Below, piece after piece: positions 1 to 64,000 of a stretch of 64,000 bases of DNA. The stretch comes from Actinomycetota bacterium (GTDB lineage: Bacteria; Actinomycetota; UBA4738). Location of the stretch: positions 8,614 through 72,613 of the forward strand of contig DATLZQ010000052.1 of NCBI GenBank assembly GCA_035573915.1. The letters are read 5' to 3'. The notes beneath the pieces are model-generated. The model saw nothing but the letters and a program-made list of their open reading frames with translations. It searched no databases and had not been told where the DNA came from. The translations under genes and the position numbers were made by a program. Numbering within the stretch: the stretch's first letter is position 1; each line of letters starts with the position of its first letter.

Positions 1-1044
1 ATCCGGGCCGGGGCCCTGTTCGACTTCGCCGAGCTCGCCCGGTGCGGGGTGACCACCGTGGTGGACTTCTTCTACCTCCACGACCGGGGCAACGAGAACG
101 CCCTGGCCGTGGTGGAGGCGGCCCGGGAGGTGGGGCTGCGGGTGGTCATCGCCCGGTGCATGTACGACTGGGCCGGGGCGCCCCGCCGCTACCTGGAGTC
201 CATCGACGAGGCCGAACGCAACTTCCGCGAGCTCTTCGCCGAACTCCGGGGGGGCCGGTTCGCCTTCGTCCAGCCCGCCCCCCACTCCGTGCACGCGGCC
301 AGCCCGGACATGATCCGGGCCGGGGCCGACCTGGCCCGGGAGTTCGGGGTCCCCTTCCACATCCACGTGGCCGAGGGCCGCTACGAGCGGGAGCGGACCC
401 TTGAGCGGCACGGCCGGACGCCCGTGGGGTTCCTCGACCACCTGGGGGTCCTCTCCGAGCGGACGCTCATGGTCCACTGCGTGTGGGTGGACGAGGAGGA
501 CCTGGCCCTCATGGCCGCGCGGGGGGTCCGGGTGGTCCACTGCCCCTCGGCCAACGCCTTCCTGGGCGACGGCATCGCCCCGGTGCGGGGGATGCTGGAG
601 CGGGCCATCCCCGTGGCCCTGGGGACCGACGGGGGGTGCACCAACAACCGCCGCTCGGTGTTCGAGGAGATGCGGATGGCGGCCCTCCTGGCCCGGGCCG
701 CGGCCGCCGACGGCTCGGCCCTGGGGGCCGAGGAGGCCCTCCTCATGGGCACGGCCCGGGGCGGGGAGGCCCTGGGGCTCCCGGTGGGCCGGATCGCCCC
801 CGACCACGCCGCGGACCTGGTGGTCCTGGACCTGGAGGCCCTCTCCCTCCAGCCCGCCGCCACCGCCCCCCAGCAGGTGGTCCACGCCATGCAGCCCGAG
901 GCCATCCGCCGGGTGATCGTGGGGGGCGAGACGGTCGTCGAGGGCGGGCGCCTGACCAGGGTGGACGAGCGGGAGGTCGTGGCCAGGGTCCGGGAGGTCA
1001 CCCGGGGGTGGCAGCCCGTGGCCGAGGGGGCCCTCCCCCACTAA
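1..1044 (+). CDS. Amidohydrolase-family protein (metal-dependent deaminase/chlorohydrolase-like), 5'-truncated at window edge
   Basis: Reading frame is open from nt 1 (same frame as listed ORF 49..1044). Translation carries amidohydrolase TIM-barrel hallmarks (FHIHVAEG, HCVW, ALGTDGG). Stop at 1042-1044. Confidence 0.75.
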   Translation: MRAGALFDFAELARCGVTTVVDFFYLHDRGNENALAVVEAAREVGLRVVIARCMYDWAGAPRRYLESIDEAERNFRELFAELRGGRFAFVQPAPHSVHAASPDMIRAGADLAREFGVPFHIHVAEGRYERERTLERHGRTPVGFLDHLGVLSERTLMVHCVWVDEEDLALMAARGVRVVHCPSANAFLGDGIAPVRGMLERAIPVALGTDGGCTNNRRSVFEEMRMAALLARAAAADGSALGAEEALLMGTARGGEALGLPVGRIAPDHAADLVVLDLEALSLQPAATAPQQVVHAMQPEAIRRVIVGGETVVEGGRLTRVDEREVVARVREVTRGWQPVAEGALPH

Positions 1045-1109
1045 ACTTCCCATCCTTCGGGCAGGAAGGGGCCGGGCCCGTCCCGCCCAGCCCAGAGGCG
1101 GAGGAAGGC

Positions 1110-2060
1110 GTGGTCGAGGCGTACCAGTTCGGCATCTACCCGCGCTCGGAGGAGGTGGTGGCTGCCACCCGGGGGCTGGACCGGGGGCGGACGTCCCCCG
1201 AGGAGGTGGCCGTGGCCTTCAAGCGGGACCGGGCGGAGTTCGTCCGGGTCCAGCAGGAGGCCGGCCTGGACTACTTCTCCGACGGGCTGCTCCGCTGGCA
1301 GGACCTGTTCCGTCCCCTGGTCGAGGCCACCCCCGGCCTAGAGGCCAGGGCGCTGGTCCGCTGGTTCGACAACAACGCGTTCTTCCGGGCCCCCGAGCTG
1401 ACCGGCCCCCTGGGGCGGGCGGAGGTCTCCCACGTCTTCGAGGACGGAGCGGAGGTGCCCGAGCCCCGGGTGGCCACCCTCCCCTCCCCCTTCCTCTTCT
1501 CCCGGGTGGTGCGGGGCGCCTCGGACCGGGACGGCCTCATGGTGGAGCTGGCCCGGCTGGTCCTGGCCCCGGTGGCCGGAGCCCTGGCGGAGCGGGGCTA
1601 CCGGCTCCTCCACCTCCAGGAGCCCTGGCTCCCCTACTTCGGGATCGAGGAGGGGTCCTGGGGGAGCTTCGAGCGGGCCCTGGCCGAGGTCCGGGAGGCC
1701 GCCCCGGGGGCCCGCCTGGTCCTCCACACCTGCTTCGCCGACGCCGCGCCCTACGCGGGGCGCCTCCGCCGCCTCCCCGTGGACGCCGTGGGGGTGGACT
1801 TCGTGGAGACCGACCTCGAGGCCCTGGGCTCGGGCTGGGAGGTGGGACTGCTGGCCGGGGTGGTGGACGGGCGCCGGTCCCTGCTCGAGCCGGTGGACCG
1901 GACGGCGGCCTTCGTGCGCCGGGCGGCGGAGGCGCTCTCCCCTCCGTTCGTGCTGGTGTCCTCCAGCTGCGAGCTGGAGTTCCTCTCCGAGCCCCTGGCC
2001 CGGCGCAAGGTCCTCCGCCTGGGCGAGGTGGCCCGGGCCCTCAAGGAGGCGGGGCTGTGA
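1110..2060 (+). CDS. MetE N-terminal-domain-like protein (UroD/MetE superfamily, lacks Zn ligands)
   Basis: Tail of listed ORF 483..2060. GTG at 1110 preceded by GGAGGAAGG. WFDNNAFFRAPEL resembles the MetE N-domain motif WFDTNYHY.VPEL. No His/Cys/Glu/Cys zinc site. Upstream part of the ORF is G/R/P low-complexity run-on. Confidence 0.6.
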   Translation: MVEAYQFGIYPRSEEVVAATRGLDRGRTSPEEVAVAFKRDRAEFVRVQQEAGLDYFSDGLLRWQDLFRPLVEATPGLEARALVRWFDNNAFFRAPELTGPLGRAEVSHVFEDGAEVPEPRVATLPSPFLFSRVVRGASDRDGLMVELARLVLAPVAGALAERGYRLLHLQEPWLPYFGIEEGSWGSFERALAEVREAAPGARLVLHTCFADAAPYAGRLRRLPVDAVGVDFVETDLEALGSGWEVGLLAGVVDGRRSLLEPVDRTAAFVRRAAEALSPPFVLVSSSCELEFLSEPLARRKVLRLGEVARALKEAGL

Positions 2061-3238
2061 CCGAGGCCGCAGCGCTCCTGCGCAAGCCCCTCCTCACCCA
2101 CGAGGTGGGGTCCCTCGACAAGCCCGGGTGGAGGGTCAAGGCCTACGCCGGGGCCCGACTCGAGGAGCGGGACATCGAGGAGGCCCGGCGGTGGGGGGAG
2201 CGGCTTCAGGTCCCGGGCTACGAGGAGCTCCTGGAGCTCCTGCGGCGCACGCCCCTCCCCCGGGAGGAGCGGGCCGAGGTCAAGAGGTGGTCCAGCCGCT
2301 ACGCCCTCCGGCTCCTCGAGTCCGCCGGGCTAGACGTGGTCTACGACGGCGAACAGCAGCGGAGCGAGATGTACCAGTGGGCCGTGGCCCACACGAACGG
2401 CTTCGAGTGGCGGGGGAGCGTCCGGGCCTTCGACAACAAGTACTATTCCAAGGCGGCCGTGGTTGGGCCCGTCTCCGTCAAGGCGCCCTACCACAACGAG
2501 GAGTTCGCCTTCCTGCGCTCGGTGGCCCGGGCCGAGCTCAAGGTGCCGGTGACCGGGGCCTACACCATCGCCGACTGGTCCTTCGACGAGCGCTACTACC
2601 TGGACCAGGACCTCGGGGAGCGCCACGCGGTTCGGCAGGCCCGCCGGAAGGAGGCCCGCCGGCGGTTCGTGCTGGACATGGCCCGGGACGTGATCCGGCC
2701 CAACGTGGAGGCCCTGATCGGGCTGGGGGCCCGCTGGATCCAGATCGACGAGCCCGGGGGATCCACCGAACCGGACGAGCTCGACCTGTTCGTGGAGGCC
2801 TTCAACGTCTCGGTGGAGGGCCTGGACGCCGTGTTCTCCACCCACCTGTGCTTCTCCGACTACGACCTGTTCTTCCCGGCCATCGAGGGGATGACGGCCT
2901 GCCGCCAGTTCTGCGTGGGCTTCGCCAACTACGACCGGCGGGAGCTCGGGCGGCGGGCCGAGGACCGCCCCGGGTACCGGGTCCTCCCCAAGTTCCGCGA
3001 CCTCCCCTACCGCCCGGCGCTGGGGGTGGGGGTGCTGGACATCCACACGGACTTCATCGAGCCCCCCGAGCTGGTCCGGGACCGCGTCCTCCACGCCGTG
3101 GAGGTCATGGGCGACCCCGCCCGGGTCCACGTGACGCCCGACTGCGGGCTGCGCACCAGGTCCTGGGAGGTGGCCTACGCCAAGCTCCGCAACATGGTGG
3201 AGGGCGTGGAGCTGGCCCGGAAGGAGCTGGGGCTCTAG
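2057..3238 (+). CDS. Cobalamin-independent methionine synthase catalytic (MetE C-terminal-like) domain protein
   Basis: GTG start overlaps the upstream stop as GTGA, with AAGGAGG RBS 7 nt upstream. Motifs T.VGSL (T.IGSFP-like), WIQIDEPG (IQIDE), THLCFSDYD (HxCxS zinc ligands), VTPDCGLRTRSW (PDCGL.TR). Confidence 0.75.
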   Translation: MTEAAALLRKPLLTHEVGSLDKPGWRVKAYAGARLEERDIEEARRWGERLQVPGYEELLELLRRTPLPREERAEVKRWSSRYALRLLESAGLDVVYDGEQQRSEMYQWAVAHTNGFEWRGSVRAFDNKYYSKAAVVGPVSVKAPYHNEEFAFLRSVARAELKVPVTGAYTIADWSFDERYYLDQDLGERHAVRQARRKEARRRFVLDMARDVIRPNVEALIGLGARWIQIDEPGGSTEPDELDLFVEAFNVSVEGLDAVFSTHLCFSDYDLFFPAIEGMTACRQFCVGFANYDRRELGRRAEDRPGYRVLPKFRDLPYRPALGVGVLDIHTDFIEPPELVRDRVLHAVEVMGDPARVHVTPDCGLRTRSWEVAYAKLRNMVEGVELARKELGL

Positions 3239-3257
3239 CGGGCCGGGCTCCTGGGCC

Positions 3258-4565
3258 TCAGGGCTCGGCCCCCTCCACCCGCAGGACCGAGCGCACCTCC
3301 TCCACCACGTCGAGACCCCGGAGGTCCTCCACCGTGGCCCGCAGGTCCCGCTCCGTGGCCCGGTGGGTGACCAGGACGATCTGGGCCTCGTCCCCCCTCC
3401 CCTCCTGCCACACGGATTTGATGGAGACCCCGTGGTCGGCGAAGGCCCGGGCGATGGCGGCCAGGACCCCCGGCCGGTCCACCACCTCGAGCAGCAGGTA
3501 GTACTGGGCCTCCAGCTCCTCGATGGGGCGCAGGCGACGGGTGGGCCCTTCCGGGAGGACGAAGGCGGGGAGGTGCGAGGCCGCCCCCCCGCCGCCCCGG
3601 GCCAGGTCGATGATGTCCCCCACCACCGAGGTGGCCGTGGGGTCGCCCCCCGCGCCCCGGCCGTAGAGCATGAGGGGGCCCACCCGCTCCCCCTCCACGT
3701 AGACCGCGTTGAAGCTCTCCCGGACCGAGGCCAGGGGGTGGTCGGCGGGGATCATGGCCGGGTGGACCCGCACCGACACCGCTCCCCCGTCGGCCTCCGC
3801 GATGGCCAGCAGCTTCACCACGTAGCCGAGCCGGCGGGCGGCCCGGATGTCCTCGGCCGTCACCCCGGAGATCCCCTCCCGGTAGACGTCGGCCGCCGAG
3901 ACGGGGACATCGAAGGCGATGGTGGCCAGGATGGCCGCCTTGGCCGCGGCGTCGTGGCCCTCCACGTCGTCGGTGGGGTCGGCCTCGGCGTAGCCTAGGG
4001 CCCGGGCCTCGGCCACCGCCTCCTGGAGCGACGCCCCGTCCTCCGTCATGCGGGTGAGGACGTAGTTCGTGGTGCCGTTCACGATCCCCACGAACCGGGA
4101 GATCCGGTCCCCCGCCAGGTGCTCCCGCAGGGGCCGGATGAGGGGGATGCCCCCGCCCACGGCGGCCTCGTAGAGCAGGTCCACCCCGGCCGCCCCCGCC
4201 GCCTCGAACAGCTCCCGCCCGCACGTGGCCAGCAGCTCCTTGTTGGCCGTGACCGCGGGCTTGCCGTGGGCGAAGGCCTCAAGGAGCAGTGAACGGGGGG
4301 GCTCGATCCCCCCGATGAGCTCCACCACCACGTCCACCTCCGGGTCCCGGACCACGTCGAAGGGGTGGGCGGTGAACCGCTCACGGGGGCAGGGGACCCT
4401 CCGGTCCCGGCCGGGGTCCCGGACGGCCACCCGGGCCACCTCGATCCGCCGCCCGGACCGCCGTTCGATCTCCTCGGCGTGCTCGTGGAGCATGCGGACC
4501 ACGGCGGCCCCCACGTTACCGCAGCCCAGGAGCCCCACCCTCAGGACGTCCGCCACGGCGTGCAT
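3258..4565 (-). CDS. hom: Homoserine dehydrogenase
   Basis: N-terminal LGCGNVG NAD(P)-binding motif, NGTTNYVL, C-terminal ACT-like region. Full length about 435 aa. Confidence 0.9.
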   Translation of the reverse strand: MHAVADVLRVGLLGCGNVGAAVVRMLHEHAEEIERRSGRRIEVARVAVRDPGRDRRVPCPRERFTAHPFDVVRDPEVDVVVELIGGIEPPRSLLLEAFAHGKPAVTANKELLATCGRELFEAAGAAGVDLLYEAAVGGGIPLIRPLREHLAGDRISRFVGIVNGTTNYVLTRMTEDGASLQEAVAEARALGYAEADPTDDVEGHDAAAKAAILATIAFDVPVSAADVYREGISGVTAEDIRAARRLGYVVKLLAIAEADGGAVSVRVHPAMIPADHPLASVRESFNAVYVEGERVGPLMLYGRGAGGDPTATSVVGDIIDLARGGGGAASHLPAFVLPEGPTRRLRPIEELEAQYYLLLEVVDRPGVLAAIARAFADHGVSIKSVWQEGRGDEAQIVLVTHRATERDLRATVEDLRGLDVVEEVRSVLRVEGAEP

Positions 4566-4641
4566 GGTAGCGGGGCCGGCGGTCCCGGGACCGGCTCGCG
4601 GGGCCCACGGCGGCCCCGGCGTTGGGCGGTCCCCTGGGGGC

Positions 4642-6306
4642 TCAGTCCGTTCCCGGGAGGCGGATGCCCTTCTCCCGGGCCGTGCGCAGGGCCTCCTCGT
4701 AGCCAGCGTCGGCGTGGCGGACCACCCCGAGGCCGGGGTCGGTGGTGAGGACCCGCTCCAGCCGAGTCGCCGCCTCCTCGGTCCCGTCGGCCACCACCAC
4801 CATCCCGGCGTGGATGGAGTAGCCGATCCCCACCCCGCCTCCGTGGTGGACGCTCACCCAGTGGGCCCCGGCCGCCGTATTGAGGAGGGCGTTGAGGATG
4901 GGCCAGTCGGCGATGGCGTCGGAGCCGTCCCGCATCCCCTCCGTCTCCCGGTAGGGGGAGGCCACGCTCCCCGCGTCCAGGTGGTCCCGGCCGATCACGA
5001 TGGGGGCGGCGACCTCGCCCCGGCGGACCAGCTCGTTGAAGGCCAGGCCCGCCCGGTCCCGCTCGCCGTAGCCCAGCCAGCAGATCCGGGCCGGCAGACC
5101 CTGGAAGGCCACCCGCTCCTCGGCCATCCGCAGCCAGCGGCGGAGCCGCTCGTCCTCGGGGAACAGCTCGGCCACGGCCCGGTCCGTGGCCAAGATGTCC
5201 CCGGGGTCGCCCGAGAGCGCCACCCACCGGAACGGCCCCTTGCCCCGGCAGAACATGGGCCGGATGAAGGCGGGGACGAACCCGGGGTAGGCGAAGGCCC
5301 GCTCGAACCCTCCCCGCCGGGCCCCGGCCCGCAGGTTGTTGCCGTAGTCGAACACCACGGCCCCGGCGTCGAGGAAGCCCACCATGGCCTCGCAGTGGCG
5401 GGCCATGGACTCGTAGGAGCGGCGGACGTACTCCTCGGGGTCCCGGGCCCGGAGCTCGGCCGCCTCCTCCAGGGAGAGCCCGGCCGGGATGTAGCCGCCC
5501 AGGGGGTCGTGGGCGCTGGTCTGGTCGGTGACCACGTCCGCGGGGAACCCCCGCCGGAGGAGCTCCGGGAACACCTCGGCGGCGTTGCCCACCAGGCCCA
5601 CGGAGAGGGGTTTCCCGGCCCGGGCCGCCTCCTCCGCCAGCCTGGCCGCCTCGTCCAGGGAGTCCGTCTCCCGGTCCAGGTAGCGCGTCTTGATGCGCCG
5701 CTCCACCCGGGCCGGGTCCACCTCCACCACCAGGGCCACCCCCTCGTTCATGGTCACGGCCAGGGGCTGGGCGCCCCCCATGCCGCCCAGCCCGGCCGTG
5801 AGCACGATCCGGCCCCGGAGGGTCCCCCCGAAGCGCTGGGAGGCCAGCTCGGCCAGGGTCTCGTAGGTCCCCTGGAGGATCCCCTGGGTCCCGATGTAGA
5901 TCCAGGACCCCGCGGTCATCTGCCCGAACATGGTGAGCCCCGCCCGCTCGAGCTCCCAGAACGTCTCCCAGTCCGCCCACTTGGGCACGAGTATGGCGTT
6001 GGAGATCAGGACCCTGGGGGCCAGCCGGTGGGTGCGGAACACCGCCACGGGCTTGCCGGACTGGACGAGGAGCGTCTCGTCGTCCTCGAGCTCCCGCAGG
6101 CAGCGCACGATCCGGTGGAAGGCGTCCCAGTTCCGGGCGGCCCTGCCGGTGCCCCCGTAGACGACGAGGTCCCGGGGGCGCTCGGCCACCTCGGGGTCGA
6201 GGTTGTTCATGAGCATGCGGAGGGCGGCCTCCTGAGGCCAGCCCTTGCAGGAGATCGCACTCCCCCGGGGGGCCCGGACCTCGGGCACGGCCTCCACGCT
6301 CTGCAA
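4642..6306 (-). CDS. hutU: Urocanate hydratase
   Basis: 554 aa. [25 protein letters not shown] and [10 protein letters not shown] motifs typical of HutU. Confidence 0.9.
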
Positions 6307-6358
6307 TGTCTCTGCAATGATGGCCCGTCCGGACCGGCACCGGCAACCCGCGGGGGGC

Positions 6359-7198
6359 TCAGATGGTCTCCGCCGCTGGGGCCGGGCCCAGGAGGAGGCG
6401 GACCACGGCCTCCACGTCGCTGAGGTCGGGGAGGACGGCGTCCGCCCCCGAGTCCCGGAGCTCCTCGTAGCCGTAGTGGCGGCCGGTGGCCACGAGCAGG
6501 CACCGCACCCTTGCGGCCCGGGCGCAGGCCAGGTCCCTGGGGGTGTCCCCGATGACCCACACCTCCTCCGGGCGGAACCGGTGGCCGGAGCGGGCCGAGG
6601 CCCGCTCCACGGCCAGGGGGACCAGGGCCCGCCGGTCGTGGTGGTCGCTCCCGTAGGCCCCCACCTCGAGGTCCAACCACCGGTCCAGCCCGAAGGCCCG
6701 CAGCTTGACCAGGGCGTTGGAGGCGAGGTTCCCGGTGAGGACGGTCTGGACCACCCCCGGGGTGGCGTGGAGGCGGGGCAGGAGCGCCTCCACCCCCGGC
6801 AGGACCCTCCCGCGCCGGCGGATCTCCTCCACCGCCCCCGCCAGCGCTCCCTCCAGCCCGGCCAGGACGCCCGGGAGGTGGCGGGCCACCTCCTCCCCCG
6901 AGAGGGCCAGGGCGGCCAGGATCTCCCGGGCGATCTGGGGGTCGGTCTTGCCGCTCATCACCACCCCGTGCTCCCAGGGGTCCCGGCCCAGGGCCCGGGC
7001 CACGGCCAGGTCGAAGGCGGCCCGGGCCACGGGGCCGGCGTGGACCAGGGTCCCGTCCACGTCCCAGAGCAGCAGCCGCCAACCCCCGGGCGCGAGCTGG
7101 GGATGGCCGACGCCGGGCCCGGCCTCGGGCTGCCCGGCGCCGGGCTCGGCACCCTTCCCTCGGTCAGGCGCCTCGGTCACGGAGCAAGCCTGACCCAC
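6359..7198 (-). CDS. HAD-superfamily hydrolase
   Basis: [10 protein letters not shown] (DxDGT motif I), SGKTD (motif II), GDTPRD (motif IV). True start may be downstream of the first ATG; the N-terminal roughly 40 aa are Gly/Pro-rich. Confidence 0.7.
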
Positions 7199-7237
7199 GA
7201 TGGGGGCCCTGCCAACCGGGGACGGCGTCCGCCGCCC

Positions 7238-8665
7238 TCAGCCTGCCGCGGGACCCCCGGCCCGGTCCGGGCCCTGCCCGGCCCCGACCGGGCGGGCCGG
7301 GTCCACCGCGCCCCTGCTGCTCCCGATGAGGTCCCGGTACCAGGAGGCGCTCCGCTTGGGGACCCGCCACTGGGTCTCGTAGTCGACGTACACGAGCCCG
7401 AACCGCTTGGAGTAGCCCTCGGTCCACTCGAAGTTGTCCAGGAAGGACCACACGAAGTAGCCCCGGAGGTCGACCCCGTCCGCCAGGGCCGCCCCCGCCG
7501 CCGCCACGTGGGAGGCGAGGTAGCGGACGCGCTCGTCGTCCAGGACCTCGCCGTCCGCCAGGGCGTCGTCGTAGGCCGCGCCGTTCTCGGTGATGAGGAT
7601 GGGGAGCGGAGGGTAGTCCCGGGCCAGCCGCACGAGCAGGCGGTGGAGCCCCTCCGGGGCCACCCGCCACCCCATGGCCGTGACCGGGCCCTCGGGGGGG
7701 ACGGCGGCCAGCTCCAGGGGGCCCTCCCCAGGGGCGTCCCTGACCACCGTCATCGCGTAGTAGTTCACCCCCAGGAAGTCCAGGCTCCCCCGCAGCTCCT
7801 GGAGGTCGCCCGGGCGCAGCCACGAGCGGTCCAGCCCTCGGTCCCGGTAGCGGGTCGTCAGGTCCTCCGGGTAGCGGCCCAGGAGGAGGGGGTCCAGGAA
7901 CCACCGGTTCCGGAACCCGTCCATGCGGGCCGCGGCGGCCACGTCCTCGGGCCGTTCGGTGGCCGGCTCGAGGTGGTGGAGGTCCAGGGCCACCCCCACC
8001 CGGGCCTCCGGGTGGCGCTCCCGGATGGCCCGGGCGGCCGCGGCGTGGGAGAGCAGCAGGTGGTGGGCCACGGCCAGGGCGGTGTCCCAGTCCCGGACCC
8101 CCGGCGCGTGGAGCCCGGTGGCGTGGCCGAGGAAGGCCGCCACCCAGGGCTCGTTCTGGGTCACCCAGTACGGGACCAGGTCCCCCAAGGCCGAGGCAAC
8201 CGCCGAGGCGTAGTCGGCGAACCACCGCACCGCCTCCCGGGTGGCCCAGCCCCCCCGGTCCTGCAGGGCCTGGGGGAGGTCCCAGTGGTACAGGGTGGCC
8301 ACCGGCACCATCCCCCGTTCGACCAGGCCCTCGACCAGGCGGCGGTAGAAGTCGAGCCCCGCCGGGTTCACCTTCCCCGTCCCCTCCGGCAGGACCCGGG
8401 GCCAGGCCACCGAGAAACGGTAGGCCCGCAGCCCGAGCTCGGCCATGAGGTCCAGGTCCTCCCGGTACCGGCGGTAGTGGTCGCAGGCCACGTCTCCCGT
8501 GTCCCCGTTTCGGACCCTCCCTGGCTGCCGGCAGAACACGTCCCAGATGGAGGGGCCACGGCCGTCCGCGGCCGCCGCCCCCTCCACCTGGTAGGCGGAG
8601 GTGGCCGCCCCCCACAGGAAGCCCTCGGGGAAGCGGGAGGCCGGGGCGGAGAGGGCGCCGCTCAC
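7238..8665 (-). CDS. Beta-glucosidase, glycoside hydrolase family 1
   Basis: C-terminal 476 codons of ORF 7238..9982. GTG start at 8665 overlaps the permease stop (GTGA). FPEGFLWGAATSAYQVEG, TLYHWDLPQ, ITENGAAY (catalytic nucleophile) motifs. Confidence 0.85.
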   Translation of the reverse strand: MSGALSAPASRFPEGFLWGAATSAYQVEGAAAADGRGPSIWDVFCRQPGRVRNGDTGDVACDHYRRYREDLDLMAELGLRAYRFSVAWPRVLPEGTGKVNPAGLDFYRRLVEGLVERGMVPVATLYHWDLPQALQDRGGWATREAVRWFADYASAVASALGDLVPYWVTQNEPWVAAFLGHATGLHAPGVRDWDTALAVAHHLLLSHAAAARAIRERHPEARVGVALDLHHLEPATERPEDVAAAARMDGFRNRWFLDPLLLGRYPEDLTTRYRDRGLDRSWLRPGDLQELRGSLDFLGVNYYAMTVVRDAPGEGPLELAAVPPEGPVTAMGWRVAPEGLHRLLVRLARDYPPLPILITENGAAYDDALADGEVLDDERVRYLASHVAAAGAALADGVDLRGYFVWSFLDNFEWTEGYSKRFGLVYVDYETQWRVPKRSASWYRDLIGSSRGAVDPARPVGAGQGPDRAGGPAAG

Positions 8666-9561
8666 CCCTTGAGCGCCCCTTCCATGATCCCGCCCACGAT
8701 CTGCCGGCCGAGCAGGACGAAGATCACGAGGAGCGGCAGGACGGAGAGGACGGTCCCGGCCATCACCATCCCGTAGTCCTCGAAGTAGGCCTCGTTCAGG
8801 CCCTGCAGCGCCACCTGCACCGTGAGGCGGTTGGGGTCCCGCAGCACCACCAGGGGCCAGAGGAAGTCGTTCCAGGTCTGCATGAACGTGAACAGCCCGA
8901 GGACCGCGGCCCCCGGCCGGGCGGCGGGCACCACCACGCTCCAGAACAGCCGGAAGGTCGAGCACCCGTCGACCCGCCCCGCCTCCAGCAGCTCCTGGGG
9001 GACGGCGGAGGAGATGTACTGCCGCATCCAGAACACGCCGAAGGCGGTGACCAGACCGGGGACGATGACCGCCTGCAGTCGGTCCACCCAGCCCAGCCGG
9101 ACCATGATCATGAACTGGGGGATGATGCCCAGCTGGACCGGGACGATCATGGTGGCCACGATGAGCAGGAAGAGCACCCCCCGCCCCCGGAACTGGAGCC
9201 GGGCGAAGGCGAAGCCCGCCAGCGTCGAGAAGAACACCACCGAGGCCGTCACCGCCGTGGCCACGATGGCCGTGTTGAGGAGAGAACGGAGGAAGGGGAC
9301 GGTGTGGACCACCCGGCTCGCGTTCCGCAGGAAGTTGGGCCCCGGGACCACCGTGGGGGGCACCCGGCTGATGGCCGAGGAGTCGTTGGAGCCCACCACG
9401 AACATCCAGTACAGGGGGAACAGCGAGAGCGCCACGGCGACGGCGAGCAGCCCGTAGGTGCGGAGGCCGGCCCGACCCACCGCCCGAGGACCGCGCTTCG
9501 CCCCGCGGGCCCGGGCCCTGGGCCGGGCCGCCGCCCGCTCGAGGGCTCCCGCGGTCGCCAC
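8662..9561 (-). CDS. Carbohydrate ABC transporter permease (MalG/LacG-like)
   Basis: Six predicted TM helices and the EAA-like loop (VDGCSTFRLF) of binding-protein-dependent permeases. Confidence 0.8.
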   Translation of the reverse strand: MATAGALERAAARPRARARGAKRGPRAVGRAGLRTYGLLAVAVALSLFPLYWMFVVGSNDSSAISRVPPTVVPGPNFLRNASRVVHTVPFLRSLLNTAIVATAVTASVVFFSTLAGFAFARLQFRGRGVLFLLIVATMIVPVQLGIIPQFMIMVRLGWVDRLQAVIVPGLVTAFGVFWMRQYISSAVPQELLEAGRVDGCSTFRLFWSVVVPAARPGAAVLGLFTFMQTWNDFLWPLVVLRDPNRLTVQVALQGLNEAYFEDYGMVMAGTVLSVLPLLVIFVLLGRQIVGGIMEGALKG

Positions 9562-9576
9562 CCCTCCTCCTCCCTC

Positions 9577-10560
9577 CTAGTCGGCCGACCGGATCCGCCG
9601 GAAGACCAGCACGTTCAGGACCACCATCACGCTGATGAGGACGAACAGGACCCAGGCCACGGCCGCCGCGTAGCCGAACTTGAAGCTCCGGAAGCCCTGC
9701 TCGTAGAGGAACAGGGCGAGGGTCGAGTACTGCCTGCCGGTCCCGCCCCGGTAGGCGTACTGCCCGCCGTCGAAGACCAGCGGTTCGGCGAAGATCTGGA
9801 GTCCGCCGATGGTGGAGACCACCACCGTGAACAGGATGGCCGGGCGGAGCATCGGGACCGTGACCCGACGGAGCAGCTGGAAGTGGGAGGCCCCGTCGAT
9901 GACCGCGGCCTCGTAGAGCTCCTGGGGGATGGACTGGAGGGCGGCCAGGTAGATGAGCGCGTTGTACCCGGTCCACCGCCACATGACCATGGCCGAGATG
10001 GCCAGGTGAGAGCTCAGGACCCCCGCCTTCCAGTCGATTCGCCCCAAGCCCAGGGACTCGAGGACGTAGTTCACCAGGCCGAAGTGCAGCCCGAAGATCG
10101 AGGTGAACACGATGGCCACCGCCACCACCGAGGTCACGTTGGGCACGAGGAGGGCCATCCGGAAGAAGGTCTTCGCCCGCAGGAACCGCCGGTCGAGGAC
10201 GTGGGCCAGGAACAGGGCCAGGGCCAGCTGGGGCACGGTGGAGAGGACCCAGATGCTGAACGTGTTGCGGAGGGCGATCCAGAAGCGGGGGTCGGCCAGC
10301 AGGTCACGGTAGTTCTGGAGCCCGATCCACGTCCGGCTCCCGATGATGTCCCACCGGTGGAGCGAGACGAAGGCCGTGTAGAGGATGGGGAACAGCCCGA
10401 AGGCCGCGAAGAGGAGGAAGAAGGGCGCCACGTACAGGTAGGGGGAGACCGCCACGTCCAGGCGGCTCAGGGTCAGACGGCGACGGCCCGGGCGGGGCCC
10501 GCTCCCGCCCGGCCGCGCGAGGGGGGACCCCGTCCGTTCGACCACCTGCCCCAGGCTCAC
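9577..10560 (-). CDS. Carbohydrate ABC transporter permease (MalF/LacF-like)
   Basis: Polytopic membrane protein with ABC-permease EAA motif (EAAVIDGASHFQ). Confidence 0.8.
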   Translation of the reverse strand: MSLGQVVERTGSPLARPGGSGPRPGRRRLTLSRLDVAVSPYLYVAPFFLLFAAFGLFPILYTAFVSLHRWDIIGSRTWIGLQNYRDLLADPRFWIALRNTFSIWVLSTVPQLALALFLAHVLDRRFLRAKTFFRMALLVPNVTSVVAVAIVFTSIFGLHFGLVNYVLESLGLGRIDWKAGVLSSHLAISAMVMWRWTGYNALIYLAALQSIPQELYEAAVIDGASHFQLLRRVTVPMLRPAILFTVVVSTIGGLQIFAEPLVFDGGQYAYRGGTGRQYSTLALFLYEQGFRSFKFGYAAAVAWVLFVLISVMVVLNVLVFRRIRSAD

Positions 10561-10615
10561 CCCGACCTCCGAAAGGGCCGGACGGGGGCCGGGTCGGTGC
10601 CGGCCCCCGCCTGCG

Positions 10616-11935
10616 CTAGCTGGACGGACCCACCTCGCGTTCGAGCTCCTCGAGCAGGCTGGCCCAGGCCTCGCCCGGGGACTGCTGGCCCTGCTCGACC
10701 CGCCCGATGGCGCTCTCCACGATAGAGCGGATCTGTCCCTCCTGAGACCCCTCGTAGATCGGGGTCACCTTCATGGCGCTCTCCGCGAAGATCCTCCCCA
10801 CGGGCGCGTCGTTGAAGAACGGGTTGCTGAAGTCCTGGATGGCCGGGTCCGAGTACAGCTCGGGCGTGCTGGGGAAGTTGCCCGTGTGCTCGAACACGTA
10901 GAGCTGCTGCTCCGGGGCGAGCAGCCAGGAGATGAACTGGTAGGCCTCCTGCGGGTGCTGGCCCTGGCGGGGGAGGGCCAGGAACGACCCGCCCCAGTTG
11001 CCGCTGCCCTCCGGCATGGGGGCGATGTCCCACTTGCCGGCGGTGTCCGGGGCCTGCCCCTGGATGTAGCCCATCATCCAGGCGGGGCAGGTCAGGACCC
11101 CGAAGGACCCCCGCTGCATGCCCGCGTTCCACTCGGCGGTGAAGGGGGCGATCTGCGCCGAGATCCCGGCCTGGATCGCCTCCATGGTGAGGTCCCAGGC
11201 CTTCTTCACCTGCGGGTTGCTCGCGTAGACGAGGGTGTCGTCCCGTCGGTAGTACTTCTCGGTCCCCTGGTTCACGATGGCGTTGTAGAGCTGGCTCCCC
11301 GCGTCGATGAAGCCCACCCCCGTGGCCTGGGTGAACCGCCTGCCCACCTCGATGAAGTCGCTCCAGGTGGGCCACAGGGCCCCCACCTCCTCGCGGTCGG
11401 TCGGCAGGCCGGCCTGCTCGAACAGGTCGGTGCGGTAACACATGGCCATGGGCCCCACGTCCGTGGGCAGCCCGATGAGGGCGCTCCCGTCCCCGGTCAG
11501 GGCCTGCTGCCACTTCCACGGGAGGTAGTCGCCCTGGAGGTCACCCGCTCCGAAGTCGAGGAGGTTGTAGAAGTTCTCGGGGCGGGCCTTGAAGGCGGCG
11601 ATGAAGCCGACCTCGATGGCCGCGATGTCGGGCGCCCCACTCCCCGACGCCAGGCCGGCCGTCAGGGCATCGTGGTGGGCGCCGTAGTCGGCGACCTTGG
11701 TCTTGACCGTCACGTTCGGGTGCTCCCGGTGGTAGCGCTCGATGAGCGGACCGTAGCCGAACTCCCCGAACAGCCACATGTTGAGGGTCACGGGCTCCGC
11801 CCCCTGGGGCGAGGTCCCGGGCGCGCCGGCCGTGGGGGGCCCGCCCCCCTGGCAGGCCGCGAGGAGGAGGCCCGCCGTCGCGAGGAGGGCCACCCCCCTC
11901 CGCCTCGGCCGGGGACGCGATCTCGAGGGCCACAT
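10616..11935 (-). CDS. Carbohydrate ABC transporter substrate-binding lipoprotein
   Basis: ATG at 11935 with AGGAGGTGAGG RBS. Signal peptide plus lipobox (LLLAAC). Family 1 extracellular solute-binding protein features. Confidence 0.8.
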   Translation of the reverse strand: MWPSRSRPRPRRRGVALLATAGLLLAACQGGGPPTAGAPGTSPQGAEPVTLNMWLFGEFGYGPLIERYHREHPNVTVKTKVADYGAHHDALTAGLASGSGAPDIAAIEVGFIAAFKARPENFYNLLDFGAGDLQGDYLPWKWQQALTGDGSALIGLPTDVGPMAMCYRTDLFEQAGLPTDREEVGALWPTWSDFIEVGRRFTQATGVGFIDAGSQLYNAIVNQGTEKYYRRDDTLVYASNPQVKKAWDLTMEAIQAGISAQIAPFTAEWNAGMQRGSFGVLTCPAWMMGYIQGQAPDTAGKWDIAPMPEGSGNWGGSFLALPRQGQHPQEAYQFISWLLAPEQQLYVFEHTGNFPSTPELYSDPAIQDFSNPFFNDAPVGRIFAESAMKVTPIYEGSQEGQIRSIVESAIGRVEQGQQSPGEAWASLLEELEREVGPSS

Positions 11936-11951
11936 GGTCCTCACCTCCTGC

Positions 11952-11965
11952 TGAAAACGATTTCG
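11952..11965. promoter_or_regulatory. LacI-type operator-like near-palindrome TGAAAACGATTTCG
   Basis: 14-mer matching the xGAAAACGTTTTCx palindrome found upstream of the adjacent LacI gene. Lies 17 nt upstream of the substrate-binding protein start. Confidence 0.45.
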
Positions 11966-12020
11966 GACCGGACCGAACTCCTGGCGGCCGCGTGGGTGGG
12001 AGCACCCCGGCCGCCCCGCC

Positions 12021-13103
12021 TCACGCACCCATGGCCTTCCTCCCCCCTCTCTCCCGGCGCTTCCTGCCTGCTGCCTTCGCCGCTCCTGCCCCGCAGGACT
12101 CCCGCACCACGAGCTCCGTCGGCAGGGTGAGCACGGGGGCGGGGAGGTCGGGGTCCTCGATCATCCGGACCAGAGCCCTTCCCGCCGCCGCGCCCAGCCC
12201 CTGCTTGTCCTGGCGGACCGTGGTGAGCGGAGGCTGGAGGAGGGGGGCGATCTGGATGTCGTCGAACCCCACCACCGCCACGTCTGCGGGCACCGAGAGC
12301 CCGGCCTCTCGGACGGCCTGGATGGCCCCGGCCGCCATGAGGTCGGCCGCGGCGAACACCCCCGTGGGTGGCTCGTCCAGCCGGAGGAGCTCGCTCATGG
12401 CCCGGTAGCCGCTCTCCGGGTAGAAGTCCCCCTCGCGCACGTAGTCGCTGCGGTAGGGAAGGCCCAGCCGCTCCATCTCCCGCCGGTACCCGAGGAGCCG
12501 GTCCACCCCCGGCTTGGTGCTGGTGGGCCCCCCGATGAGGGCGATCCTGCGGTGCCCGAGGGCGTGGAGGTGGCGGACCGCCTGGGCCGCCCCCTCCACG
12601 TTGTCCGACATGGCGTAACCGGTCCGGGGCCCCGTGAGGTCGAGGTCGATGGCCATGCAGGGCGTCCGGGAGCGGACGAGCTCGTGGACCCGGGGGTCGT
12701 TCCGGTCCACGCCCATGAGCACCACCGCGTCCACCCGGTGGTGACGCGACCGCCACAGGTAGGAGCGGGCGTCGAAGGCCTCGCCCCCCTCCTCCGTGGC
12801 GAACAGGAGGAGGTCGAAGCCGGCCCCCCCCACCTCGTGCTTGAGGCCCACCAGGACCTCCTGGAAGAAGGGGTGCTGGAGGTCGGGGTGGCCCTGCCCG
12901 GTCTCCAGGAACACCCCAATCACCCGGGACCGCCCCGTGACCAGGGACCGCGCGGCCCGGCTGGGCGTGTAGTCGAGCTCCCGGATCAGGGCCAGGACTC
13001 GACGCCGGGTCTCGGGGCTCACGTCGGGGTAGTTGTTGAGGACCCGGGAGACGGTGGCCACCGACACCCCCACCTCGCGGGCGATCTCCCGGATGGTCGC
13101 CAT
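12021..13103 (-). CDS. LacI-family transcriptional regulator
   Basis: N-terminal HTH (ATIREIAREVGVSVATVSRVLN) and periplasmic-binding-like sugar sensor domain. Confidence 0.88.
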   Translation of the reverse strand: MATIREIAREVGVSVATVSRVLNNYPDVSPETRRRVLALIRELDYTPSRAARSLVTGRSRVIGVFLETGQGHPDLQHPFFQEVLVGLKHEVGGAGFDLLLFATEEGGEAFDARSYLWRSRHHRVDAVVLMGVDRNDPRVHELVRSRTPCMAIDLDLTGPRTGYAMSDNVEGAAQAVRHLHALGHRRIALIGGPTSTKPGVDRLLGYRREMERLGLPYRSDYVREGDFYPESGYRAMSELLRLDEPPTGVFAAADLMAAGAIQAVREAGLSVPADVAVVGFDDIQIAPLLQPPLTTVRQDKQGLGAAAGRALVRMIEDPDLPAPVLTLPTELVVRESCGAGAAKAAGRKRRERGGRKAMGA

Positions 13104-13114
13104 GGCGCTCCCTG

Positions 13115-13134
13115 CGTTTTCGAAAACGTTTTCG
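13115..13134. promoter_or_regulatory. Overlapping perfect palindromes CGTTTTCGAAAACG / CGAAAACGTTTTCG (LacI-type operator)
   Basis: Perfect 14-bp palindromes 12 nt upstream of the lacI-family start codon (13103). Fits the LacI-family operator consensus. Confidence 0.5.
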
Positions 13135-13212
13135 GCACTCTAGCCCGGAGCAGGCCCCAAGTCAAGCCCGACGTGGGCTGGGCGAGTTCGCGCCGGCCGG
13201 GGGTCCGCGGCC

Positions 13213-14277
13213 CTACCCCTCGCCGGCGGCCTCCATGGCCCAGCGGCCGAAGGCCCCCCAGAACGGGTCCAGCCCCGGGTGGACCAGGGGGCGTGGCTCC
13301 CCGCCCTCCAGGAGCACGGCCTCCGCCTCGGGAGGCACCACCTCCCCCACGTCGGCGGCCTCGATCCCGGCCTCGGCCAGGGCAGCCAGCAAGCCCTCCG
13401 CGTGCCGGGGGCGCACGGTGGCGATGAGGGTGCCCTCGGAGATCGAGACGTAGGGGTCGATGCCCACGTGCTCGCAGACCGCTCGGACCTCGGGCCGCAG
13501 GGGGATCCGCTCCCGCTCCACCCGCAGTCCCACTCCCGAGGCGGCGGCCAGCTCGGCCAGGCCCCCCAGCACGCCGCCCTCCGTGGCGTCGTGCATGGCC
13601 GTCACCCCGTCCTCCCGCAGGCCGTACGCGGAGGCCACCCGGGCCTCCGGCACGACCGTCATCCGCTCGAAGAGGGCGTCGGCCGCGGCCCAGACCTCCT
13701 GACCCACCCCCGCCCGCAGCCGGTCGGGGAACGTGGCGGCGAACAGGGCCGTGGCCTCGATGGCGGGCCCCTTCGTGACGACCACCCGGTCCCCGGGCCG
13801 GGCCATGGCCGGGGTGACGTAGCGGTCCTCGGCGCCCAGGGCCACGCACGTGGCGCCGCCCACCATGGGCCAGGCGCAGCCCTCGTAGCGGCCGGTGTGG
13901 CCCGTGACCACGGCGATCCCAAGGTCCCGGCAGGCGTCCGCGTAGGCGGCCCAGAGGGCCTCCAGGTCCTCGTCGGAGAGCTCCAGAGGGAGGTTGAGGT
14001 CCACGCTCATCCAGCGCAGGGGCAGGCCGCTCGTGGCGGCGTCGGAGGCCAGGATGTGGACGGCGAACCAGGCGGCCCGCCGCCACCCGTAGGCGGGGAC
14101 CACGAAGACCGGGTCCGCCGTGACGGCCATGACCACGCCCGGTGCCACCCGCACCACCCCCACGTCGACCCCGTGCCGAGGCCCCACGAGGACGTCGGGG
14201 TCCGAGGCCCCCAGGTTCCCGAGGATGGTCCGGGCGAAGACCTCCGGGGTGACCTTCCCGGGCCGTTCCGCCCTCAC
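13213..14277 (-). CDS. AIR synthase-related (PurM-superfamily) protein, possibly thiamine-monophosphate kinase ThiL
   Basis: PurM-like N and C domains (VTADP..., SDAATSG). GTG start. Immediately downstream of thiE and coupled to it through a repeat. Confidence 0.5.
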   Translation of the reverse strand: MRAERPGKVTPEVFARTILGNLGASDPDVLVGPRHGVDVGVVRVAPGVVMAVTADPVFVVPAYGWRRAAWFAVHILASDAATSGLPLRWMSVDLNLPLELSDEDLEALWAAYADACRDLGIAVVTGHTGRYEGCAWPMVGGATCVALGAEDRYVTPAMARPGDRVVVTKGPAIEATALFAATFPDRLRAGVGQEVWAAADALFERMTVVPEARVASAYGLREDGVTAMHDATEGGVLGGLAELAAASGVGLRVERERIPLRPEVRAVCEHVGIDPYVSISEGTLIATVRPRHAEGLLAALAEAGIEAADVGEVVPPEAEAVLLEGGEPRPLVHPGLDPFWGAFGRWAMEAAGEG

Positions 14278-14346
14278 CGGGACTCCCTCAGGTCGGGGCG
14301 CTCGTCCCTCACCGGGACTCCCTCGGGTCGGGGCGCTCCGCCCTCA
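14236..14346. repeat. Roughly 35-bp tandem direct repeat (about 3 copies) spanning the thiE 3' end and the downstream gene start
   Basis: Copies at 14271-14303 and 14306-14338 differ at one position. A degenerate copy precedes them at 14240-14270 and a partial one follows at 14341. Each copy contains CGGTGAGGG (stop TGA overlapping GTG). Confidence 0.7.
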
Positions 14347-14965
14347 TCCCCACTCCTCCTCCGCCTTCGCCCAGGGCCTGCTCCACGGCGGCCGCCAGTT
14401 CCCTGGTGGCCGCCACCGGGTCCGGGGCCGCCCCCACGGCGGAGACCACGGCCACCCCCGCTGCTCCCGCCGCCAGCACGAGGTGCGCGTTGGCCGCCGT
14501 GACCCCGCCGATCCCCACCACGGGCAGCCGGGTGGCCCGGGCCACGGCCCGCAGCCCCTCCAGGCCCACGGGCTCCGCCTCGGGCTTGGTGGCCGTGGCC
14601 CAGACGGTCACGCCGAGGTAGTCGGCCCCTGCCTCCTCGGCGGCCCGGACCTCTTCCGGGCTCCCCACGCTGGCCCCCAGGACGAGCCCCCGTCCGAGGA
14701 GGCGGCGGACCGCCCGGAGGTCCCGGTCCCGGCCCACGTGGACGCCGTCCACGCCGCTCTCCACGGCCACCTCCACCTCGTCGTTCACCACCGCGAGCAC
14801 CCCCCGAGGCCGACACAGCTCCCGGAGTCCCCCTGCCATCGGGAGGAGCTCGCCCGGCCCCAGCTCCTTGGCCCGCAGCTGCACGGCGGTGGCCCCGCCC
14901 GCCACGGCGGCCCTGGCCACGTCGAGGTGGCCCCGCCCCGGGACCAGGCCGGCGGAGGTGAGCAC
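14309..14965 (-). CDS. thiE: Thiamine-phosphate synthase
   Basis: TIM-barrel ThiE motifs (VQLRAKE, VNDEVEVA, GADYLGV..., VVGIGGV). GTG start. Confidence 0.85.
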   Translation of the reverse strand: MLTSAGLVPGRGHLDVARAAVAGGATAVQLRAKELGPGELLPMAGGLRELCRPRGVLAVVNDEVEVAVESGVDGVHVGRDRDLRAVRRLLGRGLVLGASVGSPEEVRAAEEAGADYLGVTVWATATKPEAEPVGLEGLRAVARATRLPVVGIGGVTAANAHLVLAAGAAGVAVVSAVGAAPDPVAATRELAAAVEQALGEGGGGVGMRAERPDPRESR

Positions 14966-15140
14966 GTAGACCCGGAGCCGCCGCCCGAGGTCGGTCCGGC
15001 CCTCGGTCCTCGCTCCCGTCGCTGCTCACCTCCTCCGCAGGCGGCCCTGCCGCGCCGTCCCGCCCCGCCCGGCCGTCGTCCGCCCGACCTCTTCCGCCCG
15101 TTCCCGGACGCCTGGACGCCGGGCGAACGATGATAGGAGC

Positions 15141-15683
15141 GTGGAGAGCCTTCAGGGCCAGCTCCTCATCGCCGGCGGCGGACTGTTCGACCCGAACTTC
15201 CGCCGGACCGTGGTCCTGGTGGGCCAGCACACCGAGGCCGGGGCGGTGGGAGTGGTCCTCAACCGCCCCTCCCCCCGGACCGTGCGGGAGGTGGTCCCAG
15301 AGCTGGCGGATCTGGTCCCCGAGGACGAACCGATCTTCGTGGGCGGGCCCGTGCAGCCCCAGGGGGTCGTCCTGGTGGCGGAGTTCGACCACCCCGAGAT
15401 GGCCGACGTCCCGGTGTTCGACTCGGTCGGGTTCGTCACCGGAGAGCTGGACCCCGAGGTCCGACCGGCCATCCGCCGGGCCCGGGTATTCGCCGGCCAC
15501 GCGGGGTGGGGGCCCGGGCAGCTCGAGAGCGAGCTCGAACAGGACGCCTGGATCCTCGAGCCCGCCCGGCCCGAGGACGTCTTCACCCGGGCCCCGGAGC
15601 GGCTGTGGAGCAGCGTCCTGCGGCGCAAGGGCGAGGCCTACCGCCTCCTCTCGCTCATGCCCCTGGATCCCTCCATGAACTGA
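15141..15683 (+). CDS. YqgE/AlgH-family protein (UPF0301)
   Basis: 180 aa with [19 protein letters not shown]-terminus characteristic of the family. Confidence 0.8.
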
Positions 15684-15739
15684 CCGGCGCCGGCCCGCCC
15701 GCTCCAGGCCGGACCGTCCGACCCACCGGGCCAGCCAGC

Positions 15740-16675
15740 TCAGGGCGCCAGCAGGAGCTTTCCCCGGACCCGGCGTTCCCGGATGCGGCGGTGGGCCTCC
15801 GCGGCCTGCTCGAGGGGCAGGACCTCGACGGCCGGGATCCGGACCTCCCCCTTGCGGGCGGCCTCCAGGACCTGGACCAACGCCTCCCGGTTGCGGCCCT
15901 GGGGCTCGATGGTCCCGCTGTAGGTCAGGAGCTGGATGGCCTTGCGGTAGAGGGTCCGCAGGTCGAGCTCGGCCCGGGGCCCGGCCGAGGCCCCGAACAG
16001 GACGAGCCGTCCGAAGGGGGCCAGGGCCTCCACCGCGGCCGGGGTGAACGGGCCGGCCAGGGGGTCCACCACCACCGTGGGCTGGAGGTCCGCCGCGGCT
16101 CGGGCCAGGTCCTCGGGCCCGGCCACCACGGCCCGGTCCACCCCGAGCTCCTCCAGGAACCCCACCTTGTCCGGGCTCGTGGTCTGGGCCCACACCGTGG
16201 CCCCCCGCTGCCGGGCCAGCTGCACCACCAGCGAGCCCACCCCGCCGCTCGCCCCCAGGACCAGGACTCGATCCTCGGTGCCGACCCGGCCCACGTCGTG
16301 GACCAGCCGCCAGGCGGTCGTCCCCGCGATGGGGAGCGCCGTCGCCTGGGCCAGGTCCAGGCCCTCGGGCACGGGCAGGACGGCGGCCTCGGGGACCGCC
16401 GCCCGCTCCCGGTACAGCCCGTCCCGGCTCACCCCGAGCCCCGCCCCCCGGACCACCACCGGCCTCCCGTCGACCTCGCCCGAGGCCTCGGCCCCCGGGA
16501 CGAACGGGAGGGGTTGCGAGCCCCCGGCCACCGTCCCGTCGGTCACCCAAACATCCAAGGGGTTCACGCTCGCGTAGCGCACCTGGACCAGGACCTCCCC
16601 CGGCCCCGGCTCGGGCTCGGGGACCTCGTCCACCCGCAGCGGCTCGCCGAAGGCGTGGATGCGGACCGCGCGCAT
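15740..16675 (-). CDS. Zinc-type alcohol dehydrogenase / quinone oxidoreductase (MDR superfamily)
   Basis: GAS-GGVG Rossmann motif ([17 protein letters not shown]) and MDR fold. Confidence 0.8.
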
Positions 16676-16805
16676 GTTTCACCTCCTCCACTCGGGCCTC
16701 GCGTCGTCGGTCCCAGGCTAGCGGCCGTCGGGCCCCCGGGTGGACGGAGGAGGCCGGTGCGGCCGCCCCGTGGGCGGGGCGTGGCACCGCGGACCCTCGT
16801 AAGCT

Positions 16806-16866
16806 CGGCCCCGCCGGACGTGGCGGGCCACGCTGCAGCGGACGGCCCCGCCGGACGTGGCGGGCC
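16806..16866. repeat. Two perfect 24-nt direct repeats, each an internal hairpin (CCCGCC-GGACGT-GGCGGG)
   Basis: CGGCCCCGCCGGACGTGGCGGGCC at about 16806-16829 and about 16843-16866. A third GC hairpin (GCCCCG-TGGG-CGGGGC) lies near 16764-16779. All sit in the divergent intergenic region 45-150 nt upstream of fumC. Confidence 0.6.
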
Positions 16867-16909
16867 GGGACTGCGGATGGTTCCCGTAGGACAAGCCGAG
16901 GAGGAAGGG

Positions 16910-18310
16910 ATGGGCGAGCGAGCCACGCGGACCGAGACCGACTCCATGGGGGCCGTGGAGGTGCCCGCCGACCGCTACTGGGGGGCGCAGACCCAGCGGT
17001 CCCTGCACCACTTCTCCATCGGGGAGGACCGCATGCCGGTGGAGGTGATCCGGGCCTTCGGGGTCCTCAAGAAGGCCTGTGCCCTGGTCAACGCGGAGCT
17101 CGGCAGGCTCCCCCCCGACAAGGCCGAGCTCATCGTGCGGGCCGCGGAGGAGGTCATCGAGGGCAAGCTCGACGACCACTTCCCCCTGTTCGTGTGGCAG
17201 ACGGGCTCCGGGACCCAGACCAACATGAACGTGAACGAGGTCATCGCCAACCGGGCCATCGAGCTGGCCGGGGGCGAGCTCGGCTCCAAGCGCCCCATCC
17301 ACCCCAACGACGACGTGAACATGAGCCAGTCCTCGAACGACACGTTCCCCACGGCCATGCACATCGCCGCGGCCCGGATGGTGGTGGAGCGCCTCCTGCC
17401 CTCGGTGCGGGCCCTCCGGGACGCCCTGGCCCACAAGGCGCAGGAGTTCGCGGACATCGTCAAGATCGGCCGCACCCACCTCCAGGACGCCGTCCCCCTC
17501 ACCCTGGGCCAGGAGTTCTCGGGGTACGTGGCCCAGCTCGACGATGATCTGGTCCGGATCGAGGAGAGCCTCTCCGGCCTCTACCAGCTGGCCATCGGGG
17601 GCACGGCGGTGGGGACCGGGCTCAACGCGCCTCCGGACTTCGGGGAGCGGGTGGCGGCCAGGGTGGCCGCGATGACCGGGCTCCCGTTCGTCTCGGCCCC
17701 CAACAAGTTCGCGGCCCTGGCCGCCCACGACGCCATGGTCCACGCCCACGGCGCGCTGCGGACCCTGGCCGTGTCGCTCATGAAGGTGGCCAACGACATC
17801 CGGTGGCTGGGGTCGGGGCCCCGGAGCGGGCTCGGGGAGCTCATCCTCCCGGAGAACGAGCCGGGCTCCTCCATCATGCCGGGCAAGGTGAACCCCACCC
17901 AGTCCGAGGCCATGACCATGGTCTGCTGCCAGGTGATGGGCAACGACGTGGCGGTGGCCCTGGCCGGGTCCCAGGGCAACTTCGAGCTCAACGTGTTCAA
18001 GCCGGTCATCGCCCGGAACTTCCTCCACTCCGCCCGGATCCTGGCGGACGTCTGCCGGACGTTCCGGGAGTTCTGCGTGAAGGGGATCCGGCCGAACCGC
18101 GAGCGGATCGCCGAGCTCGTGAGCCGCTCCCTCATGCTGGTCACGACCCTCACCCCCCGCATCGGCTACGACAAGGCGGCGGAGATCGCGAAGAAGGCCC
18201 ACCAGGAGGGCAAGACCCTGAAGGAGGCCGCCCTCGAGCTCGGCTACCTCACGGCGGCCGAGTTCGACGAGCTGGTTCGGCCCGAGCGGATGGTCGGCCC
18301 GGAGGGCTGA
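16910..18310 (+). CDS. fumC: Fumarate hydratase, class II
   Basis: ATG at 16910 after [28 protein letters not shown] signature and the rest of the class II fumarase sequence. Confidence 0.92.
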
Positions 18311-18410
18311 GCCGGCCGTGGGCGATCGGGCCGGGGGCGGGGGTCGAGCCGGGCGCGGCGGCCGAGCGGGCGAGGGACGGGCGGCCGGAGACGGACGGGA
18401 CGGGCGGACG

Positions 18411-19400
18411 GTGGCCGTGGCCGCCCCCACCGGGCGGGAGGTGCGGGGAGCCTACGAGGACGTCCTGGGCCCGTTGGCGAAGGTGGCCTTCCTGGAGGGG
18501 CTCGAGCCACCGGCTCGCCGCTCGGCCCTGGCGGAGGCCGTGGCCCTGGTGACCTGGGACCCCTGGCGGGAGCTCGAGGAGCCCGAGCGCCCCCTCCTCG
18601 CGGGGGTGGAGCTCGTCCAGCTCCTGTCGGCGGGGGCGGACCACCTCAGGTTCGCCGAGCTCCCGGGCCACCTGGTGGTGGCGAGCAACGTGGGCGCCTA
18701 CGCCGAGCCCATCGCCGAGCACGCCCTGGCCGTGGCCCTGGCCCTCGCCAAGCGGCTCCCCCAGAACCACGCCCGGCTGGCCCGAGGGGTCTTCCGGGCC
18801 CAGGGCCCCTCCCGGTGGGTCCAGGGGGCCACGGTGGCCGTGCTGGGCCTGGGCGGGATCGGACGGGCCACGGCCCGCCGGTTCCGGGCCCTGGGGGCGA
18901 GGGTCCTCGCCGTCAACACCACCGGCCGCACGGACGAGCCGGTGGAGTTCTGCGGCACCCTGGCCGACCTGGACCGGGTCCTCTCGCAGGCGGACGTGAT
19001 CGTGGTCTGCCTGCCCCTCACCCGGGCCACCCGCGGCCTCATCGGCCGCCGCGAGCTGGCCCTCATGAAGCCCGACGCCATCCTGGTCAACGTGGCCCGG
19101 GGCGCCATCGTGGACGAGGAGGCGCTGTTCGAGCGGCTGCGGGACTACCCGGAGTTCTCCGCGGGCATCGACACGTGGTGGGAGGAGCCCCGGGCCGGAG
19201 CGCCCTTCCGGACCCGGTTCCCCTTCTTCGAACTCCCCAACCTCCTCGGCTCCCCTCACAACTCGCCCCTCGTGCCGGGGATGGAGGTCACCGCGGCCCG
19301 CCGGGCAGCCGAGAACGTGCGCCGGTTCCTCCTGGGCCAGCCCCTCCGGGGCCTGGTCCGGCGGGAGGACTACGAGCCGGCCCCCGGGGAGGGACGGTAG
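18411..19400 (+). CDS. D-isomer-specific 2-hydroxyacid dehydrogenase family protein
   Basis: NAD-binding GLGGIGR motif and catalytic Arg/Glu/His region. In-frame GTG at 18411 chosen; the listed ORF starts at 18318 but its first roughly 30 aa are G/R low-complexity. Confidence 0.7.
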   Translation: MAVAAPTGREVRGAYEDVLGPLAKVAFLEGLEPPARRSALAEAVALVTWDPWRELEEPERPLLAGVELVQLLSAGADHLRFAELPGHLVVASNVGAYAEPIAEHALAVALALAKRLPQNHARLARGVFRAQGPSRWVQGATVAVLGLGGIGRATARRFRALGARVLAVNTTGRTDEPVEFCGTLADLDRVLSQADVIVVCLPLTRATRGLIGRRELALMKPDAILVNVARGAIVDEEALFERLRDYPEFSAGIDTWWEEPRAGAPFRTRFPFFELPNLLGSPHNSPLVPGMEVTAARRAAENVRRFLLGQPLRGLVRREDYEPAPGEGR

Positions 19401-19437
19401 GGCGCGCCGGCCCCGGGCCGTGGCGTTCGGGCGCTTC

Positions 19438-20358
19438 CTACTCCGGCCGGGCGAACTCGGCCGTGGCCACCAGGAGAAAGAGGAGCCCGAACCCCGCCAC
19501 GAGGAGCAGCTCCACCCCTACCGGCACCGTCCACCCGCCCCAGGTGACCCCACCGGAGAGGACCTCCCGCACCCCGGCGGGCACCTCGAGGGCGCCGAAC
19601 ACCGCCCGGCGCATGGGGTCCACCACGTAGGTGAGCGGGTCGACCCGCGTGAGCACGGTGAGCCACGTGGGCAGGTCGGAGAGCGGGTACAGGGCGCCGG
19701 AGAGGAAGAACATGGGCATGAGGAACATCTGGGTGAGGGCGAAGAAGGTCTGGATGTTGCGCATCCGGGCCGCCAGCATCACCCCGAACGCGGTGAGGGT
19801 GAACGAGAGCAGCAGGAGCTCGCCCGCCAGGGTGAGGAGCAGGGTCGGGCGGTAGGGGACGTCCACCAGGCCGGTCAGGCACAGCACCACCAGGCCCTGG
19901 AACGTGGCCACGGTGGCGCCGCCCAGGCACTTGCCCACCACGACGGTGCCCCGGCGCACGGGGGCCACGAGCATCTCCCGCAGGAAGCCGAACTCCCGGT
20001 CCCAGACGATGGAGCCGGCCGAGAAGATGGCCGTGAACATGGTGGACATGGCCAGGACGCCCGGGAAGAGGAAGGTCCGGAGCGAGAGCCCCCCGGTCCC
20101 CCGGGACACCAGCCTGGACAGCCCCGTCCCCAGCACGAACAGGAACATGAGGGGCTGCAGGAGGGAGGAGAGGATCCGGGGGCGGTCCTCGAAGAAGCGG
20201 ATGAGCTCCCGTCGCCACACCACCTTGAGCCCCCGCAGCTCGTGGGCGGGGACGGCCCGGGCCGGCCGGGCCGGCTCGGGGACCCGACGCTCGAGCGTGG
20301 CCACCGGCCCCGGCTCGCGACCCGCCCGGAGTCCGTTCACCGGTGGCTCCTCCTCCAC
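19438..20358 (-). CDS. ABC-2 type transporter permease
   Basis: Six TM helices, ABC-2 family profile. Overlaps the upstream ATPase 3' end. Confidence 0.75.
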   Translation of the reverse strand: MEEEPPVNGLRAGREPGPVATLERRVPEPARPARAVPAHELRGLKVVWRRELIRFFEDRPRILSSLLQPLMFLFVLGTGLSRLVSRGTGGLSLRTFLFPGVLAMSTMFTAIFSAGSIVWDREFGFLREMLVAPVRRGTVVVGKCLGGATVATFQGLVVLCLTGLVDVPYRPTLLLTLAGELLLLSFTLTAFGVMLAARMRNIQTFFALTQMFLMPMFFLSGALYPLSDLPTWLTVLTRVDPLTYVVDPMRRAVFGALEVPAGVREVLSGGVTWGGWTVPVGVELLLVAGFGLLFLLVATAEFARPE

Positions 20359-21351
20359 ATGGCCACCATGCGCCGCATGGGGTTCTCGGCCTCGGCGTCC
20401 CGGATCGTCCGGCCGGTGTAGGCGAGGAACACGTCGTCCAGGGTGGGGCGGGCCACGGACACCGACCGGATGGGGACGCCCAGCTCGGCGAAGAGCCGGG
20501 GGACGAACCGTTCTCCCTCGGGGACGGAGAACGTGACCGCCCCGTCGTGCACCCCAGCCTCCACCCCGAACCGCTCACGGAGGGTGGCGATGGCCCTGGC
20601 GTCGTCCTCCGTCCGGATCTGGACCCGGTCCCGCCCCACGCTGGCCTTGAGGGCCGCCGGGGTGTCCAGGGCCACGATCCGGCCGTGGTCGATGATGGCG
20701 ATGCGGTCGCACTCCTCCGCCTCGTCCATGTAGTGGGTGGTGAAGAAGACCGTCACGTCCTCCTCGGCGCGGAGCTGCCGGATGTGGGCCCAGATGGAGG
20801 CCCGGGTCTGGGGGTCGAGCCCGATGGTGGGCTCGTCCAGGAACAGCACGTAGGGCGCGTGGAGCAGCCCTCGGGCGATCTCCAGGCGCCGCATCATCCC
20901 TCCGGAGAAGGTCCGCACCCGGCTGCCCCGCCGGTCCCAGAGGTCCACCATCTCCAGCAGCCGCCGGGCCCGGGCCTCGAAGTCCGCCCTGGGCATCCCG
21001 TACAGCTCGGCGTGGAAGCGCAGGTTCTGCCAGGCCGTGAGGTAGCCGTCGAGCGTGGTGTCCTGGAAGACCAGCCCGATGAGCCGCCGCACCCGGTCCC
21101 GCTCCCGGAGCACGTCGTAGCCGCCGACCCGGGCCTCCCCGGCGGTGGGACGGACCAGCGTGCAGAGCGTTGATGGTGGTGGTCTTGCCCGCGCCGTTGG
21201 GGCCCAGGAACCCGAAGGCCTCGCCCCGGCGGACCTCGAAGTCCACCCTGGCCACGGCCTCCACCTCCCCGTACCGCTTGACGAGCCCCCGGACGGCGAC
21301 GGCCGCCTCCTCCCCGGTCACGGTCCCCGCCCCGGCCCGCTCAGCGCCCAC
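20337..21351 (-). pseudogene. ABC transporter ATP-binding protein disrupted by a -1 frameshift just after the Walker A motif
   Basis: Walker [15 protein letters not shown] is in the frame of ORF 20575..21351. The continuation [20 protein letters not shown]... plus Q-loop, [15 protein letters not shown] signature and Walker B LFLDEPT are in the frame of ORF 20337..21113. The frame switch is at about 21155-21170. Confidence 0.55.
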
Positions 21352-21940
21352 CGGGGCCTCCGGCCTCGTCGGCCCCTCGGCCCGCGCCCCCCGCCGGCCC
21401 AGCCTCCGCCAGCAGGCGGTACAGCTCGCGTCGGGCTCGGGCGAGGACCTCGGCGGCCCGCTCCACCTGCTCCGGGGCCGCCGTCCGGACCACCTGCATG
21501 ACCGCGGCGGCCAGCCCGACGCCCTCCTCCCGGACGCGGCGCACGGCCGTCCCGTTCAGGGCTCGGCCCCGGACCTCCCAGGGCCGGGGCTCGCCCTTGC
21601 GCCGCTCCACCTCCGCCCGGCCGGCCTCGGTGAGCTCGAAGACCCGGCGGCCGTCCCGCTCGGCGCTTCGGACCAGGCCCTCGTCCTCGAGCTGCTGGAG
21701 GGTGGGGTAGACCGAGCCCGGGCTGGGCTGCCAGGCCCCCCCGCTGCGGGCGGTCAGCTCCTGGATCACCTGGTAGCCGTGCATGGGCCGCTCGGCGAGG
21801 AGGAAGAGGATGGCCGAGCGGACGTCGCCCCGGGCCGCCCGCGGCCACGGTCCGTGGCCCCAGGGCCCGGGAGGCCCGAAGAAGGGGGGGCGGCCGGGCC
21901 AGCCGGCCCAGCCGTGCCAGGGACCGTGAGCGCCGTGCAT
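21341..21940 (-). CDS. PadR-family transcriptional regulator
   Basis: Winged-HTH PadR core ([19 protein letters not shown]...[15 protein letters not shown]) with a Gly/Pro/Trp-rich N-terminal extension of the kind seen in some actinobacterial PadR proteins. Confidence 0.8.
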
Positions 21941-21960
21941 GCGCTGGAGCGTACAGGGAC

Positions 21961-21974
21961 GACGATATATCGTC
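21961..21974. promoter_or_regulatory. Perfect 14-bp AT-cored palindrome GACGATATATCGTC in the divergent PadR/Fur intergenic region
   Basis: Lies 21 nt upstream of the PadR start, in a locally AT-rich island within a roughly 72% GC genome. Confidence 0.45.
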
Positions 21975-22005
21975 AACCGATCGGAAACGGCTAGGACCGG
22001 CCGTG

Positions 22006-22031
22006 TTGCACCTGCATTCAGTTGCTACAAT
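22006..22031 (+). promoter_or_regulatory. Candidate promoter for the Fur-family gene (TTGCAC ... TACAAT)
   Basis: TACAAT -10 hexamer at 22026-22031, about 14 nt upstream of the ATG at 22046 (near-leaderless). TTGCAC lies at 22006-22011, though the spacing is short. Confidence 0.3.
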
Positions 22032-22045
22032 ACACGGCGCGCGCC

Positions 22046-22498
22046 ATGGCCACGAGACCGAGGACGACCGCCGCCGAGGACGTCCTGGAGGTGCTGCGCC
22101 GGCGGGGCCTCCGCATGACCCCCCAGCGCCGAGCCATCGTGGCCATGGTGATGGAGACCCCCGGGCACATCTCCCCGCCGGAGCTCGCCAGGAGGGTCCA
22201 GGCGGAGATGCCGGGGGTCAACCCCTCCACCGTCTACAGGACCCTCACGCTCCTCGAGGAGGTCGGCGTCCTCTCCCACGCTCACTTCGAGGGGGGCGCC
22301 GAGTACCACCGAGTGGGGGAGGCCCAGCACGTCCACCTCGCGTGCTCCCGCTGCGGGGCCGAGGACGACCTGTCCCTGGACGAGGCCCAGGCCCTGGCCC
22401 AGCTCATCCAGCGCCACCACGGCTTCCTCCCCGACCTCACCCACTTCGCCATCTCCGGCCTGTGCCGGGACTGCCAGCGGGCGGCGCCGGGCCGCTGA
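22046..22498 (+). CDS. Fur-family transcriptional regulator (Fur/Zur/PerR)
   Basis: Winged helix (RMTPQRRAIV), HAHF...H metal site, and CxxC...CxxC structural Zn motif (CSRCG ... CRDC). Confidence 0.8.
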   Translation: MATRPRTTAAEDVLEVLRRRGLRMTPQRRAIVAMVMETPGHISPPELARRVQAEMPGVNPSTVYRTLTLLEEVGVLSHAHFEGGAEYHRVGEAQHVHLACSRCGAEDDLSLDEAQALAQLIQRHHGFLPDLTHFAISGLCRDCQRAAPGR

Positions 22499-22540
22499 AC
22501 GCACCCAGGCCCCCCACCCCCAGGCGGCCGTCGCCCCCGC

Positions 22541-23650
22541 TCAGGCCCGTCGGAGGAGGACCGGGAGCCGGCGCGGGCCCCAGTCGCCCGGCGGACCCTC
22601 GAACACCCCGGGGATCCGGGTCCCGCAGGAGACGCAGCGCCCGTCGTCCGTCAGGTTCCAGGCCCCCAGCCGGTACCAGTCCCGTTCGACCACCAGGGCC
22701 CCGCACCCGTGGCACCAGGTGCTCTGACCCTCCGGGTCGTGGACGTTGCCCGTGTAGACGTAGCGCAGGCCGTTGGCCATGGCGATCCTCCGGGCCCGGG
22801 TGAGCGTCTCGGGCGGCGTGGGCGGGCGGTCGAGCATCTTGAAGTCCGGGTGGAAGGCGGTGAAGTGGAGGGGCACGTCGGGCCCCAGGTGCTCGGCGAA
22901 CCACCGCGTCTCGGCGTCGATCTCCTGGTCGGAGTCGTTCACCCCGGGGATGAGGAGCGTGGTCACCTCGAACCACACGCCGGTCTCGTGGCGGAGGTAC
23001 TCGAGGGTGTCGAGGATCGGACCGAGCTCCCCGAAGCAGATGCGGTGGTAGAAGTCCTCAGTGAACCCCTTGAGGTCCACGTTGGCCGCGTCCATGTGGG
23101 CGTAGAACTCGGCCCGGGGCTCGGGGCACACGTACCCGGCGGTCACCGCCACGGCCCGGATGCCGCGCTCCCGGCAGGCGTCCGCCACGTCCATGGCGTA
23201 CTCCATGAAGATCACGGGGTCGTTGTAGGTGAAGGCCACGCTGCGGCACCCCAGGGCCTCGGCGGCCCGGGCGATCTCCTCGGGGGAAGCCTCCTGGGCC
23301 AGGGTGTCCACCTCCCGGGACTTGGAGATGTCCCAGTTCTGGCAGAACCGACAGCCAAGGTTGCACCCGGCTGTGCCGAACGACAGCACCGACGTCCCGG
23401 GCAGGAAGTGGTTGAGGGGCTTCTTCTCGATGGGGTCCACGCAGAAGCCGCTGGACCGCCCGTAGGTGGTGAGGACGATCCGATCCCCTGCCCGGGCCCG
23501 CACGAAGCAGAACCCCCGCTGCCCCTCGTGGAGCCGACAGGCCCGGGGGCACACGTCGCACTGGACCCGGCCGTCCTCCAGCCGGTGCCAGTACCGCGTG
23601 GGATACCCGTCCAGGACCTGAGCCGTGGGCTCCCCGGCCACCGGTACCAC
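22541..23650 (-). CDS. AmmeMemoRadiSam-system radical SAM enzyme
   Basis: N-terminal YWHRLEDGRVQCDVCPRAC, radical-SAM CNLGCRFC (CxxxCxxC), and the family's C-terminal region. Confidence 0.75.
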   Translation of the reverse strand: MVPVAGEPTAQVLDGYPTRYWHRLEDGRVQCDVCPRACRLHEGQRGFCFVRARAGDRIVLTTYGRSSGFCVDPIEKKPLNHFLPGTSVLSFGTAGCNLGCRFCQNWDISKSREVDTLAQEASPEEIARAAEALGCRSVAFTYNDPVIFMEYAMDVADACRERGIRAVAVTAGYVCPEPRAEFYAHMDAANVDLKGFTEDFYHRICFGELGPILDTLEYLRHETGVWFEVTTLLIPGVNDSDQEIDAETRWFAEHLGPDVPLHFTAFHPDFKMLDRPPTPPETLTRARRIAMANGLRYVYTGNVHDPEGQSTWCHGCGALVVERDWYRLGAWNLTDDGRCVSCGTRIPGVFEGPPGDWGPRRLPVLLRRA

Positions 23651-23702
23651 CCACGCGTATCGTAGCGCCGCCGGGCGGCCGGGCCCGCCCGTCGTGCCCC
23701 GG

Positions 23703-24326
23703 TCAGCCGCCCTCCTCCTCGTCCGAGACCTGACCGTTGCCCGCGGCCAGCTCCTGGGCCCGGCGCTGGCGGCGCATCACCTCCCGGGCCTGCTCAAGGA
23801 GCTCGGTGAGGCGGCGGACCCGGTCCCGCTCGGAGCGCATCTCCAGGAGCTCCTGCTTCAGGGGGTCGGCGAAGGCCACCCGGCCCCCGATCTCGAAGGC
23901 CAGGCTCTCCGCCGTGAGGTCCACCTCCATGGCCTCGTTCATGGCCTCGACCAGGGCCCGGAAGGCCCGCAGGCACCGGGCCACCTCCTCCCGCGGCGGC
24001 TCGGCGGCCCCCTCCTCGTCCGAGAGCTCCTCCACCTCGGCCGTGAGGAACGACCGGCCCGCGGTGAGCCGGACGATGCGGAACCTGGTCCTCCCCTCCA
24101 CCACGATGTCCATCCGCCCGTCCGGGAGCCGGCGGAGGACCTCGACCACGGCCGCCGTGGTCCCGGCCGTCCGCATCCCCTTGTCGTCGGCCAGGACCAG
24201 GCCGAACTCGCCCCCGGTGGCCAGGCACTCCCCGATGAGCTCCTTGTAGCGCTCCTCGAAGATGTGGAGGGGCACCCGCTCCCCCGGCAGGAGGACCATG
24301 GGCAGGGGGAAGAGGCCGATCTCCAC
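23703..24326 (-). CDS. LON N-terminal (substrate-binding) domain protein
   Basis: 207 aa. LPLFPLPMVLLPGERVPLHIFEERY matches the Lon N-domain / PUA-like fold. No ATPase or protease domains. Confidence 0.7.
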   Translation of the reverse strand: MEIGLFPLPMVLLPGERVPLHIFEERYKELIGECLATGGEFGLVLADDKGMRTAGTTAAVVEVLRRLPDGRMDIVVEGRTRFRIVRLTAGRSFLTAEVEELSDEEGAAEPPREEVARCLRAFRALVEAMNEAMEVDLTAESLAFEIGGRVAFADPLKQELLEMRSERDRVRRLTELLEQAREVMRRQRRAQELAAGNGQVSDEEEGG

Positions 24327-24392
24327 CGCGGCTCCAGCCTAGCCCGTACCGCCCCCCGGCCACCGTCTCCCGGCGGGCCGGCCAGCCCCGGC

Positions 24393-25853
24393 TCAGCCCC
24401 GCGGCGAGGACCGCCCCGCGCGGAGCCGCTCCACGGCCCCCCGGACGATCTCCACGGCCTCCTCCACCCGGTCCCGGTGCGTGCGGTGGCTCAGGATGCA
24501 GACCCGGAGCGTGAGCCGGCCGCCGATCCGGGTGCTGGAGAGGAACACCCGCCTCGAGGCGTTGACCTCCGCCAGCAGCCTGGCGTTGAGCTCGTCGAGC
24601 TCCTCCGGGCCGGCCCCCCCGTCCTCCGGGGCGTAGCGGAAGGCCACGATGCTGAGCTCGGGCTCCCAGGGGACCTCCAGCCCCGGCACCTCCCGGAGCT
24701 CCCGGTACACGTACCGGGCCAGGTCGAGCTTCTCCTCCAGCGCGGCCCGGAACGCTCCCACCCCGTGCAGCCGGAGCGGCAGCCACACCCGGAGCCCCCG
24801 GAAGTCCCGGGAGAGCTCGGGCGAGTGGTCAGCGAAGTTGACCAGCTCGCCCTGGGGGGTCAGGTCCTGGAGGTACTCCGCCTGCACCTGGTGGGCCTCC
24901 CGGAGCCGGACCCCCTCCCGGACGATGAGGCTCCCGGTGCCGTAGGGGAGGAACAGGCCCTTGTGGGGGTCGAGGGTGACCGAGTCGCTGCCCTCGATGC
25001 CCCGGAACAGCCGGCGCCCCCGCTCGGTGAGCTGGAAGAACCCCCCGTAGGCCCCGTCCACGTGCAGCCACAGGCCCTCCTCCCTGGCCACGGCCACCAG
25101 GTCCTCGATGGGGTCCACGGCCCCCGTGTTCACCGTCCCCGCGTTGGCCACCACCAGGAACGGCCGCCGCCCGTCCGCCCGGTCCTTGGCCACCATCTCC
25201 CGCAGGGCGTCCACGTCGACCCGGAGCTCCGGGGTGACCGGGACCCGACGCATGGCCCGGGACGGGAAGCCCGCCAGCATGGCCCCCTTCCACACCGAGG
25301 CGTGGGTCTGCTCCGAGGCGTACAGGGTGCCCTCCTGGAAGTCCTCGGGGAGCAAGGCCCGCCGGGCCGTGACGATGGCCGAGAAGTTGGCCATGGAGCC
25401 CCCCGAGGTGAGGATGCCCAGGCTCCCCTCGGGGTAGCCGAACAGGTCGCACAGCCACCGCACCACGTTGAGCTCGATCTGGGCGAAGGCCGGGGCGGCG
25501 GTCCAGAGGTTCACGAACCGGTTCACCCCCAGGGACAGGAAGTCGGCCAGGGCCGCGGCGAACAGCCCCCCGCCCGGGATGAAGGCCAGGTACCCGGGGC
25601 CGGCCGTGTTGAAGCCCTTGGCCGCGGCGGCCTCGAACTCCCGGAGGAACGCCCCGAAGTCCTGGCCGGTCTCGGGCGGGGCCCCCCGGAGCTCACGGGC
25701 CAGCTCCAGCCCGCCCTCCAGGTCCGAGGCTGGCGCATCCGGCAGGCCCTCCACGAACCGGACGAGGAACTCCAGGGCCTGCCGGCCCATGGACCGCATC
25801 TCCTCGGGGCCCGGCTCCAGCGGGTGGCGCGCCCCGCCCTCCCCGTCTCCCAT
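24393..25853 (-). CDS. PLP-dependent amino-acid decarboxylase (group II, aromatic-L-amino-acid/DABA decarboxylase-like)
   Basis: ATG at 25853 (MGDGEGG...). SGGSMANF and DPHK (PLP-lysine) motifs, fold-type I. Confidence 0.8.
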   Translation of the reverse strand: MGDGEGGARHPLEPGPEEMRSMGRQALEFLVRFVEGLPDAPASDLEGGLELARELRGAPPETGQDFGAFLREFEAAAAKGFNTAGPGYLAFIPGGGLFAAALADFLSLGVNRFVNLWTAAPAFAQIELNVVRWLCDLFGYPEGSLGILTSGGSMANFSAIVTARRALLPEDFQEGTLYASEQTHASVWKGAMLAGFPSRAMRRVPVTPELRVDVDALREMVAKDRADGRRPFLVVANAGTVNTGAVDPIEDLVAVAREEGLWLHVDGAYGGFFQLTERGRRLFRGIEGSDSVTLDPHKGLFLPYGTGSLIVREGVRLREAHQVQAEYLQDLTPQGELVNFADHSPELSRDFRGLRVWLPLRLHGVGAFRAALEEKLDLARYVYRELREVPGLEVPWEPELSIVAFRYAPEDGGAGPEELDELNARLLAEVNASRRVFLSSTRIGGRLTLRVCILSHRTHRDRVEEAVEIVRGAVERLRAGRSSPRG

Positions 25854-25985
25854 GGCCGGACACGCTACAGGACGGAAGGCTGGGCGGGCCGGGCTCCGTG
25901 CTCGCGTCGGGGCCATCGGGGAGAATGGCGGGGCGGGGGGCCGCCGCCGGAGGGAGGGACGCCGCCGAAGGGAGGCAGCCGCACC

Positions 25986-27368
25986 ATGCAGGTCCTGGAG
26001 AGCTTCCTCGACGCCGTGGGCCGGACTCCTCTGGTCCGCCTCCAGCGCATCACCCAGGGGGTCAGGCCCACCATCCTGGCCAAGCTCGAGATGCTCAACC
26101 CGGGCGGCAGCGTGAAGGATCGCATCGGCCTGCGCATGATCGAGGCCGCAGAGCGGGCCGGGCTGCTCCGGCCGGGGGGCACCATCGTCGAGCCCACCTC
26201 GGGCAACACCGGCCACGGGCTGGCCATCGCCGCGGCCATCAAGGGCTACCGGTGCATCTTCGTGATGCCGGACAAGATGAGCCAGGAGAAGGTGGCCCTC
26301 CTCCGGGCCTACGGGGCGGAGGTGGTGATCACCCCCACCGCGGTGCCCCCCGACTCCCCCGAGTCCTACTACCGGGTGGCGGACCGCCTGACCGAGGAGA
26401 TCCCCGGGGCCTTCCAGCCCAACCAGTACTTCAACCCGGAGAACCCCCGTGCCCACTACGAGACCACCGGCCCCGAGATCTGGGAGCAGACCGAGGGCAA
26501 GGTGGACGTCCTGGTGGCCGGGGTGGGGACCGGGGGGACGATCACCGGGGTGGGCCGCTACCTCAAGGAGCGGAACCCGGACGTCATGGTGGTGGGGGCG
26601 GACCCGGAGGGGTCGGTGTTCTCCGCCCCCGAGGAGCCGGCCCGCCCCTACCTCGTGGAGGGGATCGGGGAGGACTTCTGGCCCGAGACCTTCGACCCCT
26701 CCGTGGTAGACCGCTGGGTCCGGGTCTCGGACCGGGACTCGTTCCTCACGGCCCGGGCCATCACTCGCCAGGAGGGGATCCTCGTTGGGGGCTCCTCGGG
26801 GACGGCCATGTTCGCCGCCCTCACCGTGGCCCGGGAGCTGGACCGGGACGCCCTCATGGTCGTGATCTTCCCGGACACGGGGCGGAACTACCTCTCCAAG
26901 CTCTACTCGGACTCCTGGATGCTCCAGTACGGGTTCCTGGAGCGGCCCGAGGTAGTCCGGGTGGAGGAGGTCCTGGCCGCCCGGCGGGCCGACCTCCCCC
27001 CGCTCATCGTCGTCCAGGCCCACGAGAAGGTCCGCCAGGCCGTGGACCGCCTCCAGCAGTACGGCATCTCCCAGGCCCCCGTGGTCCGGGGGGACTCCCA
27101 CGAGGTGAGCGCGTTCGTGGGCTCCGTGCGGGAGGCGCAGCTCCTCGACCGCATCTTCCGAGACTCCGACGCCCTCCAGGCGGACGTGGCCGAGGTCATG
27201 GCCCCGCCGCTCCCCATGGTGGAGTTCGACGAGCCCATGGAGACGGCCTTCGCCGAGCTCCAGGTGGCCCCGGCCGTGGTGGTCACCAAGGAAGGGCAGG
27301 CCCTGGGCGTGCTCACCCGCGCCGACCTCCTCGAGTTCCTGGCCCACCGGGGACGGACCCGGCGCTGA
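25986..27368 (+). CDS. Cystathionine beta-synthase (with tandem CBS domains)
   Basis: PLP fold-type II with lysine motif (GSVKDRIG), TSGNTG, GTGGTITG, plus a C-terminal CBS-domain pair. RBS AAGGGAGG. Confidence 0.88.
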   Translation: MQVLESFLDAVGRTPLVRLQRITQGVRPTILAKLEMLNPGGSVKDRIGLRMIEAAERAGLLRPGGTIVEPTSGNTGHGLAIAAAIKGYRCIFVMPDKMSQEKVALLRAYGAEVVITPTAVPPDSPESYYRVADRLTEEIPGAFQPNQYFNPENPRAHYETTGPEIWEQTEGKVDVLVAGVGTGGTITGVGRYLKERNPDVMVVGADPEGSVFSAPEEPARPYLVEGIGEDFWPETFDPSVVDRWVRVSDRDSFLTARAITRQEGILVGGSSGTAMFAALTVARELDRDALMVVIFPDTGRNYLSKLYSDSWMLQYGFLERPEVVRVEEVLAARRADLPPLIVVQAHEKVRQAVDRLQQYGISQAPVVRGDSHEVSAFVGSVREAQLLDRIFRDSDALQADVAEVMAPPLPMVEFDEPMETAFAELQVAPAVVVTKEGQALGVLTRADLLEFLAHRGRTRR

Positions 27369-27373
27369 CCGCC

Positions 27374-28018
27374 GTGCGGGCCCTGGGCGTCGACGTGGGG
27401 GCGGGCCCCAAGTGGCTGGACGTGGTGGTCCTGGAGGGGGACGGCTGCCCGGTGGCCACGGAGCGGAGGGTCGAGCCCGGCGCGCTCGCGGGGCTCGTCG
27501 AGCGCTGGAGGCCGGACGTGGTGGCCATCGACTCCCCGCCCTCCTGGGCCCGGTCGGGGGGGTCCCGGCGGGCCGAGCGGGACCTGCTGCGCCTCGGGAT
27601 CCACGCCTTCCCCGTGCCGTCCGAGCCTCGGGCCGGGGGGCGCTTCTTCGAATGGATGGGGGTGGGGTTTCTCGCCTTCGAGGCGGCGGCCCGGGCGGGC
27701 TACCCCCGCTACCGGTGGGGGCCGGTGCGGGGGACCGCCGTCGAGGTCTTCCCCCACGCGTCCGCCGTGGCCCTGGCCGGGCAGCTCCCCCCGCGGGGCG
27801 CCCACCTCCGGCGGTGGCGGGCCGCCGTCCTCGAGCGGAGCGGGGTAGCCGTGGACGGCCTGGCCTCCGCGGACCAGGTGGACGCGGCCCTGGCGGCGCT
27901 CACGGGGATCCGAGCCCTGCAGGGGCGGTTCACGCCAGTGGGCGAGCCCGAGGAGGGCGTGGTGGTCCTGCCCGAAGCCCCGCTGGCGGGCCCCTTCCGC
28001 CGTCCGGCCGTGGGATAG
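27374..28018 (+). CDS. DUF429-domain protein (predicted RNase H-like fold)
   Basis: ALGVDVGAG...VAIDSP pattern of DUF429. GTG start chosen just after the CBS stop; the upstream part of listed ORF 25898..28018 is run-on. Confidence 0.55.
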   Translation: MRALGVDVGAGPKWLDVVVLEGDGCPVATERRVEPGALAGLVERWRPDVVAIDSPPSWARSGGSRRAERDLLRLGIHAFPVPSEPRAGGRFFEWMGVGFLAFEAAARAGYPRYRWGPVRGTAVEVFPHASAVALAGQLPPRGAHLRRWRAAVLERSGVAVDGLASADQVDAALAALTGIRALQGRFTPVGEPEEGVVVLPEAPLAGPFRRPAVG

Positions 28019-28094
28019 GGTTGAACCGTCCGTGGGCCAGGCCTGGCCGCCCGGCGGCCAGGCCGCCCCCAGGCTTGGAGCGAGGTGAGCGACC

Positions 28095-29222
28095 GTGCGG
28101 TTCGAGACCAAGGCCATCCACGTCGGCCAGGACCCCGACCCCGCCTACGGGGCGGTGAGCGTCCCCATCTACCAGACGTCCACCTACGCCCAGGAGGAGG
28201 TAGGGCGCCACAAGGGCTACGACTACGCCCGGACGGGCAACCCCACCCGCACGGCCCTGGAGGCCGTGGTGGCCGCCCTGGAGGGGGGCCACGGGGCCCT
28301 GGCCTTCGCCTCGGGCATGGCCGCCGAGGCCACCCTGTTCCACCTCCTCCGCCCCGGCCACCACGTCCTCATCGGGGACGACGTCTACGGAGGGACCTAC
28401 CGCCTGCTGGCCCGGGTCCTCCAGCAGTCGGCGGGCCTGCGGTTCGACACGGTGGACCTAACGGACCTCGAGGCCGTGGGCAAGGCCATCCGGGACGAGA
28501 CCCGGGTGGTCTGGGTGGAGACCCCCACCAACCCGCTCCTCAAGGTGGTGGACATCGCGGCCGTGGCCCGGCTGGCCCACGAGGCCGGGGCCTGGTGCGT
28601 GGTGGACAACACGTTCGCCTCGCCCTACCTCCAGCAGCCCATCGCCCTGGGGGCCGACCTGGTGGTCCACTCCAGCACGAAGTACCTGGGCGGCCACTCC
28701 GACGTGGTAGGCGGGGTGGTGGTGACCACGGACCCCGAGGTCCACGACCGGCTCAAGTTCCTCCAGAACGCCGTGGGGGCGGTCCCCGGGCCCGTGGACT
28801 GCTTTTTGGTCCTCCGAGGGATCAAGACCCTGGCCCTGCGCATGGAGGCCCACTGCCGGGGGGCCCGGCGGGTGGCCGAGTTCCTCTCCTCCCACCCCCG
28901 GGTCCGCCGGGTCCACTACCCCGGGCTCCCCTCCCACCCGGGCCACGAGGTGGCGGCCCGCCAGATGCGGGGGTTCGGGGGCATGGTGTCCTTCGAGACC
29001 GCCACGGAGGAGGAGGCCCTGGAGGTCTGCCGGCGGACCGAGCTCTTCTTCCTGGCCGAGTCGCTGGGCGGGGTGGAGTCCCTCATCGAGCACCCCGCCC
29101 GCATGACCCACGCCAGCGTGGCTGGCTCCCCCCTGGAGGTCCCCCCCACGCTGGTCCGGCTGTCCGTGGGGGTCGAGCACCCCGACGACCTCGTGGAGGA
29201 CCTGGCCCGGGCCTTGGGCTGA
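28095..29222 (+). CDS. Cystathionine gamma-lyase / gamma-synthase family PLP enzyme
   Basis: Cys/Met-metabolism PLP-dependent enzyme motifs (SSTKYLGGHSDVVGG with PLP-lysine, YARTGNPTR). Confidence 0.88.
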   Translation: MRFETKAIHVGQDPDPAYGAVSVPIYQTSTYAQEEVGRHKGYDYARTGNPTRTALEAVVAALEGGHGALAFASGMAAEATLFHLLRPGHHVLIGDDVYGGTYRLLARVLQQSAGLRFDTVDLTDLEAVGKAIRDETRVVWVETPTNPLLKVVDIAAVARLAHEAGAWCVVDNTFASPYLQQPIALGADLVVHSSTKYLGGHSDVVGGVVVTTDPEVHDRLKFLQNAVGAVPGPVDCFLVLRGIKTLALRMEAHCRGARRVAEFLSSHPRVRRVHYPGLPSHPGHEVAARQMRGFGGMVSFETATEEEALEVCRRTELFFLAESLGGVESLIEHPARMTHASVAGSPLEVPPTLVRLSVGVEHPDDLVEDLARALG

Positions 29223-29368
29223 CCCCGGGCCGCTCGGTCCCCGGGCGCCGGGACCGGGACGGCCCTGGACGGTCCGGTTTGACGCGGGGAGCGGTCCTGG
29301 GTTAGAAGCCTCCCGGCACCGTCAGTCGAGGGCCGGTGGTGGGGCCGGCCGGGAGGAGGGGGAGTCTC

Positions 29369-32300
29369 TTGAGACGGACGCGCGTCGCGCCGGCAGTCGT
29401 CCTCGCGCTCACCGCTTCCGTGCTCGTGGCGGCGGGGTCGGGCGGCCTGCCCGCCCGGGCCGGGTCGAACGGCGGCGACCCTCCCGCCGAGAAGCTGATC
29501 TTCTTCGCCTCGGACGGTATGCGCCCGGACATGGTCGAGCGGTTCGCGGGGGAGGGGGTCATGCCCACCTTCGCCGAGCTCATGGAGGAGGGCGTCCGGG
29601 GCGACAACGGCCTCCTGCAGTCCTTCCCCCCGAACACCGGCGTCGGCTGGTACACGCTGGCGACCGGGACCTACCCGGGCGAGTTCGGCTCCACGAACAA
29701 CACCTTCCACCGGACCGGGCAGAGCTTCGGGAGCCAGGCCCGCTTCTCCGACACCGGCATCCTCCAGGCAGACACCCTGATGCAGGCCCTGGAGCGGGCG
29801 GGGAAGACGGTCGTCTCCGTGGAGTGGGTCGGGGTGCGCAACCTGGTCCCGCCGCTGCAGGGGCCGGTGGTGGACTTCCGGACGTTCTTCTCCCGCCGCG
29901 GGGTGCTGGTCTTCCCCTCCGACCCCGACGAGGCCGCGGGGGCGGCCAGCTTCGGCCTCGAGTACCAGGTCGCCTCCTTCCAGGCGGCCTCGGGCTGGAC
30001 GAACACCCCCACCGGCGACGACGCGGTGGCCCCGCCCCAGGAGGCCGTGCTCACCATCCCCACCACGGCGAGTTCGGTCAACCCCACCCGGGTCTTCGAC
30101 CTCTACATCTTCGACGGCGCCGTGGACGGGTCCCCGGCCTACGACACCGTCCTCCTCGTCCCCCGGGCAGCGGGCAAGGACGCCAGCCAGGCCATGGCCA
30201 CCCTCCAGGAGGGCGACTGGGTGGACGTGAAGTTCACCGGGGCCAACGGGCTGACCGGTCCCCGGGCGGGCCAGACGGCGGGCTCGTGGATGAAGCTCAT
30301 CGAGCTGGCCCCGGACCTGAGCGCCTTCCGCCTGTACTTCACCTCGCTGGCCCGGGCCAACGCCACCTACCACGGCTGCACGTTCGCCCCGGACTGCGCC
30401 AGCCCCACCACCGGGTTCGAGGAGATCCTCAACCGGGAGTTCCCCACCTCCACTGCGGCCGACTTCGCCCCCATCGAGGCCGGCATCATCGACGACACCA
30501 CCCACGTGGAGCAGGGCCTCATGTGGGAGCGGGCCCACTACAAGTACCTGCAGTTCATCCTGGGGACCGGCCCCGTGGAGACGGTGGACGGGGGCACCAT
30601 CGAGGGCCTGGGGGTGGAGGCGGACGCCCTGTTCCTGGGCCACCCGGTGACCGACGAATTCCAGCACATGTACCTGGGGCTCGTGACGCCCGTCGAGCCG
30701 GGACCCGGGGGGACCAGCCGGCCCAACCCCTTCTTCGACGACCTGCAGGGCGACGGGGTCCGCGACGGCCGGGCGGAGGCCCGGGAGGGCTTCATCCGCG
30801 ACGCCTACGAGCAGGCCGACGCCACCCTGGCCCTGGGCCGGGACCTCATGGACGGGGTCATGGGGGATGGGGTGAACGCCGAGGCGGTGGTGTTCGCCAG
30901 CTCCGACCACGGCTTCGCCCCCCAGAACCAGGCCGTGAACGCCCGCTTCGTCCTGAGCCAGGCCACCGTGGACGCCGCGGGGACGCCGCTCTCGGTCCAC
31001 CCCAGTGGGGCTACGGCCACGAGCAACTGCGGGGCGGGCCCGAACGACCTGGCCAAGGCGTGCTGGGCCGGGGGCACCGCCCAGATCTACGTGAACCCCT
31101 CGCTGCCGCCGGGCGTGACCTACCAGGAGGTCCGCCAGGCCGTGGTGGAGGCCTTCGAGAACCTCACCGACCCGGGCGTGCCGGGGCGGGAGGTGGTGGA
31201 CCGGGTCCTGCTCAAGGAGGACCTCCGGGACGTGGACGGGAGCGACTCCCTCCACCCCAGCCGCAGCGGCGACGTGGTGGTCGTCACCCTGCCGCCCTAC
31301 CAGTTCGACGCGGCCACGCCCGGCCGGGCCATCGCCTTCTCCCGCTTCTTCGGCCAGCACGGCTACCGGCCCGACCTGGTCGACCTGGACCTCAACGTCA
31401 ACCTGCACGGGGCCTTCGTGGCCGCGGGCCCGGGCATCGCTGACCTCGACGCCCCCGTCCCGGGCGTGCGAGCCATCGACCTGGCCCCCACCGCGGCCTT
31501 CCTGCTCGGCGTCCCGGGGCCCCACAACGCCCGGGGCCGCATCCTCTACGAGATCCTGGCGGGGGGCTCGAGCCTACGGGAGGTGACCGTCCTCGACATC
31601 AGCGACTACCACGGCCAGCTGATCCCCCTGACCGAGCTCCCGGACGGGAGCGGCTCCTGCCCCTCGAGCTTCCCGGCCGTCACCTGCCGCATCGGCGGCG
31701 CGGCCTTCCTCAAGCCCTGGTTCGACGTCTACCGGGCCGAGGCCCAGGACGGCCAGCACCTCACGGTGGCCGGGGGCGACTCCGTGGGGGCCACCCCGCC
31801 CATCTCGAGCTTCTTCGGGGACACTCCGACCATCGAGCTAATGAACGCCATGGGCTTCGACCTCGACGCCCTGGGCAACCACAACTTCGACCGGGGGCAG
31901 GCTTACCTGCGCAACACGCTGATCCCGCTGGCGCGGTTCAAGTACGTCTCCGCCAACCTGGTGGACAGCGCCACCGGCGACACCCCACCCGAGTGGTCGA
32001 AGTCTCGCGAGTTCACCTTCGGGAGCGGCGCGCGGAAGTTCACCGTGGCCGTCGTGGGGTTCTCCAACCCCGACATCCCCGAGCTCACCTTCCCCGGGGC
32101 CCTCGGGCCGTTCGTGGTCACGGACCCCGTGGAGGCCGTGAACAAGCGGGCGGCTCAGCTCCGAAGGCAACGCAAGGTGGCGGCCGTGGTGGCCCTGGGG
32201 CACATGGGCGCCACCTCCGGGACCCTGACCGAGCCCGCCGGGCCGGGCATCGACCTCGCCGACGACGTCCAGGGCGTGGACGCGGTCATCCTCGACCACA

Positions 32301-33232
32301 CCAACTTCCAGGTCCTCGATGTCCGACCCAACGGGGTCCTGGTGACGGAGAACCTGAGCAAGGGGGTCCGGTTCACCCGGATCCGCCTGGTCATCGACCC
32401 GGCCAGCCGCACGCTCGTCTACAAGACGGCTGACTTCCACAAGCCCTGGAACATCGGGGTGAGCCCCGACCCGGACATCCAGGATCGGATCGACGAGCTC
32501 AACGCCCAGCTCGCCCCCGTCCTCGGCACGGTGATCGGCCAGTCCACGGTGGAGGTCCCGCGGTCCGACGCCTGCGGCAACACCGCGGGCCGGCTGTGCG
32601 AGTCCAAGATCGGCGACGTGGTCACCGATGCCATGCGCACCACCTACGGGACGGACTTCGCCATCACGAACTCGGGCGGCATCCGGGACTCCCTGACCTG
32701 CCCACCGTCCGGGGGCGGACCCGGCTTCTGCCCGAGCTTCACCCCGCCGCCCTGGCTCATCACGCGGGGGCAGGTGCTCGCCATGCTGCCGTTCGGGAAC
32801 GTCAACGTGACGCTCTCGGTGAACGGGGCCGAGCTCAAGGCGTTCCTGGAGAACGGGGTCTCCCGGGTGCCGACGGCGGACGGACGGTTCCCGCAGGTGT
32901 CAGGGCTGTGCTTCACCTACGACGTCCAGGCCCCCGCGGGAAGCCGGGTGCTGAGCGCCCGCCGCCAGGCGGCGGACGGGAGCTGCACGGGCCCCACGGT
33001 CGACCTCACGGCCGCCTCCACCTACACGCTCACCGTCAACGACTTCATGGCCAACGGGGGCGACGGCTACCCGGTCGTGATCGGCCGGGCCACCACGAGG
33101 AACCTGATGGACGAGGACGTGGCGAACTACGTCGCCGCCAACTCGCCCATCAGCCCGTCCATCCAGGGACGGATCGTGTGTACGGACAGCAACCCGTCGA
33201 CGGCCCCCGCCTGCCCGACGGTGCTGCCGTAG
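29369..33232 (+). CDS. Secreted fusion protein: N-terminal nucleotide pyrophosphatase/phosphodiesterase (alkaline-phosphatase superfamily) domain plus C-terminal bifunctional metallophosphatase/5'-nucleotidase
   Basis: TTG at 29369 follows GGGAGGAGGGGGAG and gives a signal peptide [24 protein letters not shown]; the in-frame ATG at 29336 is an alternative. N-half has [32 protein letters not shown] and FASSDHGF (NPP motifs). C-half has [17 protein letters not shown] and ITNSGGIR (UshA-like metallophosphoesterase plus 5'-nucleotidase C domain). Confidence 0.75.
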
Positions 33233-33270
33233 GGGGTGCGGGGCCCGCCGTAGCTCCGCAGCCGCCCGAC

Positions 33271-33435
33271 TCAGCCCTTGGGGCGCTTGAGGTAGGCCAC
33301 CAGGGACACCCCGCCCGCGGGTGTCTCCTGGGGGACCACGGCCACGAGCTCCCACCCGTCCTCCCCGAACGTGTTCAGGATCTCCCCGGGATTGTGGGGC
33401 AGGAGCGGCGCCACGAAGTACTCCCACTTCTGCAT
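33271..33435 (-). CDS. DUF4177-domain small protein
   Basis: 55-codon ORF not in the supplied track (MQKWEYFVAPLLPHNPGEILNTFGEDGWELVAVVPQETPAGGVSLVAYLKRPKG), typical of DUF4177. ATG lies 1 nt after the upstream gene's stop. Confidence 0.55.
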   Translation of the reverse strand: MQKWEYFVAPLLPHNPGEILNTFGEDGWELVAVVPQETPAGGVSLVAYLKRPKG

Positions 33436-33436
33436 C

Positions 33437-33871
33437 TCACACCCCCAGTCGTCGGTGCGTGGTCATGATGCAGGCGCCCATCACCACCTCCAGGCCCCCC
33501 TCCTCCGCGATCCGGCGGGCCTCGTCGTTCACGACGCCCGTCTGGAGCCAGAGGACCTTGGCCCCGACCTGCACGGCCTGGCGGGCCACCTCGGGGGTGG
33601 CCTCGGGGCGGCGGAAGACGTTCACCGCGTCCACCGGCTCGGGGACCTCCAGCAGGGAAGGGTAGGCCCGCTCCCCCAGGACCTCGGTCTCGTTCGGGTT
33701 GACCGGGATGACCCGGTACCCCTTGGCCTGGAGGTAGCTCGCCACCTGGTACGAGTGCCGCCAGGGCTTGGAGGACAGCCCGACCACGGCGATGGTCCGG
33801 GCCGACCCCAGGATCGAGCGCAGCTCCTGGTCCGTGGGGAGGTACGGGCCGAGGGTCTCCTCGGTGGCCAC
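33437..33871 (-). CDS. CoA-binding domain protein
   Basis: TIAVVGLSSKPWRHSYQV motif. GTG at 33871 with AGGAGG 6 nt upstream, 1 nt after the NUDIX stop. Confidence 0.75.
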   Translation of the reverse strand: MATEETLGPYLPTDQELRSILGSARTIAVVGLSSKPWRHSYQVASYLQAKGYRVIPVNPNETEVLGERAYPSLLEVPEPVDAVNVFRRPEATPEVARQAVQVGAKVLWLQTGVVNDEARRIAEEGGLEVVMGACIMTTHRRLGV

Positions 33872-33872
33872 C

Positions 33873-34472
33873 TCAGTCCTCCTGCCCACGGGGACCGGGC
33901 AGGAGGCGGGCGGCCTGGGCCACCCCGAGGAACGCCCACAGGATCCGGGCCGTGGCCCCCCAGATCACCTTGCCTCCCATGTCGAACACGTAGCTCATGA
34001 ACCTCCGTCCCTCCCGCTCCAATTCCCGCTCCTCCCCCGCCGCAGCCAGCGCCGGGAGGGAGAACTCCAGGACCTCCGCGATCTCCGAGGCGTTGGGAGC
34101 GAACGACGGCTCCTCCCGGAGGAGCCCGACGAAGGGCACGATGAGGACCCCGCTCACCACGGTGTGGACGGGGGGCAGGGCGCCCAGGACCTCCACGGCG
34201 CCGGGCGAGAGGCCCAGCTCCTCCCGGGCCTCCCGGAGGGCCGCCGCCAGGAGCTCCTCGCCGGGGTCCAGGAGGCCCCCCGGGAAGGAGATCTCCCCCG
34301 CGTGGCGGCTCAGCCGGTCGCTCCGCCGGGTGAAGACCAGGCGGGGTTCGGGGTCCGCCACCACCACCGGCACCAGGACCGCGGCCAGGCTCGTCTCGGC
34401 GGGCACCGAGGGTCGGGGGTCCGGCTCGAGGTGAGGGAGGAGCGCCCAGCGGAAGATTTCGATTCGGTCCAC
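33873..34472 (-). CDS. NUDIX hydrolase (CoA pyrophosphatase-like)
   Basis: Nudix box (GEISFPGGLLDPGEELLAAALREAREELGL) and upstream LLPHL.. motif of the CoAse subfamily. Confidence 0.75.
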   Translation of the reverse strand: MDRIEIFRWALLPHLEPDPRPSVPAETSLAAVLVPVVVADPEPRLVFTRRSDRLSRHAGEISFPGGLLDPGEELLAAALREAREELGLSPGAVEVLGALPPVHTVVSGVLIVPFVGLLREEPSFAPNASEIAEVLEFSLPALAAAGEERELEREGRRFMSYVFDMGGKVIWGATARILWAFLGVAQAARLLPGPRGQED

Positions 34473-34522
34473 CGTTCCAGCCCATGGTAGCGAGGCCCCC
34501 GACGTGAGCGGAGGGAGGAACC

Positions 34523-34995
34523 GTGGAGAGGGTCGACGTGTTCGTCATCGGCGGGGGCGGAGCCGGGTCCGACGTGACCGGCTCCCTGGCCGCCGCGGGG
34601 CTGCGGGTGACCATGGCCAGCGCGACAAGCTCGGGGGGAGTGCGCCAACTACGGCTGCGACCCTACGAAGGCCATGCTCAAAGCGGCTCGGGTGGCCGCC
34701 ATGGCCCGACGCGCCCCCGGTACGGGGTCCGGGTAGGAAGCGTGGAGGTGGACTTCCCGGCGGTGATGGCCCGGGTGCCGCCGTCTCGTCGAGGAGGGGA
34801 CCGCCGCCGGCGCTCGTCCCTTCGAAGAGAAGGGAGCCCGGGTGCTCTTTCAGGTCGTCCCCCCGGGTCACCTACTGCGAGCCGGAGGTCGCGAGCGTGG
34901 GGCTTACCGAGGAGCAGGCCGAGGAGGCGGGGGGCCCCACCCTGTCCGAGTCCCTCAAATCGGCCTTCCGACAGCTCGCCGACCGGCTTGGGTGA
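34523..34995 (+). pseudogene. Degraded remnant of an FAD-dependent pyridine-nucleotide-disulfide oxidoreductase (DLDH / mercuric-reductase class)
   Basis: Three fragments spread over three frames: N-terminal FAD motif VDVFVIGGGGAGS; then, in another frame, CANYGCDPTKAMLKAA (redox-disulfide region); then, in a third frame, the interface motif VTYCEPEVASVGLTEEQAEEAG. Total about 470 nt versus about 1.4 kb for an intact gene. Confidence 0.55.
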
Positions 34996-35104
34996 CCGCC
35001 CAACCGGGGCGCAGACCCCGGTCGGGCACGGAAGGGCTCGCGGACGGCCCCGGAGGACGGCGGGACAGGGTCTGGGCAGGCCCAGGGAGGCCGCACTCCT
35101 CGGT

Positions 35105-35461
35105 ATGATGGGGCCCGTGGGCGAGACCGCCACCCAGCTCCTCTCCGTGACCGAGAAGGCCGCGGCCAAGGCCCGGGCTCTGGCCGAGCGCGACGGCCTC
35201 CCCGGCGCCTACCTCCGGGTCCGGGTCGTGGCCGGCGGGTGCTCCGGGTTCACCTACCGCCTGTCGTTCGAGCGGGAGCCCGACCCCCACGACCACGTGG
35301 TCGAGGGCCACGGGCTGCGGGTCCTGGTGGACCCGAGGAGCGCCCCCCTCCTCGAGGGTTCGACCCTGGACTTCAGCGACGCCCTCCTGGGGGGAGGGTT
35401 CAAGGTCCGCAACCCCCGGGCCGTGCACGAGTGCGCCTGCGGCGAGTCGTTCGCCGTGTAG
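35105..35461 (+). CDS. HesB/IscA-family iron-sulfur cluster insertion protein
   Basis: 119 aa with the C-terminal CACGESF motif and a conserved internal Cys (GGCSGF). Confidence 0.85.
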   Translation: MMGPVGETATQLLSVTEKAAAKARALAERDGLPGAYLRVRVVAGGCSGFTYRLSFEREPDPHDHVVEGHGLRVLVDPRSAPLLEGSTLDFSDALLGGGFKVRNPRAVHECACGESFAV

Positions 35462-35467
35462 GCGCCC

Positions 35468-36142
35468 TCAGCGTAGCTGGCGGACCTGCCCCAGCCCCTT
35501 CACCTCAAGCAGCCGGAGCTCGAGGTCCACCCAGGGCGAGCGGACCTCGACCCGGGCCAGGAGCTGGGTCCACAGCCGCTCCGGGACCTCGGGCTCTCGC
35601 CCGTCCTCGAAGACGAAGCCCCAGGCCGGCCCGGCCAGGAAGTCGGCCCTCACGCTGACCGGGGTGTCCGGGTCGGCCGTCAGCAGCTCGTATCCAGGGT
35701 GCTCCTCGGCGAACCCGGACAGCCACCGCCAGAACCGGGCGGGGGCGGTGGCCAGGACCGCCCCCTGCTCCACGGCCTTCCTAGTCTGGGCCAGGGCCAT
35801 CTTGTGGAGGTCCGCCATGACGGCGTTGGCGAAGCCCAGGTGGTCCTCGCCCCTCGGGTGCCACTGGAGCTCGATGGCCAGCTGCGGGGTCCTGGTCCGA
35901 GCGCTCACCACCACGTCGCTGGGCCTGGCCAGGACTCCCGACGGCCCCAGGGGCTGGTCCACCGAGACCAGCTCGGACTGGCCGAACTGGAAGGCCCGCC
36001 GGAGGTAGGCCCGGAGGTCGGAGTCGAAGCTGAACCGCGTGGCCGGGGCCGACCGGGAGGCCAGCCCCAGGTGGTTGACGAGCGCCTGGAGCTCCCCGGC
36101 CGCGGCCAGGACCGCCCCCTGGATGCCCTCCGCCTCCAGCAT
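35468..36142 (-). CDS. Hypothetical protein
   Basis: ATG at 36142 (MLEAEGIQG...). No family recognised. The upstream part of the listed ORF is G/R-rich run-on. Confidence 0.4.
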
Positions 36143-36288
36143 CCCTCTCCCCGCCCGACGACTCCGTCCCACGGGCCCGCCCGGGTCCCACGGGCCCGTC
36201 CCGTGCCGGCCCGGGTCCCCGCGCGCCACAACCCGCGGGAGCCTAGCAAGCCCCGCCGGCGGATGACAGGGCGCCCCGCCGACCCTCC

Positions 36289-36294
36289 TATACT
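36289..36294 (+). promoter_or_regulatory. Candidate -10 element TATACT for a near-leaderless transcript of the FrhB-like gene
   Basis: TATACT ends 10 nt before the ATG at 36305. No SD sequence is visible, consistent with leaderless initiation. Confidence 0.3.
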
Positions 36295-36304
36295 GTCCGC
36301 CGCG

Positions 36305-37465
36305 ATGGCCGCACCCGAGAAGACCCAGTGGCGGGACCTCTACACCGAAGTGGTGGCCACCGGCCTGTGCACGGGGTGCTCGGCGTGCGTGGTGGTCTGC
36401 CCCTTCCACGTCCTGGGCTACGAGGACCACAAGCCCGTCCAGCTAGAGGGGCTGGGCCCGGACCGCTGCACCCACGGGGACAAGGGCTGCGACATCTGCA
36501 CCCGGGCCTGCCCTCGGTTCCGGGCGTGGGAGCCCGAGATCGACCGCCTCCTGTTCGGACGCACCCGGCGGCCCGAGGAGGTCATCGGGGTGCACCGGGA
36601 CATCGTCCTGGCCCGGGCCACGGACCCCCGGGTGCTGGCCCAGGGCCAGGACGGCGGGGTGGTCTCCGCCCTGCTCATCTGGGGGCTGGAGACGGGCCAG
36701 ATCGACGGGGCCTGCACCTCCCGCCTCTCCGACGAGCGGCCCTGGGACGCCGAGCCCACCGTGGTCACGGACGTGGAGGGGGTCCTGGCCACGGCCGGCT
36801 CCCGCTATACGTACTCGGCCAACCCCCTGGCCCTGGTCAAGGCGGCGGAAATGGGCCTCTCCAAGGTGGCCCTGGTGGGGATGTCCTGCCAGGCCAGCGT
36901 GACCGGGGCCCTGGAGGCCCGGCGGGTCAACAAGTGGCGGCGGCGCATCGCCTGGACCCTCGGGCTGCTCTGTTCGAAGACCTTCACGTACGAGGGGCTC
37001 AACGTGGAGATCGCCCAGAAGGAGCTGGGGCTGCGCCTGGAGGACGTGGTCCGGGTCAACGTCAAGGGCAAGCTCCTCTTCTACACGGCCGACGGGCAGG
37101 AGCACACCTACTCGCTCAAGAAGGCCCACCGATACACGCGGACCGGGTGCCTCAGGTGCCCCGACTTCGCCGCCGAGCACGCCGACCTCTCCTTCGGCGG
37201 CCTGGGGCAGACCGAGGGCTGGACCCTCACCGTGATCCGCACCGAGCTCGGGGAGCGGATCTTCCGGGACGCGGTCCGGGACGGCGTGGTCGAGTTCCGG
37301 CCGGGAAGCGAGGACCCCGAGGCCATCGCCCTCATGGAGCGGCTGGCCGCCCGGCAGCGACAGCGGTGGCCGGGGGACGAGCTGCCCGAGGAGTGGTCCT
37401 TCCCCGGCCTGGTCCCCGAGGCGGCGGGTTCGCCCTCGGCTCCCGCCCCCGCCGACCCGTCCTGA
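36305..37465 (+). CDS. Coenzyme F420 hydrogenase/dehydrogenase beta-subunit (FrhB/FpoF)-family protein with N-terminal 2x[4Fe-4S] ferredoxin domain
   Basis: [12 protein letters not shown] and CDICTRACP cluster motifs followed by an FrhB_FdhB N and C domain pattern. Confidence 0.65.
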
Positions 37466-37528
37466 CCCGGCCGCCGGGAGGGGACGCGCTGGCTCAGGTC
37501 TCCGGGTCCGGCCCGGCCTGGGATCCGC

Positions 37529-37858
37529 TCAGGAGCCGGCCTGGAAGTTGGCCACGAACGGGTGGTCCTTGTCGAGCGGGCCCACCTGCGCCGCCCCACC
37601 CGGCGAGCCCAGCCCAGTCACGGCGTCGCTGAAGAACTCGGCGTTGATCTGGTTGTAGATCTTCCACTCGGCCGGCACGTCGTCCTCGTAGAAGATGGCG
37701 GTCACCGGGCACACGGGCTCGCAGGCCCCGCAGTCCACGCACTCGTCGGGGTGGATGTAGAGCATGCGCGCGCCCTCGTAGATGCAGTCGACGGGGCACT
37801 CGTCCACGCAGGCCCGGTCCTTCACGTCGATGCAGGGCTCGCAGATCGTGTAGGTCAT
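37529..37858 (-). CDS. fdxA: 7Fe ferredoxin (FdxA-type, 3Fe-4S + 4Fe-4S)
   Basis: MTYTICEPCIDVKDRACVDECPVDCIY...CVDCGACEPVCPV. RBS AAGGGGGA. Confidence 0.85.
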   Translation of the reverse strand: MTYTICEPCIDVKDRACVDECPVDCIYEGARMLYIHPDECVDCGACEPVCPVTAIFYEDDVPAEWKIYNQINAEFFSDAVTGLGSPGGAAQVGPLDKDHPFVANFQAGS

Positions 37859-37933
37859 GCCGGTTTCCCCCTTTTCCACCGTGTCGACCGTGCAAATCGA
37901 AGTCTACCGCTTCGGGCCCGGCTGACAAGCCCC

Positions 37934-38917
37934 CTAGCGCTCCACCGCCGGGTTGGGGGCGGCGGCCATGAGGGTGCCCAGCACGGAGGAGAACCGGTCC
38001 AGGGTGGCCACCGGGTAGCAGAAGACCACGTCGGCCCCGGCCCGGCGGAACTGCTCGAACCGCTCCATGGCCTCCCGCCGCCCCCCGGTCACGGCCACGG
38101 CCCGGACCAGCGTCTCGGGGACGTCCTGGGGGCGTCCCTCGGCGAAGGCCTTGGCCGCCAGCCGGGCCTCCTCGCCCAGGCCCATGGCCTCGAACTGGCG
38201 GAGGTACTGGGGGAGGGCCGCGTACCGCCCGGTCATCTCCCGCAGGCTCTCCATGGCCACCCGCTCGGCCACCCCGAGGCAGCAGCGGACGTAGACGGCC
38301 AGGGTGAGGCGGGAGGGGTCCCGTCCGGCCTGCCGCGCCGCCCGGTCCAGGACCCGGCGGGCCCGGGCCGCCCGCTCCGGGGTGCACCAGTTGAGGATCG
38401 CCCCGTCCGCCACCCGGGCGGCCACCTCGAGCATCCGGTCCCCCAGCGCGCCCAGCCAGATGGGGGGCGGCGGCGGCAGGGGCTCGAGGTCCAGCCGGAA
38501 CCGGGGGACCCCGAACCGCTCGGCCCGGACCGTCTCCCCCGCCAGGGCCGCGCGCACCGTGGCCACGTACGCCCGGACGGTCTCCAGGGTCTCCCGCCCG
38601 GGGGGCAGGGACCCCGAGCCCAGGCCCAGGACCAGGCGTCCGCCGGAGAGCTCCTGGAGGGTGGCGGCGGCCATGGCCACCGCGGCCGGGCTCCGGGACC
38701 GGAGGTCGACCACCCCGGTCCCCAGCCGGACCCGGGAGGTGACCACGGCGAACCCGGCCAGGGTCGCGAAGGCCTCCCGGGCGTCGATCTCGGGCACGAA
38801 GACGGCTTCGTAGCCCGTGAGGTCGACGGTCTCCACGACCTCCCGCAGCTCGGGCCAGGGCAGCGGGTCGCGCACCACCGCCCCGACCCGGAGGGCCTCC
38901 CGCCCCGGCTCGGTCAC
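37934..38917 (-). CDS. LLM-class (luciferase-like) F420-dependent oxidoreductase
   Basis: Luciferase-like monooxygenase TIM barrel. GTG at 38917 with GAGGAGG RBS. Confidence 0.65.
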   Translation of the reverse strand: MTEPGREALRVGAVVRDPLPWPELREVVETVDLTGYEAVFVPEIDAREAFATLAGFAVVTSRVRLGTGVVDLRSRSPAAVAMAAATLQELSGGRLVLGLGSGSLPPGRETLETVRAYVATVRAALAGETVRAERFGVPRFRLDLEPLPPPPPIWLGALGDRMLEVAARVADGAILNWCTPERAARARRVLDRAARQAGRDPSRLTLAVYVRCCLGVAERVAMESLREMTGRYAALPQYLRQFEAMGLGEEARLAAKAFAEGRPQDVPETLVRAVAVTGGRREAMERFEQFRRAGADVVFCYPVATLDRFSSVLGTLMAAAPNPAVER

Positions 38918-39187
38918 CGGCGGCCTCCTCGAGCGGTCCGCGGGCCCGGCGTCCCCTCGGCGAACGCAGCCCGACCCGTCCCCATGTCGCCATGCTCCCA
39001 CACCGACGCCCGCCCCAGGCGGGCGAGCCCGGTTCCGGAAACCTCGGCCAGGAACCTGCGGGCGGAGCAGGCCCCGGCCGGTCGAGCGGGACCGGGACGA
39101 CGGGAAGGAGGATGATGGGAAGGGGTCCAGGACGGCCCTCGCACGCGTCCCTCCAGGCTAGGGTCGGAGGCCGGGGCCAGAAGGGCG

Positions 39188-39931
39188 ATGATCCAGGTCG
39201 GGACCAGCGGCTGGCAGTACGCCTCCTGGCGGGGCAGGTTCTACCCGTCGGGCCTGGCCCAGCGGCGGTGGCTCGGGTTCTACGCCACGCGCTTTCCGGT
39301 GGTGGAGGTCAACAACTCCTTCTACGTGCTGCCCAAGGAGGACACCTTCGACCGGTGGCGGGACACGGTGCCGCCGGGGTTCCGGTTCGCGGTCAAGGCC
39401 AGCCGGTTCATCACCCACGTCCGTCGCCTGCGGGACTGCGCGGACCCCGTGGCCCTGTTCTGGTCGCGGGCCACTAGGCTCCGCGACCGCCTGGGGCCGG
39501 TCCTGTTCCAACTGCCTCCCCGGTTCCGGGCCGACCCGCCCCTCCTGGGCGACTTCCTGGCCTCGCTCCCCGGGGAGCTGCGACCGGCCTTCGAGTTCCG
39601 CGACGACTCGTGGCGGACGGACGAGGTCTTCGAGCTCCTGGACCGCCACCGGGCGGCCTGGGTGATGGCGGACCGGCCCGGGTGGCGGGTCCCCACGGTG
39701 GTCACCGGGGGGTGGTCGTACCTGCGGTTCCACCAGGGGCAGGAGCACGCGCCGGGCTACACGCGGGAGAAGCTTTCGCGCTGGGCGGACCGGATCGCGG
39801 GCCTGGGGCCGATCGACGTCTACGTCTTCTTCAACAACGACCCGGAGGCCGCGGCCCCCCGAGACGCGGCCACCCTGGCGGAGCTCCTCCGCCGGCGGGG
39901 GTGCCGGGTGGCGGAGCCGCCGGCCGCTTGA
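39188..39931 (+). CDS. DUF72-domain protein
   Basis: GTSGWQY...FYP N-terminus and overall DUF72 (UPF0759) pattern. Confidence 0.75.
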   Translation: MIQVGTSGWQYASWRGRFYPSGLAQRRWLGFYATRFPVVEVNNSFYVLPKEDTFDRWRDTVPPGFRFAVKASRFITHVRRLRDCADPVALFWSRATRLRDRLGPVLFQLPPRFRADPPLLGDFLASLPGELRPAFEFRDDSWRTDEVFELLDRHRAAWVMADRPGWRVPTVVTGGWSYLRFHQGQEHAPGYTREKLSRWADRIAGLGPIDVYVFFNNDPEAAAPRDAATLAELLRRRGCRVAEPPAA

Positions 39932-39965
39932 ACCTCGCCGGGCCCGGCCCCGACAATCGAAAGCC

Positions 39966-41024
39966 GTGTCGAGCGAGCGGCCGTCGGAGGGCGAGGAGCG
40001 GGCCGGCGCCGTCAGGCCGCCGGGGACGGCCGTGGGGCGTCCCGGGGAGCCCGCGTACGCGGGGCTGGTCACGTTCGCCCGGGTCCCACTCGTCCTCCGG
40101 CCCGAGGACCTCGGGGGGGTGGACGTGGTCATCCTGGGCGCCCCGGTGGACGAGACCGTGAGCTACCGCCCGGGGACGCGGTTCGGGCCCCGGGCCATCC
40201 GCCAGGCCGACCCCGCCGGGGGCACCGGCCGGCCCAACATGGACCTCGGGGTGGACCCCTTCGCGGTCCTCGCGGTGGTGGACTACGGCGACGTGGAGGT
40301 GGCCCCGGGGGACCCGGCCCGGAGCCACGAGGCCGTCCGCCGGGCCGTGCGGGAGGTCCGGGAGGCCGGGGCCGTCCCCGTCGTCCTGGGGGGCGACCAC
40401 TCCCTGGCCCACCCGGACGTGGGGGCCGTGGCCGAGGCCCTCCGCCCGGCGCAGCTCGGCGTGGTCCACTTCGACGCCCACGCGGACAACGCCCCCCACC
40501 TCTACGGGGTCCGTCGGTCCCACGGCACCCCCATGCGGCTGCTCGTGGAGGAGGGGTCGGTCCGGGGCGATCACATCGTCCAGGTGGGCCTGCGCGGGTA
40601 CTGGCCCGACCCGGAGGACTTCGAGTGGGCCCGCCGCCACGGCTTCCGCTGGCACCTCATGGAGGAGATCGCCGAACGGGGCATGGACGCGGTCATGGAC
40701 GACGTGGTGGCCGCGGCCCGGGAGTGGGACGCCGTGTTCCTCTCCTTCGACATCGACGTGTGCGACCCCGCCTACGCCCCGGGCACCGGCACCCCCGAGC
40801 CGGGGGGCCTCACCGCCCGGGAGGCCCTACGGGCCGTTCGCCGGCTGGCCCTCGAGGTGGGGCTGGCCGGGATGGAGGTGGTCGAGGTCTCGCCGCCGTA
40901 CGACCACGCCGACGTCACGGCCCTCCTCGCCCACCGGCTGGTGCTGGAGGCCCTCTCCGGGCTGGCCCTCCGCAAGCTGGGCCGCGAGCCCCGCCCGGAG
41001 CGCCCGACGCCGACCGAAGGCTGA
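39966..41024 (+). CDS. Agmatinase / arginase-family ureohydrolase
   Basis: Ureohydrolase Mn-binding motifs (GGDHS, DAHAD, SFDIDVCDP). Confidence 0.85.
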   Translation: MSSERPSEGEERAGAVRPPGTAVGRPGEPAYAGLVTFARVPLVLRPEDLGGVDVVILGAPVDETVSYRPGTRFGPRAIRQADPAGGTGRPNMDLGVDPFAVLAVVDYGDVEVAPGDPARSHEAVRRAVREVREAGAVPVVLGGDHSLAHPDVGAVAEALRPAQLGVVHFDAHADNAPHLYGVRRSHGTPMRLLVEEGSVRGDHIVQVGLRGYWPDPEDFEWARRHGFRWHLMEEIAERGMDAVMDDVVAAAREWDAVFLSFDIDVCDPAYAPGTGTPEPGGLTAREALRAVRRLALEVGLAGMEVVEVSPPYDHADVTALLAHRLVLEALSGLALRKLGREPRPERPTPTEG

Positions 41025-41081
41025 GGAGCGCCCCCCGGGACCGCGTCCCGCTCCCGGGCCGCGAGGCGGAGCCCCCGGCCC

Positions 41082-42488
41082 CTACCGCGAGAGGGCCTCG
41101 CAGAACGCCCCGAAGGCGTCCACGAACCGGGCCACGTCCTCCTCCGTGTGCTGGACGGAGAGCGTCCACTGCTCCTCGTCCCCGGGGGTCATGAAGATCC
41201 CCCGGTTGAGCAGCCACACGAAGGACGCGGCGAACAGGGCCCGGTTGCACTGGAGGAAGTCCCGGTAGTTGCGCAGCGGCTCCGGGCGGTAGGACACGCA
41301 GCCCTTGGCCCCCAAGTCCACCACGTGGGCGGGGAGGCCGAACTCCCGGATGGCCCGTCCGCACCCCTCGGCCAGGAGGCTCCCCAGCTTGCCCAGGTAG
41401 GCGTAGGCATCGGGGGTGAGGACCTCGGTGAGGGCGGCCAGCCCCGCCCGCACCGAGAGCGGGTTCCCGTTGAAGGTCCCCTGCTGGGCGGTCCCCTTGC
41501 CCACCACCTCCATCACCGAGGCCCGCCCGCCCAGGGCCCCGATGGGGGTGCCCCCGCCGATGGCCTTGGCGAAGCAGGCCAGGTCGGGCTGGACCCCGTA
41601 ACGCTCGATGGCCCCGCCGGGCGCGATGGTGGCCCCCGACTTGACCTCGTCGAAGATGAGGATCACGCCGTGGCGGGTGCAGAGGTCCCGGACGGCCTGG
41701 AGGTAGCCGGGCTGGGGCTCCACGATGCCGATGTTCATCATCACCGGCTCCATGACCAGGCAGGCCACCTCCCCGCCCCGCTCGGCCAGGACGTGCTCCA
41801 GGGCCGAGGCGTCGTTGAAGGGGACGATGAGCGTGTAGTCGGCCATGACCTTTGGCACGCCCCGGGAGGTGGGGATGGTCTTGTAGACGTCCCCCACCGA
41901 GTCGGCGGCCTCCCCGCTGGTCACCTCCCGGACCCCCAGGACGTCGGCCTCGGGGACCACGGAGAACAGCAGGGTGTCGTGGTGGCCGTGGTAGGAGCCC
42001 TCGATCTTCAGGACGACCTCCCGCCCCGTGGCGGCCCGGGCGATGCGGACGGCGTCCATGGTGGCCTCCGTCCCCGAGTTGCAGAACCGGACCTGCTCCA
42101 GGGAGAAGCGCCGGCAGAGCTCCTCGGCCAGGGCCACCGTGGCCTCCGTGGTCACCGCGAAGTGGGTCCCGGTCCGGGCCGCCTCCTCGATGGCCGCCAC
42201 CACCCGGGGGTGGGCGTGGCCCACCACGTTCACCCCGAACCCCCCGTGGTAGTCCACGTACTCGTGCCCGTCCACGTCCCACACGTGGGAGCCCTGCCCT
42301 CGGGCCAGGTACACGGGGTAGGGGTCCCCGGCCTGGAAGGTGGAGGCCACCCCCAGGGGCATGACCCGGGCCGCCCGCTCGAACAGCGCCGCCGACCCCG
42401 GGGTTCGTTCCAGGAGGCGCCGCTTCTCCCGGGCCTCGAGCTCCCGGGCCCGGGCCGTGATCCGTTCGGTGTCCACCTCGGCGCTCAT
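41082..42488 (-). CDS. Class-III (omega) aminotransferase, glutamate-1-semialdehyde aminomutase-like
   Basis: ATG at 42488 (MSAEV...). FDEVKSG (PLP lysine region) and class-III fold. Confidence 0.8.
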   Translation of the reverse strand: MSAEVDTERITARARELEAREKRRLLERTPGSAALFERAARVMPLGVASTFQAGDPYPVYLARGQGSHVWDVDGHEYVDYHGGFGVNVVGHAHPRVVAAIEEAARTGTHFAVTTEATVALAEELCRRFSLEQVRFCNSGTEATMDAVRIARAATGREVVLKIEGSYHGHHDTLLFSVVPEADVLGVREVTSGEAADSVGDVYKTIPTSRGVPKVMADYTLIVPFNDASALEHVLAERGGEVACLVMEPVMMNIGIVEPQPGYLQAVRDLCTRHGVILIFDEVKSGATIAPGGAIERYGVQPDLACFAKAIGGGTPIGALGGRASVMEVVGKGTAQQGTFNGNPLSVRAGLAALTEVLTPDAYAYLGKLGSLLAEGCGRAIREFGLPAHVVDLGAKGCVSYRPEPLRNYRDFLQCNRALFAASFVWLLNRGIFMTPGDEEQWTLSVQHTEEDVARFVDAFGAFCEALSR

Positions 42489-42514
42489 TGGACCTCGCCT
42501 CCTCCCGCCTTGGC

Positions 42515-43366
42515 TTACCTGTACCGTCGACGCTGGACCACCAGGCTCAGCCCGATCAGCACGACCGTGAGCACCAGGATGGTGGTCCCGATCACGTTGA
42601 TCTGCGGGGGAACGGCCACCCTGGCCGACCCCCACACGTACAGGGGGAAGGTGACCTCGGGGCCCGCGTTGAACAGGGTGATGATGAAGTCGTCCAGGGA
42701 CAGGGCGAAGGACAGCAGGCCCGCCGCCAGGATCCCCGGGTAGATCAGGGGCAGGGTGACCTTGCGGAAGGTCCGCCACTCGTTGGCCCCCAGGTCCATG
42801 GCCGCCTCCTCCAGGGTCCAATCGAACCCCCGGAGCCGGGCCTTCACCGTGAGCACCACGTAGCTGATGCTGAACATGATGTGGGCGATGACGATCGTGA
42901 GGAACCCGGTGGGGATCCCCCAGGTGAGGAAGAGCGTGAGGAGGGAAGACCCCATGACCACCTCGGGCGTGGTCAGGGGGAGCAGCAGCAGGACGTTCAC
43001 GGCCCCCCCGCCTCTGAACCGGTACCGGATCAGGGCTAGGGCGATGAGCGTCCCGAACACCGTGGCCGCCGTGGTGGCTATGGCCGCCACCTTGAGGCTC
43101 AGGACCATGGCGTCCGCGAGGGCCGGCACGGCCAGGGGGTGAGCCCAGGCATCGAGGGAGAACTCCTGCCAGACGAAGTTGAACCGTCCCCGAGGTCGGT
43201 TGAAGCTGAACAGGACCATGACCCCGATCGGGAGGAACAGGTAGACGAGGCCCAGCGCGGCGTATCCCCAGAGGAGGACGTCCCCCGGCCGCCACCGGCG
43301 GGGTCGAGGCGCTGGCCAGGCCGGCCTCGGGACCGCGCGCTCCTCGACCGCCAGCTCCGCGCTCAT
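42515..43366 (-). CDS. potC: Spermidine/putrescine ABC transporter permease
   Basis: Six-TM permease with EAA motif (EEAAMDLGANEW). Overlaps potB by 4 nt. Confidence 0.8.
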   Translation of the reverse strand: MSAELAVEERAVPRPAWPAPRPRRWRPGDVLLWGYAALGLVYLFLPIGVMVLFSFNRPRGRFNFVWQEFSLDAWAHPLAVPALADAMVLSLKVAAIATTAATVFGTLIALALIRYRFRGGGAVNVLLLLPLTTPEVVMGSSLLTLFLTWGIPTGFLTIVIAHIMFSISYVVLTVKARLRGFDWTLEEAAMDLGANEWRTFRKVTLPLIYPGILAAGLLSFALSLDDFIITLFNAGPEVTFPLYVWGSARVAVPPQINVIGTTILVLTVVLIGLSLVVQRRRYR

Positions 43367-44214
43367 CCCGTGAGCTGCTCCGTGCCCAGAAGGCGGGCGT
43401 AGACGAAGACCGCGAGCAGGATGGCGGCCATCAGCAGGAACGAGAGTGCCGCTGCCGTCGGGTAGTCGAGCAGGACCAGGAACTGGCTCTGGATGACGTT
43501 CCCGATCATGGTCTGCCGGGACGTCCCCAGCAGTTGGGCATTGATGAAGTCCCCGGCCGCCGGGATGAACGTGAGCAGCGACCCGGCGAAGACCCCGGGC
43601 ATGGAGAGCGGCAGGACCACCCTGCGGAACGCTCGGAACGAGCTGGCGTAGAGGTCCCGCGCCGCGTCGACGAGCTCCGGCTCGATCTTCTCCAGGGCCA
43701 CGTAGATGGGCAGCACCATGAAGGGCAGGAAGTTGTACGTGAGGCCACCCACCACGGCGATGGTGGTGGCCAGGAGCCTGCCGTCGGCGGGGAGCAGGTG
43801 CAGGACCTTGAGGGCCTTCACCACCGGCCCCTCGTCGGCCAGGATGGTCATCCAGGCCAGGGTCCGGATGAGGTACGTCGTGAAGAAGGGGAGCACGACC
43901 AGGGCGAGGAGGAGCGTCTTGTACCGCCCTCCCCGGAAGGCAATGGCGTAGGCGAGGGGGTAGCCGACGGCCAGCGCGATCAGGGTGGCCATCCCTGCGT
44001 ATTCGAAGGACCGAATGAACTGCTGGTCGAAGGTGGTCAGCGCATCGAGGTAGTTCCGCCAGTCCCAGGCGAAGTGGAAGCCCGTGAAGAACGTCCCCCG
44101 GGACAGCGACGTCTGGGCCAGGGTGAGGATGGGGACGAGGAAGAACAGGACGAGCCAGGCGACGCCGGGTGCCGCCATGACATACGGGACCAGGGCTCGG
44201 AGGCGGCCCCGCAT
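43363..44214 (-). CDS. potB: Spermidine/putrescine ABC transporter permease
   Basis: ATG at 44214 (MRGRLRALVPYV...). EAA motif (VDAARDLYASSF). Confidence 0.8.
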   Translation of the reverse strand: MRGRLRALVPYVMAAPGVAWLVLFFLVPILTLAQTSLSRGTFFTGFHFAWDWRNYLDALTTFDQQFIRSFEYAGMATLIALAVGYPLAYAIAFRGGRYKTLLLALVVLPFFTTYLIRTLAWMTILADEGPVVKALKVLHLLPADGRLLATTIAVVGGLTYNFLPFMVLPIYVALEKIEPELVDAARDLYASSFRAFRRVVLPLSMPGVFAGSLLTFIPAAGDFINAQLLGTSRQTMIGNVIQSQFLVLLDYPTAAALSFLLMAAILLAVFVYARLLGTEQLTG

Positions 44215-44219
44215 CCCGC

Positions 44220-45401
44220 TCAGGCCCTCACGACGGACTGGAACAGCTGCTCGAACTGCTGCTCCTCCTCCGGGTCGAGGGGCCTGAAGATGTGGGCCCG
44301 GGCCAGGGTCTCGGGGTCGGGGACGATCAGGGGGTTCTCGGCCAGGGCGGGGTCGATCTTCGTCAACTCCTCCTTCACCCCCTCCACCGGGCTTACGAAC
44401 TGCACGAAGGCGGCGATCTGGGCGGCGATCTTTGGGTCGTAGACGAAGTTCATGAACGTCTCCGCGGTGAACTTGTGCTCCGCCGTGATGGGGATGAGCA
44501 TGTTGTCCGACCAAAACATGAACCCTTCCTCGGGGAAGAGCCACTCGAGGTCGGGGTTGTCCTGCTTGAGCTGGACCACGTCCCCCGACCAGGCGAACGA
44601 CACCCAGGCGTCTCCGCGCACGAGGTCGGGACCGTAGTCGTTCCCCGTGAACCGGCGGATCTGGCCGGTCTCCACCGCCTCCTTGATCCGCTCCACCGCG
44701 GCCTCGGCATCCTCCAGGGTCGCTTCCTCCGGGGCCACACCCATCCCCAGCAGCACCAGCCCGAGGGTGTCCCGCATCTCCGTCAGCATGGTGACGTGGC
44801 CCTTGAACGCGGGGTCGAAAATGTCGTTCACGCTGGTGAGCTTGCGTCCGGTAAGCTTGGGGTTGTAGCCGATCCCGGTGAAGCCGGACTGCCAGGGCAG
44901 GCTGAACCGCCGGCCCGGGTCGAACGACGGGTTCTCCAGGGTGTCCACGAGGTTCGTCCAGTTCGGGATGTTGTCCTTGTCGAGCTCCGCCAGCCAGCCC
45001 AGCTTGATCAGCCGGCTGGCCATCCAGTCCGTGAGCACGATGATGTCCCGCTCGATGCTCTGCCTCCGGGACAGGGGCTCCCTGATCTTGGCGAAGTACT
45101 CGACGTTGTCGTTGATCTCCTCGATGTAGTTCACGTTCACGCCGTACTGCTTCCTGAAGTCCCGCAGTGTCTTCTTGTCGATGTAGAACGGCCAGTTGGC
45201 GAAGTTCAGGATGTCCGAGAGCGTGGGGGAAGGAGAAGGGGAGGCTGGGGTGGGCGAGGGGCCGGTTGGAGTGGGCGTCGGCCCCTGCGGTTGGATTCCC
45301 CGGGCGCACGCGACGAGCAGGGAGGCCCCGGTACCCACGAGGAACTGGCGACGGGTGAGCCTCCGGGCGGGAACCCGAGACCACCGACGGTCATCACCCA
45401 T
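44220..45401 (-). CDS. potD: Spermidine/putrescine ABC transporter substrate-binding protein (Tat/lipoprotein signal)
   Basis: RRQFLVGTGASLLVACA signal and PotD/PotF-like fold. Confidence 0.8.
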   Translation of the reverse strand: MGDDRRWSRVPARRLTRRQFLVGTGASLLVACARGIQPQGPTPTPTGPSPTPASPSPSPTLSDILNFANWPFYIDKKTLRDFRKQYGVNVNYIEEINDNVEYFAKIREPLSRRQSIERDIIVLTDWMASRLIKLGWLAELDKDNIPNWTNLVDTLENPSFDPGRRFSLPWQSGFTGIGYNPKLTGRKLTSVNDIFDPAFKGHVTMLTEMRDTLGLVLLGMGVAPEEATLEDAEAAVERIKEAVETGQIRRFTGNDYGPDLVRGDAWVSFAWSGDVVQLKQDNPDLEWLFPEEGFMFWSDNMLIPITAEHKFTAETFMNFVYDPKIAAQIAAFVQFVSPVEGVKEELTKIDPALAENPLIVPDPETLARAHIFRPLDPEEEQQFEQLFQSVVRA

Positions 45402-45490
45402 ACCTCCTCAACCCCCTCTCTGAAGCCTGGCTCTGCCCCCCCTGAGCAGCATGCTAGCGCGCCGATGGAGGGCCCTGGGACGCAGCGGGG

Positions 45491-46642
45491 TCATGGCTCC
45501 TTGGGCGACGGCAGGGCGTACCCCGCCCCCCTCCCCCAGACCGCCCAGGCCTGGTCCCCCGGACGAAGCGCAGCCGGCGCCTCGTGGGCGGGCACGTGGG
45601 CCACCACCTCCGTGCCGTCCACGGCCCGGAGCGCGTAGCGCACGACGGGGCCCTGGAAGACGACGTCCACGACCGTCCCCCGGACCTTGCCTTCTCCCCC
45701 CGTCTCGAGTTCCAGCGGCAGGACTCGAAGGCGCTCGGGGCGGAGCATGACCACCACCTCCTGGCCCGGCCGGAAGGAGCCACCGTCCGCCTCCGCCCAG
45801 GTCCCACCCCCCGCCGCCAGCCGCAGCTCCACCCCCTCGTCCGCTACCCGCTCCACCCGGGCGGGGAGGAGGTTGGCCAGGCCGATGAAGCTGGCCACGA
45901 ACAGCGAGCGGGGACGGTTGTAGATCTCGGCGGGCGCGCCGACCTGCTCGACCCGACCCTCGTTCATGACGGCGATCCGGTCCGACATGGTGAGGGCTTC
46001 CTCCTGGTCGTGGGTCACGTACACGAAGGTGATCCCCACCTCCCGCTGGATGCGCTTGAGCTCCAGCTGCATGGCCTGGCGGAGCTTGAGGTCCAAGGCC
46101 CCCAGAGGCTCGTCGAGCAGGAGGGCGCTGGGGTAGTTCACCAGGGCCCGGGCCAGGGCCACCCGCTGCTGTTGGCCCCCGGAGAGCTCCCGGGGTCGAC
46201 GCCGCGCCAGGTGGCCCAGGCGTACCACGTCGAGGATCTCGGTGACCTTCCGTCGGACCTCGGACGCGGGGAGCTTCCGGCTTCGTGGGCCGAAGGCCAC
46301 GTTGTCGAAGACGTCCATGTGGGGGAACAGCGCGTAGTGCTGGAAGACCATGTTGACGTTGCGGCGGTAGGGAGGGACGGACGATACGTCCTGCCCTTCG
46401 AGGAGGATGCGACCGCTGGTGGGCGTCTCGAACCCCGCGATCATCCGAAGCGTGGTGGTCTTGCCGCACCCGGATGGGCCGAGGAGGGAGAAGAACTCCC
46501 CGCGCCGGATGGTCAGGGTCACCTCGTCCACGGCCACCACCGAGCCGAACCGCTTGGTGACCCGCTCCAGCCGAATGACCGGGTCGGAGACCTCGGGAGT
46601 CTCCGGCCGCTCGCGCAGCGAGGACCGCGGCCACTCAGCCAC
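45491..46642 (-). CDS. potA: Spermidine/putrescine ABC transporter ATP-binding protein
   Basis: Walker [25 protein letters not shown], Walker B LLLDEP, and C-terminal TOBE/MOP-like domain. Confidence 0.88.
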
Positions 46643-46714
46643 CGGTTCGCACTCCCTCCAGCCGGGTTCTCCCCGAAGAACGGCTCCCGGCGCCGCCGTC
46701 GTTTCTCCCTTACC

Positions 46715-48367
46715 TCATGCTAGGCGCGTCCCCGGTGGCCGGACAATCGGCCACCGGGAGCGGATCCCCAGGAGCCGGCCCCGCCCTACGTCCCGCCAGA
46801 CCACCCGGGCACAGTTCCAACCGGGCACGCCCATGACGCCGCCTCCGGGGTGGGTCCCCGCCCCGCACAGGTAGAGTCCCCGGACGGGGGTCCGGTAGCT
46901 CCCCCACCCCGGCACCGGACGAAAGACGAACAGCTGGTCCAGGGTCATCTCGCCGTGGAAGATGTTCCCGCCGACCAGACCGAACCGCCGCTCCAGGTCG
47001 GGAGGTGCCAGGACCTCGGCATGGAGGACCGCCCCGGCCACGTCGGGCGCGTACTCCTCGAGGGTCGAGAGGACCCTCTCCAGGTAGGTCTCCCGGGCCG
47101 TGTCCCAGGAGCCCTCTGCCAGGCGGTAGGGACCGAACTGGGTGAAGAGCAGGGCGATGTGCCTCCCGGAAGGGGCCAGCTCGGGCTCGAACACGGTGGG
47201 GAAGACGGCCTCGATGTAGGGCCGCTCCGACATGCGACCGTGCTTCGCGTCGTCCCAGGCCCGCTCCAGGTACTCGACCGAGGGGGAGATGGCCAGGATC
47301 CCGGTGTGCGGAGCCCCCGGGGCCGGGCCCGACCACGACCGGAACCTGGGGAGTTCGGCCAGGGCGAGGTTGACCTTGACCGAGCCCGAGCGGCTCCGGA
47401 ACCTCCGGAGGTCCCGCACTGTCTCCGGAGGCAGGTGCTCCTGGCCCACCAGGTGCAGGAGCGTGGTCACCGGGTGCGCATTCGAGATCACCGCACGGGC
47501 CCGGACCCTGGTCCCATCCTCCAGCTCCACCCCGGTAGCTCGTCCGTGGCGGACGGTGATGCGACCGACGCCGGCCCCGGTGCGCACCTCGGCCCCCGAC
47601 GCCCGGGCCGCCTCGGCCAGGGCCCACCCCAGAGCCCCCATCCCTCCGTGCACCCACCCCCAGGCCCCCTCGTGGCCCTCCACCTCACCCATCCAGTGGT
47701 GGAGCAGGACGTAGGCTGTGCCCGGGGTCATGGGCCCGGCCCAGGCCCCGATGATGCCCTGGGTGGCCAGGGCCCCTTTCACCCGGGGGTCCTGGAACCA
47801 CTCGTCGAGGAAGTCGGCCGCGCTGGCCGTGAGGAGCCGAGCCACGGCCACCAGATCCGCCCGGCTCCAGTGGCTGAGCCTCCGAGCCACACCTGCCCAC
47901 CGAGGGAGGTCTGCCAGCCGGAACCCCGGCGGGATCACGAAGAGGAGCTCTCGGACCAGATGCGCCAGCCGCGAGAGGTAGGCGTCGAACCGGGGATAGG
48001 CGTCTGCGTCGGCCCGGGAGAACCGGGCGATCTCCTGGGCCGTCCGAGCGGGGTCGCCCCACAGCGTGAGGGCCGACCCGTCAGGGTAGGGGACGTAGTA
48101 GTCGGGCTCCAGGACCGTCACACGGTACCCGAACCGACGGAGGCCGAGCGCCGACACGAGCCCCGGCGGCATGAGGCTCACGACGTACGAGGCCGTCGAC
48201 ACCCGGTATCCGGGCCAGGGCTCCTCGGTGGCGGCGGCGCCGCCAGGGACCGTCCGTCGCTCCAGCACGAGGACGTCGAGCCCACGACGGGCCAGGGAGG
48301 CGGCACAGACCAGGCCGTTGTGGCCGGCCCCCACGACCACCGCGTCCCGAGCCCGGGCCAGGCCCAT
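46715..48367 (-). CDS. FAD/NAD(P)-dependent oxidoreductase (phytoene-desaturase / amine-oxidase family)
   Basis: N-terminal dinucleotide-binding motif VVVGAGHNGL..LVLERR, CrtI-like overall pattern. Confidence 0.75.
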   Translation of the reverse strand: MGLARARDAVVVGAGHNGLVCAASLARRGLDVLVLERRTVPGGAAATEEPWPGYRVSTASYVVSLMPPGLVSALGLRRFGYRVTVLEPDYYVPYPDGSALTLWGDPARTAQEIARFSRADADAYPRFDAYLSRLAHLVRELLFVIPPGFRLADLPRWAGVARRLSHWSRADLVAVARLLTASAADFLDEWFQDPRVKGALATQGIIGAWAGPMTPGTAYVLLHHWMGEVEGHEGAWGWVHGGMGALGWALAEAARASGAEVRTGAGVGRITVRHGRATGVELEDGTRVRARAVISNAHPVTTLLHLVGQEHLPPETVRDLRRFRSRSGSVKVNLALAELPRFRSWSGPAPGAPHTGILAISPSVEYLERAWDDAKHGRMSERPYIEAVFPTVFEPELAPSGRHIALLFTQFGPYRLAEGSWDTARETYLERVLSTLEEYAPDVAGAVLHAEVLAPPDLERRFGLVGGNIFHGEMTLDQLFVFRPVPGWGSYRTPVRGLYLCGAGTHPGGGVMGVPGWNCARVVWRDVGRGRLLGIRSRWPIVRPPGTRLA

Positions 48368-48407
48368 CCCTCGTCCCCGGAGACCCGGTCCCCCAGCGGT
48401 CCGGGGC

Positions 48408-49835
48408 CTACAGGGGTACGTGGGAGAGGACCAGCAGCCTCGGCTCAGTCATGGCCTCCATGGCGTAGCGGAGCCCCTCCCGGCCGTACCCGGAGTCCTT
48501 GGAGCCGCCGTACGGCATCTGGTCCGCCCGGAACGCCGAGACGTCGTTCACGATCACCCCGCCCACCTGGAGCTCACGGTGCGCCAGCAGGGCCCGCTCG
48601 ATGGAGCTCGTGAACACCCCGGCCTGCAGGCCGTAGGGCGAGGCGTTGACCTCGGCCAGGGCCTCCTCGAAGGTCTGGTAGGGCTGGACGGTGATGACCG
48701 GGCCGAAGACCTCCTCGCAGCGGACCTTCATCTCCGGGGTGGTCTTGGTGAGGATCGTCGGGTAGTAGAAGGGGTCCTCCCGCCGGCCCCCGGTCACGAC
48801 CTCGGCCCCCTGCTCCACGGCCTCCCGGACCCAGGCGTCCACCCGGTCCAGGGCCCCCCGGTCGATGAGAGGTCCCACGTCCACGGTGGGGTCCATGGGG
48901 TCCCCCACCTTGAGGCTCTCCACCTGCTTGACCAGCCGGGCCATGAAGGCGTCGTACACCTCGGACTGGACCAGGACCCGCTGCACGGCGATGCAGGACT
49001 GCCCGGCCTGGTAGTAGCCCCCCACCGCCACCCGCTGGGCGGCGTGGTCGAGGTCCGCGTCGGAGTGCACGATGACCCCGGCGTTCCCCCCGAGCTCCAG
49101 GGTCACGTGCTTGCGGGGGTCGAGGCCCTTGAGCTTCCAGCCCACGGCGCTGGAGCCGGTGAACGAGATCTTCTTGAACCGGGGGTCGGTGACCAGCCGC
49201 TCCGCCCGTTGCGCCGAGATGGGCAGGACCGAGAGCATCCCCCTGGGGAGCTCGGTCTCGGCGAACAGCTCGGCCAGGGCCAGGGCCCCCAGGGGCGTGG
49301 CCCCGGCCGGCTTGACCACGATGGGGCAGCCCACGGCCAGGGCGGGGGCCACCTTGTGGGCCACGAGGTTCACCGGGAAGTTGAACGGGGTGATCCCCAG
49401 GACCGGCCCCAGGGGGAACCGGCGGAGGATGCCAGCCCGGCTCCCCAGGGCGGGGTCGGTGTCGAGGCGCATGAACTCCCCGCCCATCCGCCGGCACTCC
49501 TCCGCGGCCCAGCGGAACGTGGACACGGCCCTGGTCACCTCAACGGTCGACCACTTGAGGGGCTTCCCCCCTTCCCGGGTGACCAGCTCGGCCAGCTCGG
49601 AGAGCCGCTCCCCGATGCGGCGGGAGATGTGCATGAGGGCTTCCGCCCGGACGTGGGTGGGGAGGGTCCGGGACTCCCGGAAGGTCTCCGCGGCCCGGGT
49701 CACGGCCTCCTCCACGTCCCGGTCCGTGGGCACCGCGACCTCGGCCACCACGCTTCCGTCGTAGGGGCTGTGCACGGCAAGGGTCCCCTCGCCGGTCCGC
49801 CACTCGCCACCGACGTAGAAGGGCTTCACCGTCAT
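48408..49835 (-). CDS. NAD(P)-dependent aldehyde dehydrogenase
   Basis: ATG at 49835 (MTVKPFYVGGEW). Catalytic ELGGNAG and Cys in QAGQSCIA. Confidence 0.85.
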   Translation of the reverse strand: MTVKPFYVGGEWRTGEGTLAVHSPYDGSVVAEVAVPTDRDVEEAVTRAAETFRESRTLPTHVRAEALMHISRRIGERLSELAELVTREGGKPLKWSTVEVTRAVSTFRWAAEECRRMGGEFMRLDTDPALGSRAGILRRFPLGPVLGITPFNFPVNLVAHKVAPALAVGCPIVVKPAGATPLGALALAELFAETELPRGMLSVLPISAQRAERLVTDPRFKKISFTGSSAVGWKLKGLDPRKHVTLELGGNAGVIVHSDADLDHAAQRVAVGGYYQAGQSCIAVQRVLVQSEVYDAFMARLVKQVESLKVGDPMDPTVDVGPLIDRGALDRVDAWVREAVEQGAEVVTGGRREDPFYYPTILTKTTPEMKVRCEEVFGPVITVQPYQTFEEALAEVNASPYGLQAGVFTSSIERALLAHRELQVGGVIVNDVSAFRADQMPYGGSKDSGYGREGLRYAMEAMTEPRLLVLSHVPL

Positions 49836-49871
49836 GGTCACCTCACCCCTTCCCGGCCCCCGTGGGGCCAC

Positions 49872-51326
49872 TCAGTCGATCACCGCCATCACGTGCTTGA
49901 GGTTCGTGTACTCCTCGACCGAGTAGATCGACATGTCCTTCCCGTACCCGCTCTGCTTGTAGCCCCCGTGCGGCATCTCCGGGGTGAGCAGCAGGTGGGT
50001 GTTGATCCACACCGTCCCGAACCGCAGCCGCCGGGAGGCGTTCAGGGCCCGCCCAACGTCCCGGGTCCACACCGAGGCCGCCAGGCCGTACTCCACGTCG
50101 TTGGCCCAGGCGATGGCCTGCTCGTCGTCCTCGAACCGCTGCACGGTCACGACCGGGCCGAACACCTCCTGCTGGACGATCTCCGCTTTCTGGTCCACGT
50201 CGGTGATGACGGTGGGCTTGTAGAAGAACCCCGGGCCCTCCAGGCGCTCCCCGCCCGTGAGGACCCTGGCCCCGCCCTGCCGGGCCCGCTCCACGAAGCC
50301 GGCCACCCGTTCGAGCTGAGGCTCCGCCACCACCGGGCCCATCTCGGTGTCCTCTTTGAAGGGGTCCCCCACCACGATGGACTCCACGGCCGGGACCAGC
50401 TCGGAGAGGAGGTTCTCGTAGATCCGGGGCCCGGCCAGGACCCGGGTGGCCGCCGTGCAGTCCTGCCCGGAGTTGAAGTAGCCCGCGATCTTGATCCACT
50501 CCACCGAGGACTCCAGGTTGGCGTCGTCGAACACCACCACCGGGGCCTTCCCCCCGAGCTCTAGGTGCACCCGCTTGAGGGTGTCGGCCGCCGCCCGGGC
50601 CACTTCCTTGCCCGTGGTCACCTCCCCGGTCAGGGAGACCATCCCCACCCCGGGGTGCCGCACGATGGCCGCCCCGGTGGGGACCCCGTCCCCGGTCACC
50701 ACGTTGAACACGCCGGGCGGGAAGATCTCCGCCGCGAACTCCGCCACCCGGAGGACGGTGAGGGGGGTCCACTCGGACGGCTTGAGGACCACCGTGTTGC
50801 CCGCGGCCAGGGCCGGCCCGAACTTCCAGATGGCCATCCACAGGGGGTAGTTCCAGGGGGCGATGAGGCCCACCACCCCGATGGGCTCCCTGCGGAGCAT
50901 GCTCGTGTAGAGGGTCCCGTCCGCCTTGAAGTACTCCCCCACGGAGAGACCGTCCAGGTGGCGGGCGGCGCCGGCGAAAAAGCGCAGGTGGTCTACGAGC
51001 ACGGGCATCTCGTCCCGCATGACCATGCGGATGGGCTTGCCGACGTTCTCCGCCTCCAGCCGCCCCAGCTCCTCGGCGTGCTCCTCGATCCGGTCGGCCA
51101 GCTTGAGGAGCATGGCCGAGCGCTCCCCGGGGGTGGTGTCGAACCATACCTCGTCGAAGGCCTTCTGGGCGGCCCGCACGGCCCGGTCCACGTCCTCCTC
51201 CCCGGCCCGGGGGACCTCGGCGATGACCTCCCCGGTGGCCGGGTTGACCACGGGAAGGGTCTCCCCGCTGACCGCGTCCACGAACTCCCCCCCGACGAAC
51301 ATCCGCTTCACCGCCGCGGTGGCCAT
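49872..51326 (-). CDS. NAD-dependent aldehyde dehydrogenase (aminobutyraldehyde/betaine-aldehyde DH-like)
   Basis: ELGGKAP and GQDCTAATR catalytic motifs. Confidence 0.88.
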
Positions 51327-51472
51327 GGCTCCCCTCCTCGCTCGGTTCCGGCCCGACGATCAGACACAAGGCTACCCAAGACCAGGGGAGGCGCGGGGCC
51401 GGTCCTGGACCAGCCCCGTAGAATGCGGGCCACGGGCGGAGGGCCCGCCCGGACGACCAGGCGAGGTGGCGC

Positions 51473-52819
51473 GTGGAGGTCCCCCAGGAACGGCGGCTGG
51501 TCACCGAGATCCCCGGCCCCAGGTCCAGGGCCCTGCTCGAGCGGCGGGCCCGGGCCGTCCCCCGGGCCGTGTTCCTCACCACCCCGGTGTTCGTGGAGGC
51601 CGCCTCGGGGGCTGTCCTGCGGGACGTGGACGGCAACCAGCTCATCGACCTGGGGGCCGGCCTGGCCGTGCTCAACGTGGGCAACGCCCATCCCCGGGTG
51701 GTGGAGGCGGTCCGGGCCCAGGTGGAGCGGTTCACCCACACCTGTCAGCACGTGACCTCCGCCGAGCCCTACGTGGAGCTGGCGGAGCGGCTCAACGCCC
51801 TGGTCCCGGGGGAGGGGCCGCGCAAGACGATGTTCGTCAACTCCGGCGCCGAGGCCGTGGAGAACGCGGTCAAGGTGGCCCGGTACTTTACGGGGCGTCC
51901 CGGGGTGGTCGTGGTAGAGCACGCCTTCCACGGGCGGACCCTCCTGGCCATGACCATGACCGGCAAGGCCATGCCGTACAAGGCCAGGCTGGGGCCGTTC
52001 GCCCCCGAGGTCTACCGTGTGCCGTTCTCCTACCCCTACCGGTGTCCGGCCGGGGGCACCACCCCGGAGGAGTGCGCCCGGCGGTGCCTGGCCCGGGCCG
52101 TGGACCTCATGGAGAAGCACGTCGGGCCGGAGCACATCGCCTGCCTGGTGGTGGAGCCCATCCTGGGGGAGGGCGGGTTCGTCGTACCGGGGCCCGGGTT
52201 CCTCTCCGGGCTCGCCGACTACTGTCGGGACCGGGGGATCCTGTTCGTGGCCGACGAGGTCCAGACGGGGCTCGGGCGCACGGGGCGGTGGTTCGGGGTG
52301 GAGCACGAGGGGGTGGTGCCGGACCTCGTGACCACCGCCAAGTCCCTGGCCGGGGGGCTCCCCCTGGGGGCCGTCACCGGTCGGGAGGACGTCCTGGAGA
52401 GCGTCCACGTCGGTGGGCTGGGCGGGACCTTCGGGGGCAACCCCCTGGCCTGCGCCGCCGCCCTGGCCGTCCTGGAGACCGTGGAGGACCTCAAGCTCCT
52501 GGAGCGGGCCCGCCGCATCGAGGAGGTGGCCCTGGCCCGGCTCCGGGAGTTCCAGGAGCGCTTCCCCCTGGTGGGAGACGTCCGGGGACGGGGGGCCATG
52601 CTGGCCATGGAGCTCGTGGAGAACCGGGCCACCAGGGCCCCAGCCCCCGCCCCCGCCTCCCGGGTGGTCGAGGAGTGCTACCGGCGCGGGGTGGTGGTCC
52701 TCAAGGCCGGGACCTACGACAACGTGATCCGTCTCCTCCCCCCGCTCACCATCGACGAGGCCCTGCTCCAGGAGGGCCTGGACGTCGTGGAGGAGGCCCT
52801 GACCGCGACCCAGGGCTGA
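51473..52819 (+). CDS. gabT: 4-aminobutyrate aminotransferase (class-III aminotransferase)
   Basis: GTG start. DEVQTGLGRTG and TTAKSLAGGLP (PLP lysine) motifs. Confidence 0.85.
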   Translation: MEVPQERRLVTEIPGPRSRALLERRARAVPRAVFLTTPVFVEAASGAVLRDVDGNQLIDLGAGLAVLNVGNAHPRVVEAVRAQVERFTHTCQHVTSAEPYVELAERLNALVPGEGPRKTMFVNSGAEAVENAVKVARYFTGRPGVVVVEHAFHGRTLLAMTMTGKAMPYKARLGPFAPEVYRVPFSYPYRCPAGGTTPEECARRCLARAVDLMEKHVGPEHIACLVVEPILGEGGFVVPGPGFLSGLADYCRDRGILFVADEVQTGLGRTGRWFGVEHEGVVPDLVTTAKSLAGGLPLGAVTGREDVLESVHVGGLGGTFGGNPLACAAALAVLETVEDLKLLERARRIEEVALARLREFQERFPLVGDVRGRGAMLAMELVENRATRAPAPAPASRVVEECYRRGVVVLKAGTYDNVIRLLPPLTIDEALLQEGLDVVEEALTATQG

Positions 52820-52869
52820 AGCGTGCTGGTGGTCGCGAGTTGGGCCTGGTCGGCAAGGGGGAACCCGGA

Positions 52870-53166
52870 GTGGCCAAGCTTACCGAGCAAGAGGTCCGGC
52901 GGGCGCTGGCCGCGGGGGACCTGCCGGGCTGGCGGTACGAGCGCGGGGAGATCTTCAAGCACTACAAGTTCCGCACGTTCATGGAGGCCATCGCCTTCAT
53001 CAACCGGGTCGCGGAGCGGGCCGAGGCCATGGACCACCACCCGGACCTCGAGAACCACTACAACCGGGTCCGGGTGGGGCTCCACACCTGGAGCGAGAGC
53101 GGGGTCACGGAAAAGGACCTGGCCCTGGCCCGCGAGATCGAGGCGGTGGCCGAGCCCCCCGCCTGA
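52870..53166 (+). CDS. 4a-hydroxytetrahydrobiopterin (pterin-4a-carbinolamine) dehydratase
   Basis: 99 aa. W...E...I.K.Y.F..F..A..F...VA..AE...HHPD(L) signature. GTG at 52870; TTG at 52840 is an alternative. Confidence 0.75.
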   Translation: MAKLTEQEVRRALAAGDLPGWRYERGEIFKHYKFRTFMEAIAFINRVAERAEAMDHHPDLENHYNRVRVGLHTWSESGVTEKDLALAREIEAVAEPPA

Positions 53167-53185
53167 GACCGGCGGCCCGGGCCCG

Positions 53186-53470
53186 TCAGTGGGGGCGGAC
53201 GTTGGGCGGGGACCCCGGCGGCCGGAGGACCAGCCGGTCGTGGGGCTCCTCCACGTCGAGCAGCCCCTCCAGGCCCCGTTCCACGTAGAGGGTGACCGGG
53301 CCCACCGCGAGCACCTCGTCCGAGGGGTCGGGCTCCTCGGTCAGGACGGCCTGAACACCGGCGTCCGTCCGGGTCAGTCGGATCCTGGCCTTGGGGTTGA
53401 ACCGGGTGGCGGCGGCCTGGGACCGCTCCAGGATCTCCCTCGCCCAGTCCGTGACCTCGATCGGTGCCAT
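53186..53470 (-). CDS. Small hypothetical protein, HesB/IscA-like fold without conserved cysteines
   Basis: 94 aa. Periodic pattern (I.VTD.A...L..........IRL.....G...VL.EE....D.V...G.V.LYVE) resembles the HesB-like domain. Weak call. Confidence 0.3.
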   Translation of the reverse strand: MAPIEVTDWAREILERSQAAATRFNPKARIRLTRTDAGVQAVLTEEPDPSDEVLAVGPVTLYVERGLEGLLDVEEPHDRLVLRPPGSPPNVRPH

Positions 53471-53525
53471 CCGAACCCCGCGGCCGCTCGATGCGTCTGA
53501 CCGGGGAAGACCATAGCAGCGGCGG

Positions 53526-54530
53526 TCAGCTGAGCGGGTAGGGGGGCTGCCACCACCACGGGACCTCCGAGACCTCGACCTCCCGGACCCACTTCACCCA
53601 CCAGTACCCGCGCCGGCCGGGCGCCACCAGGCGGGCCGGGAACCCGTGGCCCGCGGACAGCGGCTCCCCGCCCACCCGGATGGCCAGCCACAGCCGGTCG
53701 GCGTCGGCCAGGGGGAACCTCCGCCAGTAACCGGTCACCGACCGCACGGTGACGCTCCGCCCAGAGGCCGACCCCAGCAGCGAGCTCAGCCGAACGCCCT
53801 CCCACCGCTGCCGGGCGAACCACCCGCCGGTGCAGTCCAGGGTGGCCAGGACGGGCTCGCGGCGGGCCTCGAGCTCGCCGAGGCTCAGGCGGCGGACCCC
53901 GGCCCCGGGCACGACGACCCGGAGCTCCCAGGCGGCGGGGTCGACCGCCGGGACGGGGTCGTCCAGCCACTGGACGACCGGCATCGCCCGGGGCCGGTAG
54001 GACCCCACCTCGAACGAGCCGGTGAACCGCCGGGCCCGCCCCGGGAGCCTGGCCACCCTGACCAGCCCGGCCAAAGCGCCGTAGGCGACCAGGCTGCCCG
54101 CGGCCAGGAGCCCGGCCCGGAGCAGGGCCCGCCGCGAGAGGTCCGTCCGCCGCGGGCGGACCCTGCGGGCCGCCACGTGCCACAGCCCCAGGGGCACGGA
54201 GGCCAGGGCCGCCCCCACGTGCAGCTGCATGGCCGTGACCCCGCCCACGGAGCGCAGCAGGCCCGTGGAGTGCCCCACGCCGGCGGCCACGCACACCGCG
54301 AGGACCAGGGTGAAGGCGAGCGAGACCCAGGACCCCGGACGTCGCCGCAGGCCCCGCCGCACGATGGCCCACTTCCAGGGGACGAGGAGCAGGACCCCCA
54401 GCCCGGCCGCCCCGTGGGCCACCACGGGGACCCGGACCAGGGCCGTGCCCAGGGCGAAGGCCAGGCCCCCGGTGGCCAGGGCCACCCCCAGGAGAGCGAG
54501 CAGCGCGAGGTTCGTCCCTCGCCCCGCCAT
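53526..54530 (-). CDS. Molybdopterin-dependent oxidoreductase (sulfite-oxidase/MsrP family) with N-terminal transmembrane segment(s)
   Basis: ATG at 54530. N-terminal hydrophobic helices, then Mo-cofactor domain motifs (LATLDCTGGW, HGFPARLVAPGRRGYWWVKW). Confidence 0.75.
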   Translation of the reverse strand: MAGRGTNLALLALLGVALATGGLAFALGTALVRVPVVAHGAAGLGVLLLVPWKWAIVRRGLRRRPGSWVSLAFTLVLAVCVAAGVGHSTGLLRSVGGVTAMQLHVGAALASVPLGLWHVAARRVRPRRTDLSRRALLRAGLLAAGSLVAYGALAGLVRVARLPGRARRFTGSFEVGSYRPRAMPVVQWLDDPVPAVDPAAWELRVVVPGAGVRRLSLGELEARREPVLATLDCTGGWFARQRWEGVRLSSLLGSASGRSVTVRSVTGYWRRFPLADADRLWLAIRVGGEPLSAGHGFPARLVAPGRRGYWWVKWVREVEVSEVPWWWQPPYPLS

Positions 54531-54551
54531 GGCTTCATCGTCCCACGAGGA

Positions 54552-54581
54552 GCCGCTCCGGAGCGGCCCATGAGCGGGCCG
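54552..54581. promoter_or_regulatory. Perfect 16-bp palindrome GCCGCTCCGGAGCGGC followed by hairpin CGGCCC-ATGAGC-GGGCCG
   Basis: Located 22-50 nt upstream of the Mo-oxidoreductase start, in the divergent region shared with the MgtE-like gene. Confidence 0.4.
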
Positions 54582-54707
54582 CCCCGAGCCCGGCCCGCCG
54601 AGTCCGCTCCCGGGCCACCTCGGTTGTCCGAGGCGGAGGGGGCGCGCATACTCGCTCGGGCTGTCGCAGCCCGAGGAAGGAGGGACGCGAGCGATGGGCG
54701 TGCCGTT

Positions 54708-55949
54708 ATGGCCCGCGGAGCCAGGCGCCGGACCCGGCCGCTGTTCGCCTACTGGCGGGCGGAGCGACGCACGCTGCGCCAGGGCCTGGTGGCGCTCCTC
54801 GTGGGTACCCTGGCCGCGCTCGTCGCGGGCGTCACGCTGGGCTCCATCACCGAGACCCTGGAGGCCCTCCCCGGCCTGATTATCCTGGTCCCCGCGGCGG
54901 CGGGGATGCGGGGGACGATCTTCGGAGCCCTGGGGGCCCGGCTGGGGACCAGCATCCACGCCGGCCTGTTCGAGATCAGCTCCTCCCGGACCGGCGTGCT
55001 CTACCAGAACGTGGTCACCAGCGTGGTGACCACGTTGGGCTCGTCCCTGTACCTGGCCGGGCTGGCCAAGCTGGCGGCAGTGGCCTTCGGGCTTCGGTCC
55101 ATCTCGTTCCTCGACTTCGTCACGATCTCCATGGTCGGGGGGATCCTGGGCTCGGCGGTGGTCCTCGGCTTCACCGTCCTCATGTCCGTGGTCTCCTACC
55201 GGCGGGGGTACGACCTGGACACGGTGGCCACGCCCCTCGTCACGGCGGCGGGGGACATGACCACCGTCCCCACCCTCTTCCTGGCCACGTTCCTGGTCCG
55301 GGTCGGGTGGCTCAACGCCGCCATCGCCGCCGTGGCCATCGCGGTCACCCTCTGGGCGCTGGTGAGCGCCGCCCGTTCCGACCTCCCCCAGGCCCGCCGG
55401 GCCATGGTGGAGATGGTGGGGGTCATCGTCCTTACCCCGCTCCTCGACATCCTGGCCGGGACGGTGGTGGAGGCCCGCCTGGAGCGCTTCCTGGCCCTCC
55501 CCGGACTGCTCGTGGTCATCCCGCCCCTCGTCTCCAACGCCGGAGCTCTGGGGGGGATCCTCTCCTCCCGCCTCTCCTCCAAGCTTCACCTGGGGACGCT
55601 GGACCCGAGGGGCCGGCCGCAGGGCCCCGCCCTCCTCGACGCCTCCCTGGTCCTCGGGCTGGGGCTGGCCGCCTTCACCGCCGTGGGGGTCCTGGCCCTG
55701 GGGGTGAGCGCCCTGGCCGGGATGGCCCACCCGGGGGCCCCGGTGATGATCGGGGGGACGCTCCTTGCGGGTATCATCGCCTTGGTCGTAACGGTCGTGG
55801 TGAGCTACTACGTGGCGGTCCTTACGGCGAGGTTCGGGCTGGACCCGGACAACCACTCCGTCCCCGTCATCACCAGCGTGATGGACCTGGCGGGGGTCCT
55901 GAGCTACCTCTTCGTCCTCACCGTGCTGGGAGTGGCGCCCCATGGGTGA
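54708..55949 (+). CDS. MgtE-family divalent-cation transporter (membrane domain only, internally duplicated)
   Basis: 414 aa, two repeats of the MgtE TM module (PGLIILVPAAAGMRGT... and PGLLVVIPPLVSNAGALGG...). No N-terminal MgtE-N/CBS cytosolic domains. Confidence 0.75.
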   Translation: MARGARRRTRPLFAYWRAERRTLRQGLVALLVGTLAALVAGVTLGSITETLEALPGLIILVPAAAGMRGTIFGALGARLGTSIHAGLFEISSSRTGVLYQNVVTSVVTTLGSSLYLAGLAKLAAVAFGLRSISFLDFVTISMVGGILGSAVVLGFTVLMSVVSYRRGYDLDTVATPLVTAAGDMTTVPTLFLATFLVRVGWLNAAIAAVAIAVTLWALVSAARSDLPQARRAMVEMVGVIVLTPLLDILAGTVVEARLERFLALPGLLVVIPPLVSNAGALGGILSSRLSSKLHLGTLDPRGRPQGPALLDASLVLGLGLAAFTAVGVLALGVSALAGMAHPGAPVMIGGTLLAGIIALVVTVVVSYYVAVLTARFGLDPDNHSVPVITSVMDLAGVLSYLFVLTVLGVAPHG

Positions 55950-57141
55950 CGACGAGCCGAGGAACGTCAAGGAGCTTCTCGTCGAGTCCAAGGACGTCTC
56001 CGAGCTCATGGTGGACCTGGGCTACGCCGCCGTGTTCTTCAACGACGAGGACCTGGCGGCCGAGGTCCTCCAGCTCGAGGAGCGGCTGGGCGGCTACCTG
56101 TGGCGGCTACGGGAGATCGCCATCCTGGCCGCCCGCTCCCCCGAGGACGCCGAGGCCATGGCCGGCGTCCTCCGGGTGGCGGAGGCCATCGAGAAGATCG
56201 GGGCGGCCGCCGCGGACATCGCCCGGGTCATCCAGGTGCACCTGGGGATCCCGACGGGCCTCCGGCCGGCCCTCCGCCACGCCGACGAGATCGTGGGCCG
56301 GGTCCGGGTCCGGGAGGGAGCCCCCTGCGTGGGCCGGTCCCTCAGGGAACTCCTCCTCCCCTCGGAGACCGGGATGTGGATCATGGCCGTCCGCCGGGGA
56401 GAGCAGTGGGAGTTCGACCCGGGGCCCGACACGGTCCTCTCCGAAGGGGACGTCCTCCTGTTCCAGGGGCCGGCGGAGGGGGTGAACCTCCTCCGGGCCG
56501 TGGCCGGGGCCCACCCCCTGCCCGAGCCCCCCGAGGAGGCGGGGCCTCCCCTCACCGAGCTGGACCGGGCCGTGGACATCCTGATCGAGATGAAGAACGC
56601 CGCCGAGGTGGCGGTGGGCCTGGCCTACTCGGCCCTCCTGTTCAAGGACCCCGCCCTGGCCGCGGAGGTGGCCACGCTCGAGGCCCGCTCCGACATGCTC
56701 CTCGACGAGCTCGAGTCCTGGGTGCTCAAGGCGGCCCCCGAGGCTCGCAACCCCGACGAGCTGCGGGGGCTCCTTCGGCTGGCCTACGCCAGCGAGGCCA
56801 TCTTCGACGCGGCTCGGGACATGACCTGGCTCGTCGAACGGGGGGAGGAGCTCCACCCGGTCATCCAGGCCGCCCTGGAGGAGACCGAGGAGGTGGCCAC
56901 CCAGATGGTCGTGGAGCGTGGCTCCCGGGCGGAGGGCCGCTCCCTCCGCCAGCTTCAGCTGGAGACCGAGACGGGGGTGTTCGTCCTAGCGGTCCAACGC
57001 GGCCGGCGGTGGATCTACCGCCCCCGGCCCCAGCTCGTGCTGGAGGCTGGCGACCGGGTGATCGGGGTCGGACCGGAGGAGGGGATCCCGGAGCTCGAGG
57101 CCCTCTTCCGGGCGCCGCAGCCCGCCGTGGACCGGGACTGA
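55942..57141 (+). CDS. TrkA-C (RCK_C) domain-containing regulatory protein with PhoU-like helical regions
   Basis: Start overlaps the MgtE-like stop (ATGGGTGA). Two RCK_C/TrkA-C beta domains (RVREGAPCVGRSLREL..., ERGSRAEGRSLRQL...), each preceded by a helical PhoU-like segment. Confidence 0.7.
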   Translation: MGDDEPRNVKELLVESKDVSELMVDLGYAAVFFNDEDLAAEVLQLEERLGGYLWRLREIAILAARSPEDAEAMAGVLRVAEAIEKIGAAAADIARVIQVHLGIPTGLRPALRHADEIVGRVRVREGAPCVGRSLRELLLPSETGMWIMAVRRGEQWEFDPGPDTVLSEGDVLLFQGPAEGVNLLRAVAGAHPLPEPPEEAGPPLTELDRAVDILIEMKNAAEVAVGLAYSALLFKDPALAAEVATLEARSDMLLDELESWVLKAAPEARNPDELRGLLRLAYASEAIFDAARDMTWLVERGEELHPVIQAALEETEEVATQMVVERGSRAEGRSLRQLQLETETGVFVLAVQRGRRWIYRPRPQLVLEAGDRVIGVGPEEGIPELEALFRAPQPAVDRD

Positions 57142-57208
57142 AACCCGCCTCCGCCGGCCGTCGGTCTGGCCCCGGGATCGGGGCCCCTTGAGTCGGTAAT
57201 AAGAGCTC

Positions 57209-58102
57209 TTAGGTTGGTCGGTACAGCCGTTCCAGCCCGAGGACGTCGCCCAGGCCCAGGGTGGTCTCCTCCGCCTGACACGGGTGGATGACGGGGCTCA
57301 TGGTCAGGGCCCCGTGGGCGGCCTCCCCCACGTGGCCCAGCCCCAAGACGTGGCCGAGCTCGTGGACGGCCACCGCCTCGACGCTCCACCGCCCCCAGCA
57401 GGGCCGGGAGAGATCCGTGGTCCAGGGGTAGGCATCGGAGAGCTTGACGTCGGCCTCCAGGGGACCTTTCGGGCCGACCCACCAGCAGGTGAGGGCCAGG
57501 TAGCCGAGGGCCAGGGGACCGAACCCCACCACGCTCCGTCGGTCCCGGGACAGGCACCCGGTCAGCCCCACCCCCAGGGGGGCATCGGTCCTGCCTCTGT
57601 AGGCCATCGGGACCTCAAGCTGGGGCTGGAGGCCGCAGTCGTTCCGCCCCTCGGCCAGGCTCGCCGCCGCCCCGAGCAGCGCCTCCTCCGCGGCCCGCGC
57701 GGAGAGCCCCGGGGGCAGCCGGCGGGCCCGGAACCACCAGACGAGCTCGCGGCGCCAGGGCCGGTGGTCGACGGCGAAGGCCGGGTCCCGGCAGGGGTCT
57801 CCGCCCGAGAGCAGCAGCTGCGGGGGAGGGCCGGAACGCCGCAGGACGACCGTGCCGTCCCCTCGGACCGTGACCCCCACGACGCGGGTCCGCCCGTCGG
57901 CCGAGACGGCCTCGACCCACACGGACTCCCCGCGGGCGGGCGGCGGGACGGTGATGCCGTCCACCCTGATCCCGTCCACCGGGCGGCCGTCCAGGGCCGG
58001 AGCGGGTCCCGGGCCAGGGCCGGGCCCTGGCGCAGGCGCCGGGAGCGCGCCGCCCACCAGCACGAAGACGGCGGCCAGGGCCCGACCGAGGTGGACCGCC
58101 AT
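57209..58102 (-). CDS. Secreted matrixin-family zinc metalloprotease
   Basis: Signal peptide, Pro/Gly-rich linker, and HELGHVLGLGH (HExxHxxGxxH) zincin motif with downstream Met-turn region. Confidence 0.8.
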   Translation of the reverse strand: MAVHLGRALAAVFVLVGGALPAPAPGPGPGPGPAPALDGRPVDGIRVDGITVPPPARGESVWVEAVSADGRTRVVGVTVRGDGTVVLRRSGPPPQLLLSGGDPCRDPAFAVDHRPWRRELVWWFRARRLPPGLSARAAEEALLGAAASLAEGRNDCGLQPQLEVPMAYRGRTDAPLGVGLTGCLSRDRRSVVGFGPLALGYLALTCWWVGPKGPLEADVKLSDAYPWTTDLSRPCWGRWSVEAVAVHELGHVLGLGHVGEAAHGALTMSPVIHPCQAEETTLGLGDVLGLERLYRPT

Positions 58103-58337
58103 CCTCCCCGCCGCCCTCCGCGACCCGCGCGCCGCCCGTCCCCCCGCTCCCGGCACCCCTCCCTCCCGCACCGTGTTGGGCGTGGAAGCACCCTTCTATC
58201 CCGGAGCGGGGCCGTCGCGCAAGTCGCGGACCGGTCCCTGGGGCACGCGGGGCCCGGCGCGCTGCGACGACGCAGTGACGGGGGGCGCGGACGGCGTCGG
58301 GGCCCCCGAGCGGCGGGCCAACCCCGAGGGGCGGTCG

Positions 58338-59288
58338 CTAGACCGTCAAGGGCTCGCGGACGCCGGCGGGGAGCGAGAAACGGAGGTGCTCCTCGACGGT
58401 GCGGAGCTCCTCCACCTCCCGGGCCCCCAGCCGCCTGAGGTGCTCCACCACCCGCTCCACGAGCCACTCCGGAGCGGAGGCCCCAGAGGTGACCCCCACG
58501 GTGCGGGCGGAGGCGAGCCAGGTGGGGTCGATCTCGGTCTCGTCGTCCACGAGGTAGGCGGGGGTGCCGGTGGCCCGGGCCACCTCCACCAGGCGGTTGG
58601 AGTTGGAAGAGTTGTCCGACCCGATGACCAGGACCACGTCGGACCTCCGGGCCACCTCCTTCACCGCCTCCTGCCGGTTCTGGGTGGCGTAGCAGATGTC
58701 GTCCCGGGGCGGGCCCTCCAGGGCCGGAAAGCGGCGTCGCAGGACCTCGATGACCTCGTTGGTCTCGTCCACGGACAGCGTGGTCTGGGAGAGGTAGGCC
58801 ACCCGCCCAGGGTCCGGGACCTCGACCCGCTCGGCCTCCTCGGGCGAGCCGACCAAGATGGTGCGGTCCGGGGCCTCACCGCTCGTCCCCACCACTTCCT
58901 CGTGCCCCTCGTGCCCGATGAGGAGGATCGTGTAGCCCTCGCGGGCGAACCGGCGGGCTTCGAGGTGGACCTTGGTGACGAGCGGACAGGTGGCGTCGAT
59001 CACCCGCAGCCGGCGACGGGCCGCGTTCTCGTACACCTGGGGGGCCACCCCGTGCGCCGAGAGGATGAGCACGGCCCCTTCGGGGACCTCGGCCTCGTCC
59101 TCGACGAACACCGCCCCCTTGGCCTCGAGGTCCCGCACCACGTGGACGTTGTGGACGATCTGCTTGCGCACGTAGACGGGGGGCCCGTAGAGGCGGAGGG
59201 CCCGCTCCACGGTGTCCACCGCGCGCTCCACCCCCGCGCAGTAGCCGCGAGGCCAGGCCAGCAGGACTCGTTCCGGCACGTGCCACAT
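58338..59288 (-). CDS. ispH: 4-hydroxy-3-methylbut-2-enyl diphosphate reductase
   Basis: ATG at 59288. Conserved Cys ligands (GYCAGV, ATCPLV, DICYAT) and [10 protein letters not shown] motif. Confidence 0.9.
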
Positions 59289-59407
59289 CGTACCCACCGG
59301 GCCGCGCCCGGGCCCCGTCGCAACGAAACCTCCACGAACGGTCCCCCGCCTGGGCCGGGGCCCGGTGCCGCGGGCGGCGGCGCCGGGCCGGCGCGCCGCC
59401 GTTCGCG

Positions 59408-59743
59408 TCAGCGGCGGACCGGCCCGCCGGGACCGGGGAGCCCGAGGATGGCGTCTCGGACCTCGGCCAGGGTGGGGGCGACCAGGTCCGCCCCGTCCAC
59501 CCGTCCCACGGCCACGACCCGGACCGTGGACCGGGCCCGCCGGGCCGCCTCCACGGCCGCCGCCCCCAGGGACCCGTCCACGACGACCACGTCCGGGCCC
59601 CACTCGCCCACCTGACGGCCCAGCTCCTCGACGGAGGTGGCCCCGCCGACGAGCTCCCACTGGGCGGACACGGCCGCCCGCTTGAGCTCCCCCAGCCGCT
59701 CCGGCGTGGGGGCGGCGCACAGCACCTTGAGGGCCCGGCACAT
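59408..59743 (-). CDS. Hypothetical protein (CheY-like receiver-resembling fold?)
   Basis: 112 codons from ATG at 59743 ([14 protein letters not shown]...DVVVVD...VRVVAV). Alternating beta/alpha pattern, but no clear phospho-acceptor motif set. Confidence 0.35.
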
Positions 59744-59813
59744 CCCAATCGAGCCTACCGGGCCGGCCGCTAGGCTGGGCGTGGGGAGCGACGTCCGAAG
59801 GGGAGGGAGCGAC

Positions 59814-60623
59814 GTGCTTCCGGAGGCCGTCCGGGGGTTCTGGTACCGGCTCGGGGAGGCCGGGGGGCGGACACGGCGCACCGCCTGGGGGTTCGTCCGC
59901 GCCGACGCCCGCTACCCCCTCCTCCACGAGGCGAACATGGCCGCCGTCCTCGAGGAGTGGGCCGGGCTCCAGCCGGAGGACGTCCGCTCCGCCCTCCTCC
60001 CGCTCCTCGAGGAGGCGGGGGCTTCCCACGACCACGTGGAGTTCTGGGCCTCGCAGGCCTCCCCGGCCGTGCGGGCCCTCCGGGCGGAGGGCTGGGGCGA
60101 GGCTCACGACGCGCTGATGGGCTGGGAGGGCGGGAGGCCGACCCTCCCATCCGGGCCCGTGGTGGTCCGCGAGGTCTCCGAGTCCGAGCCCGGGTTCCTC
60201 CCCTGGTACCGGGCCAGCCGCCACGACTTCGGAGAGCAGGCCCTGGCCCCGGCCGTCGTGGACCAGCTCTTAGGACGCCACCTCGAGGTCCTCCGCCCGC
60301 TCGGCCTCCGGTGGTTCGTGGGCTTCCTGGACGGGGAGATGGCCGGGCTGGCCAGCCTCGTCTCCCTGGACGGGGTCCGCTACGTGGACAGCGTGGTCAC
60401 CGCGCCCCGGTTCCGTCGGCGGGGCGTGGCCACCGCCACCGTCCTGCGGACCGTGCGGGAGAGCCTGGCCACGGGCGACCGAACCCTCCACCTCCTGGCC
60501 GTGGAGGGCGGCAAGCCGCAGCGGCTGTACGAGCGGCTGGGGTTCCGGGTCTGGGGCCGGGTGGTGACCTTCAACCGCCCTCGCCTCCTCGCCCCCGCGC
60601 CCGGGACGGGAGGGTCGAGCTGA
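59814..60623 (+). CDS. GNAT-family N-acetyltransferase
   Basis: GTG after GAAGGGGAGGGAG. Acetyl-CoA motif A ([10 protein letters not shown]) in the C-terminal half. Confidence 0.7.
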
Positions 60624-61462
60624 TGGAGCCCGCCGCCCTCCGCGCTCTCGTCGAGCGGGCCCTCGCCGAGGACGCCCCCGCCGGGGACCTGACCACGGAC
60701 CTGGTCGTGGGCGAGCGAACGAGGTGCCGGGCGGAGCTCCAGGCGAAGGCGGACGGGGTGCTGGCCGGGACGGCCGTGGCCCAGGCGGCCTTCGAGGTGG
60801 CGGCGGAGCAGGACGGCCTGGGGCCCGTGTCGGTCGCCTGGCGCGCCGCCGACGGGGCGGCGGTCCGACAGGGGGACGTGGTGGCGGTGGTGGAGGGGCC
60901 GGCCCGGACGGTCTTGCGGGCCGAGCGGGTGGCCATCAACTTCCTCGCCCACCTGTCCGGGGTGGCCACCCTCACCCGGGCCTTCGCGGAGGCCGCCCGC
61001 CCCGCCCGGGTCCTCTGCACCCGCAAGACCACCCCCGGCCTGCGGGAGCTCGAACGGGAGGCGGTGGCCGCCGGCGGCGGCGAGCTGCACCGGGCGTCCC
61101 TCTCCGAGGCGGTCCTCGTGAAGGACAACCACCTGCGGGTGGCCGGTGGCCTGGCCGAGGCCGTGCGGCGGGCCCGGGCCTCCGGCCACCCGGTGGAGGT
61201 GGAGGCCGAGACCCGGGAGGAGGTGGAGGAGGCCCTGGCCGCAGGGGCCGACCGCATCCTGCTCGACAACCCCACGCCCGACCTCGTCCGGTGGGCGGTG
61301 GAGCGGGTGGGCGACCCCGAGCGGCTGGAGGTCTCGGGCGGGGTCACGCTCGATTCGCTACCATTGCTGGTCGAAGCGGGTGCGCGGGTCATCTCCGTGG
61401 GCCGGATCACCCACTCCGCGCCCTCGCTGGACCTCTCCCTCGAGGTGACGGATGTCTGGTGA
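60623..61462 (+). CDS. nadC: Nicotinate-nucleotide pyrophosphorylase (carboxylating)
   Basis: ATG overlaps the GNAT stop (TGATG). Type II PRTase/QAPRTase motifs ([17 protein letters not shown]). Confidence 0.88.
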
Positions 61463-62429
61463 CCGCGGGTTCGAGGAGTGGGCGGGGGAGGTCCGTCGTC
61501 TCGCCCGAGAGCGACGGGCCGTGATCCTGGCCCACAACTACCAGGTGCCCTGGATCCAGGACGTGGCCGACTTCGTGGGGGACTCCCTCCAGCTGGCGCG
61601 CCAGGCCGCCCGGACCGACGCCGAGGTCATCGTGTTCTGCGGGGTCCACTTCATGGCCGAGACGGCCAAGATCGTCTGCCCGGACCGCACCGTCCTCATC
61701 CCCGACCTCGACGCCGGCTGCTCGCTCTCCGCCACCATCACCGCCGAGCAGCTCCGGGTCTGGAAGGCGGAGCACCCAGGGGCCGTGGTGGTGGCCTACG
61801 TCAACACCTCAGCCGAGGTGAAGGCGGAGGCCGACATCTGCTGCACCTCCTCGAACGCCGTGGACGTGGTGCGCTCCATCCCCGAGGACCGGGAGATCCT
61901 GTTCCTCCCGGACTGGTTCCTGGGCCTGCACGTGGAGCGGGAGACCGGCCGGCGGATGCACCTGTGGATGGGCGAGTGCCACGTGCACGCCGGCATCGGG
62001 CCCCAGGAGATCCGGGCCAAGGCGGAGGCCCACCCGGACGCCGAGTTCCTCATCCATCCCGAGTGCGGCTGCTCCACGGAGTGCCTGTACCTGGTGAGCG
62101 AGGGGGTCCTCCCGGCCGACCGGACCAAGGTCCTCTCCACGGGCGGGATGATCCGGGAGGTCCAGCGCTCTCCGGCCACCCGGTTCCTCGTGGCCACCGA
62201 GACCGGCATCCTGCACCAGCTGCGCAGGCGCCGCCCGGACGCCATGTTCGAGGCCGTGAACGAGCGGGCCGTGTGCGAATACATGAAGATGATCACCCCG
62301 GAGAAGCTGCTCCGCTCCCTCCGGGAGATGGTCTACGAGGTCACCGTGCCCGAGGACGTCCGGGAACGGGCCTTCCTCGCGGTCCAGCGGATGCTCGAGG
62401 TGGTCCCCGCTGGCGCCCCCGGCGGGTAG
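61452..62429 (+). CDS. nadA: Quinolinate synthase
   Basis: [14 protein letters not shown], three conserved Cys regions (CSLS, CCTSSN, CHVHAGI) typical of NadA. Confidence 0.9.
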
Positions 62430-62592
62430 CGCCGCCGCCGACCCTCCCCGGGCTCCGCCCCTCCCGGTCCCCCACCTTCCGCCGAGAGCCCGGGTCCGGT
62501 AGCATGCGCTCCTCCCCCGGGCGTCCCGCCAGAGGGCGGGCGCCGCCCGGGGGAGGCCCGACCTGGGGCCCACCGGGGAGAGGAGGAACGCC

Positions 62593-63317
62593 ATGCCGAT
62601 CAGCGCGGACGCCCTGGGGACCACCCTGGGGGTGTGGGCCCACCCCGACGACGAGGCCTACCTCACGGCCGGCCTCATGGCCTCCGGGGTGCGGCAGGGG
62701 CGACGGGTGGCCTGCGTGACCGCCACCAGGGGCGAGCAGGGGTCCTGGGACGAGGAGCGGTGGCCCACCTCCGAGATTGGGGCGGTGCGGGAGGCCGAGC
62801 TCATGCGGTCCCTGGAGATCCTGGGGGTCACCGAGCACTACTGGTTGGACTACCCGGACGGGGGCTGCCCGGACGTCGACCCGGAGGAGGCGGTGGGGCG
62901 CGTGGCGGAGATCATGTTCGCCGTCCGGCCCCGGACCGTCCTCACCTTCGGGCCCGACGGGATGACCGGCCACCCCGACCACAAGGCCGTCAGCGCCTGG
63001 GCCACGGAGGCCTTCCACCGGGTGGCCGCGCCCGGGGCCCGCCTCTTCTACCCGGTGCACACCCTCGAGTGGGCCGAGGTCTTCGTCCCCCGGTTCAACC
63101 GGTTCAACGTGTTCATGGAGCCCGGGACGCCGCCCGTGGTGCCGAGGGACCAACTGGCCATCGACTTCCGGCTCCCCCCCGACCTCCTCGAGCTCAAGCT
63201 GCGGGCCATCGCGGCCCACGTGAGCCAGGTGGAGGGCATGATGCGGGCGCCTTCGGGGAGGACGTCTTCCGGGAGGGGGGCAAGGCGGAGACCTTCGCCC
63301 TGGCCGCCACCAAGTAG
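62593..63317 (+). CDS. PIG-L/LmbE-family deacetylase (mycothiol MshB/Mca-like) with an apparent +1 frameshift near the 3' end
   Basis: VWAHPDDE, HPDH motifs. The conserved C-terminus (AFGEDVFRE...) continues in the frame of ORF 62634..63317 after about nt 63245-63252, so either a sequencing error or a genuine lesion. Confidence 0.65.
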
Positions 63318-63353
63318 TCCCATGGGGGACCGAGGGGCCGCCTCTCCCTCGCC

Positions 63354-63688
63354 GTGGCCCTGCTGGGCTCGGGGGAGTTCGAGCCCTGGGCCGAGGAGGT
63401 CGACCGGTGGGTGCTGGAGCGGGCCCGGGACCGCGGGCCGGTCCTGGTCCTCCCCACGGCCAGCGCCCCGGAGGGGGAGGACGTCTTCGAGCGGTGAGCG
63501 GCCCTCGGGGTGGACCACTACCGGCGCCAGGGCGTGACCGCCGAGGTCCTCCCCCTGCGGACCCGGGAGGATGCCGAACGGCCCGAGCTGGCCCCGGAGC
63601 TGGCCCGGGCCTCCATGGTGTTCTTCTCCGACGGCAACCCCGCCTACCTGGCCTCGAGGTGCCCCTCCTGGAGGCGGTGCCGGACTGA
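63354..63688 (+). pseudogene. Peptidase S51 (cyanophycinase / peptidase E-like) gene remnant with in-frame TGA and 3' truncation
   Basis: VALLGSGEFEPWAEE ... VLVLPTASAPEGEDVFER*AALGVDHYRRQGV...MVFFSDGNPAYLA. TGA at 63495-63497 sits where cyanophycinase-family members have Trp (TGG). The frame then shifts and ends at 63688, leaving only about 110 codons against an expected 250+. Confidence 0.5.
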
Positions 63689-63692
63689 GCCG

Positions 63693-64000
63693 CTACCCCC
63701 GCCCCTCGGCCTCCGACAGGAGGTCGCGGACCTCCTCTCGCCTGGCCCCGAAGGGCGCCGCCTCGAGGTAGGCCCGGAAGGCCCGGGCCGCCTCCTCCGG
63801 GCGGTCCAGGCCCCGCAGCAGGATTAGGCCCCGGAAGTAGAGGGCCTCGGGGTAGTGGGGGTCGGCCCGGAGGGCCCGGTCAACGGCCTCCAGCCCCCGC
63901 TCGGGGCGCCCCGAGCGGAAGAGGACGAACCCCAGCCTGGCCAGGGCCTCGGGGTTCTCGGGGTCGAGCTCCAACGCCACCAGGTACTGGGCGGTGGCGC
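63693..64000 (-). CDS. Tetratricopeptide-repeat protein, C-terminal part (N-terminus beyond window end)
   Basis: TPR consensus (ALARLGFVLFRSGRPERGLEAVDRALRADPHYPEALYFRGL...). Reading frame remains open to nt 64000. Confidence 0.6.
   Translation of the reverse strand, partial: ATAQYLVALELDPENPEALARLGFVLFRSGRPERGLEAVDRALRADPHYPEALYFRGLILLRGLDRPEEAARAFRAYLEAAPFGARREEVRDLLSEAEGRG

Follow-up and report, generated by a model that had tools for sequence, protein, structure and literature searches.

A putative split MetE methionine synthase encoded by two overlapping genes in an uncultured actinobacterial lineage, with glycine at a zinc-ligand position

Results

Organization of the ORF1-ORF2 locus

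Two genes, ORF1 and ORF2, lie in tandem near the left end of a 64-kb window (the whole stretch of DNA analyzed here), are read in different frames, and share four nucleotides at their junction (Table 1). A sequence-only reading of this DNA had proposed that metE is divided here into two translationally coupled cistrons, one encoding an N-barrel-like protein and the other the catalytic domain. The open reading frames, the GTGA overlap, and the AAGGAGG on which that proposal was built are all present, as are the protein motifs it quoted (WFDNNAFFRAPEL in ORF1, and IQIDEPG, HLCFS, and PDCGLRTR in ORF2), and the assemblies, synteny, and domain assignments described below agree with a coupled two-gene arrangement. 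The closest ORF1 homologue is also 316 aa and aligns with 100% coverage, consistent with the GTG start at 1110. The N-terminus of ORF2 is conserved in its family and contains a complete beta1 segment (EVGS) of its own, and the inter-domain linker of MetE is absent from the pair.

Table 1. Features of the ORF1-ORF2 locus, with positions in the 64-kb window
Feature	Position	Strand	Description
ORF1 Shine-Dalgarno-like sequence	1100-1108	+	GGAGGAAGG, from sequence
ORF1	1110-2060	+	GTG 1110 to TGA 2060, 316 aa; predicted noncatalytic MetE N-barrel-like subunit
ORF1 degenerate metal-site positions	1725-1970	+	H206 1725-1727, C208 1731-1733, D230 1797-1799, C287 1968-1970
ORF2 ribosome-binding site	2043-2049	+	AAGGAGG, within the last codons of ORF1 (…LKEAGL, stop), 7 nt 5' of GTG
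ORF2 start/ORF1 stop overlap	2057-2060	+	GTGA, 4 nt; translational coupling signature
ORF2	2057-3238	+	GTG 2057 to TAG 3238, 393 aa; predicted catalytic Zn/homocysteine barrel
ORF2 homocysteine-binding residues	2111-2749	+	S19 2111-2113, E99 2351-2353, D231 2747-2749
ORF2 zinc site	2843-3145	+	H263 2843-2845, C265 2849-2851, C363 3143-3145; Gly288 2918-2920
hom	3258-4565	-	adjacent to ORF2, convergent

The junction recurs in five other assemblies, and an independent Logan assembly shows it unchanged. A relative reconstructed from four other sequencing runs, with 93% identity in ORF1, has this 4-nt overlap as well. The sequence-only reading had argued that the split is not a frameshift, and we found no assembly with a continuous open reading frame across the junction.

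ORF2 resembles the catalytic barrel of MetE and ORF1 its N-terminal barrel

Judged by its sequence, ORF2 is the MetE catalytic barrel. It matches Pfam Meth_synt_2 at 97.9 bits (cut-off 21) with no Pfam match to Meth_synt_1, and its best NCBIfam matches are PRK04326 (246 bits) and PRK01207 (222 bits); the full-length MetE models TIGR01371 and PRK05222 score 92.4 and 84.5 bits, with cut-offs of 930 and 541. The archaeal homologues in the loci that we examined score 286 to 302 bits on PRK04326 and 235 to 244 bits on PRK01207, and two other bacterial homologues that carry the glutamate zinc ligand discussed below score 253 to 300 and 248 to 250 bits, respectively; the scores of ORF1 and ORF2 are all under the curated NCBIfam cut-offs. 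ORF2 residues S19, E99, and D231 correspond to the homocysteine-binding residues S433, E484, and D599 of E. coli MetE. None of 73 sequences departs from E99 or D231, or from the zinc-ligand residues H263, C265, and C363, and the family alignment shows no variation in the GS motif. The structure model of ORF2 is poor (pLDDT 59) and was dropped for fold searching and active-site geometry.

ORF1 matches Meth_synt_1 (47.2 bits; cut-off 27) better than Meth_synt_2 (31.4 bits), and its NCBIfam matches are PRK04326, PRK08575, and PRK06438; on the full-length models TIGR01371 and PRK05222 it scores 56.5 and 59.1 bits, against the same cut-offs of 930 and 541. A profile of the ORF1 family scores higher on the N-domain of E. 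coli MetE (69.8 bits) than on its C-domain (46.9 bits). The profile searches proposed with the sequence-only reading thus assign the two proteins as it had expected. That reading had also named membership of ORF1 in an unrelated UroD-like family as an outcome that would count against it. The AF2 model of ORF1 (pLDDT 83, pTM 0.85, eight strands) points the other way: in a Foldseek search 31 MetE-family entries rank first (TMq 0.66 to 0.77) and UroD comes next (0.52 to 0.56), or about 0.75 versus 0.53, and UroD families are absent from the Pfam and NCBIfam results for ORF1.

The statement that ORF1 has no zinc ligands is not literally correct, since H206, C208, D230, and C287 occupy the four ligand-equivalent positions and ORF1 metal-site positions align with H263, C265, and C363 of ORF2 (BLASTP). 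Nonetheless, the conclusion that ORF1 is noncatalytic stands, because its homocysteine-binding positions have been lost (I9, L60, and Q170) and neither of its ligand-equivalent cysteines is conserved among its homologues. In the ORF1 family (n = 62), position 206 is His in 59/62, position 208 is Tyr in 53/62, position 230 is Asp in 62/62, and position 287 is Ser in 30 and Cys in 21. We regard ORF1 as a noncatalytic MetE N-barrel-like protein.

Residues that contact folate in Thermotoga maritima MetE are kept only in part. Trp539 is retained as the W of ADWSF, and an invariant Arg84 stands before the WFDNN hairpin. ORF2 has lost the segment bearing Glu583 or carries other sequence in its place (…IDEPGGSTEP…), Arg496 is not maintained, and the N-barrel residues Arg15 and Lys18 have no clear counterpart in ORF1.

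The two proteins are recognizable as paralogues, with 25% identity over nearly their full lengths (BLASTP, E = 3e-7) and an hhalign probability of 99.1% between their family alignments. Compared barrel to barrel, ORF1 and ORF2 score 37 bits over 331 columns and the N and C barrels of E. coli MetE 33 bits over 185 columns, which hints that the split pair is less diverged than the fused barrels and may represent the ancestral state. The catalytic-type N-terminus of ORF1 and its His and Asp at ligand-equivalent positions likewise suggest that the pair may preserve a state close to that of the duplication before fusion.

The pair is conserved across phyla

Searches at E ≤ 1e-3 returned 864 homologues of ORF1 and 2,891 of ORF2. 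Among the matches listed, all are stand-alone proteins (315 to 342 aa for the ORF1 type and 385 to 411 aa for the ORF2 type), and most are 60 to 67% identical to ORF1 and 74 to 79% identical to ORF2, so that by sequence identity ORF2 is under the stronger constraint. In the closest species-representative genomes, all MAGs labeled 'Actinomycetota bacterium', the identities are 66% for ORF1 and about 76 to 78% for ORF2.

We compared gene order at 78 informative loci, which come from archaea and from Actinomycetota, Chloroflexota, Dormibacterota, and Patescibacteria and cover at least six phyla in both domains. In 78/78 the N-barrel gene is followed immediately, on the same strand, by the catalytic gene, so the comparison of synteny called for by the sequence-only reading gives the same N-then-C order at every locus. 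An NTGA overlap is present in 56/78 scored loci, the GTGA overlap is identical at the related loci L001, L083, and L084, and an AAGGAG-type motif occurs at the equivalent place in many related loci. The 150 top-ranking representative relatives of ORF1 include no fused protein of ~750 aa. An apparent natural fusion in a UBA5182 MAG (locus L062), where one frame has no stop codon separating the two genes, was rejected: gene 1 changes frame between its 5' and 3' parts and contains an insertion, and we attribute the locus to a MAG error or a pseudogene. The sequence-only reading had called the arrangement uncommon; this overstates its rarity, since it was published in 2021 as 'split MetE' and, in our scan, is common in uncultured bacterial phyla.

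Genomic neighborhood

The genes immediately flanking the pair are highly variable across loci, which marks the pair itself as the conserved unit. The proximity of hom, to which the sequence-only reading had drawn attention, is real, but the gene is convergent with ORF2 and this neighborhood is kept in close relatives only. At five loci (four in Patescibacteria-type MAGs and one in a MAG labeled Gammaproteobacteria) an MTHFR-like gene, with matches to PDB 3IJD (E = 1.8e-30) and the flavin-independent MTHFR 7WMW (E = 9.5e-5), precedes the pair, and in two of these five a gene for a Cys/Met PLP enzyme follows the pair. Neither metF nor another folate gene was seen among the genes annotated in the 64-kb window (52 of ~54), and corrinoid-protein, cobalamin, and DUF1852 families are absent from the most frequent immediate-neighbor families listed. 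The gene upstream encodes an amidohydrolase that scores about equally on the TRZ/ATZ, DadD, MtaD, and HutF models, all under cut-off; a methionine-related role was rejected, as the gene travels with hutU. Rfam gave no match over the 64 kb, and consensus scans for promoters and terminators near the operon were also empty, although at 73% GC these negative results are uninformative.

Glycine replaces the fourth zinc ligand in a bacterial clade

The zinc of MetE is bound by a His-Cys-Glu-Cys set (H641, C643, E665, and C726 in E. coli), and ORF2 has all of these except the glutamate. Its Gly288 occupies the position of this fourth ligand (E. coli Glu665; T. maritima E642), and a profile of the Glu-type sequences places their glutamate on E. 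coli E665. All 60 sequences of the bacterial clade to which ORF2 belongs have Gly here, the 13 outgroup homologues, from Patescibacteria, other bacteria, and archaea, all have Glu, and 117/120 database matches contain xVGFANxD or xIGFANxD. In the low-confidence model of ORF2, the predicted strand 282-288 terminates at G288.

No compensating ligand is apparent, as no Cys, His, Asp, or Glu has been gained in either ORF1 or ORF2 of this clade. The clade-specific columns of the two proteins are hydrophobic and aromatic swaps, together with Ser131, Arg132, Pro154, and Ser285 in ORF1; Trp173, in the EPW motif of ORF1, is also specific to the clade. Because the glutamate is Gly in this clade, the resting zinc probably has three protein ligands and an exchangeable water, as in MetH and BHMT.

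Discussion

We conclude that ORF1 and ORF2 are likely the subunits of a split MetE, a heteromeric methionine synthase that needs no cobalamin; such a two-subunit enzyme is an accepted earlier prediction and is not new. The gene structure, the domain identities, the conservation of residues, and the conserved coupling and synteny are shown by the sequences; we infer that the proteins form a complex and make methionine, and also what the methyl donor is and what Gly288 entails. ORF2 would be a (beta-alpha)8 barrel that binds zinc through His263, Cys265, and Cys363 and L-homocysteine through Ser19, Glu99, and Asp231, with the thiol activated as a zinc thiolate. ORF1 would be a paralogous barrel that has lost its homocysteine site. 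On the model of the N barrel in single-chain MetE, it would pack face-to-face against ORF2, so that the active-site cleft is closed, and would assist in holding the methyl-pterin donor. In this bacterium the donor is probably 5-methyl-tetrahydrofolate, and methionine would form by direct transfer of its methyl group to homocysteine. Translation of the two subunits would be coupled by the GTGA overlap and the internal AAGGAGG, favoring equimolar synthesis.

A rival reading, which we consider unlikely, is that ORF2 is a self-sufficient 'core' synthase that, like MesA, MesB, and MesC, draws its methyl group from a corrinoid protein or some donor other than folate, and that ORF1 is an accessory chaperone, regulator, or donor-docking protein and does not help to form a folate cleft. 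ORF2 scores 75.5 bits on PRK00957 (cut-off 258), 77.6 on PRK09121, and 22.4 on PRK06052, which we take to be Mes-family models (which of them is which being our guess), versus 246 on PRK04326, and 68.6 bits against 3RPD, a MesD/MesX-type reference. Its Glu99 corresponds to a Gln in MesA and MesC, and an ORF1-type gene is strictly adjacent and coupled at all 78 loci. The lack of corrinoid-protein, cobalamin, and DUF1852 families among the most frequent neighbors listed, and the linkage of an MTHFR-like gene at five loci, also weigh against this reading. Nonetheless, MesA is ~38% identical to the split-MetE catalytic subunits (PMC7857596), the Glu583 pterin segment is absent from ORF2, the equivalents of Arg15 and Lys18 are unclear in ORF1, and the N barrel is not truly a 'folate-binding domain' (Pejchal & Ludwig 2005).

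The split MetE assignment also has to accommodate Gly288. The Glu642/Glu665 ligand is described in the literature as invariant in MetE, and its fixed replacement by Gly with no compensating residue in either subunit could mean that this clade is no longer a methionine synthase, and instead carries out another S- or Se-methyl transfer, uses another donor such as S-methylmethionine, or has a nonenzymatic role. We think this more improbable still, because the homocysteine residues and the His/Cys/Cys set are invariant and ORF2 is very strongly conserved. The zinc of MetH has three protein ligands, and MesB tolerates Asp at the Glu-ligand position. The glutamate of MetE itself shifts off the zinc when homocysteine binds, and BHMT has Leu at the equivalent position (Pejchal & Ludwig 2005). 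Finally, the notion that the split is an artifact or a recent pseudogenization, in which a canonical metE was broken by a sequencing or assembly frameshift, has next to no chance of being correct: a 1-nt indel could give two frames with a 4-nt overlap, but the junction is the same in an independent assembly and in the 93%-identical relative from four other runs, the arrangement occurs at 78 loci with no fused relative among the 150 top representatives, ORF2 has its complete EVGS beta1 and conserved N-terminus with no inter-domain linker, and full-length MetE models score only 56 to 92 bits against cut-offs of 541 to 930.

Within the split MetE reading, we propose tentatively, as something possible rather than probable, that a large and mostly uncultured bacterial clade of Actinomycetota, Chloroflexota, and Dormibacterota MAGs, including the one represented in the window, makes methionine with a split MetE that has a His-Cys-Cys zinc site, and that the split pair may keep a near-pre-fusion state. 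If so, the Gly288 enzyme would work without the glutamate-linked inversion at zinc proposed for MetE, in a chemistry nearer to that of MetH and BHMT. The Gly288 clade is a natural test case for what the glutamate ligand contributes.

Annotation pipelines label both genes as 'hypothetical protein' or as the full '5-methyltetrahydropteroyltriglutamate--homocysteine methyltransferase'. Recognizing the pair as one two-subunit enzyme would place a methionine synthase in the reconstructed metabolism of abundant soil lineages and inform predictions of their vitamin B12 independence. A bacterial split MetE that probably uses tetrahydrofolate would also be a convenient system in which to study the role of the second barrel of MetE. 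Current understanding is not overturned by these observations, which add an expected bacterial example to a described class.

Comparison with known systems

The likeness to MetH and BHMT concerns the inferred coordination number only, a catalytic zinc with three protein ligands and an exchangeable fourth; those enzymes use a (Cys)3 ligand set and belong to another barrel family. The folate-independent core synthases MesA, MesB, MesC, and MesD share with ORF2 a single Meth_synt_2 barrel of ~300 to 390 aa and the zinc motif, and among them it is MesA that comes closest to the split-MetE catalytic subunits (PMC7857596). They differ in having no N-barrel partner gene, MesD requires MesX (DUF1852) and oxygen, and in MesA and MesC the Glu484 position is filled by Gln, whereas ORF2 has Glu99 there.

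With canonical MetE (TIGR01371; E. coli b3829; T. maritima TM1286, PDB 1XPG/1XDJ) the pair shares the two-barrel logic and domain order, the His-x-Cys…Cys zinc motif, the QIDEP beta4 motif, the pterin-stacking Trp, and the WFDxN hairpin of the noncatalytic barrel; a structural rationale for the second barrel has been given (Pejchal & Ludwig 2005). It differs in lacking a covalent linker, so that there is no single polypeptide of ~750 aa, and in lacking the beta4-alpha4 loop insertion of the catalytic barrel that bears the pterin-binding Glu583. Moreover, the first ~78 residues of ORF1 resemble the beta1-alpha1 segment of a catalytic barrel (GIYPRS…) and not the N-terminus of MetE.

The closest counterpart is the split MetE described by Price, Deutschbauer & Arkin (2021, PLoS Genet; PMC7857596), predicted from the adjacent Pyrococcus furiosus genes PF1268/PF1269, whose products co-fractionate as a complex. 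Halophilic and thermophilic archaea rely on it as their main methionine synthase, with genes nearly always adjacent; it is found mainly in Halobacteria and Thermoprotei with one bacterium named (Sulfobacillus sp. hq2), and is the sole recognizable methionine synthase in 106/107 carrier genomes; the partner is there termed the 'folate-binding component' (PMC7857596). In the literature that we searched on PF1268/PF1269 and split MetE, we found no biochemical or genetic test, and after 2021 only a one-line mention (GapMind 2026). Price et al. defined the catalytic part as ≤400 aa with Meth_synt_2 and without Meth_synt_1, and the partner as ≤400 aa with Meth_synt_1 scoring above Meth_synt_2; ORF2 and ORF1 have these sizes and domains, and they are adjacent. 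Their definition also asks that the catalytic part reach at least 200 bits in phmmer against P. furiosus PF1269 (METE_PYRFU); as a proxy for this we used the PRK04326 and PRK01207 scores given above. The pair also shares with split MetE the N-then-C order of two proteins side by side, a catalytic part nearest PRK04326/PRK01207 and a partner nearest PRK08575/PRK06438, and homocysteine residues of the S/E/D type. It departs from those examples in its host, a high-GC, uncultured bacterial lineage nearest to 'Actinomycetota bacterium' MAGs, and in the Gly of ORF2 at the glutamate zinc-ligand position, where the archaeal and Patescibacteria homologues that we examined keep Glu.

Gene structure and conservation of the pair

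The interval holds two genes with coding-type third-position GC content (GC3) in a window of 73.4% GC, where GC3 of real genes is approximately 0.95 to 0.99. The first, ORF1, is the MetE N-barrel-like gene and the second, ORF2, the catalytic-barrel gene, and every motif quoted in the sequence-only reading is found in one or the other. That reading held that the split is not a frameshift, and this stands, as the identical ORFs and junction are present in a Logan assembly of run SRR7882662, and a relative assembled independently from four other runs (ORF1 93% and ORF2 96% identical) has 316-aa and 393-aa genes, a 4-nt overlap, and flanking genes all the same as in the window. Among the matches listed, homologues are 315 to 342 aa (ORF1) and 385 to 411 aa (ORF2), and an exhaustive HMMER scan (E<=1e-3) gave no fused protein of ∼750 aa among the best 150 of 850 cluster representatives; a frameshift is accordingly rejected. 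At one related locus (L062:3569-5914, Actinobacteria bacterium UBA5182), gene 1 has an insertion of ∼60 codons and changes frame partway, leaving one frame open through gene 2 and mimicking a fusion; this is probably a metagenome-assembled genome (MAG) assembly error or a pseudogene.

Coordinates of the gene pair and other features in the window
Feature	Position	Strand	Remarks
ORF1	1110-2060	+	GTG to TGA; 316 aa
ORF2	2057-3238	+	GTG to TAG; 393 aa
GTGA overlap of ORF2 start and ORF1 stop	2057-2060	+	read from sequence
AAGGAGG, 7 nt upstream of ORF2 start	2043-2049	+	read from sequence
GGAGGAAGG, upstream of ORF1	1100-1108	+	read from sequence
ORF1 Arg132 codon	1503-1505	+
ORF1 Trp173 codon	1626-1628	+	EPW motif
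ORF2 position 288 codon	2918-2920	+	Gly
Amidohydrolase	1-1044	+	cut by window start
Urocanase (hutU)	4642-6306	-
Cystathionine beta-synthase and cystathionine gamma-synthase/lyase-type PLP enzyme	25986-29222	+	DUF429 gene between
253-aa ORF	35468-36229	-
FrhB/FpoF-like F420-reducing hydrogenase beta subunit	36305-37465	+
Small unannotated ORF	37529-37879	-	between FrhB/FpoF-like and luciferase-like genes
Luciferase-like monooxygenase family	37934-38917	-	close to FrhB/FpoF-like gene

Scanning 185,579 species-representative genomes for a pattern gave 224 loci that encode an ORF1 relative, of which the 80 kept are from Actinomycetota, Chloroflexota, Dormibacterota, Patescibacteria, single Spirochaetes and Gammaproteobacteria MAGs, Thermoplasmata, and Bathyarchaeia. 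An ORF2 homologue lies directly downstream on the same strand in all 78 loci not cut by a contig end. The stop/start overlap (NTGA) is present in 56 of 78 loci scored (77 of the contig-intact ones plus the Logan copy), with most of the others having a gap of 0 to 26 nt, and in many of them the part of gene 1 coding for the conserved …LKE… C-terminus again contains an AAGGAG-type motif. Flanking genes change by lineage (DUF2079, Fe-S biosynthesis, PFOR, AraC regulators, and others), and the conserved element is the gene pair itself, not its neighbors.

In the window, the pair is preceded by an amidohydrolase scoring about equally, and below cut-off, on TRZ/ATZ, 5'-deoxyadenosine deaminase, MTA/SAH deaminase, and HutF (formimidoylglutamate deiminase) models. 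It is followed by a convergent homoserine dehydrogenase and then urocanase, a HAD hydrolase, and a GH1 beta-glucosidase with a sugar ABC transporter. The amidohydrolase and hutU neighbors return only in the closest Actinomycetota MAGs. The amidohydrolase co-occurs with hutU in the window and in two related loci (L002 and L005), and may belong to histidine utilization rather than to the methionine genes. Searches of all 64 kb for tRNAs and Rfam families, riboswitches among them, were negative, as were scans for consensus promoters and terminators. Elsewhere in the window, the cystathionine beta-synthase (TIGR01137, 584 bits) and its PLP-enzyme companion (PRK07811, 590 bits) both score above cut-off and are likely a reverse-transsulfuration pair, such that the organism would handle homocysteine in more than one way. 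Between 34473 and 35467 (∼1 kb), there is no ORF with coding-type GC3, and the adjoining 253-aa ORF has no Pfam match.

Domain and fold assignments

ORF1 matches Meth_synt_1 (47.2 bits, residues 78 to 270) and, more weakly, Meth_synt_2 over its full length (31.4 bits), and ORF2 matches Meth_synt_2 (97.9 bits). The NCBIfam scores of both proteins all lie below curated cut-offs: for ORF2, the highest are 246 bits on PRK04326 and 222 bits on PRK01207, both archaeal-type models of a stand-alone 'methionine synthase', with only 92 bits on the full-length MetE model TIGR01371, and ORF1 scores 72 bits on PRK04326 and also matches the N-terminal half of MetE models, PRK06438, and PRK08575. The best alignments of ORF1 are to fungal, streptococcal, and plant MetE N-terminal halves, and a 62-protein ORF1-family profile scores 69.8 bits against the E. 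coli MetE N-domain and 46.9 bits against its C-domain. The full-length ORF1 matches to catalytic models arise because its first ∼78 residues (GIYPRSEE…TRGLxRGR) resemble the catalytic-barrel beta1-alpha1, unlike the MetE N-terminus. An AlphaFold model of ORF1 (pLDDT 83, pTM 0.85) has eight strands, and a UroD-like identity, which the sequence-only reading had named as its possible undoing, fails because the top 31 Foldseek PDB matches are all MetE-family (TMq 0.66 to 0.77), with uroporphyrinogen decarboxylases next at only ∼0.53. ORF1 and ORF2 are paralogues, with 25% of 331 aligned columns identical (E=3e-7) and a probability of 99.1% from hhalign of the two family alignments.

The invariant R84-W85-F86-x-N88-N89 hairpin of ORF1 matches the KWF(D/N)TNYHY hairpin of MetE N barrels, and a related motif, RAFDNKYY, is at the same place in ORF2. 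ORF1 has lost the homocysteine-binding residues, with Ile9, Leu60, and either Gln or Glu at position 170 in their place, and this fits a non-catalytic barrel. Of its ligand-equivalent positions, 206 is His in 59 of 62 aligned proteins and 230 is Asp in all 62, and Ser, Cys, or Ala occupies 287. [quoted passage not shown]

A glycine at the zinc-ligand position of ORF2

Aligned with E. coli MetE, the 73 proteins of the ORF2 family that were compared are invariant at Glu99, Asp231, His263, Cys265, and Cys363 (E. coli E484, D599, H641, C643, and C726), and Ser19 in a conserved EVGS motif corresponds to S433. The window reads …CRQFCVGFANYD… where archaeal and Patescibacteria homologues read …CSQ(F/L)A(L/W)E(F/L)(A/S)NRD…. 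Position 288 is Gly in 60/60 Actinomycetota, Chloroflexota, and Dormibacterota proteins (loci L002-L068 and L075) and Glu in the 13/13 others (within L067-L081; Patescibacteria, Spirochaetes, Thermoplasmata, and Bathyarchaeia), and the Glu-type profile aligns its Glu with E. coli Glu665. The closest database proteins have xVGFANxD or xIGFANxD in 117 of 120 cases, the pattern having matched a different motif in the other three. Glycine is fixed at the Glu zinc-ligand position in the clade that includes the window. In a low-confidence model of ORF2, Gly288 is the last residue of strand 282-288, His263 lies one residue before the end of strand 259-264, and Cys363 comes after strand 357-360, in agreement with T. 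maritima MetE, whose His and Glu ligands terminate beta5 and beta6, respectively, and whose Cys follows beta8 (Pejchal and Ludwig). Neither ORF1 nor ORF2 has a clade-specific Cys, His, Asp, or Glu at another position.

The zinc-ligand Glu is invariant in MetE and shifts off zinc upon homocysteine binding, and BHMT has Leu at the equivalent position (Pejchal and Ludwig). Because the six remaining functional residues do not vary and conservation of the protein is very strong, we infer that the Gly288 site would be His-Cys-Cys plus water, and still catalytic. In the partner subunit, Trp173 (beta4-alpha4 loop, at the barrel top) and Arg132 of ORF1 are nearly invariant with Gly288-type proteins and absent with Glu-type proteins, a pattern that may reflect co-variation across the subunit interface.

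Methyl donor

In five loci (L067:106-1071, L069:5006-5992, L071:4989-5969, L073:5024-5992, and L074:2168-3118; four Patescibacteria-type MAGs and one labeled Gammaproteobacteria), a conserved gene of ∼320 aa stands immediately upstream of the pair; it matches PDB 3IJD ('uncharacterized protein', E=1.8e-30) and, weakly, mycobacterial MTHFRs of the flavin-independent type (7WMW and 8BGR, ∼1e-4). We take 3IJD to be a Clostridium thermocellum protein crystallized with 5-methyl-THF. In L067 and L069, the gene after the pair encodes a Cys/Met PLP enzyme. These five loci look like compact methionine operons with a candidate non-canonical methylene-THF reductase, and the linkages connect the family with methionine synthesis and, though weakly, with the supply of methyl-folate. 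Neither metF nor metH is among the 52 of ∼54 window genes annotated, although a 64-kb sample says little. Compared with the folate contacts of T. maritima MetE, ORF2 keeps the stacking Trp (ADWSF) and has a conservative Arg493-to-Lys change, and it lacks the beta4-alpha4 loop segment with Glu583, as do archaeal single-domain enzymes; for Arg15 and Lys18 of the N barrel, ORF1 shows no clear equivalents. On balance, 5-methyl-THF is slightly favored as the methyl donor.

Relationship to known split MetE systems

We found no biochemical follow-up on split MetE in the literature, and GapMind 2026 still lists it as 'previously proposed.' The core of the sequence-only reading, a two-cistron MetE with N-like and catalytic parts, is borne out by the domains, the junction, and the related loci, and the pair is quite probably a two-subunit homocysteine methyltransferase making methionine. 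The reading's description of the arrangement as uncommon does not hold, given the 78/78 informative loci here and the earlier account by Price, Deutschbauer and Arkin 2021 (PMC7857596) of 'split MetE,' with the N-terminal domain on one protein and the catalytic domain on the other. They reported it in 107 of 8,015 reference proteomes, mostly Halobacteria (73) and Thermoprotei (20), as the sole recognizable methionine synthase in 106 of the 107, and in P. furiosus the homologous proteins PF1268 and PF1269 associate in a complex (PMC7857596). Split MetE is also common among uncultured bacteria of several phyla. The models that score best on the archaeal and other Glu-type homologues are those that do so on the window proteins, at somewhat higher scores (PRK04326 and PRK01207 for the catalytic protein; PRK04326 or PRK08575 for its partner). 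In gene sizes, order of Pfam scores, and adjacency, the window pair agrees with split MetE; it is a bacterial member of this described class, and its novelty is modest.

Follow-up and report, generated by a model that had tools for sequence, protein, structure and literature searches.

The 64,000-nucleotide stretch of actinomycetotal DNA that we analysed (hereafter the window) encodes a single polypeptide in which an alkaline phosphatase (AlkP)-superfamily domain of the nucleotide pyrophosphatase/phosphodiesterase (NPP) type is joined to a complete UshA/CD73-type 5'-nucleotidase, as Pfam, NCBIfam and PDB searches all indicated, in agreement with a preliminary description of this DNA. The catalytic residues of the protein are intact and strictly conserved, it carries an export signal, and the fusion is conserved across many species. 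Its substrates, the order of its two reactions and its physiological role are what we infer here, and on balance we lean towards a Sec-exported, soluble two-site enzyme that would convert nucleotides into 5'-NMP with its NPP half and 5'-NMP into nucleoside and phosphate with its nucleotidase half, for scavenging.

The fusion gene and its distribution

The fusion protein is encoded by an uninterrupted, single open reading frame on the plus strand (29336-33232; 1298 codons counted from the GTG at 29336). Within it, the TTG at 29369 is the better-supported start, because a Shine-Dalgarno-like sequence read by eye, GGGAGGAGGGGG (29351..29362, plus strand), is located 6 nt upstream and because the N-terminus obtained from this codon, MRRTR..., is the one present in the ATG-initiated Lentzea orthologues. 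The proposed coding sequence occupies 29369..33232 (plus strand) and specifies 1287 aa plus the stop codon, while the alternative upstream GTG would give 1298 aa; the 1288 aa originally reported were therefore near but inexact. An exact-sequence look-up of the window protein returned no record.

The preliminary description had also raised the concern that the two halves could have been brought together by an assembly chimera, with a break near 31300-31500. We found no such break: the GC content is flat along the gene (0.69-0.74) and does not change at 31300-31500, GC and third-position GC (0.97 for the gene) are uniform over the junction, and the reading frame is continuous. Moreover, at least 400 species genomes, among them those of Kribbella and Lentzea isolates, carry the same architecture of about 1240 aa, and independent assemblies yielded at least 120 full-length homologues or metagenomic clusters (59-91% identity, 96-100% coverage). 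The chance that this is a chimera, or a gene call fusing two separate genes, is thus practically negligible. The fusion family is abundant, with thousands of metagenomic sequences, and very well conserved, with a mean identity of about 65-69% over two phyla, Actinomycetota and Chloroflexota. The names given to its members in public databases are generic and domain-based only, and in the literature we found no paper describing a PF01663 plus PF02872 fusion and no experimental data. The family is, then, already widespread, though uncharacterised.

Domain layout and conservation of the two active sites

A Pfam search of the fusion protein identified PF01663, in two stretches (100.8 bits; cut-off 23), and PF02872 (118.8 bits; cut-off 23.6), and each of the 120 listed homologues has a precomputed PF01663 match. 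The third family that had been expected in the same protein, PF00149, was not reported at E ≤ 0.01; it does match homologue P0132, and the region from about aa 700 to 1280 is covered by the NCBIfam 5'-nucleotidase/CpdB models and by the PDB profile search. Conservation was then counted in 78 orthologues of the protein. All 12 key residues of the NPP half and 13 of the 14 in the nucleotidase half are invariant in the 78, and every motif quoted in the preliminary description was present and corresponds to catalytic residues with this degree of invariance. Selection thus acts on the two sites alike, and the strict retention of both argues against redundancy.

The N-terminal half has an AlkP-type alpha/beta fold, to which the NPPs are closest. 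The first part of its core (aa 42-157; 29492..29839, plus strand, as are all the features below) is the best PF01663 stretch and contains, according to a phmmer alignment to autotaxin, the metal ligand D49 (29513-29515), the nucleophile T90 (29636-29638) and N111 (29699-29701), which is aligned to the adjacent-helix Asn of autotaxin. A beta-rich insert of about 190 aa (aa 158-348; 29840..30412) separates it from the second part of the core (aa 349-735; 30413..31573), which also holds the conserved pair C554/C565. In this second part, D429/H433 (30653-30667), D513/H514 (30905-30910) and H664 (31358-31360) are the probable remaining metal ligands, judging by the order of their motifs (DxxxH, DH and H) and by their invariance. 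The Thr nucleophile, the Asn and six Asp/His ligands of a bimetallo site, as implied by the original NPP assignment, were accordingly all located, and each is invariant in 78/78.

What the preliminary description overlooked is the size of this half. Because of the beta-rich insert it reaches about 700 aa, nearly twice the normal length: the Xanthomonas axonopodis NPP (2gsn/7mw8), human ENPP4 and ENPP1/3 have about 380-400 aa. Compared with these NPPs, the N-terminal half adds the insert after the 'W-x-G' strand, together with other extensions, and has a 5'-nucleotidase joined to it; the activity assigned to this half is a predicted one. The insert is confidently modelled and has neither a Pfam match nor a solved structural relative; for a superfamily as well studied as that of alkaline phosphatase, this is a modest structural novelty.

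The residue following the nucleophile also separates the protein from the characterised enzymes. At this position the X. axonopodis NPP, ENPP1 and autotaxin carry a Phe, which either stacks on the base or lines the pocket, whereas the fusion carries a Gly (G91), invariant in 78/78, so that the canonical nucleotide slot is not evidently conserved. A second aromatic, F170 or F173, may substitute for the missing one. In the PDB profile and phmmer searches the similarity to solved NPPs was limited to about 80 residues. PafA and PhoK, which are phosphomonoesterases, and ENPP6 and ENPP7, which are diesterases of non-nucleotide substrates, also fall within PF01663 and its fold, and they score nearly as well. 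The two-step logic of ENPP plus CD73 put forward in the preliminary description is a plausible and reasonable proposal, with the qualification that the substrate of the N-terminal half is not readable from its sequence.

A less likely alternative is a dual phosphatase, in which the N-terminal half would be a broad phosphomonoesterase like PafA or PhoK (5tj3/5too, 5xwi), and the protein would mineralise a broad range of organophosphates without an NPP step, the 5'-nucleotidase half supplying or complementing monoester substrates. The 5'-nucleotidases UshA and NadN also split UDP-sugars and NAD. The PafA model did not match the fusion protein significantly (15.8 bits versus 650).

The C-terminal half begins with a metallophosphatase domain (aa 736-1054; 31574..32530), recognised by NCBIfam and PDB profile matches, in which the motifs DxH, GD, GNH(D/E/N), GH and H are all present; all 78 orthologues retain D746, H748, D804, N837, H838, H945 and H977. 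In the PDB profile search, residues 2-221 of CD73 aligned to profile positions 704-938 (E about 3e-41). The substrate-binding domain that follows (aa 1055-1236; 32531..33076) corresponds to the PF02872 match and contains the GGDGY motif; in its alignment to the Thermus thermophilus enzyme 2z1a, R1106 (NSGGIR), F1142 (LPFGN) and F1226 (NDF) coincide with the same motifs and are invariant. The phosphate-binding Arg and the two base-stacking Phe of the 5'-nucleotidase C domain are therefore retained, which argues that this half is built for nucleotides. The alignment with 2z1a runs the full length of this half (E 1.3e-33), which shares with UshA, CD73 and the T. thermophilus 5'-nucleotidase (1ush, 4h1s, 2z1a) both domains, all the dimetal ligands, the catalytic His, and the C-domain phosphate-binding Arg and base-stacking Phe. 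It differs from them in being the C-terminal part of a fusion and in having extra Cys-bracketed loops (C1069/C1077, C1111/C1121, C1181/C1206 and C1271/C1282). With 115.6 bits against the UshA equivalog NF007109 (cut-off 600), it falls far under the NCBIfam equivalog cut-offs, and so is a member of the family and not a UshA orthologue.

The NPP-like half is also found as a complete stand-alone protein. In a Rosetta-stone test these stand-alone genes had no adjacent 5'-nucleotidase gene, indicating that the function of this half does not require the partner. A rather unlikely reading is that the fusion contains two uncoupled scavenging modules, the first acting on a non-nucleotide phosphodiester (a wall polymer such as teichoic acid, a glycerophosphodiester or the head group of a phospholipid, in the manner of ENPP6 and ENPP7) and the 5'-nucleotidase acting separately on free nucleotides, so that the fusion would merely secure the co-secretion of both. 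Parsimony speaks against it, since in every case the partner in the fusion is an enzyme specific for nucleotides, and in most members a very short linker joins the halves (one variant carries a PKD linker between them); in addition, teichoic-acid or lipid genes are not linked to the fusion gene.

Export signal and conserved cysteines

The N-terminus reads as a Sec-type signal peptide without a lipobox Cys (aa 1-31, followed by GS; 29369..29461), with the probable cleavage site placed by the AxA rule, and signal peptides or comparable N-termini are present in 78/78 orthologues. The preliminary description had called it an RR-type, that is Tat, signal. The RR itself exists, but just 36/78 orthologues have it and none (0/78) has the canonical [ST]RRx-hydrophobic-hydrophobic motif, and the TAT_signal models PF10518 and TIGR01409 did not match the protein in the Pfam and NCBIfam searches. 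Judged by its residues, the signal is Sec-like and not Tat, and Tat export is unsupported. Five conserved Cys pairs, four of them invariant in 78/78 and the fifth in 76/78, also argue for folding outside the cell.

One of these pairs lies in the C-terminal tail (aa 1237-1287; 33077..33229) and is formed by C1271 (33179-33181) and C1282 (33212-33214), conserved in 77/78 and likely to make a disulfide. The tail contains no LPXTG motif and no transmembrane anchor. Thus, the cysteines to which attention had been drawn are there, but as a conserved pair and not as a special feature or anchor.

Regulation and gene neighbourhood

Directly after the stop codon of the upstream cystathionine-lyase-like gene we found an imperfect inverted repeat (29224..29268; 21-nt arms, 71% complementary), possibly the terminator of that gene, which would make the fusion gene a separate transcription unit. 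A consensus scan detected no sigma-70-type promoter or terminator tied to the fusion gene; the single terminator-like site, on the minus strand and inside the coding sequence, was no more than expected by chance. A 5'-UTR hairpin in which CCUCCCGGC pairs with the Shine-Dalgarno sequence (29309-29356) was discarded, being no stabler than shuffled sequences (z +0.61), and no Rfam family was found in 29150-29450. The Pho box that had been suggested upstream was not detected: with a Streptomyces-type consensus, which may not be that of this lineage, the best PHO-box scores upstream of 75 orthologues averaged 15.09/22, compared with 15.17 in coding controls, and no pho or pst gene is nearby.

In the window, the fusion gene is flanked by transsulfuration genes upstream and CoA-binding/NUDIX genes downstream, and ABC systems elsewhere in the window are of the sugar and polyamine type, not for nucleosides or phosphate. 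The fusion belongs to no conserved operon, and genes for nucleoside transporters or nucleases and pho/pst genes were not found with it, either in the window or in 80 other loci. The most recurrent neighbour, seen in 18 of the 80 loci, reflects lineage synteny around uvrA/uvrB, and the neighbourhoods in Lentzea and Kribbella are unrelated.

We also considered that the protein could serve extracellular nucleotide signalling or adenosine production, as ENPP1 with CD73 or Staphylococcus aureus AdsA do, instead of nutrient acquisition. Its chemistry would not differ from that of scavenging, and CD73 is among the closest solved relatives of the C-terminal half. Nevertheless, the carriers are free-living Actinomycetota and Chloroflexota of soil, sediment and groundwater with no host association, and no signalling genes are linked, which makes such a role very improbable.

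Discussion

In the mechanism that we favour, the fusion protein would be exported by Sec and act outside the cell as a soluble enzyme, stabilised by disulfides and bearing two independent hydrolytic sites on one chain. Its N-terminal ~700 aa, an NPP-type domain with a bimetallo site, a Thr nucleophile and the extra ~190-aa beta-rich insert, would release 5'-NMP from extracellular nucleotides by hydrolysing their phosphodiester or pyrophosphate bonds; NTP, NAD, nucleotide sugars, dinucleotides and the 3' ends of oligonucleotides are the candidate substrates. Its C-terminal ~550 aa, the UshA/CD73-type 5'-nucleotidase, would then split 5'-NMP into nucleoside and phosphate. By the established enzymology of the NPP and 5'-nucleotidase families, the product of an NPP, 5'-NMP, is just what the fused domain uses as substrate. 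As a net result, phosphate and importable nucleosides would be scavenged from nucleic-acid-derived organic phosphorus.

The Bacillus protein YfkN, a CpdB-UshA fusion, is a multidomain secreted nucleotide phosphoesterase, and fusions of this kind have been noted (PMC10454023). Like YfkN, the protein proposed here would combine a mononucleotide-yielding diesterase module and a 5'-nucleotidase module in one exported polypeptide. In YfkN, however, both modules are paralogues of the metallophosphatase/5'-nucleotidase family, whereas here the first belongs to the AlkP/NPP superfamily, and the protein lacks a wall anchor. In Vibrio cholerae, nucleases together with UshA/CpdB take phosphate from extracellular DNA (PMC4714964). 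This system and mammalian ENPP1/ENPP3 with CD73 share the proposed chemistry, from nucleotide or oligonucleotide to 5'-NMP and then to nucleoside plus phosphate; both divide the steps among separate proteins, while here, in the proposed role, they would be covalently linked.

A more speculative proposal, which we regard as doubtful, is that the insert is a new domain for substrate recognition, or a cap, through which the NPP core can act on polymeric or unusual phosphodiesters, such as the ends of extracellular DNA or RNA. The fusion would in that case be a self-contained 'polymer-to-nucleoside-plus-phosphate' exo-enzyme, and a major unrecognised route of organic-phosphorus mineralisation, horizontally shared by soil Actinomycetota and Chloroflexota.

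Extracellular nucleic acids and nucleotides constitute a large organic-phosphorus pool in soils and sediments, and the enzymes tapping the extracellular nucleotide pool in the Gram-positive-type soil phyla are poorly known. If the coupled diesterase-plus-nucleotidase reaction is true, the fusion would represent a compact, one-protein path from nucleotides to nucleosides and phosphate, and its gene would be a defined marker for phosphorus-cycling surveys.

A single reading frame encodes both domains

The window has a G+C content of about 72%, and an uninterrupted ORF was read from its sequence at 29336-33232 (+). The first in-frame start, a GTG at 29336 (+), would give 1298 aa. A TTG at 29369 (+), located 6 nt downstream of GGGAGGAGGGGG (29351-29362), would give 1287 aa with the N-terminus MRRTRVAP..., in agreement with the MRRTR... 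of the ATG-initiated Lentzea orthologues. We consider TTG 29369 the better candidate, and residues are numbered according to the 1287-aa protein.

Pfam matched this protein to PF01663 (Phosphodiest; 100.8 bits, in two stretches) and PF02872 (5_nucleotid_C; 118.8 bits), confirming the preliminary description of one polypeptide with NPP and 5'-nucleotidase domains. That description had also raised a possible break between the halves, and none was found: GC along the gene is 0.69-0.74 without discontinuity at the domain junction, and third-position GC (0.97) is at the level of the adjacent genes. When 5.8 billion protein clusters were searched with the fusion protein, 2070 matches were obtained, the best 120 of which were all about 1230-1260 aa long, with 59-91% identity, 96-100% query coverage and both Pfam domains. 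A GTDB scan, using one genome per species, revealed at least 400 loci with the fusion. An assembly chimera is ruled out by these full-length homologues and species loci, and that the fusion is an artefact is scarcely credible.

Domain identity, active sites and export

PDB sequences were searched with a profile built from 30 homologues. The C-half (aa 736-1287) matched the T. thermophilus 5'-nucleotidase 2z1a (E 1e-42), CD73 (about 3e-41) and UshA (about 1e-26), and by itself it aligned end to end with 2z1a. NCBIfam 5'-nucleotidase, CpdB and NadN models also matched aa ~750-1280, every score being far under the equivalog cut-off. The N-half (aa ~32-735) matched NPPs and PafA at about 1e-6 only, across its first ~80 residues. 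In the fold comparison its model ranked NPPs over monoesterases, with sulfatases lower; of its 706 modelled residues, only about 357 could be aligned to the NPPs.

In a phmmer alignment with autotaxin, D49, T90 and N111 correspond to the metal Asp, the nucleophile Thr and the conserved Asn; judging from motif order, D429xxxH433, D513-H514 and H664 would complete the usual NPP ligand set. The C-half carries the metallophosphatase set (D746/H748, D804, N837/H838, H945, H977) and the C-domain residues R1106, F1142, F1226 and GGDGY. All these residues are invariant in 78/78 orthologues drawn from species genomes, the sole exception being position 979 (D, N or H), which indicates that both catalytic centres are under strict selection.

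At the N-terminus of every one of the 78 orthologues a hydrophobic core comes after a basic n-region, so the export signal previously proposed stands. Its RR (Tat) character does not: RR occurs in only 36, the canonical Tat pattern in none, and the Pfam and NCBIfam TAT_signal models did not match the window protein. Five Cys pairs (554/565, 1069/1077, 1111/1121, 1181/1206 and 1271/1282) are kept in 76-78 of the 78 orthologues, as would fit a disulfide-bonded extracellular protein; the Cys-containing tail, earlier singled out, is simply the last of them. The missing Tat pattern and TAT_signal match, together with the conserved cysteines, point to export by Sec rather than Tat. The window protein was also inspected for an LPXTG motif, a lipobox and a C-terminal membrane anchor, and none is present.

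A proposed two-step reaction

The best-supported proposal is a Sec-secreted two-site enzyme, in which the N-half would release a 5'-NMP by breaking a phosphodiester or pyrophosphate bond, and the C-half would hydrolyse this to phosphate and nucleoside. This two-step logic, already put forward from the sequence, gains plausibility because NPPs outrank monoesterases in the fold comparison, the fused partner has a nucleotide-specific architecture, and both sites are strictly retained, contrary to redundancy. Its certainty is another matter. The nucleotide-specific NPPs known so far have Phe directly after the nucleophile, whereas the fusion family has an invariant Gly after T90.

The N-half can also exist alone. 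Searching 1.84 billion cluster representatives with it gave 293 clusters at E<1e-30, among them complete stand-alone proteins of ~670-715 aa with PF01663 only, and a variant in which a PKD domain separates the two halves. The stand-alone genes terminate within their contigs, and in the loci inspected none adjoins a 5'-nucleotidase gene. One adjoins GH18 and PIG-L genes; another, on a metagenomic contig (L081, 361-2487), encodes the 708-aa homologue P0124, with Ser instead of Thr at the nucleophile position, and is immediately adjacent to a type II secretion operon (gspD, C, M, L-like, K). The missing aromatic slot residue and this independence keep two rivals alive: that the N-half is a PafA-like monoesterase, which we consider unlikely, or that it is a diesterase acting on substrates other than nucleotides and not coupled to the nucleotidase, which is somewhat less likely still. 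A signalling role for the two-site enzyme is very improbable.

Gene neighbourhood and regulation

The fusion gene is preceded on its own strand by genes for a cystathionine beta-synthase-like PALP+CBS protein (25902-27365, +), an uncharacterised DUF429 protein (27350-28015, +), which overlaps it and sits between two PLP enzyme genes, and a Cys_Met_Meta_PP enzyme (28095-29219, +); the cluster (25902-29219, +) resembles reverse transsulfuration. An imperfect hairpin follows the stop codon of the last of these, so the fusion gene is probably a separate transcription unit. Downstream and convergent are overlapping CoA_binding_2 (33437-33889, -) and NUDIX (33873-34472, -) genes, which may form a CoA-related pair.

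No neighbourhood was conserved across 80 fusion loci, and the Lentzea and Kribbella isolates likewise showed none. In ~18 Gaiellaceae-like loci a small calcineurin-like metallophosphoesterase gene (e.g. L004 4186-5004, -) follows the fusion gene, between uvrB and uvrA and with a bPH_2 protein and an AI-2E transporter, an arrangement that probably reflects lineage synteny rather than functional linkage.

The suggested Pho box did not emerge: upstream of 75 orthologues, a Streptomyces-type consensus, which may not suit this lineage, scored no higher than within coding sequence. Neither a consensus promoter, a gene-linked terminator, an Rfam element nor significant 5'-UTR structure was found at the fusion gene. 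Phosphate regulation is thus neither supported nor excluded by the upstream scans. The Lentzea orthologues L063, L065, L069 and L080 share a block ~100 nt upstream of their start codons, …GTTAGGGTCGTTCGGCCGTAGGAAG…GGACGGACCTA…GGGTCGGGGCAGGCACCTGGAGG, which may function as a promoter or 5'-UTR element or simply reflect within-genus conservation.

Elsewhere in the window, the ABC transporters fall into sugar and polyamine types: a LacI-family regulator with a sugar-type system (one solute-binding protein, two permeases; 8665-13139, -), and a polyamine/GABA-type catabolic cluster (44223-52816) with a solute-binding protein, a TOBE-domain ABC ATPase, a flavin amine oxidase, two aldehyde dehydrogenases and a divergent class-III aminotransferase gene. 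A 320-aa ORF without Pfam match (35468-36430, -) adjoins an FrhB/FdhB-like F420-type beta-subunit gene with 4Fe-4S motifs (36302-37462, +), and a luciferase-like monooxygenase lies at 37934-39157. A + strand ORF ending at 35461 has a putative IscA/HesB-like C-terminus (…GGCSGF…CACGESF), spotted by eye.

A widespread family

Carriers include Actinomycetota (Gaiellaceae, Kribbella, Lentzea, Ilumatobacteraceae, Euzebyales, Thermoleophilia) and Chloroflexota (Anaerolineae, Caldilineaceae, Thermoflexus, Roseiflexaceae, Limnocylindria); the nearest genome match among those listed is an Actinomycetota soil MAG (73% identity). One MAG, CAWHOA01, has two copies (loci L042 and L051), and lone matches in one 'Omnitrophota' and one 'Bacteroidota' MAG may result from faulty binning. 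Compared in pairs, the 78 orthologues average 65% identity in the N-half, 69% in the C-half and 57% in the insert, a ~190-aa beta-rich segment (aa 158-348). Values of ~65-69% are unusually high for a 1250-aa secreted protein and, with the interleaving of both phyla in a crude NJ tree without support values, suggest horizontal transfer between Actinomycetota and Chloroflexota.

Homologues bear generic database names ('5'-nucleotidase C-terminal domain-containing protein', JGI COG names). Our literature search found no paper on a PF01663 plus PF02872-type NPP/5'-nucleotidase fusion; the only fusions mentioned in a survey of ushA-like genes are of the UshA-CpdB kind. The fusion joins two well-known kinds of enzyme in an undescribed arrangement, together with an orphan insert, and represents a widespread, uncharacterised family.
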